Source: Takakia lepidozioides
Taxonomy: Eukaryota; Plantae; Bryophyta
Length of the DNA stretch: 64,000 bases
Assembly (NCBI GenBank): GCA_030704615.1
Contig: CM060732.1
Location: forward strand, 22,630,001-22,694,000
Reading direction: 5' to 3'
Part shown: positions 1 to 64,000 of the stretch, piece after piece
Position numbering within the stretch: the stretch's first letter is position 1
How the letters are laid out: every line of letters begins with the position of its first letter
Position numbers and translations under genes: made by a program
Notes under the pieces: generated by a model
What the model saw: the letters and a program-made list of their open reading frames with translations, nothing else
Told to the model about the DNA's origin: nothing
Databases searched by the model: none

Positions 1-1343
1 TTCCATTGCATGGTACGGGTCCTTGGGATCAACCACCCCCTTGTTCTTTCTCACGGATCCCCTACCATGCGGTGGAGTCTGCTGGACATGCACCACTGGG
101 CCAATATCTGCAACACTTGGCTTGTCTGGCTTGTTATAATGGTTTTTTTTATCTCCAGGAGAAACTGCGATCCGAATGATGGGTCGGCAATTCTCAACTG
201 CTTCACAAAAGCACTCATTATAGTCCTTCTTGTAGCGGTCATCTCTTTCTTGATGTGACTCTCAACCCCCTTTGCTGTCCTTCTCTCCTCAGGGTTGAGC
301 TGTAGTATTCCAGTTTGCCACGCTCCCCTGCATCTGCAATGTCTTGCTGCAAGGGAATGCACGAGAGTTGCATCAACCCAAGGTCAAGGGAAACAAACAG
401 AAACAAACATGTGGAAGCAGGAATATGGAAAGGCCAGATGAAGGAAGATGTATCTCACCGTGTACATGTACTCCATGAAAGCCTCACGGGTCAACGAGTA
501 CCACGTTTCCGATGTCTTGGAGCTTTCGCACTTCTTGTACGTCTTTGCTGAAAGGATGGTCTTGAAGTTGGTCAAGGGCATCTGCCCGATCCTTTGTATC
601 CTATACAGTGTGTGAACAAGACTCGTTTTGACATGCGATGTCTCCGTCCCTCTGCAGAATGATATCTGAAAGTCAGAATGAAATTCAAGGACTTGAATCA
701 AAGAACCACGGAACCACAAGTGGAACATGTAGAATGAGAAACCAACCTGTTCACATCATTCATTGCCGTCAGAAGACCCATCATGTTCCCGTCACAATCC
801 AGCACCATCGATCGAACAGAGTAATGCCACTCTTCCTCCTGTGAGTGCAGCCTCCCAATGACAGCCATCCATGCAAGCAACCGGTGGTTGCCATCCTAAA
901 CGTGAAACATCTTCCCTGAGAATGCCCGGGTGGAAGGTTTCGTGGAGAGAAGAAGTTCGAAGGATTCGTTCACCTGTCTCCAAATGGGATCCCAGGAGTC
1001 CACGATTGACTCATCCACAAGGAGCTCATTGCCTCTGGAATCCTTTGTAGAAAGGTAAAAGACTGCGGATCCATCCAAATACCCATGAACAAACTCGGCC
1101 TCCAGCTTGAGAATGTCCTTGATGAGGGGTGGACGAACGACGGGCATGGAAACCAACCTACACAGGGGAATCTTCAACCTCCCACCCGGGGCAAGCATAC
1201 TTTGCACCACAAGCTGAGAGTTTACCTTCTGACCCCCCAGCATCTCAGCGGCTTTGCTTTCATAGAACTCATCGTCAACATCAACAATGATCTCCTTCCC
1301 CTGCCCCGAAGGGATCTCCTCCGCCACACTTTGCATCTTCTCC
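1..1343 (-). pseudogene. ParB/Srx-domain + amino-methyltransferase-like family gene, copy 1 (N-terminal exons only; runs off the window start)
   Basis: The exons read IPLCRLVSMPVVRP...FSGKMFHV*DGNHRLLAW...LLTAMNDVN, then GTETSHVKTSLVHTLYRIQ...YMYT, then MSAFVKQLRIAD. They are colinear with 32820-34250 and share GT-AG intron positions. A TAG replaces W at 896-898. Confidence 0.75.
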
Positions 1344-1461
1344 TGCAGGGTTGTTCATTCAAATTGTTATAAGAGAGAGGCATGAAACGATGGTGTTTGA
1401 GCATGGCAGACAGGCCATGTGTGGCCAAATTTCTCACCAGAAAACAAGCATTGTGGGGGCC

Positions 1462-2560
1462 GAAAACACCGTGCGTTGCCGCACAATGTTTCAGCTTCCA
1501 AATTCAAGTGTTTTGAACATGATATTTGGCCCTATTCAGATGAAAAAAGCAATGACAAGGTGGGCTCAAACAGTGTGCGTTGACGCACACTGTTTGAGCT
1601 GCCTGGTAAGTGTGCATTGAACCTCAAAGACATGCCCCATGATGCTGAATTTCACAAGAAAAAAACAATGACAAGGTGGACTCAAACAGTGTGCGTTGAC
1701 GCACACTGTTTGAGCTGCCACGTAAGTGTTCATTGAACCTCAAAGACATGCCCTCAGTGGCCGATTTTCAGATTAAAAAAAGAAAGAAAAGGTGAGCTCA
1801 AATAGTGTGCGTTGACGCACACTGTTTGAGCTGCCAGGTAAGTGTTCCTTGATCCTCACAGACGTACCCTGTGTTGCCGAAAATCACAGGAAAAAAAACA
1901 ATGACAAGGTGGGCTCAAACAGTGTGCGTTGACGCACACTGTTTGAGCTGCCAGGTAAGTGATGATTGATCCTCAAATACATACCCTATGTGGCCGATTT
2001 TCAGATGAGAAAGGCAATGACAAGGTGAGCTCAAACAGTGTGCGTTGACGCACACTGTTTGAGCTGCCAGGTAAGTGATGATTGATCCTCAAATACATGC
2101 CCTGTGTGGCCGATTTCAGATGACAAAGTGTTCATTGTTCCTCACAGACATGCCCTATATTGCCGAATTTCACAGGAAAAAAACAGTGACAAGGTGGGCT
2201 CAAACAGTGTGCGTTGACGCACACTGTTTGAGCTGCCTGGTAAGTGTTCATTGATCATCAAATACATGCCCTTTGTGGCCGATTTCCAGATGAAAAAAAC
2301 AATGAGAAGGTGGGCTCAAACAGTGTGCGCCAATGCACACTGTTTGAGCTGCCAAGTAAGTGTTCATTGATCCTCAGAGACAAGCCCTATGTGGCCGATT
2401 GTCAAACGAAAAAAACAATGACAAGGTGAGATCAAACAGTGTGCGTTGACGCACACTGTTTGAGCTGCCAGGTAAGTGATGATTGATCCTCAAATACATG
2501 TCGTTTGTGGCCGTTTTTCAGATGAAAAATCAATGAGAAGGTGGCCTCAAACAGTGTGCA
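1462..2560. repeat. ~116-bp tandem array; each unit carries the 36-bp palindrome GCTCAAACAGTGTGCG-TTGA-CGCACACTGTTTGAGC
   Basis: Palindromes start at ~1462 (degenerate), 1565, 1681, 1797, 1914, 2030, 2199, 2315 and 2431, with a half-site at 2546. Spacing is 115-117 bp apart from the first gap and one 169-bp unit. Confidence 0.95.
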
Positions 2561-4255
2561 CCTCAATGGGAGAAACTGAGAGCACTTACCATGCAATCCG
2601 GGCTTGGTGGTTCTCCTATGGTGCTGCTACTGGTATCCACCTGAAGGAGTTGGAGGACTGGTTGGTTTTCTGGCACTTCAGGTACAGACAGTGGGGAGCT
2701 TTCATGACGACGGTAAGCCTCTTTAATCCCAAAAACACAAATTTTGCATCGTGCCTGTTCATTTGGGGTTCTTGGATTGTCGCTTGCAGAACCTCTTCCA
2801 TTTCTTTTCGTTCCTCACATTTCCATGCAATGCCTCCTACAGGACATGTCCTTGGAGGACTTGGCCGACATGCCATACTGTAATTTGGCGGAGATTGTTT
2901 ACAACGCCTGGATGCAGCAATCTACCAAAGCAGGTCGTGACTTGTATGTGGCCACTACTGATGACATGGTGCGGGCACTTACACAACAAACCAGGTACCG
3001 CAATTTTCTGATGGGACGGGGTGGAGGCAAAGGCCCCGATACGACTTTGTTGATGCTAAGGGCTGCGAGTAGGTCCGGAGACCCATCGAAGATGGCCAGA
3101 GCTCTGAACAGGTTCACTAAAGGCTCCCCTTTGCAATCCAGGCTCCCTCATTAGGAAGGCGAGGAAAGATTTGGATCATGCAAAAGGAAATTGAACACTC
3201 TTCCAGGGTCAGATGGAGATTCCCATCGCCCAGACAGGGTCAATTTCTCTGTGCCAAAGGTGTCTCCAGTGCAGAGTAAGTCGTGTGCCAGCCCCTTCCC
3301 AGGTGGGTCCTCCTCCAGTGGAGCAGGTGCAGAACATGCAAGCACAACAACAGGAATCCCATTGGAGGAGGTGGTGGCCATGGTGCATGAATCTGATTGC
3401 ATTGATAGTGAGTGGCATATAGAACGCACCCCACCAGGATCTAGAGTTGCTTGCATGGCAATTCGGACCCCCTCTTTCAAGAAATGCAAATCAAAAATAT
3501 GCAAAGGCTCCACGGGGACTCCAGCTCCAACATTCACAGGGTTGTTCCGACCTTATCATAGTGGGGAGTCAAAGGACCACAAGTTCTGGTTCTGCCCAGA
3601 TGATATGGCACGATGCATCAAGGGAACAGTTCGTCCTTCGGTGATAATGAAACCCCCTCCCCCCGCAATTTGGCCTGTGAAACTTGGGACGTCGCTGTCA
3701 ACAACCGAGATAAGCATGCTGGAGGAGGGAGGGTTTTGTCTTGCACGGTCCCGGGTGGTGCCCTTGTGCACTGTCGGCACAGATGTGCCACATGCTCCGG
3801 CAATGCCTCCACCCGGTGCTAACTCCCACCCAACAAAAAGAGATGGAAAAACAGTGCGCCGTGTCACTTCGGGTGCAGATCACGAATGCAAGATGGAATC
3901 GGCTAGAATTTTGCAGGCTCGGGTGGCTCGTATCACCGAAGTCCCTGCCCCAGGGTATGGACGGATTTACACAGTGCTGTCTATTGGCTCAGTTCTTCAT
4001 GGCAAAGAATATCAGGTTACCGTGGGGAATTTCCCTACTTGCACTTGTCCGGATTTTGTAACGATGCGTGAGGGCGCTCTCGGCATGAGAGGGAAGTGGG
4101 TCCCCTGCAAGCATCAATATTACATATACCTTGTAATTATGTGTTGCGACGGTAAGAGAGACCAATTCATTCACCAAGCCACACTAGGCTACGGAGAAGT
4201 CATCACCCTTCTGCAGCGGGACACCTCACGTAGGGCTCCGCCAAATTCTCTTTGA
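2561..4255 (+). pseudogene. 5'-truncated SWIM zinc-finger transposase-like gene (MULE/KDZ-Zisupton-like C-terminal half)
   Basis: Contains a Trp-rich segment WLVFWHFRYRQWG and an intron at 2713-2842. CNLAEIVYNAW resembles the TNNxxExxN motif around the catalytic Glu. There is an in-frame TAG at 3152-3154, a Cys-rich middle region and a SWIM motif CTCPDF...CKH. Confidence 0.6.
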
Positions 4256-4273
4256 ACACATACGAGCCATGCC

Positions 4274-5371
4274 TGTCGCGCGGCTTTTACTCACCCATCC
4301 CTTCGCTATCCGAGGCGGAAACTCCAAGATAGAAGAGTTGGAAATCTCTAAGTACTCAGCCCGCGCAGAACAATCAGTCATGACCTACAGCTAGTGTATC
4401 ATGGGGGTGTTTCCTATTTGTTTCCCTTTCCGCATTCATCTTAGCTACCTTACCATTGATAATTAAGTATCAGTTTGCTTCATCAATCTATCGGTTTCCT
4501 TCACTCATCCATTCAATCCACAGCTTCTCTCAGATCTCTCTACACAGTGTGATTGTATCGTATAAGTATCAGATTATGATTTATCAGGTATCAGGCCGAA
4601 GCCATTATGTCTCTAATCTGCTCTCCAATATCACTACAGCTTTGCATATAACAAGCATCTACTAATCCTCTTTTCTCCATCTCTTGCCTCCGATCTCCGC
4701 TCCAGCCTGACTCCCAAGTCCTCCCCGAATAATGATCATCCTCTTTCATTCCCCGTTTCTCCCTTTATCCTCCTATCCGCGGTTCTAACCGTTTCCCTCT
4801 CTAACCGTCGTCTGTGAACTAACATGTTCCCTTCGCAGGTGTTGTTCCCCATAGTCGTTCCCTGTCCTACTCTTCGTTCCCTATGATCGTGACCGCTGTG
4901 TCAAGCTGTGACTGGCTGTGTGAAACTGTGACGGGCTGTGACTGGCTGTGCGACTGTGTTTGGCTGTGTCGGGCTGTGACTGGCTGTGTCGGCTGTGTCG
5001 GGCTGTGATTGGCTGTGTGGGCTGTGACGACTGTGACGGGCTGTGTTGGCTGTGACGACTGTGACGGGCTGTGTTGGCTGTGTTGGCTGTGTCGGCTGTG
5101 ACTGGCTGTGTGGGCTGTGAGGACTGTGACGGGCTGTGTTGGCTGTGACGACTGTGACGGGCTGTGTTGGCTGTGTTAACTGTGACGACTGTGACGGGCT
5201 GTGTTGGCTGTGTGGGCTGTGACGACTGTGACGGGCTGTGACGACTGTGTAACCCCCCTCTACAGTGCGCTGCTGTCACCCTTAAGGCTCCTGTTGGTCT
5301 CAGTCTGTGCAAAATTAAGGGTACCCTACAGATCCCGTATAAGTGTCTAAGTCCCCTACAGTCCTCTAACA
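4274..5371 (-). repeat. 3' LTR of outer element
   Basis: Reverse complement of the TGTTAGAGGAC...CCGCGCGACA LTR; a PPT is adjacent. Confidence 0.95.
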
Positions 5372-5408
5372 TTACCCCTTCCCCCTCAAAAAGCCGTGTC
5401 CTCACGGT

Positions 5409-6385
5409 TTACTGTTTCCGATTAGCAAACCTTTGTGAGTGAGCACCTTGTTGACGTTGAGAGTTTCGTGGTGGGCTGTGTGTACAAGCCCGAGGTCTGT
5501 CTCTGGTTGACGGAGATGGTTGATCACTACCTGGATAAGTGAGGCCTTCTGGAGGCTGATATCGAGGTAATCTTTCCGGCATAGGAGATCCCCTTTGTTT
5601 CTTCTCTTCCATCTGAATTGCATAGTCTTCTCCCATGTCAAAAGAATTCTGTGAAGAAACAGTTGTATCAGAATCCTCATCGCCTCTCAGGTGTTTTAAT
5701 TTTCGAACTTTTTGTGGAATCATCTGGGGCATACAATGCTGTCCTACCATGTCGGGAAGTTTGTATTTTACAACTTGGTGTAACCGCTGAACAGCAAAAT
5801 TGGTGTAGGCACTGAGCTCCTTGTCTGTCCAGATGAGTGGGGTACCAATTACTGGTGCAGCGTGCAAGTACTTCCATGCCACATGTCCCTTATAGAAAAT
5901 GTCATCAAGTCCGAATTTCTGTGTTGACAAATGGTTGCAGGCTGCTTGAAACCATGAACGAATTTGAGAATCTTTCTGCATCATAACTTTTGGGTCATAT
6001 AGGTACATATGAGGTGGCACCGAAGGTAATACCCAATAATCTCCACTGGAGTAACTTTGAAAGCGTGTTTGCATCTTTTGTTGCTCAATGTGGTAACGTA
6101 CCAGAAAACAAGCAGCGTAGTATAGCCCGCACCCCATGACAATACTTGCTATCTCCTTGGTCTTGGTATAAATGAGTCCATGTACAACCTGGAAAGCAAC
6201 CAATTCCCTCAACATGGTACCTGCCTCGTGCCAGTATTGTGCAAAGTGATGATCTTCAATATGTCGATTGTTTGGAAGAACTTTAGTCCTAGTTGCCACT
6301 GGCAGCCAAATACGCATGATTTGGTAGTAATGTGCGAATGACTGCGGAGGACTAAATTCTTTCCAAGCCAAATCCAACATGATGG
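5409..6385 (-). pseudogene. 3' part of the outer element's extra ORF3, cut off by the nested insertion
   Basis: MLDLAWKEF...RFANRKQ is nearly identical to the C-terminus of ORF 15000-18722. The remainder of the ORF resumes at 19853. Confidence 0.9.
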
Positions 6386-7487
6386 TGTTAGAGGACTGTA
6401 GGGGACTTAGACACTTATACGGGATCTGTAGGGTACCCATAATTTTTGCACAGACTGAGACAAACAGGAACCTTAGGGGTGACAGCAGCGCACTGTAGAG
6501 GGGGGTTACATAGCCCACACAGCCGACACAGCAGTCACAGCCCACACAGCCGTCACAGCCCACACAGCCAACACAGCCCGTCACAGTCGTCACAGCCCAC
6601 ACAGCCGACACAGCAGTCACAGCCCACACAGCCAACACAGCCCGACACAGTCGTCACAGCCCACACAGCCCGTCACAGTCGTCACAGCAGACACAGCCCA
6701 CACAGCCAGTCACAGTCGTCACAGCCCACACAGCCCACACAGCCCGTCACAGTCGTCACAGCAGACAGCCCACACAGCCAGTCACAGCCCGGCACAGCCA
6801 CACAGCCAGTCACAGCCCGACACAGCCAAACACAGCCAGTCACCGTTTGACACAGCTGTCACGATAATAGGGAACGAAGAGTAGGACAGGGAACGACTGT
6901 GGGGAACAACACCAGTGAAGGAAACATGTTAGTTCACATACGACGGTTAGAGAGGGAAACGGTTAGAACCGCGGATAGGAGGATAAAGGGAAGAACGGGG
7001 AATGATGAGGGGATCATTATTATCATTATTTGGGGGAGGACTTCGGAGTCAGGCGGGAGCGGAAGTCGGTGAGCACGATGAAGGAGGAAAGAGGATTAAT
7101 AGATGCTTGTTATATGCAAAGCTGTAGGGATATTGTAGAGGAGAATAGAGACACAATGGCTTCGGCCTGATACCTGATAAATCATAATCTGATACTTATA
7201 CGATACAATCACACTGTGTAGAGAGATCTGAGTGAAGCTGTGGATTGAATGGAGGAGTGAAGGAAACCGATAAATTGATGAAGCAAACTGATACTTAATT
7301 ATCAATGGTAAGGTAGCTAAGATGAATGCGGAAAAGGAAACAAATAGGAAACACCCCCATGATACACTAGCTGTAGGTCATGACTGATTGTTCTGCGCGG
7401 GCTGAGTACTTAGAGATTTCCAACTCTTCTATCTTGGAGTTTCCGCCTCGGATAGCGAAGGGATGGGTGAGTAAAAGCCGCGCGACA
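6386..7487 (+). repeat. 5' LTR of inner element, with a ~350-bp CACAGCC/GTCACAG compound microsatellite
   Basis: TG..CA ends; near identical to 18761-19852. Confidence 0.95.
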
Positions 7488-8075
7488 TTTGGCGACCATA
7501 CTGGGGACCTGGGACATGAACAACCAGATGTGACAGGCATCTGGTGGGATCATGGTGGTTGGACCATTAAAGAATTTGAAGTGAATCAAATTCCCTGTGG
7601 AACGAAGGAAGAAAGATTGTCCAAACAATTCTTTCAAAGGTTCTTGGAATTGCCAGACGGATGTAAAGAAAATATTCTTAAACGAGTGCATGATGCTGAT
7701 CCAGAATGGGGTCTGGAGAAAGGAGTGATAAAGATTTATCAGGTAGCCTGTAGAGGAAGAGCACGTTGGTTACCAACATTAGTTTATGTGATAGCGTTGC
7801 TATCCATTAAACGAGTAGAGTTTGAAGGCTGGGAAGAAAGAAAGGTGAATGTTTATACTCATATGCATGAAGAGCTTGTACTGGTAAAGAATTGGATTCC
7901 AAAGGATATTTTGTGGATCAAACTCACACCAAGAACAGCTTTTCAGACTTGTTTGCCATATGGTTATATGGTAACGGAGACTTCAAGTATAGCCAAGGGT
8001 GCATTGAAGCTTGAAAGAAATCCAGGCATATACGAGAGATATTACAGAAGAGAGTTTTGGTTATTGCCACATTAA
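7380..8075 (+). CDS. Extra 5' ORF (ORF0) of the LTR element, function unknown
   Basis: A 231-aa ORF whose ATG lies in the LTR and which ends just before gag. The same sequence occurs, frameshifted, at 29465-30158. Confidence 0.55.
   Translation: MTDCSARAEYLEISNSSILEFPPRIAKGWVSKSRATFGDHTGDLGHEQPDVTGIWWDHGGWTIKEFEVNQIPCGTKEERLSKQFFQRFLELPDGCKENILKRVHDADPEWGLEKGVIKIYQVACRGRARWLPTLVYVIALLSIKRVEFEGWEERKVNVYTHMHEELVLVKNWIPKDILWIKLTPRTAFQTCLPYGYMVTETSSIAKGALKLERNPGIYERYYRREFWLLPH
7490..7507 (+). promoter_or_regulatory. Primer-binding site (TGGCGACC..., probably tRNA-Arg type)
   Basis: A TGG-initial sequence 2 nt after the LTR end, conserved in the outer copy. The tRNA identity is from memory and is not verified. 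Confidence 0.7.
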
Positions 8076-8096
8076 AAGAAATGAAAGACATGGGAC

Positions 8097-11000
8097 ATGA
8101 GTGATGAAAGAGAAGCTAGACGACAAAGATATTCATCAAAAAGAGAAAGCTATCTGAAAGCTAATTATCCATATCTTTGGGAGAGAGGAATAGACATAGG
8201 GGAATCATCTGGACCTCTCACACCATCAAGATCAAAAAGTGCATCACCTATACCGGAAGAACTAGAGTTGGATGCCACTCCTTCTGTTTCTTTGCAAGAA
8301 AGATTAAGGGAATTGGTACAGGAAGAAGATCAATCACGAGGTGAAAGATCTGAGGTACATCCTTGGATAAAAGACTTGACAGAAATCTTTGATAAGAGTT
8401 GGCATGGAACACCAAAAGCAGGAACTCCAGTTTCTGAAGCAGAAGATGAAGAAGGAGATGAGGATGTGGCAGAGCCAACGGAGAGTTCAGACTCTCCAAC
8501 ACCATTACAGTTGAGTTACATGAGTGAAGAAGAAACCCAAGGGCAGAACTTGGAGGATGAAAACAGAGAGAAGAAATTAGAAGAGGAAGAATATGAAGAA
8601 GTAGACCCAACAGCTGAGGTTGAGACTACAACCAGGACATCCCAACCCGTTGGACCTGGATCAAGTGGAGCACTTGGATCACAGGCCAACGAAGGTGTCG
8701 GCTCAGGGGGATCAGGCGGGCTGCCTGGATCTGGCTCTGGGGGGACAGGGAGTGTGGGAAGTAGTGCAACTGAAGCTGGGAATACTGTGAATATCGTGGG
8801 GCCAGAAGCAGGGAGTGCTCAAGGGCCACCACTTGGTGGAAGATCCACCACAAAAACAACAGGTCCAGAAGGACCAGCACCAGCAAGGGTGCCAGCACCT
8901 GTCAGTGGGCAGAAGGTAGGGCCACAGATGGCGTTACAACCAACACGGGCAAAACCACCCTTTCCAATATATTCAGGAAAAGGGGATCCCGATGTACACA
9001 TTAGCCAATTTGAGCACATGTGTATAGTGAACAATGAGAATGGCGATGATGCCAAGATGAGACTGTTTCCTTGTTCACTTATCAAGAAAGCAAGTGAATG
9101 GTATGCAAGATTCCCTGATAATCATTTCCTAACCTGGAATGGCTTGAATACAGCATTTCGAAATAGGTTCAGGACAAGTAAAACTGAGGATGAAGTGTAT
9201 GGAAGTTTACAACAGCTGAAGCAGAAGAAGCATGAAACTGTTGAAGAGTATATGGAGAAGATGGAATTGATGATGAAAAAGCTGGCTGCAGTACCAGCAC
9301 CCGGTTTACAGAAGACTTGGTTTGTGAGTGGACTAAGACCAGAGTTGCAGAAGAAAGTGGATATGTTACCCCATAATACAGTGGAGGAGGCATTTGAAAC
9401 TGCAAACAGAATTGAGCAATTGGGAATGCTCAGGAGAGAGAAAAAGGAAGATGAGGACTCTGAAGATGAGTCAGATGAAGAAGAAGAGCAAGAACTAAAA
9501 AGAAAGAGTAAGAGAAAGGAAAAGTTGAAGAGGGATAACTATGAGAAAAGATTGGAAGAAATCTTGAAGAAGTATGCCACAGAGGCTGCAACACATTGGA
9601 GGAAGGGTGTATGGTGTGCAAAGTGCCAGAATGAAGGCCATACCACTACAGAATGCCACATGAAGGAGAAACACTGTACTATCTGTAAAATGGATAACCA
9701 TTCTACTGAGAATTGTTACTACAACAGAAGGACAGCTGCAAGAGAACCTAGGCAAGTGAGGGTGCATCAGGTGCAGCCCCAGCCAAGAAGAAGCAATGAT
9801 CAGGACCACTATGGTAGGTCTGGTGGTTATAACAATGGCATGGAAGGGAGAGGTAATTCAAGAGGGAATTACCAAGGAAATTCCAGAGGCAACTATCAGG
9901 GTAATCCAAGGGGGAATTACCAGCCCGGGAATCAGGATTATAGAAATAATCCAAGACCAGACCAAGGGCGAGGACCCAATGGTGAAGAGCTATGTTACTA
10001 TTGTAATCAGCCAGGACATCGCAAGGCAGCCTGTTCATTCTGGATAAGACACCAGAATGAGATGAGAGCTCCTGTGAATGAGGGCCCAGTGGTGGCAGCT
10101 CACATGGTTAGGCCATGTGTTGTACCAGAAGTAAGTACAATGATAGTAACAAGAAGTAAAGCCAAACTAATACCTCCAGTAGAAGAGGAAGAAGATGAGA
10201 CTGGAAGTGGCAATGATATGCCTGAAGATGAAGAGACTTGGAAGGATGAGAAGGAACTGCACAAGGAAGTGGCAGATACTATAAGGGAAATGCAAAAGAG
10301 TACTGATATTCCTGTGGCAGATTCCTCTGATTCGGATGGAGAAAAAGAGGGGAGTGAGGAAGAAAGGAAAAAAGAAGATGCAGACATGCAAAGTAATGAA
10401 GAGACTTTGGCTGAAGTAATATGTCAGACCAAAGCAGAAATTACCATTGGACAGCTATTAGCTGTGGCACCTTATTGTAGGCACAGGCTGTATCAGGCAA
10501 TCAATCGAATTGCCCAAGAGACAGGAAACACAGACCTGAACAGCAAGGTGACCAGTTATAATGTGAAGCCGGAAGGGCGAGAACCAGTCATGGACTTTGA
10601 TGATTCTATGCCAGTAATCCAATTGAGAATTGGAAGCACAGAACTAACTGATGTACTGATAGATGGTGGTTCTGGAGTAAATATCATGACAGACCAATTA
10701 AGGAAGAAGCTTGGTCTAAGTAACATGAAACCAGCCCCATTTACAGTAACAATGGCAGATCAAAGAAGTGTACAGCCATTGGGATTAATAAGAGGAGTTA
10801 AGATACAGATACAGAAAATGATCTTTATGATCACAGTAACTGTATTAAAAATGGATGAAGTCATGGAGGCTTACTCCTTATTATTGGGACGTCCGTGGCT
10901 GAAACAGGCCAGGGTATTCCATGACTGGAATTCTCAGTTACTAACTGTGCATAATGGGATGCACGAGATACAAATTACCACAAAGAAATCTAGTAGATTA

Positions 11001-12131
11001 CCTGCTACAAGAAGACCTCGAGGAGTCAGAGAGTATGACTGGAGGGGAGGACTGGATGAGGAGCAGGAAGCTACCCTATTTGCTGCACACCCAGAATGGG
11101 AGCAGGTTGCAGAGATGCGGCTGGAAAGCCTAAGTTGTTTGAGAGGTATCTGCTGTGGTGTAGTGACAGCAACACCAATTGAAGAGGAAACCAACTGTTA
11201 CCCACCACATTTCTATGAAGAAAAGGAGGGAGAGATAGAAATCCTAGAAGAACCAGCCACTGTGAGCTTAAAGGATGAAGTGGTGACTGGTTGGACAATC
11301 ACAGCTGATGAGCAGGTGAGAGAAGTAAATGTGGGAACTCAGGAGGAACCGAGAATGGTGAAAGTAGGAGCTGATTTGGAGCCGGAATTCTTCGAAGAAG
11401 CTAAAAGCTTGTTCATCAAATACAGAGATGTATTTGCTTGGAGCTATGAGGATCTAAAAGGGATACCACCTGAAGTCTGTCAGCATAAAATTGAACTGGA
11501 ACCAGGGTCAGTACCAATCAAGCAGGCGAGGTATAGAATGAATCCCAACTACGCACAGAAGGTTGGAGAAGAGATAAAGAAGTTGGCTGAGGCTAAGTTT
11601 ATATACCCAATAGAGTATACAACTTGGTTGTCACCCATTGTTATAGTTCCCAAGAAGAATGGCAAACTAAGAGTATGTGTGAACTATAAGAAGCTGAATG
11701 CTTGTACGAAGAAAGATCCTTTCCCTTTGCCATTCACAGAAGCAGTATTAGACACTGTGGCAGGCCATGAGATGTACTCATTCATGGATGGCTTCAGTGG
11801 TTATAATCAAGTGCAAGTGGCAGAAGAAGACCAAGGGAAAACAGCTTTCATCACAGACTGGGGGGCTTATGCATACAAAGTCATGCCCTTTGGACTTTGT
11901 AATGCACCAGCGACCTTTCAGAGAGTGATAAGTGAATCTTTTCAAGAGTATCTGGATGATTTCATGCAGGTGTTTTTGGATGATTTCAGTGTGTACAGCT
12001 CTAAGAATGAGCACTTGCATAAATTGGAGTTATGCCTGGCCAGATGCAGGATGAGAGGTCTGGGCTTGAATCCCAGAGAAGTGTACTTTCTGTGTGAACT
12101 CAGGGGTGCTTCTGGGACACATTGTGTGTAA
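8097..12131 (+). CDS. Gag-protease-RT polyprotein
   Basis: Retrotransposon gag (FPIYSGKGDPDVHISQF, LFPCSL), three CCHC knuckles, protease LIDGGSGVN, and RT motifs MPFGLCNAPATFQR and FLDDF. Confidence 0.95.
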   Translation: MSDEREARRQRYSSKRESYLKANYPYLWERGIDIGESSGPLTPSRSKSASPIPEELELDATPSVSLQERLRELVQEEDQSRGERSEVHPWIKDLTEIFDKSWHGTPKAGTPVSEAEDEEGDEDVAEPTESSDSPTPLQLSYMSEEETQGQNLEDENREKKLEEEEYEEVDPTAEVETTTRTSQPVGPGSSGALGSQANEGVGSGGSGGLPGSGSGGTGSVGSSATEAGNTVNIVGPEAGSAQGPPLGGRSTTKTTGPEGPAPARVPAPVSGQKVGPQMALQPTRAKPPFPIYSGKGDPDVHISQFEHMCIVNNENGDDAKMRLFPCSLIKKASEWYARFPDNHFLTWNGLNTAFRNRFRTSKTEDEVYGSLQQLKQKKHETVEEYMEKMELMMKKLAAVPAPGLQKTWFVSGLRPELQKKVDMLPHNTVEEAFETANRIEQLGMLRREKKEDEDSEDESDEEEEQELKRKSKRKEKLKRDNYEKRLEEILKKYATEAATHWRKGVWCAKCQNEGHTTTECHMKEKHCTICKMDNHSTENCYYNRRTAAREPRQVRVHQVQPQPRRSNDQDHYGRSGGYNNGMEGRGNSRGNYQGNSRGNYQGNPRGNYQPGNQDYRNNPRPDQGRGPNGEELCYYCNQPGHRKAACSFWIRHQNEMRAPVNEGPVVAAHMVRPCVVPEVSTMIVTRSKAKLIPPVEEEEDETGSGNDMPEDEETWKDEKELHKEVADTIREMQKSTDIPVADSSDSDGEKEGSEEERKKEDADMQSNEETLAEVICQTKAEITIGQLLAVAPYCRHRLYQAINRIAQETGNTDLNSKVTSYNVKPEGREPVMDFDDSMPVIQLRIGSTELTDVLIDGGSGVNIMTDQLRKKLGLSNMKPAPFTVTMADQRSVQPLGLIRGVKIQIQKMIFMITVTVLKMDEVMEAYSLLLGRPWLKQARVFHDWNSQLLTVHNGMHEIQITTKKSSRLPATRRPRGVREYDWRGGLDEEQEATLFAAHPEWEQVAEMRLESLSCLRGICCGVVTATPIEEETNCYPPHFYEEKEGEIEILEEPATVSLKDEVVTGWTITADEQVREVNVGTQEEPRMVKVGADLEPEFFEEAKSLFIKYRDVFAWSYEDLKGIPPEVCQHKIELEPGSVPIKQARYRMNPNYAQKVGEEIKKLAEAKFIYPIEYTTWLSPIVIVPKKNGKLRVCVNYKKLNACTKKDPFPLPFTEAVLDTVAGHEMYSFMDGFSGYNQVQVAEEDQGKTAFITDWGAYAYKVMPFGLCNAPATFQRVISESFQEYLDDFMQVFLDDFSVYSSKNEHLHKLELCLARCRMRGLGLNPREVYFLCELRGASGTHCV

Positions 12132-15084
12132 GAAGGGACTCCTTGTGGATCCCAGGAAGACAGAGTCCATTAAAGTCTCTCCACCACCAGTGAATGTTAA
12201 GAGTTTAAGGAGATTCCTTGGGCAAACCAGTTATTACAGAAGATTTGTCAAAAGGTATGCACAAATAGCAGCACCATTGAGCAAGCTTCTGAAGAAAGAT
12301 GCAGTGTTTGCATGGACAGCTGAATGTCAACAGGCGTTTGAGGAACTTACACTGTCAGTAACAACTACACCTGTGCTGATTAACCCTCACTGGCATGTAG
12401 TATTTCATGTTCACTGCGATGCATCAGGAGAAGCGTTGGGAGCGGTGTTAGCCCAGAATGTTACAGGGAATATAGATTCACCTGTGTACTATGCTAGCCG
12501 GTTGATGAACAGTGCTGAGAGGAACTATAGCACAACGGAAAGAGAAGCATTGGCAATGATCTATGCAGTGAAGAAATTCAGGCATTACCTATTGGGAAGA
12601 AAGTTTATGTTTTATGTGGATCACCAGGCTCTGATATATCTGGTGAACAAACCTTTGATAAGTGGAAGGATAGCGAGGTGGTTAATAATCTTGCATGAGT
12701 TTGAGTTCGAGGTTATTTACAAGCCTGGCCGTTTGCATCTTGTGGCAGATCATTTGTCACGACTAACAACAGGAGAGGCCGCCACAGGAGTGGACGATCA
12801 GTTACCTGATGCGAGTTTATTTGTAATGGAGGTGCAAGGAAGTGCAGATGAATGGTTAGATTGGCAGTGGCCAATCAGATACTACCTTGCTCATGGTCAG
12901 TGCCCACCTAGTTATGGTAAGGAGCAGAGGAAGAGAATCGCTATCAAAGCTTTACCTTATACTATGGTAGGAAGCAGAATGTATAAGTTAGGACCTGATG
13001 GAGTACTAAAACGATGCTTGTACCACCATGAAGTAAATAAAGTCTTGGAGGAAGTTCATAAAGGAGTGGCTGGAGGTCATTTTGGAGAAGAGACTACCAG
13101 TAGAAAGATACTACTCGCAGGATACTGGTGGCCTACTTTGTTCAAAGATGTACATGAGTATTGTCAGAAGTGTGATGAATGTCAGAGGCTAGGACCTTTG
13201 CAGAGATCTGGAAGAATGGCCTTGCATCCTACAATGCCTACGGAACCATTTCAGAAATGGGGACTAGACTTTGTTGGACCAATTAATCCACCATCCAAGA
13301 ATACACAAAACAGGTACATAATTACAGCCACTGATTATACTACAAAGTGGGTGGAAGCTAAAGCTTTGAGGGACAACACAGCCAAGTCCACAGCAAGGTT
13401 CCTGTACGAGAACATACTTACACGATTTGGATGTCCCTTAGAATTTATCAGTGATCAAGGAAGTCACTTCATGAATGAGACCATTGAGTTATTGACTAAA
13501 GAGTTTATGATTGTGCATAGAAAGAGTACAACATATTACCCACAGGGTAATGGACAGGCAGAGGCTACCAACAAAATACTATGTACTATCTTGGCTAAGA
13601 TAGTCAATGCAAACAGAACGGATTGGGATACAAAGCTGCTGACAGCTTTATGGTCATACAGGACTTCGTATAAAGTCACCACAAAGTATACACCATTCCA
13701 ATTAGTTTATGGTATGGAAGCCTTACTTCCAGTGGAATTCCTGTTACCTACCATGAGAACGGAGTGGGGAAAAAGAATGGAATTGCAAGACTCCATCAAG
13801 GTCAGGAAACATGAATTATACCATGTGGAAGAAGTACGTGCTGATGCAGCTGATAATATGACCAGAATTCAGATGAAGAGAAAGGAACAGTTTGATGAAG
13901 GCAAGTTAAAGACTTTTAAGACGGGGGATTTGGTTCTATGGTTGCAGAAGAAAGGAAAGATTCAAGCTTCTAAGCTTAAATCACCATGGAAAGGACCTTA
14001 TGTCATACAAAAGATGTATGATAACAACACAGCCATGTTACAAACCATTAACAAAGAAATGCTGGGAAGAGTCAATGCAAATAAGTTGAAGGGGTACAGT
14101 GGTATCCATGACAAACCCCTGCAGCATGATTTGCATGTTGAACCGCAAGAGCAGTCACGGGCTGCACCAGTGTTACGAACGGAGTATGGAACACTTGTCG
14201 CTAGGCCCAGTATATATGACCGGGGTGGGCAAAACAAACGTGACACAGCCTATCACAGCCCATCACGGCGTGACACAGCCTATCACAGCCCATCACGGCG
14301 TGACACAGCCTATCACAGCCCATCACGGCGTGACACAGCCTATCACAGCCCGTCACGACGTGACACAGCCTATCACAACCTACCGCAGCGTGTCACAGCC
14401 TATCACAGCTTACCACAGTGCAACACAGCCTATCACAGCGTAACACAGTATGACACAGCCTGTCACAGCTCAACACAGCCTACTAAAGTTACACGATCCA
14501 TAGAATCAGTGACAAGTGGACACATAAAAACTTCAGGAAAATGGCTGAAGGAAGAAGAAACGGAAATTAATTTAAAAATAGACACGTGGAGGTCAGGGTG
14601 CGACACACAGCAGAGAATGAAGTGCAAGGACAGGTGTCAAAAAGAAAGAGGACAAGAACGGCCGTCAAAAGGGATGAAAGGCGGGCCCATTAATGAATAC
14701 GGAAAAAGGGAAACAGAACGAACGGCAAGTACAGAAAAACTGAATTCATGTCGCATGTGTGATCCTAGTGGACTATCCAACAGGGAAAGTCCACTAAAGA
14801 AGATAAAAGTTAAAATCCAGTCACAGCGGATACAGCCAATAGAAAACCAGAGAAATGATCAAGAAAATGGAGGGAAATTAAGCGCAAGAGGCGGCGTCGT
14901 TCTGAGTAACGGGCGTCTCGACAGGACAGGCCATAAATGCTATAACTTGGAAACTATGGAGGAACTAACAGACTATACGCTCGCAATATTACTTACGCAG
15001 TGGCAGAGACACGAAACGAAGAGCAGAGCTTTTCTCTTGAACAATGCTTGCAAGCCCCGCAGGCTTACAAGAGATTACCCATAG
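12094..15084 (+). CDS. RT C-terminus, RNase H and integrase (continues pol after a 1-nt insertion at ~12072-12074)
   Basis: CDASGEALGAVL, NYSTTEREALA, an HHCC zinc finger, WGLDFVGP, SDQGSHF, GQAEATNK and a GPY motif. Confidence 0.95.
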   Translation: MNSGVLLGHIVCKKGLLVDPRKTESIKVSPPPVNVKSLRRFLGQTSYYRRFVKRYAQIAAPLSKLLKKDAVFAWTAECQQAFEELTLSVTTTPVLINPHWHVVFHVHCDASGEALGAVLAQNVTGNIDSPVYYASRLMNSAERNYSTTEREALAMIYAVKKFRHYLLGRKFMFYVDHQALIYLVNKPLISGRIARWLIILHEFEFEVIYKPGRLHLVADHLSRLTTGEAATGVDDQLPDASLFVMEVQGSADEWLDWQWPIRYYLAHGQCPPSYGKEQRKRIAIKALPYTMVGSRMYKLGPDGVLKRCLYHHEVNKVLEEVHKGVAGGHFGEETTSRKILLAGYWWPTLFKDVHEYCQKCDECQRLGPLQRSGRMALHPTMPTEPFQKWGLDFVGPINPPSKNTQNRYIITATDYTTKWVEAKALRDNTAKSTARFLYENILTRFGCPLEFISDQGSHFMNETIELLTKEFMIVHRKSTTYYPQGNGQAEATNKILCTILAKIVNANRTDWDTKLLTALWSYRTSYKVTTKYTPFQLVYGMEALLPVEFLLPTMRTEWGKRMELQDSIKVRKHELYHVEEVRADAADNMTRIQMKRKEQFDEGKLKTFKTGDLVLWLQKKGKIQASKLKSPWKGPYVIQKMYDNNTAMLQTINKEMLGRVNANKLKGYSGIHDKPLQHDLHVEPQEQSRAAPVLRTEYGTLVARPSIYDRGGQNKRDTAYHSPSRRDTAYHSPSRRDTAYHSPSRRDTAYHSPSRRDTAYHNLPQRVTAYHSLPQCNTAYHSVTQYDTACHSSTQPTKVTRSIESVTSGHIKTSGKWLKEEETEINLKIDTWRSGCDTQQRMKCKDRCQKERGQERPSKGMKGGPINEYGKRETERTASTEKLNSCRMCDPSGLSNRESPLKKIKVKIQSQRIQPIENQRNDQENGGKLSARGGVVLSNGRLDRTGHKCYNLETMEELTDYTLAILLTQWQRHETKSRAFLLNNACKPRRLTRDYP
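14238..14480 (+). repeat. 30-bp tandem repeat (CGTGACACAGCCTATCACAGCCCATCACGG; translates as RDTAYHSPSR)
   Basis: Four near-perfect units followed by degenerate ones. The counterpart in the outer copy is at ~23110-23325. Confidence 0.9.
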
Positions 15085-18000
15085 CTTTCTGCGGCAACCA
15101 TACGTTTCTGCTTTGTGCACTACAGGCATTCCTGCAGTTGTTACAGCCAAAGCAGTTCTGTGAGTCTAAGATGAAGAGAGTGAGAGGAATGGAGGAAATC
15201 AGGGTGAAGAGCACCACAATTCTGCAGAAACAAACGATGGCTACCCCACAGGCGATAAAGATACTGAAGGAGCTGAGATTGGAAGGATTGCAAAGCATGG
15301 ATTGGACACTACACCATAGACAGTACATGTTACAATTTTTGCAGAACTTTGAGCCAAAGACAGGAACAACAACGGTGAAGGGAGTTGAATTAATGATTAC
15401 TCCCCTATACCTCCAGCAATTGTTTCGATTGCCAGCAGGTCATGTGTATGTGGAGGAACACAGGGAAAGACTGCAAATAGGGGATTTATTCCAAGAAGGG
15501 AGTTTCTTTAAAACTCAGGGTTATGCTTGTACCAAAGCTGTGTACCCAGGGTTAAAAGACATAGGCCAAGTATTGAACGTTCTGATTGCCCTGAAACAGA
15601 ACCAACAATATTTGAGCAGATCCTTCACAGAGGAAATCCTCAAAGGCTTGAAGGGACAAGAGGTACCATGGGCGGACATAATGTACAACGCACTGGTAGA
15701 GGAGATGAAAAGATTACAAGGTACTACCGCAAAATCTCCTATCATAGTGTCTGGCCCAATCATTGCTCAAATAATCCTTAGTTCTGGCATACTTAATGCA
15801 CAAGAAAGGAAGGAAATGGGAGTGTTTGAGCCAGAAACAACTGCAATGGAAGAGCAAGGCTCTTCACACAGTGAGGGTGGACTAGCAGCACAACCCGAGA
15901 CTAAGAGGCAGAGAAGGGGAAAGACTGTAGTGGCGGATCCACTGGCTTCACGGATTCCGCATGATAATGTTTCCCAAGCTCATGACCAGGAAGGGGCACA
16001 GCAGCACAAAAGAATGTTATTACTGGAAGCAGGACCTTCAGAGAGGGAGGAAGAAGTTACTTCTGCATCACAACCAACACAGCCACTTGAACGACTTGTC
16101 ACAAGGTCACAAGTTATCCATGCAGCTCAACCCGAAATAATTGATTTGGAAAGTGAAGGGATAGATATTCCAACTACAGAACAGATAGTGGCAGAAATAG
16201 AGAAAGGGGACCTTCTCTATGAATATTCTGGTCTGGTCAAGCAGACAGAAATCCCAGAGGTGCAACAGTTGCCCAAGAGAAATCCTGAGGTACATATAAT
16301 GCACACACCTGTGTCGGAGGTACCACAGGCGGAAGGCCATGACACTGTAGCACCGGTCATAAATGAAGTAGTTCAGGAAGAAAATCCGGTGGGACAATGG
16401 TCTGAATGGTTAGTGAGACATCATACTGTTGAAGATCGGGAGGAACAGCAGCAACCTCACCATGATGACCCTCAACAGGCAATGCTGATGAGTTCCATAG
16501 GCAGGACACTTAATTTGTTGGGGACTTATGTCAAAACCCATGTTCCAATTACCCAATTGACAGCCTTGAAAGAAGAACTCAGGAAGGAGTTTGAGGCTCG
16601 ACTTGCCACTGAGTGTGCAAACAAGGTCGATGAAGAGGTCACTCTCAAGATGAAGCAGGACTTGGCCAATACAGAAATGGCTTTGCAATTGGCCAAGCAA
16701 CAATTGATTGAGGCAGGCCTCGCGCAAGACCAGTTGCACGAAGCACATAAGCAACAGCTATACCAAATGCAGGTGCAGCATGAAAGCAAGTTGCAAGAAC
16801 TGAATGCACTACATACGGAGTTGCAGACAGTGCATAACAGGATGGCGATACAATGCGCTACATTTACAACTATGCTTGACCAATCAACAAAAGAAATAAA
16901 CAGTCAAGCGGAAAAATGTACGAAGGCAGAAGAAGAGAATGTGGAGCACATGAAGCTCATTGTCGATATGAAGAATACAATCTGTCGCAATGAAGATACT
17001 TTCAAGCAATACAGGCAGATGGAAGCTGAGAATGAGAAATACATCGTGGAGTTGCAACAAACCATCGTGGCCAATAGAAATGAAATCGCGGTCAGTAACA
17101 AGGCTTCGAAAGAAGCCAATAATCTACTTGCTGCCTATGCGCAATTGGTTGAGCCACAGGCGAAGCGCATGAAGGCTTTACAACAGCAGTTGGAATTGTA
17201 TAAGCTAAGAGAGGAGCAAACTCTCAGGGGAACCACAAGCAGCTTGGTGGATAACAGCCTTATGCAGGTCTGGTTAGCACAAGGGCCAGTAGAGGGCAAA
17301 AGCCCACGGAAGCTCACCCAAAGCGAGATGAATGAGCTCAGACTGCAGGTGCAGAACATTGCCACAACTACTATAGACAATGTCTATAGTAGGATAGCAG
17401 AGTTACAAGAGGATGTAGACGGACTCCAGACTCAAGTGGAAGACCTCACTTCAAACATCGACCAAAGAGTCTATATCCCTCAGGAACAGCTAATGGCTTC
17501 TTATTTGCAAGCCAGAACTCTGGCTTTTCAGTCTTCACAGGAGGTGCAGGAGATGCCAATGGTACAGGAACCAGTACCACCACCACCACAACAGGTCAGT
17601 GTACCAGTAGCTGAACCTGTGGTTACTACAACCACACCACAGCCACCACAGCCGGAGGTATGGGGCAATGCAGCTTTTAACCCACCTAAAACTCCAGCTG
17701 CCAGGGAGTACAGTAGGGCTATGATTATGCCCTTCAACCAAATTCCCATCATGTTGGATTTGGCTTGGAAAGAATTTAGTCCTCCGCAGTCATTCGCACA
17801 TTACTACCAAATCATGCGTATTTGGCTGCCAGTGGCAACCAGGACTAAAGTTCTTCCAAACAATCGACATATTGAAGATCATCACTTTGCACAATACTGG
17901 CACGAGGCAGGTACCATGTTGAGGGAATTGGTTGCTTTCCAGGTTGTACATGGACTCATTTATACCAAGACCAAGGAGATAGCAAGTATTGTCATGGGGT

Positions 18001-18722
18001 GCGGGCTATACTACGCTGCTTGTTTTCTGATACGTTACCACATAGAGCAACAAAAGATGCAAGCACGCTTTCAAAGTTACTCCAGTGGAGATCATTGGGT
18101 ATTACCTTCGGTGCCACCTCATATGTACCTATATGACCCAAAAGTTATGATACAGAAGGATTCTCAAATTCGTTCATGGTTTCAAGCAGCCTGCAACAAT
18201 TTGTCAACACAGAAATTCGGACTTGATGACATTTTCTATAAGGGACATATCGCATGGAAATACTTGCACGCTGCACCAGTAATTGGTACCCCACTCATCT
18301 GGACAGACAAGGAGCTCAGTGTCTACACCAATTTTGCTGTTCAACGGTTACACCAGGTTGTAAAATGCAAACTTCCAGACATGGTAGGACAGCATTGTAT
18401 GCCCCAGATGATTCCACAAAAAGTTCGAAAATTAAAACACCTGAGAGGCGATGAGGATTCTGATACAACTGTTTCTTCACAAAATTCTTTTGACATGGGA
18501 GAAGACTATGCAATTCAGATGGAAGAGAAGAAACAAAGGGGATCTCCTATGCCGGAAAGATTACCTCGATATCAGCCTCCAGAAGGCCTCACTTATCCAG
18601 GTAGTGATCAACCATCTCCATCAACCAGAGACAGACCTCGGGCTCGTACACACAGCCCACCACGAAACTCTCAACGTCAACAAGGTGCTCACTCACAAAG
18701 GTTTGCTACTCGGAAACAGTAA
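15000..18722 (+). CDS. Extra 3' ORF (ORF3, ~1200 aa) with a plant-transposon-protein-like N-terminus and a long coiled coil
   Basis: Open for 1240 codons (first ATG 15171). LQFLQNF...TVKGVELMITPLYLQQLFRLP resembles the Athila/Tat extra-ORF (Transposase_32-like) motif. The middle is heptad-rich. Confidence 0.8.
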   Translation: MAETRNEEQSFSLEQCLQAPQAYKRLPIAFCGNHTFLLCALQAFLQLLQPKQFCESKMKRVRGMEEIRVKSTTILQKQTMATPQAIKILKELRLEGLQSMDWTLHHRQYMLQFLQNFEPKTGTTTVKGVELMITPLYLQQLFRLPAGHVYVEEHRERLQIGDLFQEGSFFKTQGYACTKAVYPGLKDIGQVLNVLIALKQNQQYLSRSFTEEILKGLKGQEVPWADIMYNALVEEMKRLQGTTAKSPIIVSGPIIAQIILSSGILNAQERKEMGVFEPETTAMEEQGSSHSEGGLAAQPETKRQRRGKTVVADPLASRIPHDNVSQAHDQEGAQQHKRMLLLEAGPSEREEEVTSASQPTQPLERLVTRSQVIHAAQPEIIDLESEGIDIPTTEQIVAEIEKGDLLYEYSGLVKQTEIPEVQQLPKRNPEVHIMHTPVSEVPQAEGHDTVAPVINEVVQEENPVGQWSEWLVRHHTVEDREEQQQPHHDDPQQAMLMSSIGRTLNLLGTYVKTHVPITQLTALKEELRKEFEARLATECANKVDEEVTLKMKQDLANTEMALQLAKQQLIEAGLAQDQLHEAHKQQLYQMQVQHESKLQELNALHTELQTVHNRMAIQCATFTTMLDQSTKEINSQAEKCTKAEEENVEHMKLIVDMKNTICRNEDTFKQYRQMEAENEKYIVELQQTIVANRNEIAVSNKASKEANNLLAAYAQLVEPQAKRMKALQQQLELYKLREEQTLRGTTSSLVDNSLMQVWLAQGPVEGKSPRKLTQSEMNELRLQVQNIATTTIDNVYSRIAELQEDVDGLQTQVEDLTSNIDQRVYIPQEQLMASYLQARTLAFQSSQEVQEMPMVQEPVPPPPQQVSVPVAEPVVTTTTPQPPQPEVWGNAAFNPPKTPAAREYSRAMIMPFNQIPIMLDLAWKEFSPPQSFAHYYQIMRIWLPVATRTKVLPNNRHIEDHHFAQYWHEAGTMLRELVAFQVVHGLIYTKTKEIASIVMGCGLYYAACFLIRYHIEQQKMQARFQSYSSGDHWVLPSVPPHMYLYDPKVMIQKDSQIRSWFQAACNNLSTQKFGLDDIFYKGHIAWKYLHAAPVIGTPLIWTDKELSVYTNFAVQRLHQVVKCKLPDMVGQHCMPQMIPQKVRKLKHLRGDEDSDTTVSSQNSFDMGEDYAIQMEEKKQRGSPMPERLPRYQPPEGLTYPGSDQPSPSTRDRPRARTHSPPRNSQRQQGAHSQRFATRKQ

Positions 18723-18760
18723 ACCGTGAGGACACGGCTTTTTGAGGGGGGAAGGGGTAA

Positions 18761-19852
18761 TGTTAGAGGACTGTAGGGGACTTAGACACTTATACGGGAT
18801 CTGTAGGGTACCCTTAATTTTTGCACAGACTGAGACAAACAGGAACCTTAGGGGTGACAGCAGCGCACTGTAGAGGGGGGTTACATAGCCCACACAGCCG
18901 ACACAGCAGTCACAGCCCACACAGCCGTCACAGCCCACACAGCCAACACAGCCCGTCACAGTCGTCACAGCCCACACAGCCGACACAGCAGTCACAGCCC
19001 ACACAGCCAACACAGCCCGACACAGTCGTCACAGCCCACACAGCCCGTCACAGCAGACACAGCCCACACAGCCGTCACAGTCGTCACAGCCCACACAGCC
19101 CACACAGCCCGTCACAGTCGTCACAGCAGACACAGCCCACACAGCCAGTCACAGCCCGGCACAGCCACACAGCCAGTCACAGCCCGACACAGCCAAACAC
19201 AGCCAGTCACCGCTTGACACAGCTGTCACGATAATAGGGAACGAAGAGTAGGACAGGGAACGACTGTGGGGAACAACACCAGTGAAGGGAACATGTTAGT
19301 TCACATACGACGGTTAGAGAGGGAAACGGTTAGAACCGCGGATAGGAGGATAAAGGGAAGAACGGGGAATGATGAGGGGATCATTATTATCATTATTCGG
19401 GGAGGACTTCGGAGTCAGGCGGGAGCGGAAGTCGGTGAGCACGATGAAGGAGGAAAGAGGATTAGTAGATGCTTGTTATATGCAAAGCTGTAGGATATTG
19501 TAGAGGAGAATAGAGACACAATGGCTTCGGCCTGATACCTGATAAATCATAATCTGATACTTATACGATACAATCACACTGTGTAGAGAGATCTGAGTGA
19601 AGCTGTGGATTGAATGGAGGAGTGAAGGAAACCGATAAATTGATGAAGCAAACTGATACTTAATTATCAATGGTAAGGTAGCTAAGATGAATGCGGAAAA
19701 GGAAACAAATAGGAAACACCCCCATGATACACTAGCTGTAGGTCATGACTGATTGTTCTGCGCGGGCTGAGTACTTAGAGATTTCCAACTCTTCTATCTT
19801 GGAGTTTCCGCCTCGGATAGCGAAGGGATGGGTGAGTAAAAGCCGCGCGACA
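18761..19852 (+). repeat. 3' LTR of inner element
   Basis: Follows the PPT; TG..CA ends; followed by TSD GATGG. Confidence 0.95.
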
Positions 19853-22800
19853 GATGGGAATTTGGTTGAAGGGCATAAGCATAGCCCTGCTGTACTCCCT
19901 TGCAGCTGGAGTTTTAGGTGGGTTAAAAGCGGCATTGCCCCATACCTCGGCTGTGGTGGCTGTGGTGTGGTTGTAGTAACCACAGGTTCAGCTACTGGTA
20001 CATTGACCTGTTGTGGTGGTGGTGGTACTGGCTCCTGTATCATTGGCATCTCCTGCACCTCCTGTGAAGACTGAAAAGCCAAAGTTCTGGCTTGTAAATA
20101 AGAAGCCATTAGCTGGTCCTGAGGGATATAGACTCTTTGGTCGATGTTTGAAGTGAGGTCTTCCACTTGAGTCTGGAGTCCGTCTACATCCTCTTGTAAC
20201 TCTGCTATCCTACTATAGACATTGTCTATAATAGTTGTGGCAATGTTCTGCACCTGCAGCCTGAGCTCATTCATCTCGCTTTGGGTGAGCTTCCGTGGGG
20301 CTTTGCCCTCTACTGGCCCTTGTGCTAACCAGACCTGCATAAGGCTGTTATCCACCAAGCTGCTTGTGGTTCCCCTGAGAGTTTGCTCCTCTCTTAGCTT
20401 GTACAATTCCAACTGCTGTTGTAAAGCCTCCATGCGCTTCGCCTGTGGCTCAACCAATTGCGCATAGGCAGCAAGTAGATTATTGGCTTCCTTCAAAGCC
20501 TTGTTACTGACCGCGATTTCATTTCTATTGGCCACGATGGTTTGTTGCAACTCCACGATGTGTTTCTCTTGATCAGCTTCCCTCTGCCTGTATTGCTTGA
20601 AAGTATCTTCAGGCGACAGATTGTATTCTTCATATCGACAATGAGCTTCATTTGCTCAACATTCTCTTCTTCTGCCTTCGTACATTTTTCCGCTTGACTG
20701 TTTATTTCTTTTGTTGATTGGTCAAGCATAGTTGTAAATGTAGCACATTGTATCGCCATCCTGTTATGCACTGTCTGCAACTCCGTATGTAGTGCATTCA
20801 GTTCTTGCAACTTGCTTTCATGCTGCACCTGCATTTGGTATAGCTGTTGCTTATGTGCTTCGTGCAACTGGTCTTGCGCGAGGCCTGCCTCAATCAATTG
20901 TTGCTTGGCCAATTGCAAAGCCATTTCTGTATTGCCCAAGTCCTGCTTCATCTTGAGAGTGACCTCTTCATCGACCTTGTTTGCACACTCAGTGGCAAGT
21001 CGAGCCTCAAACTCCTTCCTGAGTTCCTCTTTCAAGGCTGTCAATTGGGTAATTGGAACATGGGATTTGACATAAGTCCCCAACAAATTAAGTGTCCTGC
21101 CTATGGAACTCATCAGCATTGCCTGTTGAGGGTCATCATGGTGAGGTTGCTGCTGTTCCTCCCGATCTTCAACAATGATGTCTCACTAACCATTCAGGCC
21201 ATTGTCCCACCGGATTTTCTTCCTGAACTACTTCATCTATGACTGGTGTTACAGTGTCATGACCTTCCGCCTGTGGTACCTCCACACAGGTGTGTGCATT
21301 TTATGCACCTCAGGATTTCCCTTGGGCAACTGTTGCACCTCTGGGATTTCTGTCTCCTTGACCAGACCAGAATATTCATAGAGAAGGTCCCCTTTCTCTA
21401 TTTCTGCCACTATCTGTTCTGTAGTTGGAATATCTATCCCTTCACTTTCCAAATCAATTATTTCGGGTTGAGCTGCATGGATAACTTGTGACCTTGTGAC
21501 AAGTCGTTCAAGTGGCTGTGTTGGCTGTGATGCAGAAGTAACTTCCTCCTCCCTCTCTGAAGGTCCTGCTTCCAGTAATAACATTCTTTTGTGCTGCTGT
21601 GCCCCTTCCTGGTCATGAGCTTGGGAAACATTATCATGCGGAATCCGTGAAGCCAGTGGATCCGCCACTACAGTCTTTCCCCTTCTCTGCCTCTTAGTCT
21701 CGGGTTGTGGTGCTAGTCCACCCTCACTGTGTGAAGAGCCTTGCTCTTCCATTGCAGTTGTTTCTGGCTCAAACACTCCCATTTCCTTCCTTTCTTGTGC
21801 ATTAAGTATGCCAGAATTAAGGATTATTTGAGCAATGATTGGGCCAGACACTATGATAGGAGACTTTGCGGTAGTACCTTGTAATCTTTTCATCTCCTCT
21901 ACCAGTGCGTTGTACATAATGTCCGCCCATTGTACCTCTTGTCCCTTCAGGCCTTTGAGTATTTCCTCTGTGAAGGATCTGCTCAAATATTGTTGGTTCT
22001 GTTTCAGGGCAAACAGAACGTTCAATACCTGGCCTATCTCTTTTAACCCTGGGTACACAGCTTTGGTACAAGCATAACCCTGAGTTTTAAAGAAACTCCC
22101 TTCTTGGAATAAGTCCCCTATTTGCAGTCTTGCCCTGTGTTCCCCACATGCACCTGACCTGCTGGCAATTGAAACAATTGCTGGAGGTATAGGGGAGTAA
22201 TCATTAATTCAACTCCCTTCACCGTTGTTGTTCCTGTCCTTGGCTCAAAGTTCTGCAAAAATTGTAACATGTACTGTCTATGGTGTAGTGTCCAATCTAG
22301 GCTTTGCAATCCTTCCAATCTCAGCTCCTCCAGTATCTTTATCGCCTGTGGGGTAGCCATCGTTTGTTTCTGCAGAATTGTGGTGCTCTTCACCCTGATT
22401 TCCTCCATTCCTCTCACTCTCTTCATCTTAGACTCACAGAACTGCTTTGGCTGTAACAACTGCAGGAATGCTGTAGTGCACAAAGCATAAACGTATGGTT
22501 GCCGCAGAAAGCTATGGGTAATCTCTTGTAAGCCTGCGGGGCTTGCAAGCATTGCTCAAGAGAAAAGCTCTGCTCTGTCGTTTCGTGTCTATGCCACTGC
22601 GTAAGTAATATTGCGAGCGTATAGTCTGTTAGTTCCTCCATAGTTTCCAAGTTATAGCATTTATGGCCTGTCCTGTCGAGACGCCGTTACTCAGAACGAC
22701 GCCGCCTCTTGCGCTCAATTTCCCTCCATTTTCTTGATCATTTCTCTGGTTTTCTATTGGCTGTATCCGCTGTGACTGGATTTTAACTTTTATCTTCTTT

Positions 22801-25800
22801 AGTGGACTTTCCCTGTTGGATAGTCCACTAGGATCACACATGCGACATGAATTCGGCTTTTCTGTACTTGCCGTTCGTTCCGTTTCCCTTTTTCCGTATT
22901 CATTAATGGGCCCGCCTTTCATCCCATTTGACGGCCGTTCTTGTCCTCTTTCTTTTTGACACCTGTCCTTGCACTTCATTCTCTGCTGTGTGTCGCACCC
23001 TGACCTCCACGTGTCTATTTTTAAATTAATTTCCGTTTCTTCTTCCGTCAGCCATTTTCCTGAAGTTTTTATGTGTCCACTTGTCACTGATTCTATGGAT
23101 CGTGTAACTTTAGTAGGCTGTGTTGAGCTGTGACAGGCTGTGTCATACTGTGTTACCCTGTGATAGGCTGTGATGCACTGTGGTAAGCTGTGATAGGCTG
23201 TGACACGCTGTGGTATGTTGTTATAAGCTGTGTTGCGCCTTGCTGGGCTGTGATTGGCTGTGTCACGTCGTGATGGGCTGTGATAGGCTGTGTTGCGCCT
23301 TGGCGGCTGTGATAGGCTGTGTCCCGTTTGTTTTGCCCACCCTGGTCGTATATGCTGGGCCTAGCGACAAGTGTTCCATACTCCGTTCGTAACATGGTGC
23401 AGCCCGTGACTGCTCTTGCGGTTCAACATGCAAATCATGCTGCAGGGGTTTGTCATGGATACCACTGTACCCCTTCAACTTATTTGCATTCACTCTTCCC
23501 AGCATTTCTTTGTTAATGGTTTGTAACATGGCGGTGTTGTTATCATACATCTTTTGTATGACATAAGGTCTTTTCCACGGTGATTTGAGCTTAGAAGCTT
23601 GAATCTTTCCTTTCTTCTGCAACCATAGAACCAAATCCCCCGTCTTAAAAGTCTTTAATTTTCCTTCATCAAACTGTTCCTTTCGCTTCATCTGAATTCT
23701 TGTCATATTATCAGCTGCATCAGCACGTACTTCTTCCACATGGTATAATTCATGTTTCCTGACCTTGATGGAGTCTTGCAATTCCATTCTTTTTCCCCAC
23801 TCCGTTCTCATGGTAGGTAACAGGGAATTCCACTGGAAGTAAGGCTTCCATACCATAAACTAATTGGAATGGTGTATACTTAGTGGTGACTTTATATGAA
23901 GTCCTGTATGACCACAAAGCTGTCAGCAGCTTTGTATCCCAATCCGTTCTGTTTGCATTGACTATCTTAGCCAAGATAGTACATAGTATTTTGTTGGTAG
24001 CCTCTGCCTGCCCATTACCCTGTGGGTAATATGTTGTACTCTTTCTATGCACAATCATAAACTCTTTAGTCAACAACTCAATGGTCTCATTCATGAAGTG
24101 ACTTCCTTGATCACTGATAAATTCTAAGGGACATCCAAATCGTGTAAGTATGTTCTCGTACAGGAACCTTGCTGTGGACTTGGCTGTGTTGTCCCTCAAA
24201 GCTTTAGCTTCCACCCACTTTGTAGTATAATCAGTGGCTGTAATTATGTACCTGTTTCGTGTATTCTTGGATGGTGGATTAATTGGTCCAACAAAGTCTA
24301 GTCCCCATTTCTGAAATGGTTCCGTAGGCATTGTAGGATGCAAGGCCATTCTTCCAGATCTCTGCAAAGGTCCTAGCCTCTGACATTCATCACACTTCTG
24401 ACAATACTCATGTACATCTTTGAACAAAGTAGGCCACCAGTATCCTGCGAGTAGTATCTTTCTACTGGTAGTCTCTTCTCCAAAATGACCTCCAGCCACT
24501 CCTTTATGAACTTCCTCCAAGACTTTATTTACTTCATGGTGGTACAAGCATCGTTTTAGTACTCCATCAGGTCCTAACTTATACATTCTGCTTCCTACCA
24601 TAGTATAAGGTAAAGCTTTGATAGCAATTCTCTTCCTCTGCTCCTTACCATAACTAGGTGGGCACTGACCATGAGCAAGGTAGTATCTGATTGGCCACTG
24701 CCAATCTAACCATTCATCTGCACTTCCTTGCACCTCCATTACAAATAAACTCGCATCAGGTAACTGATCGTCCACTCCTGTGGCGGCCTCTCCTGTTGTT
24801 AGTCGTGACAAATGATCTGCCACAAGATGCAAACGGCCAGGCTTGTAAATAACCTCGAACTCAAACTCATGCAAGATTATTAACCACCTCGCTATCCTTC
24901 CACTTATCAAAGGTTTGTTCACCAGATATATCAGAGCCTGGTGATCCATATAAACACATAAACTTTCTTCCCAATAGGTAATGCCTGAATTTCTTGACTG
25001 CATAAATCATTGCCAATGCTTCTCTTTCCGTTGTACTATAGTTCCTCTCAGCACTGTTCATCAATCGGCTAGCATAGTACACAGGTGAATCTATATTTCC
25101 TGTAACATTCTGGGCTAACACCGCACCCAACGCTTCTCCTGATGCATCGCAGTGAACATGAAATACTACATGCCAGTGAGGGTTAATCAGCACAGGTGTA
25201 GTTGTTACTGACAGTGTAAGTTCCTCAAACGCCTGTTGACATTCAGCTGTCCAGGCAAACACTGCATCTTTCTTCAGAAGCTTGCTCAATGGTGCTGCTA
25301 TTTGTGCATACCTTTTGACAAATCTTCTGTAATAACTGGTTTGCCCAAGGAATCTCCTTAAACTCTTAACATTCACTGGTGGTGGAGAGACTTTAATGGA
25401 CTCTGTCTTCCTGGGATCCACAAGAAGTCCCTTCTTACACACAATGTGTCCCAGAAGCACCCCTGAGTTCACACAGAAAGTACACTTCTCTGGATTCAAG
25501 CCCAGACCTCTCATCCTGCATCTGGCCAGGCATAACTCCAATTTATGCAAGTGTCATTCTTAGAGCTGTACACACTGAAATCATCCAAAAACACCTGCAT
25601 GAAATCATCCAGATACTCATGAAAAGATTCACTTATCACTCTCTGAAAGGTCGCTGGTGCATAAAAAGTCCAAAGGGCATGACTTTGTATGCATAAGCCC
25701 CCCAGTCTGTGATGAAAGCTGTTTTCCCTTGGTCTTCTTCTGCCACTTGCACTGATTATAACCACTGAAGCCATCCATGAATGAGTACATCTCATGGCCT

Positions 25801-28800
25801 GCCACAGTGTCTAATACTGCTTCTGTGAATGGCAAAGGGAAAGGATCTTTCTTCGTACAAGCATTCAGCTTCTTATAGTTCACACATACTCTTAGCTTGC
25901 CATTCTTCTTGGGAACTATAACAATGGGTGACAACCAAGTTGTATACTCTATTGGGTATATAAACTTAGCCTCAGCCAACTTCTTTATCTCTTCTCCAAC
26001 CTTCTGTGCGTAGTTGGGATTCATTCTATACCTCGCCTGCTTGATTGGTACTGACCCTGGTTCCAGTTCAATCTTATGCTGACAGACTTCAGGTGGTATC
26101 CCTTTTAGATCCTCATAGCTCCAAGCAAATACATCTCTGTATTTGATGAACAAGCTTTTAGCTTCTTCGAAGAATTCCGGCTCCAAATCAGCTCCTACTT
26201 TCACCATCTCGGTTCCTCCTGAGTTCCCACATTTACTTCTCTCACCTGCTCATCAGCTGTGATTGTCCAACCAGTCACCACTTCATCCTTTAAGCTCACA
26301 GTGGCTGGTTCTTCTAGGATTTCTATCTCTCCCTCCTTTTCTTCATAGAAATGTGGTGGGTAATGCTGGTTTCCTCTTCAATTGGTGTTGCCGACACTAC
26401 ACCACAGCAGATACCTCTTAACAACTTAGGCTTTCCAGCCGCATCTCGCAACCTGCTCCCACTCTGGGTGTGCAGCAAATAGGGTAGCTTCCTGCTCCTC
26501 ATCCAGTCCTCCTCTCCAGTCATACCTCTGACTCCTCGAGGTCTTCTTGTAGCAGGTAATCTACTAGATTTCTTTGTGGTAATTTGTATCTCGTGCATCC
26601 CATTATGCACAGTTAGTAACTGAGAATTCCAGTCATGGAATACCCTGGCCTGTTTCAGCCACGGACGTCCCAATAATAAGGAGTAAGCCTCCATGACTTC
26701 ATCCATTTTTAATACAGTTACTGTGATCATAAAGATCATTTTCTGTATCTGTATCTTAACTCCTTTATTAATCCCAATGGCTGTACACTTCTTTGATCTG
26801 CCATTGTTACTGTAAATGGGGCTGGTTTCATGTTACTTAGACCAAGCTTCTTCCTTAATTGGTCTGTCATGATATTTACTCCAGAACCACCATCTATCAG
26901 TACATCAGTTAGTTCTGTGCTTCCAATTCTCAATTGGATTACTGGCATAGAATCATCAAAGTCCATGACTGGTTCTCGCCCTTCCGGCTTCACATTATAA
27001 CTGGTCACTTTGCTGTTCAGGTCTGTGTTTCCTGTCTCTTGGGCAATTCGATTGATTGCCTGATACAGCCTGTGCCTACAATAAGGTGCCACAGCTAATA
27101 GCTGTCCAATGGTAATTTCTGCTTTGGTCTGACATATTACTGCAGCCAAAGTCTCTTCATTACTTTGCATGTCTGCATCTTTTTTTTCCTTTCTTCCTCA
27201 CTCCCTTCTTTTTCTCCATCCGAATCAGAGGAATCTGCCACAGGAATATCAGTACTCTTTTGCATTTCCCTTATAGTATCTGCCACTTCCTTGTGCAGTT
27301 CCTTCTCATCTTTCCAAGTCTCTTCATCTTCAGGCATATCATTGCCACTTCCATTCTCATCTCTTCCTCTTCTACTGGAGGTATTAGTTTGGCTTTACTT
27401 CTTGTTACTATCATTGTACTTACTTCTGGTACAACACATGGCCTAACCATGTGAGCTGCCACCACTGGGCCCTCATTCACAGGAGCTCTCATCTCATTCT
27501 GGTGTCTTATCCAGAATGAACAGGCTGCCTTGCGATGTCCTGGCTGATTACAATAGTAACATAGCTCTTCACCATTGGGTCCTCGCCCTTGGTCTGTTCT
27601 TGGATTATTTCTATAATCCTGATTCCCGGGCTGGTAATTCCCCCTTGGATTACCCTGATAGTTGCCTCTGGAATTTCCTTGGTAATTCCCTCTTGAATTA
27701 CCTCTCCCTTCCATGCCATTGTTATAACCACCAGACCTACCATAGTGGTCCTGATCATGTTTCTTCTTGGCTGGGGCTGCACCTGATGCACCCTTACTTG
27801 CCTAGGTTCTCTTGCAGCTGTCCTTCTGTTGTAGTAACAATTCTCAGTAGAATGGTTATCCATTTTACAGATAGTACAGTGTTTCTCCTTCATGTGGCAT
27901 TCTGTGGTGGTATGGCCTTCATTCTGGCACTTTGCACACCATACACCCTTCCTCCAATGTGTTGCAGCCTCTGTGGCATACTTCTTCAAGATTTCTTCCA
28001 ATTTTTTTCATAGTTATCCCTCTTCAACTTCTCCTTTCTCTTACTCTTTCTTTTTAGTTCTTGCTCTTTCTTCATCTGACTCATCCTCAGAGTCCTCATC
28101 TTTTTTTTTCTCTCCTGAGCATTCCCAATTGCTCAATTCTGTTCGCAGTTTCAAATGCCTCCTCCACTGTATTATGGGGTAACATATCCACTTTCTTTGC
28201 AACTCTGGTCTTATCCACTCACAAACCAAGTCTTCTGTAAACCGGGCGCTGGTACTGCAGCCAGCTTTTTCATCATCAATTCCATCTTCTCCATATACTC
28301 TTCAACAGTTTCATGCTTCTTCTGCTTCAGCTGTTGTAACTTCCATACACTTCATCCTCAGTTTTACTTGTCCTGAACCTATTTCGAAATGCTGTATTCA
28401 AGCCATTCCAGTTAGGAAATGATTATCAGGGAATCTTGCATACCATTCACTTGCTTTCTTGATAAGTGAACAAGGAAACAGTCTCATCTTGGCATCATCG
28501 CCATTCTCATTGTTCACTATACACATGTGCTCAAATTGGCTAATGTGTACATCGGGATCCCCTTTTCCTGAATATATTGGAAAGGGTGGTTTTGCCCGTG
28601 TTGGTTGTAACGCCATCTGTGGCCCTACTTTCTGCCCACTGACAGGTGCTGGCACCCTTGCTGGTGCTGGTCCTTCTGGACCTGTTGTTTTGTGGTGGAT
28701 CTTCCACCAAGTGGTGGCCCTTGAGCACTCCTTGCTTCTGGTCCCACGATATTCACAGTATTCCCAGCTTCAGTTGCACTACTTCCCACACTCCCTGTCC

Positions 28801-29443
28801 CCCCAGAGCCAGATCCAGGCAGCCCGCCTGATCCCCCTGAGCCGACACCTTCGTTGGCCTGTGATCCAAGTGCTCCACTTGATCCAGGTCCAACGGGTTG
28901 GGATGTCCTGGTTGTAGTCTCAACCTCAGCTGTTGGGTCTACTTCTTCATATTCTTCCTCTTCTAATTTCTTCTCTCTGTTTTCATCCTCCAAGTTCTGC
29001 CCTTGGGTTTCTTCTTCACTCATGTAACTCAACTGTAATGGTGTTGGAGAGTCTGAACTCTCCGTTGGCTCTGCCACATCCTCTTCTCCTTCTTCATCTT
29101 CTGCTTCAGAAACTGGAGTTCCTGCTTTTGGTGTTCCATGCCAACTCTTATCAAAGATTTCTGTCAAGTCTTTTATCCAAGGATGTACCTCAGATCTTTC
29201 ACCTCGTGATTGATCTTCTTCCTGTACCAATTCCCTTAATCTTTCTTGCAAAGAAACAGAAGGAGTGGCATCCAACTCTAGTTCTTCGGTATAGGTGATG
29301 CACTTTGATCTTGATGGTGTGAGAGGTCCAGATGATTCCCCTATGTCTATTCCTCTCTCCCAAAGATATGGATAATTAGCTTTCAGATAGCTTTCTCTTT
29401 TTGATGAATATCTCTGTCGTCTAGCTTCTCTTTCATCACTCAT
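19853..29443 (-). pseudogene. Frameshifted ORF3, pol and gag of the outer element
   Basis: The ORF fragments align piece by piece to the inner-copy proteins, separated by many 1-2 nt indels. Confidence 0.9.
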
Positions 29444-30050
29444 GTCCCATGTCTTTCATTTCTTTTAATGTGGCAATAACCAAAACTCTCTTCTGTAATA
29501 TCTCTCGTATATGCCTGGGTTTCTTTCAAGCTTCAATGCACCCTTGGCTATACTTGAAGTCTCCGTTACCATATAACCATATGGCAAACAAGTCTGAAAA
29601 GCTGTTCTTGGTGTGAGTTTGATCCACAAAATATCCTTTGGAATCCAATTCTTTACCAGTACAAGCTCTTCATGCATATGAGTATAAACATTCACCTTTC
29701 TTTCTTCCCAGCCTTCAAACTCTACTCGTTTAATGGATAGCAATGCTATCACATAAACCAATGTTGGTAACCAACGTGCTCTTCCTCTACAGGCTACCTG
29801 ATAAATCTTTATCACTCCTTTCTCCAGACCCCATTCTGGATCAGCATCATGCACTCGTTTAAGAATATTTTCTTTACACCGTCTGGCAATTCCAAGAACC
29901 TTTGAAAGAATTGTTTGGACAATCTTCTTCCTTCGTTCCACAGGGAATTTGATTCACTTCAAATTCTTTAATGGTCCAACCACCATGATCCCACCAGATG
30001 CCTGTCACATCTGGTTGTTCATGTCCCAGGTCCCCAGTATGGTCGCCAAA

Positions 30051-31058
30051 TGTCGCGCGGCTTTTACTCACCCATCCCTTCGCTATCCGAGGCGGAAACT
30101 CCAAGATAGAAGAGTTGGAAATCTCTAAGTACTCAGCCCGCGCAGAACAATCAGTCATGACCTACAGCTAGTGTATCATGGGGGTGTTCCTATTTGTTCC
30201 CTTTTCCGCATTCATCTTAGCTACCTTACCATTGATAATTAAGTATCAGTTTGCTTCATCAATCTATCGGTTCCTTCACTCATCCATTCAATCACAGCTT
30301 CTCTCAGATCTCTCTACACAGTGTGATTGTATCGTATAAGTATCAGATTATGATTTATCAGGTATCAGGCCGAAGCCATTATGTCTCTAATCTGCTCTAC
30401 AATATCACTACAGCTTCGCATATAACAAGCATCTACTAATCCTCTTTCTCCATCTTTGCCTCCGATCTCCGCTCCAGCCTGACTCCCAAGTCCTCCCCGA
30501 ATAATGATCATCCTCTTCATTCCCCGTTTTCTCCCTTTATCCTCCTATCCGCGGTTTCTAACCGTTTCCCTCTCTAACCGTCGTCTGTGAACTAACATGT
30601 TCCCTTCGCAGGTGTTGTTTCCCACAGTCGTTCCCTGTCCTACTCTTCGTTCCCTATGATCGTGACGCTGTGTCAAGCTGTGACTGGCTGTGTGAAACTG
30701 TGACGGGCTGTGACTGGCTGTGCGACTGTGTTTGGCTGTGTCGGGCTGTGATTGTGCTGTGTGTGGCTGTGGGACGACTGTGAAGGCTTGTTGGCTGTGT
30801 GTGGTTTGTGTGTACGACTGTGACGGGCTGTGTTGGGCTGTGTTGGCTGTGTGTCGGCTGTGAATGGCTGTGTGTGGGTTTGTGATGTGACGACTTGACG
30901 GGCTGTGTTGGCTGGGGACGACTGTGACGGGCTGTGTAACCCCCCTCTACAGTGCGCTGCTGTCACCCTTAAGGCTCCTGTTGGTCTCAGTCTGTGCAAA
31001 ATTAAGGGTACCCTACAGATCCCGTATAAGTGTCTAAGTCCCCTACAGTCCTCTAACA
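30051..31058 (-). repeat. 5' LTR of outer element
   Basis: Adjacent to the PBS; ends at TSD ATGCC. Confidence 0.93.
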
Positions 31059-31456
31059 ATGCCCGCTTCCCACGCTGGTTTCCAGGTTACCGTGTGAAGA
31101 CTTTGCATTTAGGACAAACACATACATTTTGTTCACGGAACCAGGGCAAATGCACATGCCATTCATTGTAAGCGTCTATCTATGAATTTAAATAAAGTTT
31201 GTCAATCATTCTGAGCTCAATTCTGCCATATTTTCATATTCCTCTTTTTGTGCAGGCATTGCAGACATGGTGCATGGTGGCCCCCTTTGTTTTGTCCACG
31301 GTAATAGGCCCTCTTCTTGCAATCCTTGCCTATAGGACCTGCTTCTCCAGCAGATTTGTGCCACTCACGCTTCGCTGAGCTCACGCTTTGTAGCTACAAC
31401 GTGAGCTCAGCTCCCAGGCTCACGGTGTTGGGCTCACGCCGTAGCTACGCTGACGG

Positions 31457-32751
31457 CACCGCACTCAGTTTTGAGGGGAGCTCTATCACTTCCATTGTAG
31501 GCCGAGGTGAATAAGAAAGTCTTAGAGGCAGCAGGATCTGAAACGGAAGCCTGAGAGGGACACGGGGAAACTGAGTGCGGTGGCGCACTCATTTCAACTG
31601 GATGCTGGGCAATCGCTTGGGCATTAGGGAAAGAGGAAGGTGATGTTCACAGTTTAGGTCCAAGAGACAGTGGAGTGGTCACCCTGAACTGAGTGCGCCA
31701 CCGCACTCAATTTCTAAGCTCCATGGAGTCATTGAGTTGCTATTGACTGAGGTGAACGGTAGATAGAAAGTGCGTTTATTCCATAGTGAGATCTCTTATG
31801 AGTTCTGAGAATCACATTAAGTCTAACCTGGAAACTGGGTGCGTTGGCGCACATAGTTCAATGGTGTGATCGACAATGTTTTTGGACAGACGTGAAAGAT
31901 CCCAATGAACTCAAAACAGAAGTAGGCAAAAAGATTAAATGGCTCCTAGAACTGAGTGCGCCACCGCACTCAGTTTTGGATCACCATAGAATGGTCAGTT
32001 TGCTTATGAGAGAGGTGAAACGAAAGTTAGAAAGTTTGTTTCATTCAAAGTGAGATCTCTTTTGAGTTTTCAGATAGACAGAAACGATAACCTTGAAACT
32101 GAGTGCGGTGGCGCACTCAGTTCTGAGGTGAGGTCGACCATCTTTGTGGACAGAGGTAAAGACCCTGGTGTGCTCGAAAGAGAAAGCAGGACAGAGTGGA
32201 GGGCTCCCAGAAATGAGTGCGCCACCGCACTCAGTTTTTTGAGCACCTGTAGATGGTTGATTTGATGATGTCTGAGATGAACTACAAAGTGAAAATGATT
32301 GTGGAAATTGGAAAGCATTCTTTTTTAGTTATGGGACGGACATCAGAACACCCTGGAAACTGAATGTGGTGGCGCACTCAATTTTAACAGTGGACTCACA
32401 AATATTTGAAGACAGTATGTAAGTCGAAGTTGATTTGGAATCCGGTTTTTAACTGAATATATATTTGTACAGTTTTGAGTGTGGTGGCGCACTCAGTTTT
32501 TGCCTCCAGAATGAAGCACACAATGTGGAAGAGGAAGTGACAAAGGAGCCATTGACTGAGTAGAGATGGAGTGCCTGCAATGAACATAATTTCATAGATG
32601 TCATGGAAGGTGTCCAAGAAATGAGTGCGCCACCGCACTCAATTCCGGTTGACAGGAAAAGAGGGTTATGTGTGTTGTTTTGGAGAACTGATGTTTGTCT
32701 GTTCCGATCCTTTGTCAGTCTCGAAAGTGAGTGCGCCACCGCACTCAATTC
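31457..32751. repeat. Array of ~29-bp palindromes AACTGAGTGCG-(GTGG/CCAC)-CGCACTCAGTT with divergent spacers
   Basis: Half-site at 31457; full sites at ~31567, 31686, 31831, 31949, 32095, 32210, 32356, 32473, 32618 and 32723. Confidence 0.92.
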
Positions 32752-32819
32752 TTGTAGGTGCCAGATCAGGAAAATGTAGCTGTGGAATGACGGAAAGGCT
32801 GTAATTGTGGGAGGTGCAG

Positions 32820-35800
32820 GGGAGGAAAAGAAAAGGATTGCAGCCTGAGAAGCAGCAGCAGCAGCAGCAGGCAGTGACTGAGAAGCCTGTTGAAGAAGAC
32901 GATCATTTCTACGAAGAAGAGTGGCACAAAGTCCTCGTGTACCAAAAGGTCAATTCCGCGTAGGTGATCAAGTCTATGCAGGTACCTGGAAGCAAGATTA
33001 TGATCCCTCTCTACCGCCTAATATCAATGCCAATTGTTCGACCTGCCCTGACCGGGGATGTGTCCAAGTTGGAGCAGGATTTAGTCACGGGATACATAGA
33101 GGGTCTCAGTGTTTTACGTGTCCTAGTGCGATGCCAGTGGACAGGAGGTCTTGGTGGACGAGTCAATTGTGAAAAGCTGGGATCCAATATGGCGAGAAGT
33201 AAACGAGGAGTTTGAAGCCCAGATTTCGAGGAGACTGTCCACACAGGTGTTCTCCGGGAAAATGTTTCATATTTGGGATGGCAATCACCGCTTCATGCCC
33301 TGGATGAACGTCATAAACAAATATCACAGCACAGACGAGGACTGGCACTACCTTGTGGTGTCCATGGTGCTAGATCCAAAAGGAAACGTCACAGCACTTC
33401 TGACGGCTATGCATGACATCAACAAGTAGTAAGTATAATGCTCACCCTTCATGCCATCAGAATTCTCCGATTTGTTCTGTCTGTTTTGTATTTCCTGGTG
33501 AAGGAGGAATGGCATAGTGTTTGTGTGGGACTGCAAGGGAACCGAAAGTGCACACGTGACGACGAATTTGGTCCACACTCTATTCAGGATACAGAAAGGT
33601 GGGCCAAATGCCACTGGTCACCTTCAAAAACCTTATCAGTGCTGAGGCTTACAAGAAGTGCGAGACCTCCAAATCCGCCGACACATGGTACAAGCTCACC
33701 AGGGAGGCTTTCTGTGACTACATGTACGTTGTAAGTATTCCTTCCCTAGCTTTGTCTACTTGTTCATTCATAAAACCAGTTGACTAATAAGTTGTATACT
33801 GGAATGTTCAGCAAGAGATTGCGGAGGCTGGAGAGAAAGGGAAAGCAGAGTACTATGCCAAAAAAGACCCAGGGGAGCGATCCTCAAAAGGAGTGGAAGA
33901 ATCTATGAACAAGGAGATGGAGGTGGCGAAGAGGCACTACATGAGCGCGTTCGTGAAACAACTCAGAATAGCCGACCTTGGTTTTGGCCCAGAGTTCTTG
34001 AATCAAGTCAGGATCCACTGGAACGTGAACACCAAGCCCGAAATGATGCAGGAGAAGCTTCATCGCCTGTCCACTGCCGTAGTGGAGCTAGAGGTGAAAG
34101 TGAAATGGCTTGAGATTTGGAACGCCGACCCGACAGTGAAAGATAACCACTGCTTTCCGAAGAGTGAGAAGAACAAGGAAACATGAGTCATAAAGCAATT
34201 CAGTGACCATGTTCTCGATATGTGGCTGCACAAAGCCACGTACTGGGCACAGGTTTTTTCCTCTCCCCTTTCCATATCCACTGCAAATCTGCATTGCACC
34301 GGAAAAAGTCACTTACTCTTCTTAAACATCTTTTCTCTAAATTGTAGAACTGTTCTTGCGCAGATAGAGGCTCGGGCACAGCTGGTGCTGGAGAAGCAGC
34401 TGAACGATTACAAGATAACTATGACTCCACTGACAGATACTCTAGAAGTTTACGTCCGCCAGTGGAAAGCAGCTTGCTTCGGCACTTGCTTCTTCAGGGA
34501 GTTCGCCAAAGAGGGAGGCATCTCGTGCACTAACGACTTCAAGCAACAGCATGGATCAGAACAGGCCATGAAGAGGGTTCTATACAGGTTCGTCTTGACA
34601 CTCTTTTTCCACCCTTCTTTCCTATCTCACGAAGTTTCGATTTCGTTGCAGCCCTGCTCTTTTGGAATAAACAGTCCCAAAACTGTGCGCGCTGACGCAC
34701 TCAGTAAATGGGTATGCACTTCTGTGTCTCCCAAGCTTTCATTCTACATACGAATATCCGATCCTGTACTGAACCACACCTGCCCTAGCTTGTAAGTAGG
34801 GCCTGGGTGGACAGACAAAAAATTGAGTGCGCTGGCGCACACTGTCAAGGGGTCCTTAAACCATTATCTCACACTTTCCCCACTCACTAATATTCCCTCT
34901 GTTTTGATTGTGTAGGTACATCAAGAACGTTCTCATTCCAGGCAAGAACTTGAGTCGACACCCGCACTTTATTGACCTATGGTGTGATCCATCCAACGCT
35001 TAGACAATGTACACTGTAGGGATTTTGAAGGATTACGGGACCTCACATCTTCGAGACTGCTGCTGGTATATGGATATCCCACAGTCTGGATGCCCTTGGT
35101 CTGAGGTTGTGACCCGAAATCAAAACGACAATGCAGAGGCCTTGGCCCCTCTGACGGAGAAGGAGTTGCACAAGAGAAACTTGAGGATATTGGCTGAGAA
35201 AGAGCCTCTTGCACAAAATACGCCAGTCAAGCCTAGAAAGGACAAGGGGAAAGGGAAGGTAAAGGGGCAGAAAACACTCCGAATGAGAATGAGATGGAGT
35301 CCATGGTGCAACCGGGGCCAGTGCAGACCCCACCCCCAGCCAGAAAGCCTGACCGAAAGAAGAAGGGTCTGAAAGAGCCCTACGATGCAATGGAGCACCC
35401 ATCTAGAATCATTTTTCCGGGCATGTGCGAGCTGGTAAACGACGGGTTCCTGGCCATGATGGAGACAAGGAAGTCAAGTTACAGTGGTGATCCTTCCAAT
35501 ATGTGGGACAAGCTATGTGCTTTTCTCCAATCGGTAAGCAATTATCATGCATGTGTTTGTGTTTTGTTTTCTTTGTTTTATTTTTACTCGGATCAGAAAG
35601 GTCGCTTATAAAACATCTTCCCCTTCTTACACGCTATACTGGAGGGGGAAGGAATCTTGGGTGAATGGTGCACTGAAACCGTTTGCTTCGGAGATGGTTA
35701 TTGTGGACATTCCGGACGGGCATCCAGTCCCCGATATTCTGCCCAGTGACACCTGCCCAACATGGAACAAATTTGACGAGAGGTATAGGAGTTGGGTGTT

Positions 35801-36774
35801 TTCCTTTTGCAAGTTTTTCCTTTCCAATGCAGGGGTTCTTGTTATCATACAATCTGTCACGATGAGATGTCGCCGGGAGCTGGAAAGCTACTTGAAAGCC
35901 TCGGGGATGCGGATTATCAAGACTTGGAATTGTGTCAACAGCCTATATCTGATGAAGGGGGATTGCCTAGGGCAGAAGGTACGTTTCAAATATTTTATTT
36001 TTATGCCTTCTCTATTGAAGTTCCACTATACTGACTGCTATGAAGTCATGCGGTTCGCACTGCCTGAATTGAGTGCTTCAGCGCACTCAGTTATGGCGGT
36101 GCATGAGCAATGACTCTGAACCCGTTCCATCCGGAATGGGTCTACACTCCCACCCAGATGTGCTATGAAACATTCCTCACTAATTATTGACCTCTTCATC
36201 GCAGACCCGTCTATTTGAGGCCGTCTGTCTCGTGAGGGTACATCCACTGTCGACTCCCACCACAGTGGTGGAGTTCGAGCTTCATGGGGGAGGATGTTTC
36301 ATAAACGAGAGGTTTGATCCTGTCGTCGATGACATGCACTACAACTATGTGGACCCCAACGTATGTTTGCGAAAGCCAAATGGAACGCCTTGGAGAGGGG
36401 CCCGTGAAAAAAGCCCGCTTTTTATCCAAACGATCATTGAGAGTTGTTCTCGGCCAGGGGCCCGCATCATAGATCTCACTCTCGACACAAGTTTCTCTTC
36501 TTGCCTTTGTCATCGATTTCTTTCCTTCTGCACCTTCTTTACTCAATATTCTAAAAGTCTAATTCCATCATTCTGTCTCTTGCAGGCACTTCTTACCATG
36601 CTTGCAAGGCAAGGCAGGCATTGTTTGGTATGGAAGGAGGCAGATATTTTCACTGGCCTACTCGCCGAGTTGCAAGGGGGTTTGTCTACCTCCAATGTGA
36701 AGGATGTCACTGCGCAAATTGATATCCTCGACAGAGACGACAAGGACCTGGACAATGACTTTTCATGTGAGTAA
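32820..36774 (+). pseudogene. ParB/Srx N-terminal domain + beta-class N4/N6 DNA methyltransferase-like fusion gene, copy 2 (most complete)
   Basis: WDGNHR at 33274-33291 and AMHDIN. The MTase-like block reads EMVIVDIPDG (DIPDG at 35706-35720), FLSNAGVLVII, GMRIIKTW, FEAVCLVR, EKSPLFIQTIIESCSRPGARIIDL. There are about 8 GT-AG-bounded exons, a TAG at 32961 and several frameshifts. Confidence 0.75.
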
Positions 36775-37760
36775 GTTCATTTTCTGTCTATTTGATCCCT
36801 GTGTATATTCTCTGTCGCGTCCCCTTCTGTTGTCTAATTATTACCCAAATGGTGCATTTCTGATTGCAGGAATGTCAATGCACTCCCGTGGCCCCTGTCT
36901 TCCATATACTTGAGGGACTTGTGCTGGAGCCCACCTCCCTATTATGTCCTTCCCGACTACGCGGAAGGCATTGCTCGTGTGCAAGCAACACGCTCAGGCA
37001 CCTCCGCGCAAAGGTCTTCATAGATGTTAGTGCCGCAGTTTCAAGCAGTACTTCTCAGCAGATTCAGGTGGTGCATTAGCAGTGTTGACACCACCTACGG
37101 ATGTACTTGAGGGCATTCATTTATGGAACATGAGGGGACACACTCTCCGTTTTCCGTTGCACCACCATTTCTCTTCCCACCATCCGTTGTAATGAGCACG
37201 GACTACAATGAAATTCACATCCATGAATTGAAACATTCTCTCCCCCGCGTCCTGCAAATTTGAAAGTGTTTTCCTTCTAAACATTGCTCTCCAATTCAAC
37301 CGTGTGCATTCAATAAAAGTTTTTCAACAGAGTTGAATATGTGCATAGTCCAGTAGATAGTCATTTGACATATGCCATCATACCAATATTTGGTTGGATG
37401 GATGGAGGATGAATGTTTTTGGATGGATGAAGCCAGATTGGATGTGCACTGTGGATGAATGTTGTATGCATGGATGGTCCCATGGATGATGTCAGTGCGC
37501 AATATCATGCACATGGGCGAGATGGCGAGGTTCACTGTCGGGGTTGAGGTGGGTCCCTAAGGTTGACAAGGGTTGGGGTTTCTGTTTGGGGTTGCAGGGT
37601 AAATATGGATGAAGACGTGTTTCTGCGGTAATGGGTCCTCTTCCACGGAAATAGACGCCGCATCTTTCCCAAAATCATGTCAGGTGTCCTGGGCTCACGC
37701 CAGGCTCCTGGGCTCACACTCTAGCATCCCCCTCGTCGAGGGGAGGAAAGCGTGCTCACG

Positions 37761-38588
37761 GGCTATTCAGATGCCGACTGGGCTGGAGACATTCACAATC
37801 GCAAATCAACAACAGGTTACCTGTTTTGTTTGGGATCGAGTCCAATCACATGGGGTAGCAGAAAGCAGCCATGCACAGCTCTTTCATCCACAGAAGCCGA
37901 ATATATGGCCTGACGAGTGGAGCAAAAGAGGCTGTGGCTGAGGAGATTGTTTGGAGAAATTCAAGCAATCGACGAACAAGAACCAACGAAAATCATGGTC
38001 GACAATCAAAATGCAATTAAACTCTCTGAAAACCCAGTTCTTCATGACAGAACCAAGCATATTGCGATCAGACATCATTTTGTCAGAGAAAAAGTTGCAG
38101 ATGGTGAACTAGAAATGAATCATGTTCCATATTCTGATCAGCTTGTAGACATCTTGACCAAACCCTTGGGTCGTACTGCGTTCGAGAAAGTAAGAGACAA
38201 GTTAGGTTTGGTACACACAATTGACTACTCGAATTCTGCCAATAATCAGAGCATGTAGTCTAAACTAGAATGACATTTTTTATATACTCTCTTGGAAAGA
38301 TGAATAGCTTCCAAGTTCGAGGGGAGGTGTTGAGTATTTTAGTCAAAGAAGATCGACGACGTCTAGATCTGTAACGGTCGAAGAACAGATCAGATCAAAT
38401 GGCTCCACTCAATATGTGAAGTAGGAGCCTAATTTAGTGTCCAGACCACTCCGCCAGTCGCCACTAGTTAATCATGAAAAGAGTAGTGCTTCCCTGCTCT
38501 CTGATACTTAGGACTAGTATATTATGCTTGCTTCGGGTTTAATGAAGCAGACTTCAGACATCTCATTTCTCCTTCACGATTCCTAACA
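37761..38588 (+). mobile_element. Ty1/copia 3' remnant: RNase H, PPT and probable 3' LTR
   Basis: GYSDADWAGD..STTGY..TEAEY, DNQNAI, RTKHIAIRHHFVRE and DILTKPL. PPT GAGGGGAGG at 38319-38327. Probable LTR TGTTGAG..CTAACA at 38328-38588. Confidence 0.85.
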
Positions 38589-40044
38589 CTGGGATCTATC
38601 GTCTGAAGAAAAAGAGAGGTTCCACTTGCCTCGTCAATACAACAGAGAGTATTATGGTTTGATTGAAGCATTTCAAGGGGAGAAGATTATTAATGCTCCC
38701 TTGCATATCAAAGATGTAAATGCTGAGGGAGATGGAGGTTACAGAGGTCCTACGCAAGAAACACATGACGAGAATAAGGATCTACGATCTGAGAACAATC
38801 GAGTTAGGACTTAAAAGCAGACTCTGTATTCTGATGTGCAAAGACCAGTGCGCCTAGATTACAAGCTGAAAAAATTGTGCAAGGAGGATGATTTTCAATG
38901 GCCGCATGATGCTAACGTGTTGTAAAACGAGCGATGTATATGTAGAACGAAGGTAGAATTGATCAGGGAAACGATCACCTATTGTAGAGCTCCCGTAGAA
39001 ACATCTCTTATCACACAAATTGCAGAGGTGATTTCATGAACAAAAGTAGCTGAGTGATAACTGCTGTCAATAAATCAGGTTAACTTAACCCCATGTGTGA
39101 ACAGAGATAAGGTGTCGATAAAGTCGGGTTACCGATCATTGGTAAAAGGTCCAAAATATGGCTCTATCAACGTGGTAGGGTATATTGACGGGATAACATA
39201 ACCCGAGGTGTGAACTGACCTTAACTTAGCATGGGACGATGTTGGAAGTTACAACACACTAATTTATGTCTCTTCTTGTTTAGCATTTCTGAGCTATGAC
39301 AAGCATTGCCAATGGGCTATGCCTCAGTGAGGCATCCATCAGTAGCCGTGTCTGAGAGATCGCACAAATCTGAGACGAAGACCTAGCAGCCAGTAGCCAC
39401 ACACTTTGACCATATCACAAGACTGATTGTCGATACCATGTACAAGGACTGGCCAGTGCCAAATACGTTTTAAAGGGTTAGTTGATAAATAAGTCAAGTA
39501 GTTAGTGCTAAGTTAGTGTCCTTTCAGGTCTAAACCTATATGAGAAACGGTTGAGTAGATACATATTACAATTGATATCAAGATACCGTAGAGGCCGCTC
39601 TATTTCGACGGACCCCTGCCGGAATCATTAAATACATGCAGGTCGCCAGGTTCGGGAGGCTTAATGACAATATTAATTTTTTCATCTAAGCTTCATCCGA
39701 TTTTTTTGGAATTCGGCACCCTGGTACCTTTCATTAAATTTCATTAATAAGTAGTTAGTAGTTAGTAAGTAGTTAGTTACTAGCATTCATTACTGTAATG
39801 TTTTTGCATTTGGCAATTTCAAGGGCAAAATTTTAAAATATTCATCATCTCTTAAAATGAATTTATTTAAGTCGGAATAGCACGACCTCTACAGTATTCA
39901 TAGGATTATTTATTTATTTTTAAAAAGTAAAAGGGGACAGAGGCCCTGTTACTCATATTAAAGAAGCGAGGAAAAAATAACCTCGACAGGGCCATAAGGC
40001 AATACAATCGTGGGGAGCCTCCGAAAGCATCCACAAGGATTCTC

Positions 40045-40400
40045 TTTGCATCTTTGAGTGTGTTCTCTCTCACTTGAATCTCTCAAGTAGAATGATTGTA
40101 TTCTAACATGGTATCAAAGCATGGTAAAGTAAAATAAAAAGTCTATGAGTTTCCTAATCCATAGAAAATGGACGCGTTTAGAAAATACTACAAAGTCTTA
40201 AAGTTAAAGATCTAAGAAAAACTAAGAAGATTTAGATCACAAAATCCTATGTAAGAGTGGCAATGGCAAGTTCCTCATCTGATCATGTTAGAAACCTAGA
40301 ATGACTTAGATGGTTCTAATTACCAGACCTGGAAAATTAGATTGTCTTATCTTTTAAAGAGAGAGACACTATGGGACTTAGTGGTAGAGAAGTGAAACCA
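40045..40400 (+). mobile_element. Ty1/copia 5' fragment (LTR end, tRNA-iMet PBS, start of gag)
   Basis: ..CTAACA is followed by TGGTATCAAAGC at 40109-40120, then the Copia gag N-terminal motif LDGSNYQTWKIRLSYLLKRETLWDLV. Confidence 0.7.
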
Positions 40401-43400
40401 AGTTCAACCACTTCTCCCGGTGGTATGTGACAAATCCACCACCCACTCGACCAGGTTCCATAGGTTCCATAGTACAGTGGGAGGATAGAAACAAAACCCT
40501 CTAATGATAATTATAGATAGTTGCAAAAATACATGTCTTGATCATGCCATTTCTGACCTCACAGCAAGTGGTAATTAGAGAGTGTATCGAACCAAAGACA
40601 TGATAAACAAGAGTCATCTTAGACGACAATACGTAAACTATAGTGTGAGTAAGTTGGGCCCAACTTCCATGTCCCGTGCAGCCAACATTGCACGGCCAAC
40701 ATTGTGGGCCAAATGTTGCACTAGAGGACAAAAAATGACAACATACTTCCATGTGCTAATTTTCACCGGCTTACAAATATGGGTGGCCGACCTTGGCCAG
40801 TACATGAGAATTTGGGGCGCGAGTTCATGGCCGTAAACCATTTTGTGCTGTACTGGGGTACCAATGCATCAGGGAAGGTCGCATTTCTCCTTTGCATCAG
40901 TGGACCCCGCCACTCTACCCACTGAGGACCCACCACGCTCTACTCCTACAAGTACTGACACTCAAAATGTTTTTTTTAAGAGAAACCTTCCAGTACTCAC
41001 ATTCAAGAGAAGAGGTAATTTTGAACCCCCTTTTATATTAGCCATAGGCACACACAAAGGAGACATCATCCCTAGTGATGAACTGTAGATAGATTTGAAC
41101 CCGCTATTACCATAGATATCAAAGCATCCGCTAGGACCCACCACTTGCAATTGAGGGGTTGGAATTGTGGGTCTTCTCGGAGTAGGTAGCAACATGTTCT
41201 TCGAGAACCAACGAGTCAGGTAGGTGGTAGGTCAAATACCTAGGGCATACCATGGATTACAGTTTGGGGCTCCCATTTCGTATGAGGCTGTTACCATTAT
41301 TGTGCGGCTCTCAGAGCTTAATATACATACTATAGGCACGAATCGCTGGAGATTTGGTTTTGCATCCTGGGTAAGGTCTCGTAGACTCTAAAGGCACATA
41401 ATGGGGGTGACGGCTCCTTAGGATTTCTCTTTGTTGGACTTGAGTTTAAGGGCACATTTAGGGGCACATATCTGTTAAGTTTCTCAATACGAAATATGAT
41501 CAATTTGAGGGCCACAGCTACTAAGTTGTTCCTTCCTATTTCCACTCTCTCTTGTCTGACACATGTTCTTGAATGGGGTATAGTTTGCATTGCTCTAAAC
41601 CGGGTTCAGCACTGAAATTTGTGTTCAATTTGGTGCATTTTGAGTATACTTGATGGCGATGAAAAGTATTGATACCCGTATTGATATACAACTGCTATTA
41701 AAAAAAATGAACCCAGACTAGTGATACCATATATTGTACATATCTAAGGGAAATACTTATACCAGTATACTATTTGCAAATTCATCATTCTGCAATACTT
41801 AGAATGATACCAGAGTTCAAAAACAAAGCACCCCTCCAGAACCTACCATGCCTGGTATATTTAAAGGTTGATACCCGCAATGGTTGGAACCTCCTCACAT
41901 ACATGGCACATGCCCTACCATGGGTCAGCAATGCTCCACCAACATTGGCCTAGGATAACGATAACTTGGCCCTAACTTTGCCGAGTGGTGGGACATGGAA
42001 GTTGGCCCTTAGCCAGGGGAAACAAGGGTGGAATGTCACAATCTGGCAGCACAATACTGCTAATGACTGCATCAAGCCTTGGTGGAGCCTCTCATGATCG
42101 GTGGCAAACATCAAGTCAACCATTTGGTAAAGGCATGACAAATAGCGGACGCTAGGAATCACACTGCAAATACATGGGTAAGGTAGCATGACAAGTATAA
42201 TTACTGGTTGGGTCAAAGAAGCCTTCGGGAACAGTTCTGACCGTGAACTCTGTGTTTGATCTTGTATCTCGATGAATACTGCAATTAGTCCTGAGCGCAG
42301 TTGTTGTACATGTCACATAAACTTGATTTGGACATATTCGGAAAGCTCTCAAGATAAAATGACAATTTCGCATCATGAATTTACAAGATCTGCGACATCT
42401 TATCTAAATCGTCATCAAAAGTTCAAGATTTCCAATTTACACATCAGATAATTCTCCTTTTGTATATTCCCAATTCAGTTCTTGTTGCCTAGGCTGATTT
42501 GCTAGCGGTCATGTCGTTTTGGTGTAGCCCAACAAGATGAACTTTCCAAAAAAGACACGGTAAGGAATTTACCCAGGCGAATGTATGATTGTAGGAGGAT
42601 AAGATGGGAGGGGAATAAATTTAGAATCCTAGACAGACACTGACATAATATATTGTGTTGAATTGTGACAGCCTATTGCTCACAATGGATCAATCGAGGC
42701 CATTTCCCATGCAAGCAAAGAAGTCATTAGAGCCCTGGAGTACTGGACTCGCCTTCCCAGACACACAAGCGGACCGGCTTGTTAGGAGCTCGAGATCAGT
42801 AAGTCAATGAGAGAGATCAGTAAGAGAGCTAACTGGTAGCAGCAAGGGAGACCTCTCGTCCCCAGAGCTCTCAAGGATGGATGCCTTGGCTGTGCTCCCT
42901 TGGAACCCAGGAATCAAAACCTCCCATCGACATCGTCCAAGAGCCGGCACCAGAAGGTCCCGTTCAGTGCCCACATTATGGACTAGTGTGGCCTGTGTTC
43001 CCCTGGAACCGGGGCATCAACAGCCTCTTATTCAGACGATATGGCACGAGGCGTCAAACCATTTCCTATCCTGTGGAGGGTCTCGGAGCCGTTGCCAACC
43101 TCCCCTGCCTTCTGCAAAGAGAGGGAGGTGCAGCAGCAAGGCTTGGAACAGACGTTTGCAAGACCACACCTCATTATGAGTGTGACTAACAGCAGTCTGT
43201 GCTGAGCGGCTTCCGCAATAATGCACAAGTGGGCTTCGCTTTTGCAATGCTCGCTTGATAGATAGACAGGCTTCTCGTGGGCAGTGACCTTCCTGGCTTC
43301 AAAATCTAGAAGAAACCTTGTCAGAATATCTTGATATTTACGGCTCGAAGCCCTGCTTAAATTTCCTGTCTTCCAATTCTGGCGTTTCTTCATATTGTGA

Positions 43401-44151
43401 TTCCTGCCTGCTCTCATAGAGACACTCAAAGTTTAATCCTACTTATCTGGCCAGATCCTTTCTTGTTCTCTGTTCCTTCTACTTAGCCACAGCTGACTAG
43501 CTACATTTATCCAACCACTGGCTAACTAGCCACCAGCGGGCAAGCTTACTTGCCATGTCGGGGAATTCCTTCCTTAGGACCGCCATCAATGCTCATTGCT
43601 CTTGAATGCACTGGTCACTAAATAGGCTAAGATCTCTGTAGCTGCCTCTCTTGGTGGCAGTCGCTTCTTCAGAAACCACTTCACAAACGACTACTCTGTA
43701 TAAGGACCTGTCATTCCTCTTCTAGAAACCCAACACTCCAACTTGGCCGCTGGAAATAGTCCCCTCAGTGCCATGAATCGCTGTCATAGTGAAATAGTCA
43801 AGACCTCAAAAGGCAAGGCGGTTAACCAAAGAGCATAAAACTCCATAGCATTATACGCTGGAGTGTGATGCTCGTGATATCGTAATCACAGCAAACTTTA
43901 GATACTTGCTTCCAAAGATTGAGAACCCTGCTCCGTAGTCCAATTAAATCCCTTGGATTTGAGTAAACGCAAACAGTTTACCTCAAATGCATTTTGAATT
44001 CAGTTTCTCTAAATAGAAGACAAATCTGGCTACTTTCAAACAGAATACAGATGCTACACAGAAAAACCATCCGAGTAACGAACTTGCTTTTGGTAGAGTT
44101 ACAACAGAAAAACAAAAGAATAATTACTTCAACTGCAGATGTACAATAAAT

Positions 44152-47100
44152 TCAAATCATTTCATGGAATCGGGCAAGTGCCTTTTTCTGAATAACAATG
44201 CGGTAACTATCACCAGGCTGTGTCTCAAACCGTGCATCCACCTTGCGTTGTTGGCTCTGGCTGCCCAATCCAGCTCTTTCCCCTGCCCCTTGTGCTTGCA
44301 CTGGCTCCACTATGCCGGTCCCTTCTTTCCCGAGCCCCTGCTTGCATAGAAATAGCCTGAGGGTCCATATAATACTTACCTCATCTCATCTATACACAAA
44401 TAGGCAATTTGGTATTTGCCAGAGAGGCTGGGCCAGAAAGGCTCCTTGTAGGCTACAAACCCATGACACTCAAGTACTCGTATTCCCTCTGCCTCCTACA
44501 CTGGATAGGAGTACTACCTGGAGTACTACCTGCTACGATCTGCATAATGAAGGCCATTACTGATACTAAACCTCCTAGAGCAGGTGGTCGTACTTTGACC
44601 CACCAGGGTGAGACTAGACCCAAATTGCCAAAAAGGTGACAAAAAGATGAACACCAAAATTAGCCTTTTACTACTGCACACTAGGAGTCAACAGTTCATG
44701 TATTGCTTGGTATGGACATCCTGCTGAGAAAGTAATAGGTTCATTCCAACACTGATGCTCTATCCCTTAGCTGCCAATGGATTTCAGAAATGTGGGTGTC
44801 CTTGAACTGCCAGTCACAATCCTGGTTTGGTGTAGGGGATTGAGAGAGAGGGAGATTTCTGCAGATGGAGTATGTATGATACTGCATCTGAAACCTACAA
44901 AAATTGCAGAGCTACCGAGTTTGATCACACAGAACCCATACATCAAAATCAGTTCTACAAAGTACATACCGAGCCTTCTTGCCAGCCCATGTTGCGAAGC
45001 ATGCGATTGCCGACATTGCGTTCATCCAAGGCTTTTTCGGCTGTGATCACCTCAAATGACTGTGATTCTGGGCCAGCCATAACTATACCAGTTGTGCCCA
45101 CCCCCCCACCACCACCAGCCGACTTGGACCCTCCTACACCTGGGGGAAAAGGCATATCTAATCCTCGACCTGTCCCAGCTCCTCGCCCTCCTACTCCGGG
45201 CGGGAATGGCATCTCCTTGCCTGTTCACATTGCATGCACACAGAATGCATCATGAGGCATCCCATTGCTGACATCCACCTGTACTAAAGGGCTTGTGCAG
45301 GGGTCTCTAACCTCCTAAATCTATAACATGTATGTGCAAACAACTATCAAAGGACTAATTGAACCAATCAAGAAATGTCAGAGTCCGAAACAAATTCTTA
45401 TTTTAAGATAAACACATGATCTCTAGTTTGAACAAGATACAGTTTTCCAACCATTCAGTACCTTTTTCTTTTCCATCCGTCTCTGGTGTAAGATCTCCAG
45501 GTAATGTGGACCCATACAAATTGCGCCGCTCTGCAGCTCTGTCTCTGTACCCACCTTGAGGAGTTTCAGTGAATCTCCGCTTGGTGCCTGCTGCAGACCC
45601 ATAAGAGCCCAACGCTGACGCATCTGTCTTAAACGGGTTTGAGACACCAACCGTATCTGACACTCCACCAATCCCAGAAGCAAGTCCTATCTCCACACCT
45701 CTCCCCGAACCTCTTCCAATGCCCCTCCCCACTGTCACTCCACTTCCAACAGTAGAGGCGGCAGTGGCAAGCCTAGTCACCCCCCTCCCTGTAACCAACC
45801 CTGGGACGGGCCTGGCTCTACCCATCCCTTCTGATGGGTGATAATTGCCACTAAATGGATTTCCCCCACCTCGACCCAATGATGGGGTTCCACGACCCAC
45901 TGATTTAATAGGACTACCAACCGCTTGAGAGACACCTTCTGTACGAAACCTGCCTGCAACTTGATTGGGCGCACTCCACGAGGCTGTGATCGAATTTCCT
46001 TCTGTCTGGGCATCAGAAGTGCTGATATGTGGTACAACTTCAAACGATGGAGCGGACACTACCTGGCCCTCATGCTGCCGTTGCTTCCATAGAGACATTA
46101 CATTGCTCATCTTTTTCTTAGTTACCCCCAGTGAAATGCCCTTTCCTGCAAGCCGAATCTCCTTTTCTCTCTCCTTCATCCTCTCTTTCTCCTTCTTTGC
46201 TGCCACTTTCGCAGCCTCTGCAGCTGCAGCTACTGCCTCCTCTAAAGTAGGCTTCTTCTCAGACTCTACATTTGGGTCTATTGTTGTAACTGGAGGAGCT
46301 GTAATAACTACTGCTTTTGCATTTGGATTTGCATTGGTCGGCGCACTACTTTCAACAGACCCTGTCACTGCATCAGCAGCCACACCATCCGTCCCACCCT
46401 TTGTGTCCACATACTGGGTATATTGCTGGCTTTCTTGGCTGTAGGTGTACCAAACCCCTGTATTGCCATCATAGTACAATCCTACAGAAGGCAAAATAGA
46501 TACATCCATGTAAGCATGTGTAAATCCAGACTTCTTTTTTAAAACAAAATCAATGAAAGAGTGCCCTTTGTATTCAGTCTCTTTTCCAGTTCCAGATCTC
46601 AGCCATAATGTTGTCCAGCATTTGGACCATCGCATATTTATCAACTTACACTTTAGTTTAAAATGTTTGAAGTCAAATTAAACTTTAGTCAGATTTTAGA
46701 TCCCAGCAGAACAAGCTTGCGAGAAAACAGAATATCAATGTGACATATTAGCTTTGTCTTAGCATATCAAAGTGAAAACCACTAGAGCTGCAGGGACACA
46801 AGCATCTGCATGGGTATGAAAAGAATGCACACAAGGGGCAGCACCATACCTGTAAATCAGAGGTACCTACTACTGAGCATATGAACCCAACGAATTTTTG
46901 ACAGGCCCCTTTTGAAGTAAAAGGTTGAGCTTTGACAGGTCCTACTTAGTTTGAAAAGCTTTCCAAATCTCACTATACTGCCTTTCCTCACTTATACATT
47001 CCTCTACGTCAACTGAGATAGCAACCAGGAGAGAATTGCAGACATTACCGCGGTGCCCATCATAGTAGAAACCGGAAGATGCATCATAGTAGTATCCAGA

Positions 47101-50100
47101 AGCTTCATCCCACACAAAGCCTGATTGTGGAGCGCCACTGGACTCTGCCAACTCTCCCTCTATGGCAGCTTCTGAATCTTTCTCAACGGGCCCTTTCCCT
47201 GACACACCCCTGCTGTTCGTCCCAGATGCACCCTTCTTGCCGACTAACGAGTCTTGCCCTGAGGCATCATCTGAAGGGTTGTACTCCTTTGGTGCCCAAC
47301 CCACCATGTCATACTGCAACCACATACCCCCAAAATACAGTTCACATCTCATCCACACAGTCTCTTCCCACCCCCAGCAACCCTGGGCATCAACAGTTTG
47401 TCAAACGAAGTCAAGAAGCCAGAGCCTCACCCGACAAGGAGTGAGTATAAATCCTATTCACTGCAGACTAAGGGTGTGAGTATGAACACATTGAACGAGA
47501 CCTGCTGAGCAAAAGTAGCAGCTTCAATAGCGGCAGTAGCAGCAAGGCTCCCTTGAGAAGGAGTAGCAGTGGATGGGCCAATGCTCTTGGCAAATGCCAC
47601 CCGTAACAGCTGTCCATTCTTCTCCAAAGCAGTCCCATTTGTAGACTCTAATGCTTTTGCAGCATCTTCTATCTGCAATGACACATTTCCCAACACAGGA
47701 TACGTCATGTAGCACAGAGAGACTGTGCAAGCCTATCATACTCAAGGTGTTCCACAGCCATGTAATATTGACTACATGGTATAGCCATGTGGCTGTTGAA
47801 CCGTTTTAGCCACCCCATGGAACACATTTGTCTGAGGTATAAATCTTTCAAAAGACATTACACACATTCTGGTGAAGATTAATGAGCCCAAGCAACGTGA
47901 AACGAGACCTCAAAAGTATTTCGGAAGCATCATCCAAGAGATTACAAGTACTGCCAAGTCTGTCATGGACTTACTGAATGAAAGTGTATGAAGGCAAACC
48001 CACGTGACACGCTTGTGAACTTATCTCGAACAAGCCGCAAATCCTGCTCATATCCCATTGCCACCCATCATGAAAGCAACCCTCAAGCCCAACACAAGGT
48101 TTTTGCAACTAATATATGCACATTAGACATGGAAGAAGTGGCTAAACATGTGAGAGACAGTAAGGGAAGGCAGTGCACTTATAAACCTCCAATTCAACCA
48201 TCAATCTTATACCCCTCAATTCTGGTCATAAGACAAAGAACATCCAAAAAGGATACCTTAATTGGTGCATATTTCGAGAACTCGTAGTGCAAGCTCTCTT
48301 CATTGACATGTTCATCTAAGCCGCGAACCACCAGCACATGGGTTGGCCCTGATCCACCAGATAGCCAATTAACACCCAGGACAAATCCTCAACAATCAAT
48401 AGCACAATAGGTTTCTTCCGACCAAAAAGATTCCATGAAGTTGATTTTGTTCGTCACTAGCTACTCCAACACACTGCTGAATTAATAATCAAGCCATTCA
48501 GCATATCAGAAGTGCATTGTGGCTAAAACTTTCAAAACCGCAATTGAACAACATAAAGTTTAAAAGGGATGCAAGCAGCTAATATAACAGCAACTAAGAG
48601 GTCACCTGCTTCAGAACCTCTCCTCCCTCCAGCACCTGACACTGCTGAGCTCATATCAGCAGCTGGTGACTCATCCGTGCGTGCTTCATTGCACTGCAAC
48701 AAAGTACCAGTCCCGTTTCAGCAACATAGCCAAGTGCAATTTCCCCCCTATCACTGAATCACTCCACATCACTTCCTCTCACTGCACAGACCATAATTAG
48801 TTGTTGAAAAGCTCAAGGAGTTTGCAACTAGGGCCACCAAAAACCATCATGTCAGGAATGGACTGAAACAGGGTCAGCAACCAGAAAAACACTCCTAGTG
48901 AAGTATAACCACCTGTAACGGAAGAACAAGTGACAAGCTACTGAAAAGAATATGCCTTGAGACGCTAATAATGCATCTGTGAGGGCAACAGTATTCTGCT
49001 ATTTCACTTGTGTTTAACTTGTAACCAGACAATAGCAATGCACCTGAAAACACAGTGTACGACGGGCAAAATTGTTGCATCCACAGACAGTGCACATCCA
49101 ATCCGCTGCTGCAACATTAGTTCCCTTTGATAAGGATCCCCGAGCAGAGCCCCCCTGGCCCCCTACTGGTAGACCACCAGGTCCACCCGTCGGCTTGCTG
49201 CTGTTATCAATCCGTTTCACAGAATGCATAAGGCTGTGCTTTACAGGTGAATGAATATATTACATCCAATCAAACCCTATAGTAACATCCCAGTCCACTT
49301 CTCTGGAAAGTCTAGAGAGATCCTTGGGTTAGGGTACAATCTCTGGAATCCACATGTTTAGACAGTCCTAACTTGAACTCACCATTAATTCACTTCACTC
49401 ATCCTAGAACCTTCTCTGACAAAAGTATGATGCACGCAGCACAGAACATCCAGTCCTGGCTTTATAAAGAATATACCAATGTAAAAGCATGCAGCCAACA
49501 TCCCTGCTGTGACGAAAAGACAGGAACTACCAATCCTAACAGGACCCAAAGAACAAAGATGTTTTGGATCTGATAATTCAATTCAAGCACACAAACACCA
49601 CATAATAAGTACATGTATATCGCAACCAGAGCCGTTGGGGGTCACAAAGCAGCAAGACTGCCAGGTCAGTCATGAGGTCCATAGTAGTTGAGATGATGTA
49701 TCATGACTTAACAAATTCGAAGTCATTTCAACATGTACCTGACCCACAAGTACATAACAAGCCTACACAAACACAGGGAAAAAGGCAGAAGGAGCAAACC
49801 TGTACTCAAACAATAGTCGGCGACGATCCACAACCAGGCCATCATGGCCTATGCCCTCCATCATCTTCTGGGCTGCTTCCTGCCACCTCAACATGCACTC
49901 TTCATGTTGTCTACCCACATGGAAGGCAAGTGCAACTTCAATCTACCCACGCGATACTTTTACAATAACCTCGAAATGAAGGGGTCACAAGTGTACCAAT
50001 ATACAGATGCCATTAAACACTGGACATTGAGAAGGACTTCGTGCTGCACACTCTTCGTCATATATATCACCCCAGAATCAGACCGGTATTGAGCAATCAA

Positions 50101-52170
50101 GAAAGCATCAATTTTGAAGCAGACAAAGCCAGAAAGCTTACCACAGATGGAAAATCTACAAATGCAAAGCCACGTGAAACACCGGAATTTCGTTCTTTAA
50201 TCACGCGGACATGCCTTAGTGGACCCCACTGAGCCTGCATATAGTTTATCAATGACCATCAGGCCCATACATCAGGCCTAGCATCATGTTCCTGATGGCA
50301 TTCCTCATTGAGGTAATATCCAAGACTTAATATTGGAGAGCACTCAAGCCTTGTAAGAACTGAACCTCTACCAATAGTTAGAATATGGGGTCACAATTAG
50401 TAGCATGAATCTGCTCTGTCAGAATAGCAAGCTACAATGGAACAATTTGACAGTTGAAAGGGTGTAGTTGCATGCATCTCCTATGCCACTAAACATGTCC
50501 ACTGTAGTACCCACAGTTGTTCTAATTACATCCCAACCCCACCAAAAGAAAATTATATTCAGACATACAGCAAGTAGCGTATTCATTTGTACATCATGTA
50601 TGCCATGCTACAGTGGAAGATGTTGGCACTTGAAAACACCCTAGTACACAGCACAACAGAGACCATTTCCTGACATCACCATGGGGTTATCAGCAAAAGT
50701 ACCAGTGCTTGGTAAAGATCATCCTCCACAATTTTCTGGGAGAGGCCCTTGACAACCAGTGTAGCCGATGGCGCCTGCATTCACATCCGAAATTTTAGCC
50801 CCATCTGTTATGCGAGAGCAAGAGAACTTCCGAAGAACCTCTCATGAGTGAAAAGAACACGCGATATTCAAGATGACACCAGAAAACAGCATAGGATGCC
50901 ACAAAGCCCTTCAGGGCCATTCCTAGCCACCTTCCTCCACAAGACCTCCCATAGAAAAAGGACCCTACAGCTTTGACATGGATATGGTAGAGCAGAAGTA
51001 AAATTTAAGACAAAACTCAGAAAATCAGAAGCTACTTCAGAACTCTAGTTGGCCAAAGTAGCACTTTCTATATCAAGACTTGGAAGCACAAAGTCACCCA
51101 CTAATCTGGACTGATTTGCTACTGGGAAAAGAATTGCCTCACACTACCCACGCCAACAGGGAGAAAGAGTGGGGTAGGGAATGGATGCACCCGTCTGCAC
51201 AGCAAACTGGTGTCCCTCATTAATTAATCTGCACATTTCCAGCCATGCCTTGAAATCTTCAAACAGCTGTCAAACCAAAGAACAGAGAGACCATCCATGA
51301 GAAACAAAGAAAAGGACCTCAAACCAAGAAGTATACCAAGGGAGTAATTGCATAGTGGCGACTGCCATCCCGCTCCCGTCGCTTATCGCCCCTTGAATCA
51401 TACCGAGGAGGGTCATCATAGCTGGATTCCCGCCCTCCAACCCCTCGGCTATGGCTGCGTGGAGACCTTGATCGTCGAGAAGCCCTTTCCCTTTCATCAT
51501 ACCCAAACGACCTTGAGCGCTCACGGGCCCGAAGATCTCGATCAGGACTCCAATTACCACGGTCGTGACTATGGCTGCGACTCCGACTACGACTGCGGTC
51601 CCAATCTCTCTCTTTCTGACGCCGAAAATCCCTGTCCCCTGCTCCCCTTCGAGCAACCCTCTCTCTGTCAGAATTGTCAGTCCGGTGCCTGGGAAGCTCG
51701 CCCTGCTCCAATTCCCAGCTGCCGTCACGGCTCCCCCGCAGTGAGGAACGGCTCCGCCGGTGGTCCCAGTCAACATCACCATTAAGGCTATCACGGTCAC
51801 GGCTGCCAGTGCGGGTTACAACTCTCTCCGGGCTCCCGGATGCCAGTGCGGGTTACAACTCTCTCAATCTCGACCAAGTCTGTCCAGGGAATGGTCCCGC
51901 CCAGCTCGGTCCAAAGGCTGCTCTCTGAAGCTCTCTCTAGTATAGCCCACTTTATCTGGACGCTGCCCCCCACGAAAAATTGCAAGCTCATCCTCCAGAG
52001 TTCGACGCTTGGAGGAGGGCCATACACCAAGCACTGTTGGGCCTAGCGCAAATCCATCCCTCTCAAGCCCTATGTCTCTTTGGTAGCCCCCCCGGGGGTA
52101 GAGTGGTCCACCTTCTCGAGGGGGAAAGCTTCCCTCATTATACCCTCTGCCTCCAAAAGCTCCTCCACCC
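44152..52170 (-). CDS. SUA: SUPPRESSOR OF ABI3-5 / RBM5-RBM10-like splicing factor (RS-rich region, RRM, RanBP2 zinc finger, RRM, OCRE, G-patch); start exon not located
   Basis: GT-AG exons: 51337-52170, 50703-50774, 50142-50234, 49800-49879, 49044-49200 (DWMCTVCGCNNFARRTLCFQ), 48606-48693, 48257-48348, 47975-48043, 47502-47672, 47049-47313 (OCRE WDEASGYYYD), 45462-46481, 44970-45220 (NVGNRMLRNMGW) and 44152-44337 (GLGKEG...KKALARF). A probable 5' UTR exon lies at ~55066-55200. Premature stop at 51864-51866. Confidence 0.9.
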
Positions 52171-55100
52171 CTGTTTCAGAAAAAGGAGCAGATCACAACC
52201 ACATCTTTATTTCCTAACTGTGTGAAGCTGGACCTCTGGTGAGATTTGCAGCATGGTACCTGCGTCATGTGTCTCTCTGTGACTAAGTACATAATCAATA
52301 TCCAGAGTCGTATAACTGAGATTCTGCTCTACAGCAATGCTCCACTACTTTCCCTCAAGACCTGTTAATGCAAACCGATGCAAGAGAATGATATGCAACA
52401 AGACATCAATGAGCTTGTAAATGCATCCTTGAAAGCTCGCAATAGATAGCCCACTGGCTAGGACCCCTGTGGCCACGCTAAGGTGGTCCTGGGATCACAC
52501 CTGCATAGACCTACATTAGGGGTTACCTTATGCAGTCAACCAAGCTGCAAGGGGGTCACCAGGTAAACCGATCACCTACCACCTGGATACTTCGACGGCC
52601 GGCCTTTCGGGTTGATAAGACCTGCGGGGAGACCGTTCCTGCTGGTAGATTGATGCGTGAGCAACTGGGAATGAGGTCTAACCCAATAAGAACCTAAGCA
52701 TGTTTAAGGTACCTGTTGTCCTAAAAACGGTCGTTGTGCTGAATGAGGGGCTCCACAACTAGGCAGAGATGCCCTATAGCTCAACCACCAAGTCAACCTT
52801 CTCCTTATCGGGTGAATCTATAGAAAACAAGGCAAGCAGGAGCTAGAAAACTGACAAAATCTGAAAAAGACCATACCCTTGTAGCCAGCTGCAATTTTCA
52901 CAGACTTAGACCATAACCCCTCCTAGTCCACTACACAACTATAGATTGATCATAACAAGCCACATCTCAGACTCAACCACAGGAATTGCAAGAATGTGAT
53001 ATTCGTACTCCACATGGAGATGCTGGCACCTCAACATGGCATAAAGATGCCCCAACTAAACCCCAGTTGTTCGACCCATTCCCGTAAAACCATCTACAAG
53101 TACTATTTCATGAGTTGAGAAAGTGCCGACCTTTGCCAATGCAGGTACCTGGAGAGCCCTGTGATTTTTGTGGAAATGTTAATGACTACAGTCCTCACCT
53201 AACTCAGTATGGACCAATGAAGGACAAGATACGGGACAAACATGAAATGTGAAAGACAAGGGGAAGGTAGGGGAGACCTGAGGTCGGAGTCGTGGAGGGG
53301 ATCGTAGCTCTCCAAAGCCTGTGCATCCAAAAGAATAAGTGGAAGTCAGCACCCAACACAGAAACAAGGGAGAGACGAACCGCCTCTGCTTTTCTTTCTG
53401 CGAAAGCCATAGCCATGATCACATCCATATCTGGGCGGTTTCGCGCGTGCGTGCTTGCTTTGCTGTTCAAGGATGGATGGGATATCGAACACATAGAGAG
53501 ATCATTATTGCTTGGCAGAAACCATGTCATGTAATTGGGGGCATTTCCACCCCCCGCACAGGAGGAAGATCTAGGGAGAATAAACCACATCAACTGTTTC
53601 TTTTGGTGGATAATATTTTTATGTGTGGCGTACGCTGCTGTTTTCCCAGCCTGCTTGCTGCAGCACAAACCTCCCGCCCTCCATTGCGCCGCCCCTCTCT
53701 TTGCATAGCCCCCCCAGCTTCCTCTTCTTCGCAGTCCTGGGCCTGCAGCTCCGCTTCTGAGAAAGCAATCCTAGTTACCACTCTGCTTGCTGTCCTTTCA
53801 AATCTTGTCCTGTGATTGAATGCACACACACATGGTCCTGTTATACCACTGCTATACACCACCCACTAGCCTTCTCCCATGGCTCGCCTTCCTGATAACC
53901 CCATCCTGCCGCTTTCTTTCTGCCAAATTCACTTCCCTCCCCTCTCTTTCTTTCATTTTGTTCCATTTGTTCTTTCCCAGTATCTAAGAATGCACCTGTT
54001 AGATAAATCGACGGCAGTCTCCCAGTTCACAACCTCACACAACTGCCTTGGGGTGAAAACCACATGGTAGGCTTTGTGGGCTGTCCATCCCGGCTTAATT
54101 GTTCAATTTTGACAATTATTGAGTCTTCTCATGCCAGAATCTTTTGGCCAGAAACCAACAGGGGGTGGAAATCCCCCTAGCCAACAATTGACAGGGTAGA
54201 AGTACACTCAGCAGACAACATACAGATCTAGACGTAAGGCATGCATGACACATTAGAATGTGGCTGATAGCAATGCGGTGACAATCTACATCGCAGTTTA
54301 GATGAGACCCCTCCATTGCAACTGTAAGTCTGCACTAGATGCCATCAAAACTATAATTGCACTGCCTGGCTGGCAACACTGCACCTCATGTGTGTATACC
54401 AACAAAACTGGACAACGGAGACATGAGATTCTATGATCGTTCCATGAAGATCGTACAAATAAAACCTGAAGATTCAAGTGCAAAAGTTTCAGTCCTTCCT
54501 ATTTACACAACCAATGAGGTCAATCTTCTGTTTGAGTCCATGAAGACCTTTGTGGTCATCCGTACAACAGCACATGTTACCAGTCTGACGTGCGGAAGAC
54601 CAATGCGGCGAGAAACCTCTCAAAAAGTTTAATTACTTCTGAGCCAACGCAATCATACAAGTGGCATAATGATATGATCTGATAAACTCGAATCTGATAT
54701 GCGACCGTCCACAGATGTCCGTTCAGCTCTATCCATTACTAAGATCCCCCATTTACTCTTTCTACTCCTTCCTCAAACCCTTCGTCTCATGAAAATGATC
54801 ACCAACCCTCCTCTAATTGTACACGTGAATCCTCGAATTATGGACGGATCCTACGAAACAAACCTCCATCGAGACCTCGGTTTGACCAACAAACCTTCTC
54901 AGATTCCAGGAAACCAAACCTCCATCCAGACCTCGGTTATAACCAACAATCCTTCTCACCACCGCAAAGCTGAAACCGTCCGCGGCCTACAAATCTCACA
55001 AAGCCTCTCCGCATCACACATCAGAAACCAAGACCATGATCACGAACAAGAGAGACAAGGCTTACAAGGGCAGAGTGGGGTGTCTAGCGAACTCTCGACC

Positions 55101-55953
55101 GTCGCCCGCTCGGCTTCCTCCACTCCAGCCACTGTTGCTCACCCCCGAGAAATAGAAGCAATACTTCTCGTGTCAAGGGATCAATTGTGCGCAGCTAGGG
55201 TTTGAGATTGTGCGAGAGAGAGAGAGCGGGGAAGGACGGCTGCACACGCAACATGCTGCACTGTAACTGTCGTGGCTTTTGTGAATTTGCTGCCTATCGC
55301 CATAGCTCCGCCTCCTACCCCCCGCCGGTTAGGTTAGGTTAACATTCAACCCTGATCAACTTCAGCCTGTATATATTTATATACTCTACATTACGCCTCA
55401 CAAATCTTGTTATATAATATACACTAGGGTAGCATGTGCCGTTGGCCCAAGTGTCTAGTGTCATCGAAGCCCAAGTGCAATCCCCTATGTATCCCACTGC
55501 ATTTCCATTGTCGAGGCCCAAGTTCGGCCTCCCATGTCAAAAGTCAAGTGGAAATCCCAAAGCCCACTTTGCTATTTTTGCAATTCCCTATCAAGGCTTC
55601 ATTTATTGATATATCCAATTTACTATTTTTTGTGAATTTCCAGCGACCAAAAGTACTTGAAATTCCAAATCTGCCACATGAAGGGCAATCATTGCTCCAG
55701 GAAAGCCCACTTTGCTATTTTTCCCGAATTTTTAACCGTTCAAAAGTACTTGGAATTCGACATCTCCCACACCGCTTGTTGAAAAATTATGAGACTAAGC
55801 CGGTGCACCCCTCGTCATCGAGGGCTTTCCAACGGCACCAAGCACCGGGGCTGGGGCCCCGCTATTTGGGAGATCTCAACGACGCTACAAACAAACAAAC
55901 AAACAAAACAAAACAAAACAAAACAAACGTCTCGATTCATATATTGACTAGGG

Positions 55954-56381
55954 TATAGGGCCAACCTCCGAAAGGGAGCAGTAGCCCTAAGGCGAAGTGG
56001 CTCTTAGTTACACCGGCTACGGCCGGAGTCTTCTCTCTCTTTATTGACTAGGGTAGCCTGTGTTGTTGGCCCAAGTGTCCAGTGTCATTTAAGTCCAAGT
56101 GCAATCCCCTTATATTCATCCAAGTGCGTCCCCTATGTCGAGGCTCAAATGCAACCTCTAAGATAGCCTAGTGTGCGATTGGGCCAAGTGTCCAGTGTCA
56201 TCTAAGCCCAAGTGCAAGATCTCATATGTATTAAGTGCGTCTCATATGTTGAGGACCAAGTGCGACCTCTAGGGTAACCTGTGTCGTTGGCCCATGTGTG
56301 AAGAATTGAAATCGAAGACCAAGTGCATTTTCCTATGTATCCCAGTGCGTCTCCTATGTCAAGGCCCATCTAAGCCCAAGC

Positions 56382-56437
<56 letters not shown>

Positions 56438-56510
56438 CCGGCTGTAGCCGGCGTAACTAAGAATCACTTCGCCTTACGGCTACTGCCCCCTTTCGGGGAT
56501 GGGCCCTATA
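55954..56510. repeat. Two inverted copies of a ~87-bp element with a (CT)n/(GA)n tail, set within degenerate CCAAGTG-containing repeats
   Basis: 55954-56040 is the reverse complement of ~56425-56510. (GA)n runs over ~56384-56435. TATTGACTAGGGTA flanks the left copy on both sides. Confidence 0.75.
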
Positions 56511-56974
56511 ATATGAAAGATGTCATGTGGGACACTAGGTAACCAAAGAGAGAGAGAGGGGAGGGCTGCTATGAACCTCCTGAGTTCCCAGGGGGACCCT
56601 GGGGGATCCAGGGTGCACTAGAAGGGTTAGCTTCGAGTTGGCGTTTGTTGGTGATGATGGCTGTAAGGGAACAGAGTGCTATAAGATGGATTGCTTTGAA
56701 ACATTGATGGATTGGGAGAATGGGTATTTTGAAGTTGTCATGTAAATCATTGATACTGACGTTGTGTATGTCGCCTCAAGTTCCGGCAGTGATGACTGTA
56801 AGTGGGCCAGTTTTCCATCCCTGCCGACGAATTGCAAGAATGAGTGGGACGTATTTTTGTCACTTTTTCCAGGATTGAATCATTGGGGTATCGATCATAG
56901 CAGAATGTAAACTCGATAAAGTGGATGATGAGTTGTGGGGATGGTGAGGTAGGTGACGAGGCGTTAACGGGTAG

Positions 56975-59900
56975 TGTCACGGACATAGCCCATAGGAATT
57001 TACCAAGAGTAAATACCAGAAGTTATCAAGTTACCTTGTTACTGAAGTTATCATGATTTATCATAAGTTATCATTAGTATCAAGTTACCGAGAGTAACTT
57101 GGGAAACTGCTCAGGAAGCTTCTTTTCGAAGAAGTTTCTCCATCAAGATACCTCATTTGTTTAAGGAAACTTCTTCATCAAGAAACATCCATTGGGGAAA
57201 CTTCTTAGGGAAATTCCTAGTAGCCAGTATATATAGGAGGCGAGACTGGACACTCTTCAGTCTCGCCAACACAAGTTCAAGCTATTCTTGTTTCCAGTCC
57301 CAGTACTCCAGTCCAGCTTCCAGTAGTCTCGTCCAGTTTCCAGCATTCCAGTATTCAAGTTGAGTTTCAGTATATTGTACTTTTGTCCATTGTTATAAAG
57401 ATCATCTTAGTTCATGTTTACCTATCATGCATTCGACCACGCCGACCTTGACTTCTTGTCTAGTCTCGTACCTCTAGTCTGATCTCTTGTTTGTGTTCAG
57501 TCATGTTCTCGTCCTTGACAGTTTAGTGAGACTAAAGTTTGTTCTTTAGTTAGTTAAGATGAAAGACACATTTGCGGAAATGGTCGCCACATTACAGAGT
57601 CTTCAGCTCCAGATGCGAGAACTTCGTACCTCTACCACCCAATTACAAGCTGATCAGTCTCAAGATCTTGGCAACGCTCTCCACAAATTCAGAGTTAAAG
57701 AAGTCAAACAATGGATCTTCAACCATACGAGTCCTTATTGCAACAGCTCATACTTCAACGATTCATCTTCAACAGATTTACGAGAGAACCAAAGATCAGC
57801 ATGCTCGAGAAATTTGATGGGACGAGATCAAGATTTCACGATTTTGTTCAACAAGTACGACTGTTCCTACGACAACATCCACAACGCTACCCCGATGAAG
57901 ATATTCAAGTGGGATTCGGGGGCACCCTTCTATCAGGCACTGCCCTATCTTGGTTTGCACCGCTATTAGAAAAATATTTGCATTTACTATACAATTTTGA
58001 AGCGTTCATGTCCGAGTTTACTGCAACGTTTGGAAAGAATGATAGAGAGAGAGTTGCAGAGACAAAGATGCGAAACCTTCGACAATGAGCACATCCTGCT
58101 TCCATTTATGCTGCCGAATTTCGACAATGTGCGTGCGACCTCGACTGGAATGAGAAGAGCCTCATTAGTCAGTTTCGATGTGGGCTAAAAGATGATGTAA
58201 AATATGTGTTACTGACAATGCCAAACGTGAGCACACTGAGTGAATTCATCACCCAAGTCATTGCATGTATTTCATCTGTTCGAAAGACGTCAAGAGATGC
58301 GATCTGGATGGTCGACGACGCATCATGCCGCTACTACTACGGCACCAAACACAACGATCCATCATACATCCGGTAGTGATCCTATGCAGATTGATGCTAT
58401 TTAATTCAAGCCATTGACACCACAAAAAAAACAAAGACGACGCTCGAATGGATTATGCCTCTATTGCAGAGAAGAAGATCACATAGCATTAAACTGCCCC
58501 AACAAGAAAAAATTCAAAGTTCGGGGCACAACTCAAGTGTTCGATACGAGGAGGTCGGAAAACAAAGATGTCCAGTCATAGTAAGGACCATGCGACTGAC
58601 CGTGCGACTGGACACCACAAATTTCTCACCGAAAAAAATGTCTCTTTCTACCTCCAGACCCTGCACCTTACTTCATAGTTCTGGTAAAAATCAGAGTGCA
58701 AAATCGAGATACCTCTGTAGAAGCACTTTTGGACTCAGGGGCTTCAGCATAATTTATTGACAAAAACTTTGCGAAGCAACACAATTTAACACTCGTAAAG
58801 AATAAACTTTCGGCCCCCGTTGAAGTCATCGATGGACGACCGTCAGCATTAGGAGATATTGACCATGAAACTCGACCACTTGAAGTGAAGCTTAAAGATC
58901 AAGCATCACATATTGTTTTCAACGTCATCCAGTCTCCAACGAATCTTGTGATCCTTGGACTTCCCTGGTTCGTACTTCACAATCCTGACATCGACTAGCG
59001 ATCGCGAAAAAATTCTACAAAACAAAAATATAGAAATATCAAAGGTATTCAACTTTTGTTCCTTGGAGCTAGAGCTTTCATGAGAGCTACCAAAAAGAAT
59101 GCGGCATTTGCACTTTATGCGACTCCGATCAAGACCACAACAGACAAAGGTACTTCAACATTACCCACTCAATATCAAGATTTCAAGGATGTCTTCGAGA
59201 AGAAAAATGCAGACATATTGCCAGACCATCGATCTTATGACTATGCAATTGAGTTACAAGAAGGAGCCCAACCACCATTCGGCCTAATCTATAACTTATC
59301 CCAGACGGAGTTGGCTGCATTACGTGAATACATTGATGAAAATTTGTCGAAGCACTTCATCCGATATTCAAAATCACCTACGGGGGCGTCTATCTTGTTT
59401 GTGAAAAAGAAGGACTGATCATTACGCATATGTATAGACTATCACGGTCTCAACAAAGTCACAATTAAGAATTGTTATACGTTGCCGCTGATTTCTGGGC
59501 TTCTCGACCAGCTGGGACGAACGAAGATTTTCACCAAAATTGACTTGAGAGGAGCTTATAACCTTGTACGGATAAAAGAAAGGAGACAAATGGAAAACAG
59601 CTTTTCGAACAAGGTATGGACATTTTGAATACAGTGTTATGTCTTTCGGTCTTACAAATGCTCCAGCAATTTTTCAGCATATGATCAATGACATCTTTCG
59701 AGAATTTTGGGATGACTTTGTAGTCATCTATTTGGACGACATTTTGATATTTTCACAGAATGAAGAAGAACATGGCCGCCATGTACGCCTTGTCCTTGAT
59801 AAATTAAGAGAAATAGGACTACATGTCAAGTTGGAAAAATATATTTTCCATCAATCTGAGGTCGAATTTCTGGGCTACATTATTTCCAACAAATGCGTCT

Positions 59901-61415
59901 TTATGGATCAAAAGAAAATACAAACCATCATCGAGTGGATTAAACCAACTTCGGTCCGGGATATACAATGTTTTCTGGGATCTATAGAATCTTCTTCAAG
60001 GACTACTCCAAAATTGTTGCACCATTGACACGACTCATAGGGGAATGACAAATTTGTATGGGACGAGAAGGCTGACCAGGCATTTGAAAGGCTAAAGTAG
60101 ACATTTACAACGGCTCCAATACTGGTACATGCAGACCCATCTAAACCGTTCTTTTTGGAAGCAGATGCATCGGACTTTGCACATGGCGCTATACTTTCTC
60201 AATTTGGTACGGATGGCCGACTTCACCCTGTTGGTTTTCGTTCTCGCAAATTTTTCCGCTGTAGAGATCAATTATGAAATCCATGACAAAGAACTTCTAG
60301 CGATTATCGATGCTTTTGAGGAGTGGCGTCATCTATTGGAGGGAGCTAAACATCAGGTCACTGTCTATACCGATCACAAAAACCTCGAATATTTTATGAG
60401 TGCTCGTGTTTTGAATCGACGTCAAGCAAAATGGGGTATGTCACTAGCAAGGTTTGATTTTGTTATTACCTATCGCTCCAGACATCTTCAAGGGAAACTC
60501 GATGCTCTTTCTCGACGATCGTATCTTGCGCCGAAAAAATGGAAGGCTGCTTTTGACCAACAGAAATCCATCATCTTTAAACCAGTGAAGAGCGACCAAT
60601 TTGCTACGACACTACGAAGTCAACTAAATCGACCTCGAGACAACCAACATGTTACAAACGACTTCGAATACAAAGATGACTTCATTTATTTCAAGGGACT
60701 TCTCTATGTACCTCCAGGACCTACACGACTTCGAATTCTTCAAATATATCATGATCTTCCGGCTGTATGACAGTTCGGCTTCAACAAAATAATGGAATTG
60801 ATATCTAGGGACTATTGGTGGCCACAGATGTGGAAACTCGTGAAAGAATTTATAAAATCTTGTGACACGTGTGCTAGGGCGAAAGGACCACGACATCGAC
60901 CTTACGGCCTTCTTCAACCATTACCCATTCCCAAGGGTCCATGGTCGTCCTTGTCTATCGACTTTATTACGGACCTTCCAATTTCCAAGACCACCGACTC
61001 AATCCTTGTTATTGTGGATCGTTTTACGAAGATGACACATTTCATTCCATGTAATAAAACGGTTACAGGTGAGGAACCTGCAAGACTCTTCCTCAATAAT
61101 GTCTATCGCATTCATGGACTCCCGAAGGACATCGTCTCTGATCGAGGACCACAGTTCATATCAAATTTCTGGAGGGGATTATTTTACATATTGAATATTA
61201 AGATCAACCTCTCTACAGCTAATCATCCACAGACTGATGGTCAAACCGAACGTGTAAACCAGATTTTGGAGCAGTATCTTCGTTGTTCGATAAATTATCG
61301 CCAAGATAATTGGACGGACCTTCTGCCCTTGGCTGAGTTTGCCTACAACAACACTATACATTCTTCCACCAAGCAAACTTCATTTTTCTCCAATTATGGT
61401 CATCATCCTCGAACA
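56975..61415 (+). mobile_element. Degenerate, 3'-truncated Ty3/gypsy element (Tcn1/Tf-like)
   Basis: LTR at 56975-57520 (TGTCACGGAC..GTCCTTGACA). Gag PKISMLEKFDGTRSRF, protease ALLDSGAS, RT YLDDILIFS, RNase [13 protein letters not shown], integrase SIDFITDLP/SDRGPQF/DGQTERVNQ. Many stops; no 3' LTR. Confidence 0.9.
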
Positions 61416-61688
61416 AAGTGAATGACGTTGACGACATTCACTTCTATGTCTGTGTCATTCCAAAACGAGAGTTTGCATTCACGTGGATTAGGGTGTATTT
61501 GCAGTATCATTGAATGGAATTTTTTGAATGGCGTTGACGACATTCACATCCAGAGCTGTCGCGTGGTCCTGAGAGCTCCTTGGAGCAGTTCTCAGAGCCA
61601 TTTCATTCCATGTTTTTTTCATTCTGTGCTACTTGCATCTTACTCACTTCGCGCTTTGGTGGGTTGGGATTTATCTCCTGTTTAACAG

Positions 61689-63575
61689 GTACACAAAATA
61701 TGTGCTTATGGAAGAAAATCACCTGAGCGGTATTCCAGACTATCTTGACATGTGGTCGGACCCTGCAAACGATCCAACCATGTATAATGCAGGGATATTG
61801 AAGGACTGGAGTCCTTCTCACTTCAAAGACTGTGGTTGGTACCTTGACTGCCCACCGGAGCACACGACCTTTCAAGAACAGCACATGAAATATTTGAACA
61901 ATAATGCTGAGATGCTGGCGCCTCTGACTGACGAGCAATACCAAAGAAACATAGTAACATTGGCTGCCAAGGAGCCTGATGCTCAGGGAACGCCGCAGAA
62001 GGGAAAGAAGGCGGGCCGCAAACCAAAAGACAATGCTCTTGATGTCATAACCGTCTCACCAGCAAAGCCAAAGGACAAAGACAAGTCCAAAGAGAAGGAA
62101 AATGACAAGGGGAATGAGAAAGAAAAGGAGATGGAAAAGGAGACTGGGTAGGACTTCACTGCTGGAAGATATACCCGCACAGTTCAGTGCGTGTTCGATG
62201 CCAAGCCACACCCTTCCCGTTCTGATTCGGCAGGAGAGATTAAAATTGTCAATGAGGGTTGGCTGGCGATGATGCAGAGTCGAAAGAGAGGATACACTGG
62301 GGTGCCTTCGCCTACCTGGGACAACATAATCTCATTCCTCAATCTGGTGAGAATTCTAGTTTCTTCCTTTTTCTCTGAAAGTTTCATTGGCAGTATTTCA
62401 GTCTGGTTCTTTGAAAACATTCTTGCCATCGTTCTTAAAATAAACATGTCTGTTGTAGGTGAGCACTGGTCCTACCTTCGTGTGCGGTGTGCAGAAAACA
62501 TATGCGGCTGACATTGTCATTCTCGACATCCCGGATGGCCAGGCTGTGCCAAAAGTTCTTCCAAAGGGCAAGACGTTAGGCTGGAACAAATTCGAGGACA
62601 ACTACTGGAGTTGGGTGTTCGGGTTCTGTAATAATTTCCTCTCTGATGCATGGACACTTCTGCTTTTTCAGTCATGTGACAAAGATAGTCGTCGGGCATT
62701 GACATCATACCTGAAGTCTTCAGGGTTTGAAGTTTTACGCACATGGAATTGTGTGAACAGCCTCTACCTTGTGAAAGGGGGTTTCCCTGGTCAGCTGGTA
62801 TGCCGTCTCTCTTCTGCTTGTGCTTTCATGATGAGTTTCAATGTTCTCTGCAGCTCCACTCTAGAAGAATCTGTCATGATCGACACCGATCATCACCGAT
62901 TCGTGATAAAAATGATTATTTTATGCCTGAGTTATGAATAGCCGATGTACACACTTCCACTATAGATTGTGTTTACCACACTAACCTGCTATCTTTGGCA
63001 GACGAGGATGTTCGAGGCAATCTACCTACGGAGGATTCGCACCTCAAAGACACCATCCTCCATCCGCAGCTTTGAGATTTCTGACCAGGGTTGTTTCGTC
63101 AACCCCCCCTATGAGCCGCATGTCGATGACATTTTGTACAACTTCATGCAGTCCAGTCAGACTCTGAAGAGACCAGATGGCACTCCCTGGAGAGGTGCAA
63201 AGGAAAAATCCCCAGCGTTCATGCAAATACTGCTGGAGTTATGCAGCCACCACTCTGCACGGGTGGTCGATCTTTCTGTGTCCACATGTTCGTTCTCTCC
63301 CTTCCGAATTGATTTTCTTTCAGCAGTTCCATCTGCTTAAATCCCCCCACCAAACTGTTCATGTCCTCCTGTCTGGTGTAGGAGCAACTTACCATGCATG
63401 CAAGGCAGGCGGAAGAAGCCTTTTTGGCATGGAGGGTGATTCTGACCTCTACAACACAGTGCTCCTCCCCATTTTGTCTGGCTCCACTTCAAGCACACAG
63501 ACTGATCGGATTCAAATTCGAAATGATGACGATCCCGAAGATAAGCAGGTCGACAACGACTTTTCATGTGAGTAA
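61689..63575 (+). pseudogene. ParB-MTase family gene, copy 3 (C-terminal exons including the methyltransferase-like domain; 5' part missing)
   Basis: Exons are colinear with 34916-36774: ADIVILDIPDG (DIPDG at 62525-62539), FLSDAWTLLLF, GFEVLRTW, EKSPAFMQILLELCSHHSARVVDLSVST/GATYHACKAGGRSLFGMEGD, ending DNDFSCE. In-frame TAG at 62149-62151. Confidence 0.75.
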
Positions 63576-64000
63576 GTGCTAAACCCACTTTGGGAGCCAT
63601 ACTCAATTTCTCAATAACATCAAAGTTACAGTAATAACTTTTTCAGGCTGTCTTTCAGGAAAGGCAGCGGTGGATCTTCAGGAGATACAGTCATTTGTGG
63701 CAAGTCTGTTTTCGACAGCCCCCTTTCCAATATTCTGCTTCCTGATTATGCCGAAGCAATGGCACTTCACGCGGCCGAGTCCCTATCCCCTGACTTTTTA
63801 CTGCCCGGCCGTAGGTGTAGCCAGCGTAGATCCGGAGTTCTTAAATACTTAGACTTAGATGCAGATGAAGCGGGGATACATTGTACTGACTCTGAGTCAG
63901 ACTGAACTATGTTCTTTTAATATTCTGTTTCATCCTCTTTGGAAAACGTTGAATCCCCTTCCTCCACCGTAGTTGTTCCTTTGGAAAGAAAAATAATCAA

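What the first reader, a model, noticed from the sequence alone, without database searches (positions are those of the whole stretch)
31457..32751. CRISPR-looking array of palindromes with alternating orientation and alternating ~118/~146-bp spacing
Seen: ten full palindromes. Their 4-nt centres read GTGG, CCAC, TTGG, CCAC, GTGG, CCAC, GTGG, GTGG, CCAC, CCAC, and the gaps are ~119, 145, 118, 146, 115, 146, 117, 145 and 105 bp. The spacers have diverged strongly, with only traces of a 264-bp dimer left (GTGAGATCTCTT at 31786 and 32050), while the palindromes stay conserved. The core GTGCG-N4-CGCAC is shared with array 1, but the outer arms differ. Inference: purifying selection on phased protein-binding sites directly upstream of the ParB gene.
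Basis: partly seen in the sequence, partly recalled or inferred. Interest (0 to 1): 0.82.

Follow-up and report, generated by a model that had tools for sequence, protein, structure and literature searches.

The report
Plant transposon's ParB-linked palindrome array
This is not CRISPR but a row of eleven conserved, evenly spaced palindromes inside a decayed plant jumping gene, likely the docking sites of a bacterial-style ParB/DNA-methylase protein that the element itself encodes and that would mark or shield its own DNA from host silencing.

Summary
The array is real: ten palindromes TGAGTGCG-N4-CGCACTCA plus an eleventh cut in half. It is not CRISPR. The window is plant DNA, and the spacers are decayed copies of a ~263-bp dimer (55-68% alike) while the arms are 96% conserved. 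The array lies in a multi-copy DNA transposon, 10 bp before a predicted splice acceptor of a broken gene that joins a ParB-fold domain (Z 8.9 to bacterial ParB) to an N4/N6 methylase-like domain. Three subfamilies of this gene lie in the window. Each has its own palindrome arms around a shared CG-N4-CG core, and two carry them in the same introns. Spacings sit near whole DNA turns (p 0.001-0.07). A related element has landed inside the eleventh palindrome. Best reading (0.6): family-specific binding sites of the element's own protein, as in VANDAL/VANC. Binding is untested, and the methylase catalytic motif is non-canonical. The gene-plus-array design is in print for algal transposons, and this scan noted it before in other plant genomes.

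The parts
31454..31467 (.). Palindrome copy 0, right part only; its left arm is replaced by the end of element A
   Evidence: Sequence; one X1 contig and one X5 contig carry the whole left arm here (loose ends before 31454 and 31457)
31572..32747 (.). Array B: ten palindromes TGAGTGCG-N4-CGCACTCA, with arms extending to about 26-30 bp; gaps 118,146,117,147,114,147,115,146,106
31686..32383 (+). Decayed tandem dimer of about 263 bp (two palindromes per unit)
   Evidence: blastn 72% over 446 nt; spacer identities
32758..33426 (+). Predicted exon of gene B with the ParB-like domain; broken by stops and a frameshift; begins at a predicted splice acceptor
   Evidence: 61 of 95 residues identical to gene A's exon, which folds as ParB
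33427..37020 (+). Rest of gene B: predicted exons for a middle region and an N4/N6 amino-methylase-like domain (motif-IV-like DIPDG in 35655-35978; SAM-binding-like motif across about 36460-36620); broken
   Evidence: Riccia homologue hits N6_N4_Mtase and phage DNA methylase families
34684..34703 (.). Single family-B palindrome in predicted intron 34588-34915
34824..34843 (.). Single family-B palindrome in the same predicted intron
36070..36089 (.). Single family-B palindrome in predicted intron 35979-36204 (left core reads CT, not CG)
37650..37770 (+). Approximate right end of element B, with two CTCACG motifs like those at element A's end
   Evidence: Summed contig depth falls from 8,715 to 468 between bins 37540-37770 and 37771-38000; motif count; exact end not mapped
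31064..31453 (+). Right terminus of related element A, inserted in palindrome 0 of array B; ends in a 59-bp imperfect hairpin and five CTCACG motifs; very high copy
   Evidence: 25 X1 contigs run on into unlike flanks at 31451-31453; depth about 1e5 vs 2e3-1.6e4
4274..31058 (-). Nested Ty3/gypsy retrotransposons inserted in element A (outer copy reverse, TSD ATGCC at 4269-4273 and 31059-31063; inner forward copy 6386-19852); later insertions, not part of the system
   Evidence: the empty site is read in X1 and X5 contigs (loose end before 31074)
2560..4255 (+). 3' remnant of a transposase-like gene with a C-terminal SWIM-type zinc finger (Mutator-like, inferred); the 5' part is deleted at a half palindrome
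   Evidence: Pfam SWIM E 0.14; Atlas first hit SWIM-type, score 0.82, a lead only
1471..2559 (.). Array A: nine palindromes around GTGTG CG-TTGA-CG CACAC plus a half copy, in a young 116-bp tandem repeat; gaps 104,116,116,117,116,169,116,116
1..1342 (-). Gene A: 5' exons of the paralogous ParB-like gene, divergent from the transposase remnant; runs off the window
61416..63900 (+). Gene C: 3' half of a third subfamily with its own palindromes at 61416-61443, 61524-61547 and 62867-62902, in introns orthologous to gene B's

Best explanation
The array is a set of conserved palindromes in a multi-copy plant DNA transposon, likely the family-specific binding sites of the element's own ParB-fold/methylase-like accessory protein, which would dock on them side by side and mark or shield the element against host silencing. 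Shown: the repeat anatomy; arms conserved over spacers; a multi-copy family; the neighbouring broken gene with a ParB fold; three gene subfamilies each with its own arms around CG-N4-CG; sites confined to predicted non-coding DNA. Inferred steps: (1) A dimer reads the symmetric arms in double-stranded DNA, which explains why the 4-nt centre is kept but may face either way. (2) Spacing by whole turns (10, 11, 14, 16) puts dimers on one face of the helix for cooperative loading. (3) The ParB domain binds a nucleotide and may clamp and spread, as bacterial ParB does from parS. (4) The methylase-like domain writes an adenine-type mark or, with its altered catalytic motif, only covers the CGs. (5) The array grew by tandem duplication of a two-site unit, after which the spacers drifted. 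This copy is dead.
For: Arms: 6 mismatches in 160 vs spacers 55-68%. 18 of 20 core CGs are intact while spacer CpG o/e is 0.41. Of 40 shown (of 105) differences to other family copies, 0 of 28 polymorphic places lie in the 20-mers (p 0.008 if independent); the 3 that do are private decay of this copy, the family having the consensus letter. CG-N4-CG palindromes: 9 in element A (0.33 expected), 12 in B (0.34), 3 in C (0.14), 0 in 26.8 kb of Ty3 (1.0), 2 in 23.6 kb of other DNA (0.77). B and C hold single sites in the same two introns, with different arms, although the one intron pair compared is barely alike (z 2.0). In-phase spacing peaks at 10.5 bp over a 6-20 bp scan. ParB fold: pLDDT 90.7; Z 8.9, rmsd 2.1 A over 88 residues to Myxococcus ParB; the first five rows are all ParB. 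The G-N-H-R motif is kept in 66, 72, 67 and 61 of 72 rows. The genes were under protein-level selection: differences by codon position are 25/21/52 (A vs B), 34/24/61 and 41/30/59 (B vs C). Precedents: inverted-repeat arrays beside a ParB accessory gene in red-algal Plavaka; a ParB + N4/N6 methylase gene in Ectocarpus Sola1-1; VANC binding shown for tandem motifs in non-coding DNA.
Against: No binding, methylation or expression data. No DNA-reading domain was identified; the middle of the protein was not folded. Motif IV reads DIPDG in B and C, DLPTG in Riccia, DFPIG and DVPFG in Adiantum: 4 of these 5 lack the aromatic residue of the canonical motif (canonical form recalled; TSPPY in Marchantia). 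The Pfam methylase hit is on a Riccia homologue only, below the gathering cut-off. Copies 7 and 8 have TG for the left CG, seemingly family-wide (all six T>C places of X1 are shown and none is there), and the site at 36070 has CT. Phasing falls to p 0.07 when equal lengths are merged; the gaps 124 and 140 are off phase. The polymorphism test rests on rows pre-selected by the tool, on contigs, with clustered places. The C arms are not one sequence (62867 differs from 61416). Arm-protein matching rests on three subfamilies in one window.
Confidence: 0.6

Rival explanations
1. The palindromes are binding sites for the transposase (internal enhancers of synapsis or of target choice), and the ParB/methylase gene merely lies beside them.
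For: Element A landed inside palindrome 0 of array B, and array A ends in a half palindrome at a deletion junction: 2 of 2 junctions cut a palindrome. Array A lies between the two divergent genes.
Against: The element end carries another motif: five CTCACG in the last 100 bp of A, none in array B. That motif resembles the CACGCGC site of MULE-derived FHY3/FAR1 (PMC6000157 passages). Single sites lie in introns of the accessory gene. The consensus lines of element A's other flanks show no palindrome, at low agreement.
Confidence: 0.13
2. The palindromes act as structures (DNA cruciforms, or RNA hairpins in the intron that feed small-RNA or splicing pathways), not as protein-read sequences.
For: They fold as stable hairpins (z about -5 to -7). 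Arms differ between families yet stay symmetric. Breakpoints lie at two palindromes.
Against: Within a family the exact sequence, even the asymmetric centre, is kept with no compensatory pairs. The centre faces either way, which changes an RNA loop but not a duplex site. Whole-turn spacing has no role for separate hairpins. No Rfam family comes near its gathering score.
Confidence: 0.1
3. The palindromes are sites for a host transcription or chromatin factor, an intronic enhancer the element uses to express its genes.
For: The CG-N4-CG core is common to all three subfamilies. The array sits at the 5' end of the gene.
Against: The arms, 16-30 bp in all, differ by subfamily. In 23.6 kb of other DNA, which includes host-gene exons, only 2 weak sites occur (0.77 expected).
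Confidence: 0.09
4. The array is a neutral tandem repeat whose palindromes are kept alike by short-tract gene conversion and template switching.
For: Array A is a young 116-bp tandem repeat and B a decayed dimer. Flipped centres are what template switching gives (recalled).
Against: Isolated sites persist in orthologous introns. Copies flanked by unrelated spacers keep the sequence. Self-repair keeps symmetry, not one sequence. The CGs persist where spacers lose them.
Confidence: 0.07
5. It is a CRISPR-type array that yields guide RNAs.
For: A partly palindromic repeat of about 28 nt, regularly interspaced.
Against: Eukaryotic DNA with introns and Ty3 elements. Repeats lie in both orientations. 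Spacers are 86-127 nt and homologous to each other. No CRISPR family among the 5 Rfam matches at E up to 1. No Cas family in 51 of 104 ORFs scanned.
Confidence: 0.01

Closest known systems
Plavaka (EnSpm-type) giant transposons of the red alga Bostrychia, accessory genes PAG2/PAG3 (bioRxiv 10.1101/2025.02.11.637652; passages read; supplements closed)
   Same: [quoted passage not shown] Homologous accessory genes are said to occur in Chondrus Mutator elements.
   Different: There ParB is fused to a 2OG oxygenase and the adenine methylase is a separate SET fusion. Here ParB and a methylase-like domain are in one gene, in a land plant, beside a SWIM-bearing transposase remnant. The passages give no motif, phasing or family specificity. 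Sequence homology was not tested.
Sola1-1_Ec32 of Ectocarpus and its 1,104-aa accessory protein (PMC12477816; passages read)
   Same: A ParB-like domain plus an N4C/N6A methylase in one protein, transcribed opposite to the transposase; self-marking is proposed.
   Different: Brown alga, Sola transposase; 'palindrom' has no hit in its main text. Supplements not read.
VANDAL/VANC anti-silencing system of Arabidopsis (PMC5735166; passages read)
   Same: A TE-encoded protein with family-specific short motifs, amplified as tandem repeats in introns and other non-coding parts; protein and motif diverge together.
   Different: VANC motifs are 8-9 nt and 'palindrom' has no hit in that text; binding and demethylation are shown there and not here. 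Here the protein is of ParB fold with a methylase-like domain.
Bacterial ParB/parS and phage ParB-N6_N4 methylase fusions (PMC12704722 and PMC4738411; passages read)
   Same: The ParB-CTPase fold. Fusion to N6_N4 methylases is common in phages. ParB binds inverted repeats (statement).
   Different: A eukaryotic, intron-bearing transposon gene. No HTH, dimerisation domain or ParA was identified. Nucleotide binding is untested.
Marchantia MpDN4MT1 4mC methylases (bioRxiv 10.1101/2021.02.12.428880; passages read)
   Same: A prokaryote-type amino-methylase in a seed-free land plant.
   Different: Host genes with an intact TSPPY motif; 'ParB' has no hit in that text. Gene B has DIPDG.

Membership tests
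CRISPR array | Direct repeats in one orientation separated by short unique spacers (definition recalled) | tested here: not met
   Both orientations; spacers 86-127 nt, homologous in a 263-bp dimer
CRISPR array | Cas genes nearby or a known repeat family | tested here: inconclusive
   None in 51 of 104 ORFs scanned against Pfam; no CRISPR family in the Rfam scan
ParB/sulfiredoxin fold superfamily | ParB N-terminal fold | tested here: met
   Model of gene A's exon, pLDDT 90.7; Z 8.9, rmsd 2.1, 88 aligned to 7bnr_A; Foldseek best E 0.04, prob 0.97; no Pfam or PDB sequence hit to ParB
ParB/sulfiredoxin fold superfamily | Nucleotide-binding GxxR motif | tested here: met
   DGNHR in genes A and B; G 66, N 72, H 67, R 61 of 72 rows
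Canonical ParABS | HTH and dimerisation domains, ParA partner, CTP clamp | not tested
beta-class N4C/N6A DNA methylases | Catalytic motif before the SAM-binding motif | tested here: met
   Order in genes B and C and in Riccia P0155/P0156; N6_N4_Mtase E 2.5e-5, below the gathering cut-off, and phrog_3008 E 2.4e-7, on the homologue's SAM-binding part
beta-class N4C/N6A DNA methylases | Catalytic (D/N/S)PP(Y/F/W) motif (recalled) | tested here: not met
   DIPDG in B and C, DLPTG in Riccia, DFPIG and DVPFG in Adiantum; hence called methylase-like
beta-class N4C/N6A DNA methylases | Fold and activity | tested here: inconclusive
   Model of the Riccia domain failed, pLDDT 36; activity not testable
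Mutator/MULE DNA transposons | Transposase with a C-terminal SWIM finger (PMC6000157 passages) | tested here: inconclusive
   SWIM-type motif at the C-terminus, Pfam E 0.14, Atlas 0.82; no MULE-domain hit; 5' part deleted
Mutator/MULE DNA transposons | Terminal inverted repeats and 8-10-bp target duplication (recalled) | not testable with these tools
   The left ends of A and B lie outside the window and no genome is held; one terminus is shown by many unlike flanks
Transposons with ParB accessory genes (algal type) | ParB-like gene opposite to the transposase, inverted-repeat array adjacent | tested here: met
   Element A layout; element B keeps the array and gene, its transposase side is not in the window
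Transposons with ParB accessory genes (algal type) | Common ancestry with the Ectocarpus or Bostrychia proteins | not tested
   Their sequences were not fetched
VANDAL/VANC | Family-specific motifs in tandem repeats and introns | tested here: met
VANDAL/VANC | VANC protein and shown anti-silencing | not tested
   No comparison with VANC was run; works-like claim only

The most novel reading that the evidence does not exclude
Land-plant transposons run a parS-like system. A nucleotide-gated ParB clamp loads cooperatively on helically phased, family-coded palindromes whose CG-N4-CG core senses host methylation. It spreads along the element and shields or re-marks it with a methylase-like domain of altered chemistry. 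Families diverge as lock-and-key pairs, and relatives knock each other out by jumping into the rival's loading sites.
Probability: 0.2. Interest if true: 0.85.

Novelty: new variant of a known kind. Interest (0 to 1): 0.52.

Why it matters
Algal genome papers proposed that ParB-bearing accessory proteins bind and modify their own transposons, but in the passages read nobody tested it. This locus gives three subfamily-specific target sequences with a shared core, a spacing rule and a non-canonical catalytic motif, so specificity can be tested directly by arm swaps. If true, it is a second, prokaryote-derived route of sequence-specific anti-silencing in plants besides VANC, perhaps with a eukaryotic ParB clamp, and a possible tool for targeted epigenetic marking. 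The design itself is in print for algae and recurs in this scan, which caps the surprise.

Tried and rejected
No whole genome was held, so no genome-wide copy analysis was possible. The exact-pattern scan of metagenome contigs gave 118 loci: none had an array or matched the elements by blastn or tblastx. The one with two exact sites, L082, is a 163-bp direct duplication beside what looks like a bacterial tRNA gene. Related-locus scans with single exons found no relative in viral or prokaryotic genome contigs. Word-index protein searches found 1 hit for the ParB exon and none for the transposase remnant or the methylase exon; this is weak evidence. Rfam: 5 matches, all far below their gathering scores. 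Sigma-70 promoter scan: 2 found vs 1.3 expected; the 4 'terminators' are the palindromes themselves. Spacers are not self-complementary (z at most 1.1), so the alternating orientation did not come from inverted duplication of whole units; centre flipping is more likely. The methylase model failed, and PDB sequence searches gave only 2zie, a putative modification methylase, at E 2.2. The wide structure search was not run. No RNA holder was listed. Two RNA-guess runs gave no contigs on the array or the ParB exon, which is no evidence on expression. The A-vs-B codon row was out of register and was redone. Look-ups of earlier findings by sequence, near place and relatives were empty.

Full report
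Observation. The array is there as described. Ten 20-mers TGAGTGCG-N4-CGCACTCA start at 31572 to 32728 with the listed centres and gaps of 118, 146, 117, 147, 114, 147, 115, 146 and 106 bp; 500 shuffles give a mean of 0.004 matches. An eleventh copy survives as a right half at 31454-31467. The left two thirds are a decayed tandem dimer of about 263 bp (72% over 446 nt). Homologous spacers are 55-68% alike while the arms carry 6 mismatches in 160 positions. No spacer is self-complementary, so the alternating orientation most likely comes from a flip of the 4-nt centre in the ancestral unit before the dimer was amplified (inference).

Setting. The window is eukaryotic: Ty3/gypsy polyproteins and genes in pieces with GT-AG borders. 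Named homologues of the ParB-like exon come from Riccia sorocarpa and two Adiantum species (7 of 10 clusters looked up), and 524 cluster representatives match at E up to 0.001. I take the host to be a seed-free land plant; this is an inference. Two nested Ty3 copies fill 4274-31058, with the target duplication ATGCC, and contigs of two samples read the empty site. Removing them gives: ParB-like gene A (minus), array A, a transposase remnant with a SWIM-type finger (plus), a terminus at 31451-31453, array B, gene B.

The terminus is real: 25 X1 contigs run on from it into unlike flanks, and summed depth there is about 1e5 against 2e3-1.6e4 over array and gene B. Single contigs have depths of about 45-75, so family B is multi-copy, though depth is no copy number. 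One contig in each of two samples shows palindrome 0 whole, so element A landed inside it in this copy. Array A also ends in a half palindrome, at the deletion that removed the 5' part of the transposase.

The gene. Gene A's exon, read with X at one stop, folds with pLDDT 90.7. It matches bacterial ParB N-terminal domains: Z 8.9, rmsd 2.1 A over 88 residues, first five rows ParB; Foldseek alone reached only E 0.04. The G-N-H-R motif is kept in 61-72 of 72 rows. Gene B's exon shares 61 of 95 residues with it and is broken. A 1,207-aa Riccia homologue ends in a domain that hits N6_N4_Mtase (E 5e-5, below the cut-off) and phage DNA methylase families. Gene B's exon at 35655-35981 aligns with that domain (E 2e-6, 23%). 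The catalytic motif reads DIPDG in B and C, DLPTG in Riccia, DFPIG and DVPFG in Adiantum; four of five lack the aromatic residue of the canonical motif (recalled), so activity is uncertain. A model of this domain failed. A third subfamily, gene C (61416-63900), is 42-52% identical to B in three exons. Differences fall mostly on third codon positions in all three comparisons. Both arrays are followed by predicted splice acceptors (32757|32758; 1343|1342 on the minus strand), so they probably lie in an intron; there is no RNA support.

Tests of the binding-site idea. (a) Across family copies: of 105 differing places the tool showed 40. 28 are polymorphic in X1 and none lies in a 20-mer (16% of the array; p 0.008 if independent, but places cluster and rows were pre-selected). 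12 are private to this copy; 3 of them lie in 20-mers, where the family has the consensus letter. (b) 18 of 20 core CGs persist while spacer CpG o/e is 0.41. Against: the TG in copies 7 and 8 seems family-wide. (c) Palindromes with a CG-N4-CG core number 9 in element A, 12 in B and 3 in C (0.33, 0.34 and 0.14 expected), 0 in the Ty3 nest (1.0) and 2 in the remaining 23.6 kb (0.77). Arms differ by subfamily: GTGTG in A, TGAGTG in B, TGAATG[AG] or CATGAT in C. (d) B and C carry single sites in the same two predicted introns, though the one intron pair compared is hardly alike (z 2.0). (e) Spacings cluster at 104-106, 114-118, 146-147 and 169, near 10, 11, 14 and 16 turns. The best in-phase period in a 6-20 bp scan is 10.5; p is 0.001 for 11 classes, 0.007 for 9, 0.005 for array B's 6, and 0.07 when equal lengths are merged to 6. 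The gaps 124 and 140 are off phase.

Mechanism. I commit to family-specific docking sites for the element's own ParB/methylase-like protein (0.6). A dimer would read the symmetric arms on duplex DNA, load in phase, perhaps clamp and spread, and mark or shield the element. The anatomy, conservation, family specificity and fold are shown or computed here; binding, clamping, methylation and anti-silencing are inferred. Rivals are transposase sites (0.13), hairpin structures (0.10), host-factor sites (0.09), neutral homogenisation (0.07) and CRISPR (0.01). The element end carries a different motif: five CTCACG in its last 100 bp, none in the array. It resembles the CACGCGC site of MULE-derived FHY3/FAR1, which fits a transposase reading the ends and another protein reading the arrays. 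Mutator membership remains inconclusive.

What is known. Bostrychia Plavaka elements have tandem inverted-repeat arrays next to a ParB accessory gene (bioRxiv 10.1101/2025.02.11.637652, passages). Ectocarpus Sola1-1 has a ParB + N4C/N6A methylase gene opposite its transposase (PMC12477816, passages); it cites Iyer et al. 2011 for green-algal cases, which I did not read. VANC binds family-specific motifs in tandem repeats and introns (PMC5735166, passages). ParB-N6_N4 fusions are common in phages (PMC12704722 and PMC4738411, passages). Retrotransposon DAM domains are another system; 'ParB' has no hit in that preprint (10.64898/2026.05.21.726589, passages). I found no paper on a land-plant version in the listings, in a library limited to open papers. 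Supplements were not read, and those of the Bostrychia preprint may show array details. Earlier notes of this scan report the same design in other plant genomes and in this one. They gave me the Ectocarpus and VANC leads and the 'first intron, helically phased' wording, which I then tested; they are not counted as support.

Verdict. A real, selected feature and a new variant of a known kind. What this window adds: three subfamilies with distinct arms on one core, orthologous intron sites, a spacing rule, a non-canonical catalytic motif, and one insertion of a relative into a palindrome. Interest 0.52.

Noticed in passing
window 31064-31453: The end of element A has 10-50 times the summed contig depth of the rest and occurs in RNA-guess contigs with other flanks; likely a very abundant non-autonomous (MITE-like) family. 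It ends in a 59-bp imperfect hairpin, 31390-31448.
   Followed up: partly
window 2545-2560 and 31453-31454: Both rearrangement junctions cut a palindrome: a deletion at the end of array A and the insertion of element A in array B. Fragile sites, targeting or chance.
   Followed up: partly
window 1535-2559: Each 116-bp unit of array A holds CAGGTAAGT, a consensus-like splice donor (consensus recalled) on the plus (transposase) strand, just after the palindrome.
   Followed up: no
window 4274-31058: A Ty3 copy with long open ORFs (6386-19852) is nested in reverse inside a 93-97% identical, decayed copy of its own family. It has an extra 1,240-aa ORF (15000-18722) with no Pfam match, and LTRs with 9-10-bp GCTGTG-type tandem repeats.
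   Followed up: no
window 45403-47358 (minus): ORFs with OCRE domain hits, probably exons of a host gene.
   Followed up: no
window 57559-61415: A decayed Ty3 element of another family abuts gene C's intron right at the palindrome 61416-61443; gene C's 5' half is not beside it.
   Followed up: no
window 55423-56368 and 55954-56510: A diverged repeat of about 100-115 bp in four copies, and an 87-bp inverted pair flanking part of it, next to an (AG)26 run.
   Followed up: no
window 37917-38330: A fragment that reads like the RNase H end and purine tract of a copia-type element (resemblance recalled; no Pfam hit), just right of element B.
   Followed up: no
window 32273-32492: Some family-B copies skip 218 bp here, losing copy 7 and most of copy 8; seen in all four runs laid, so array length varies within the family.
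   Followed up: no
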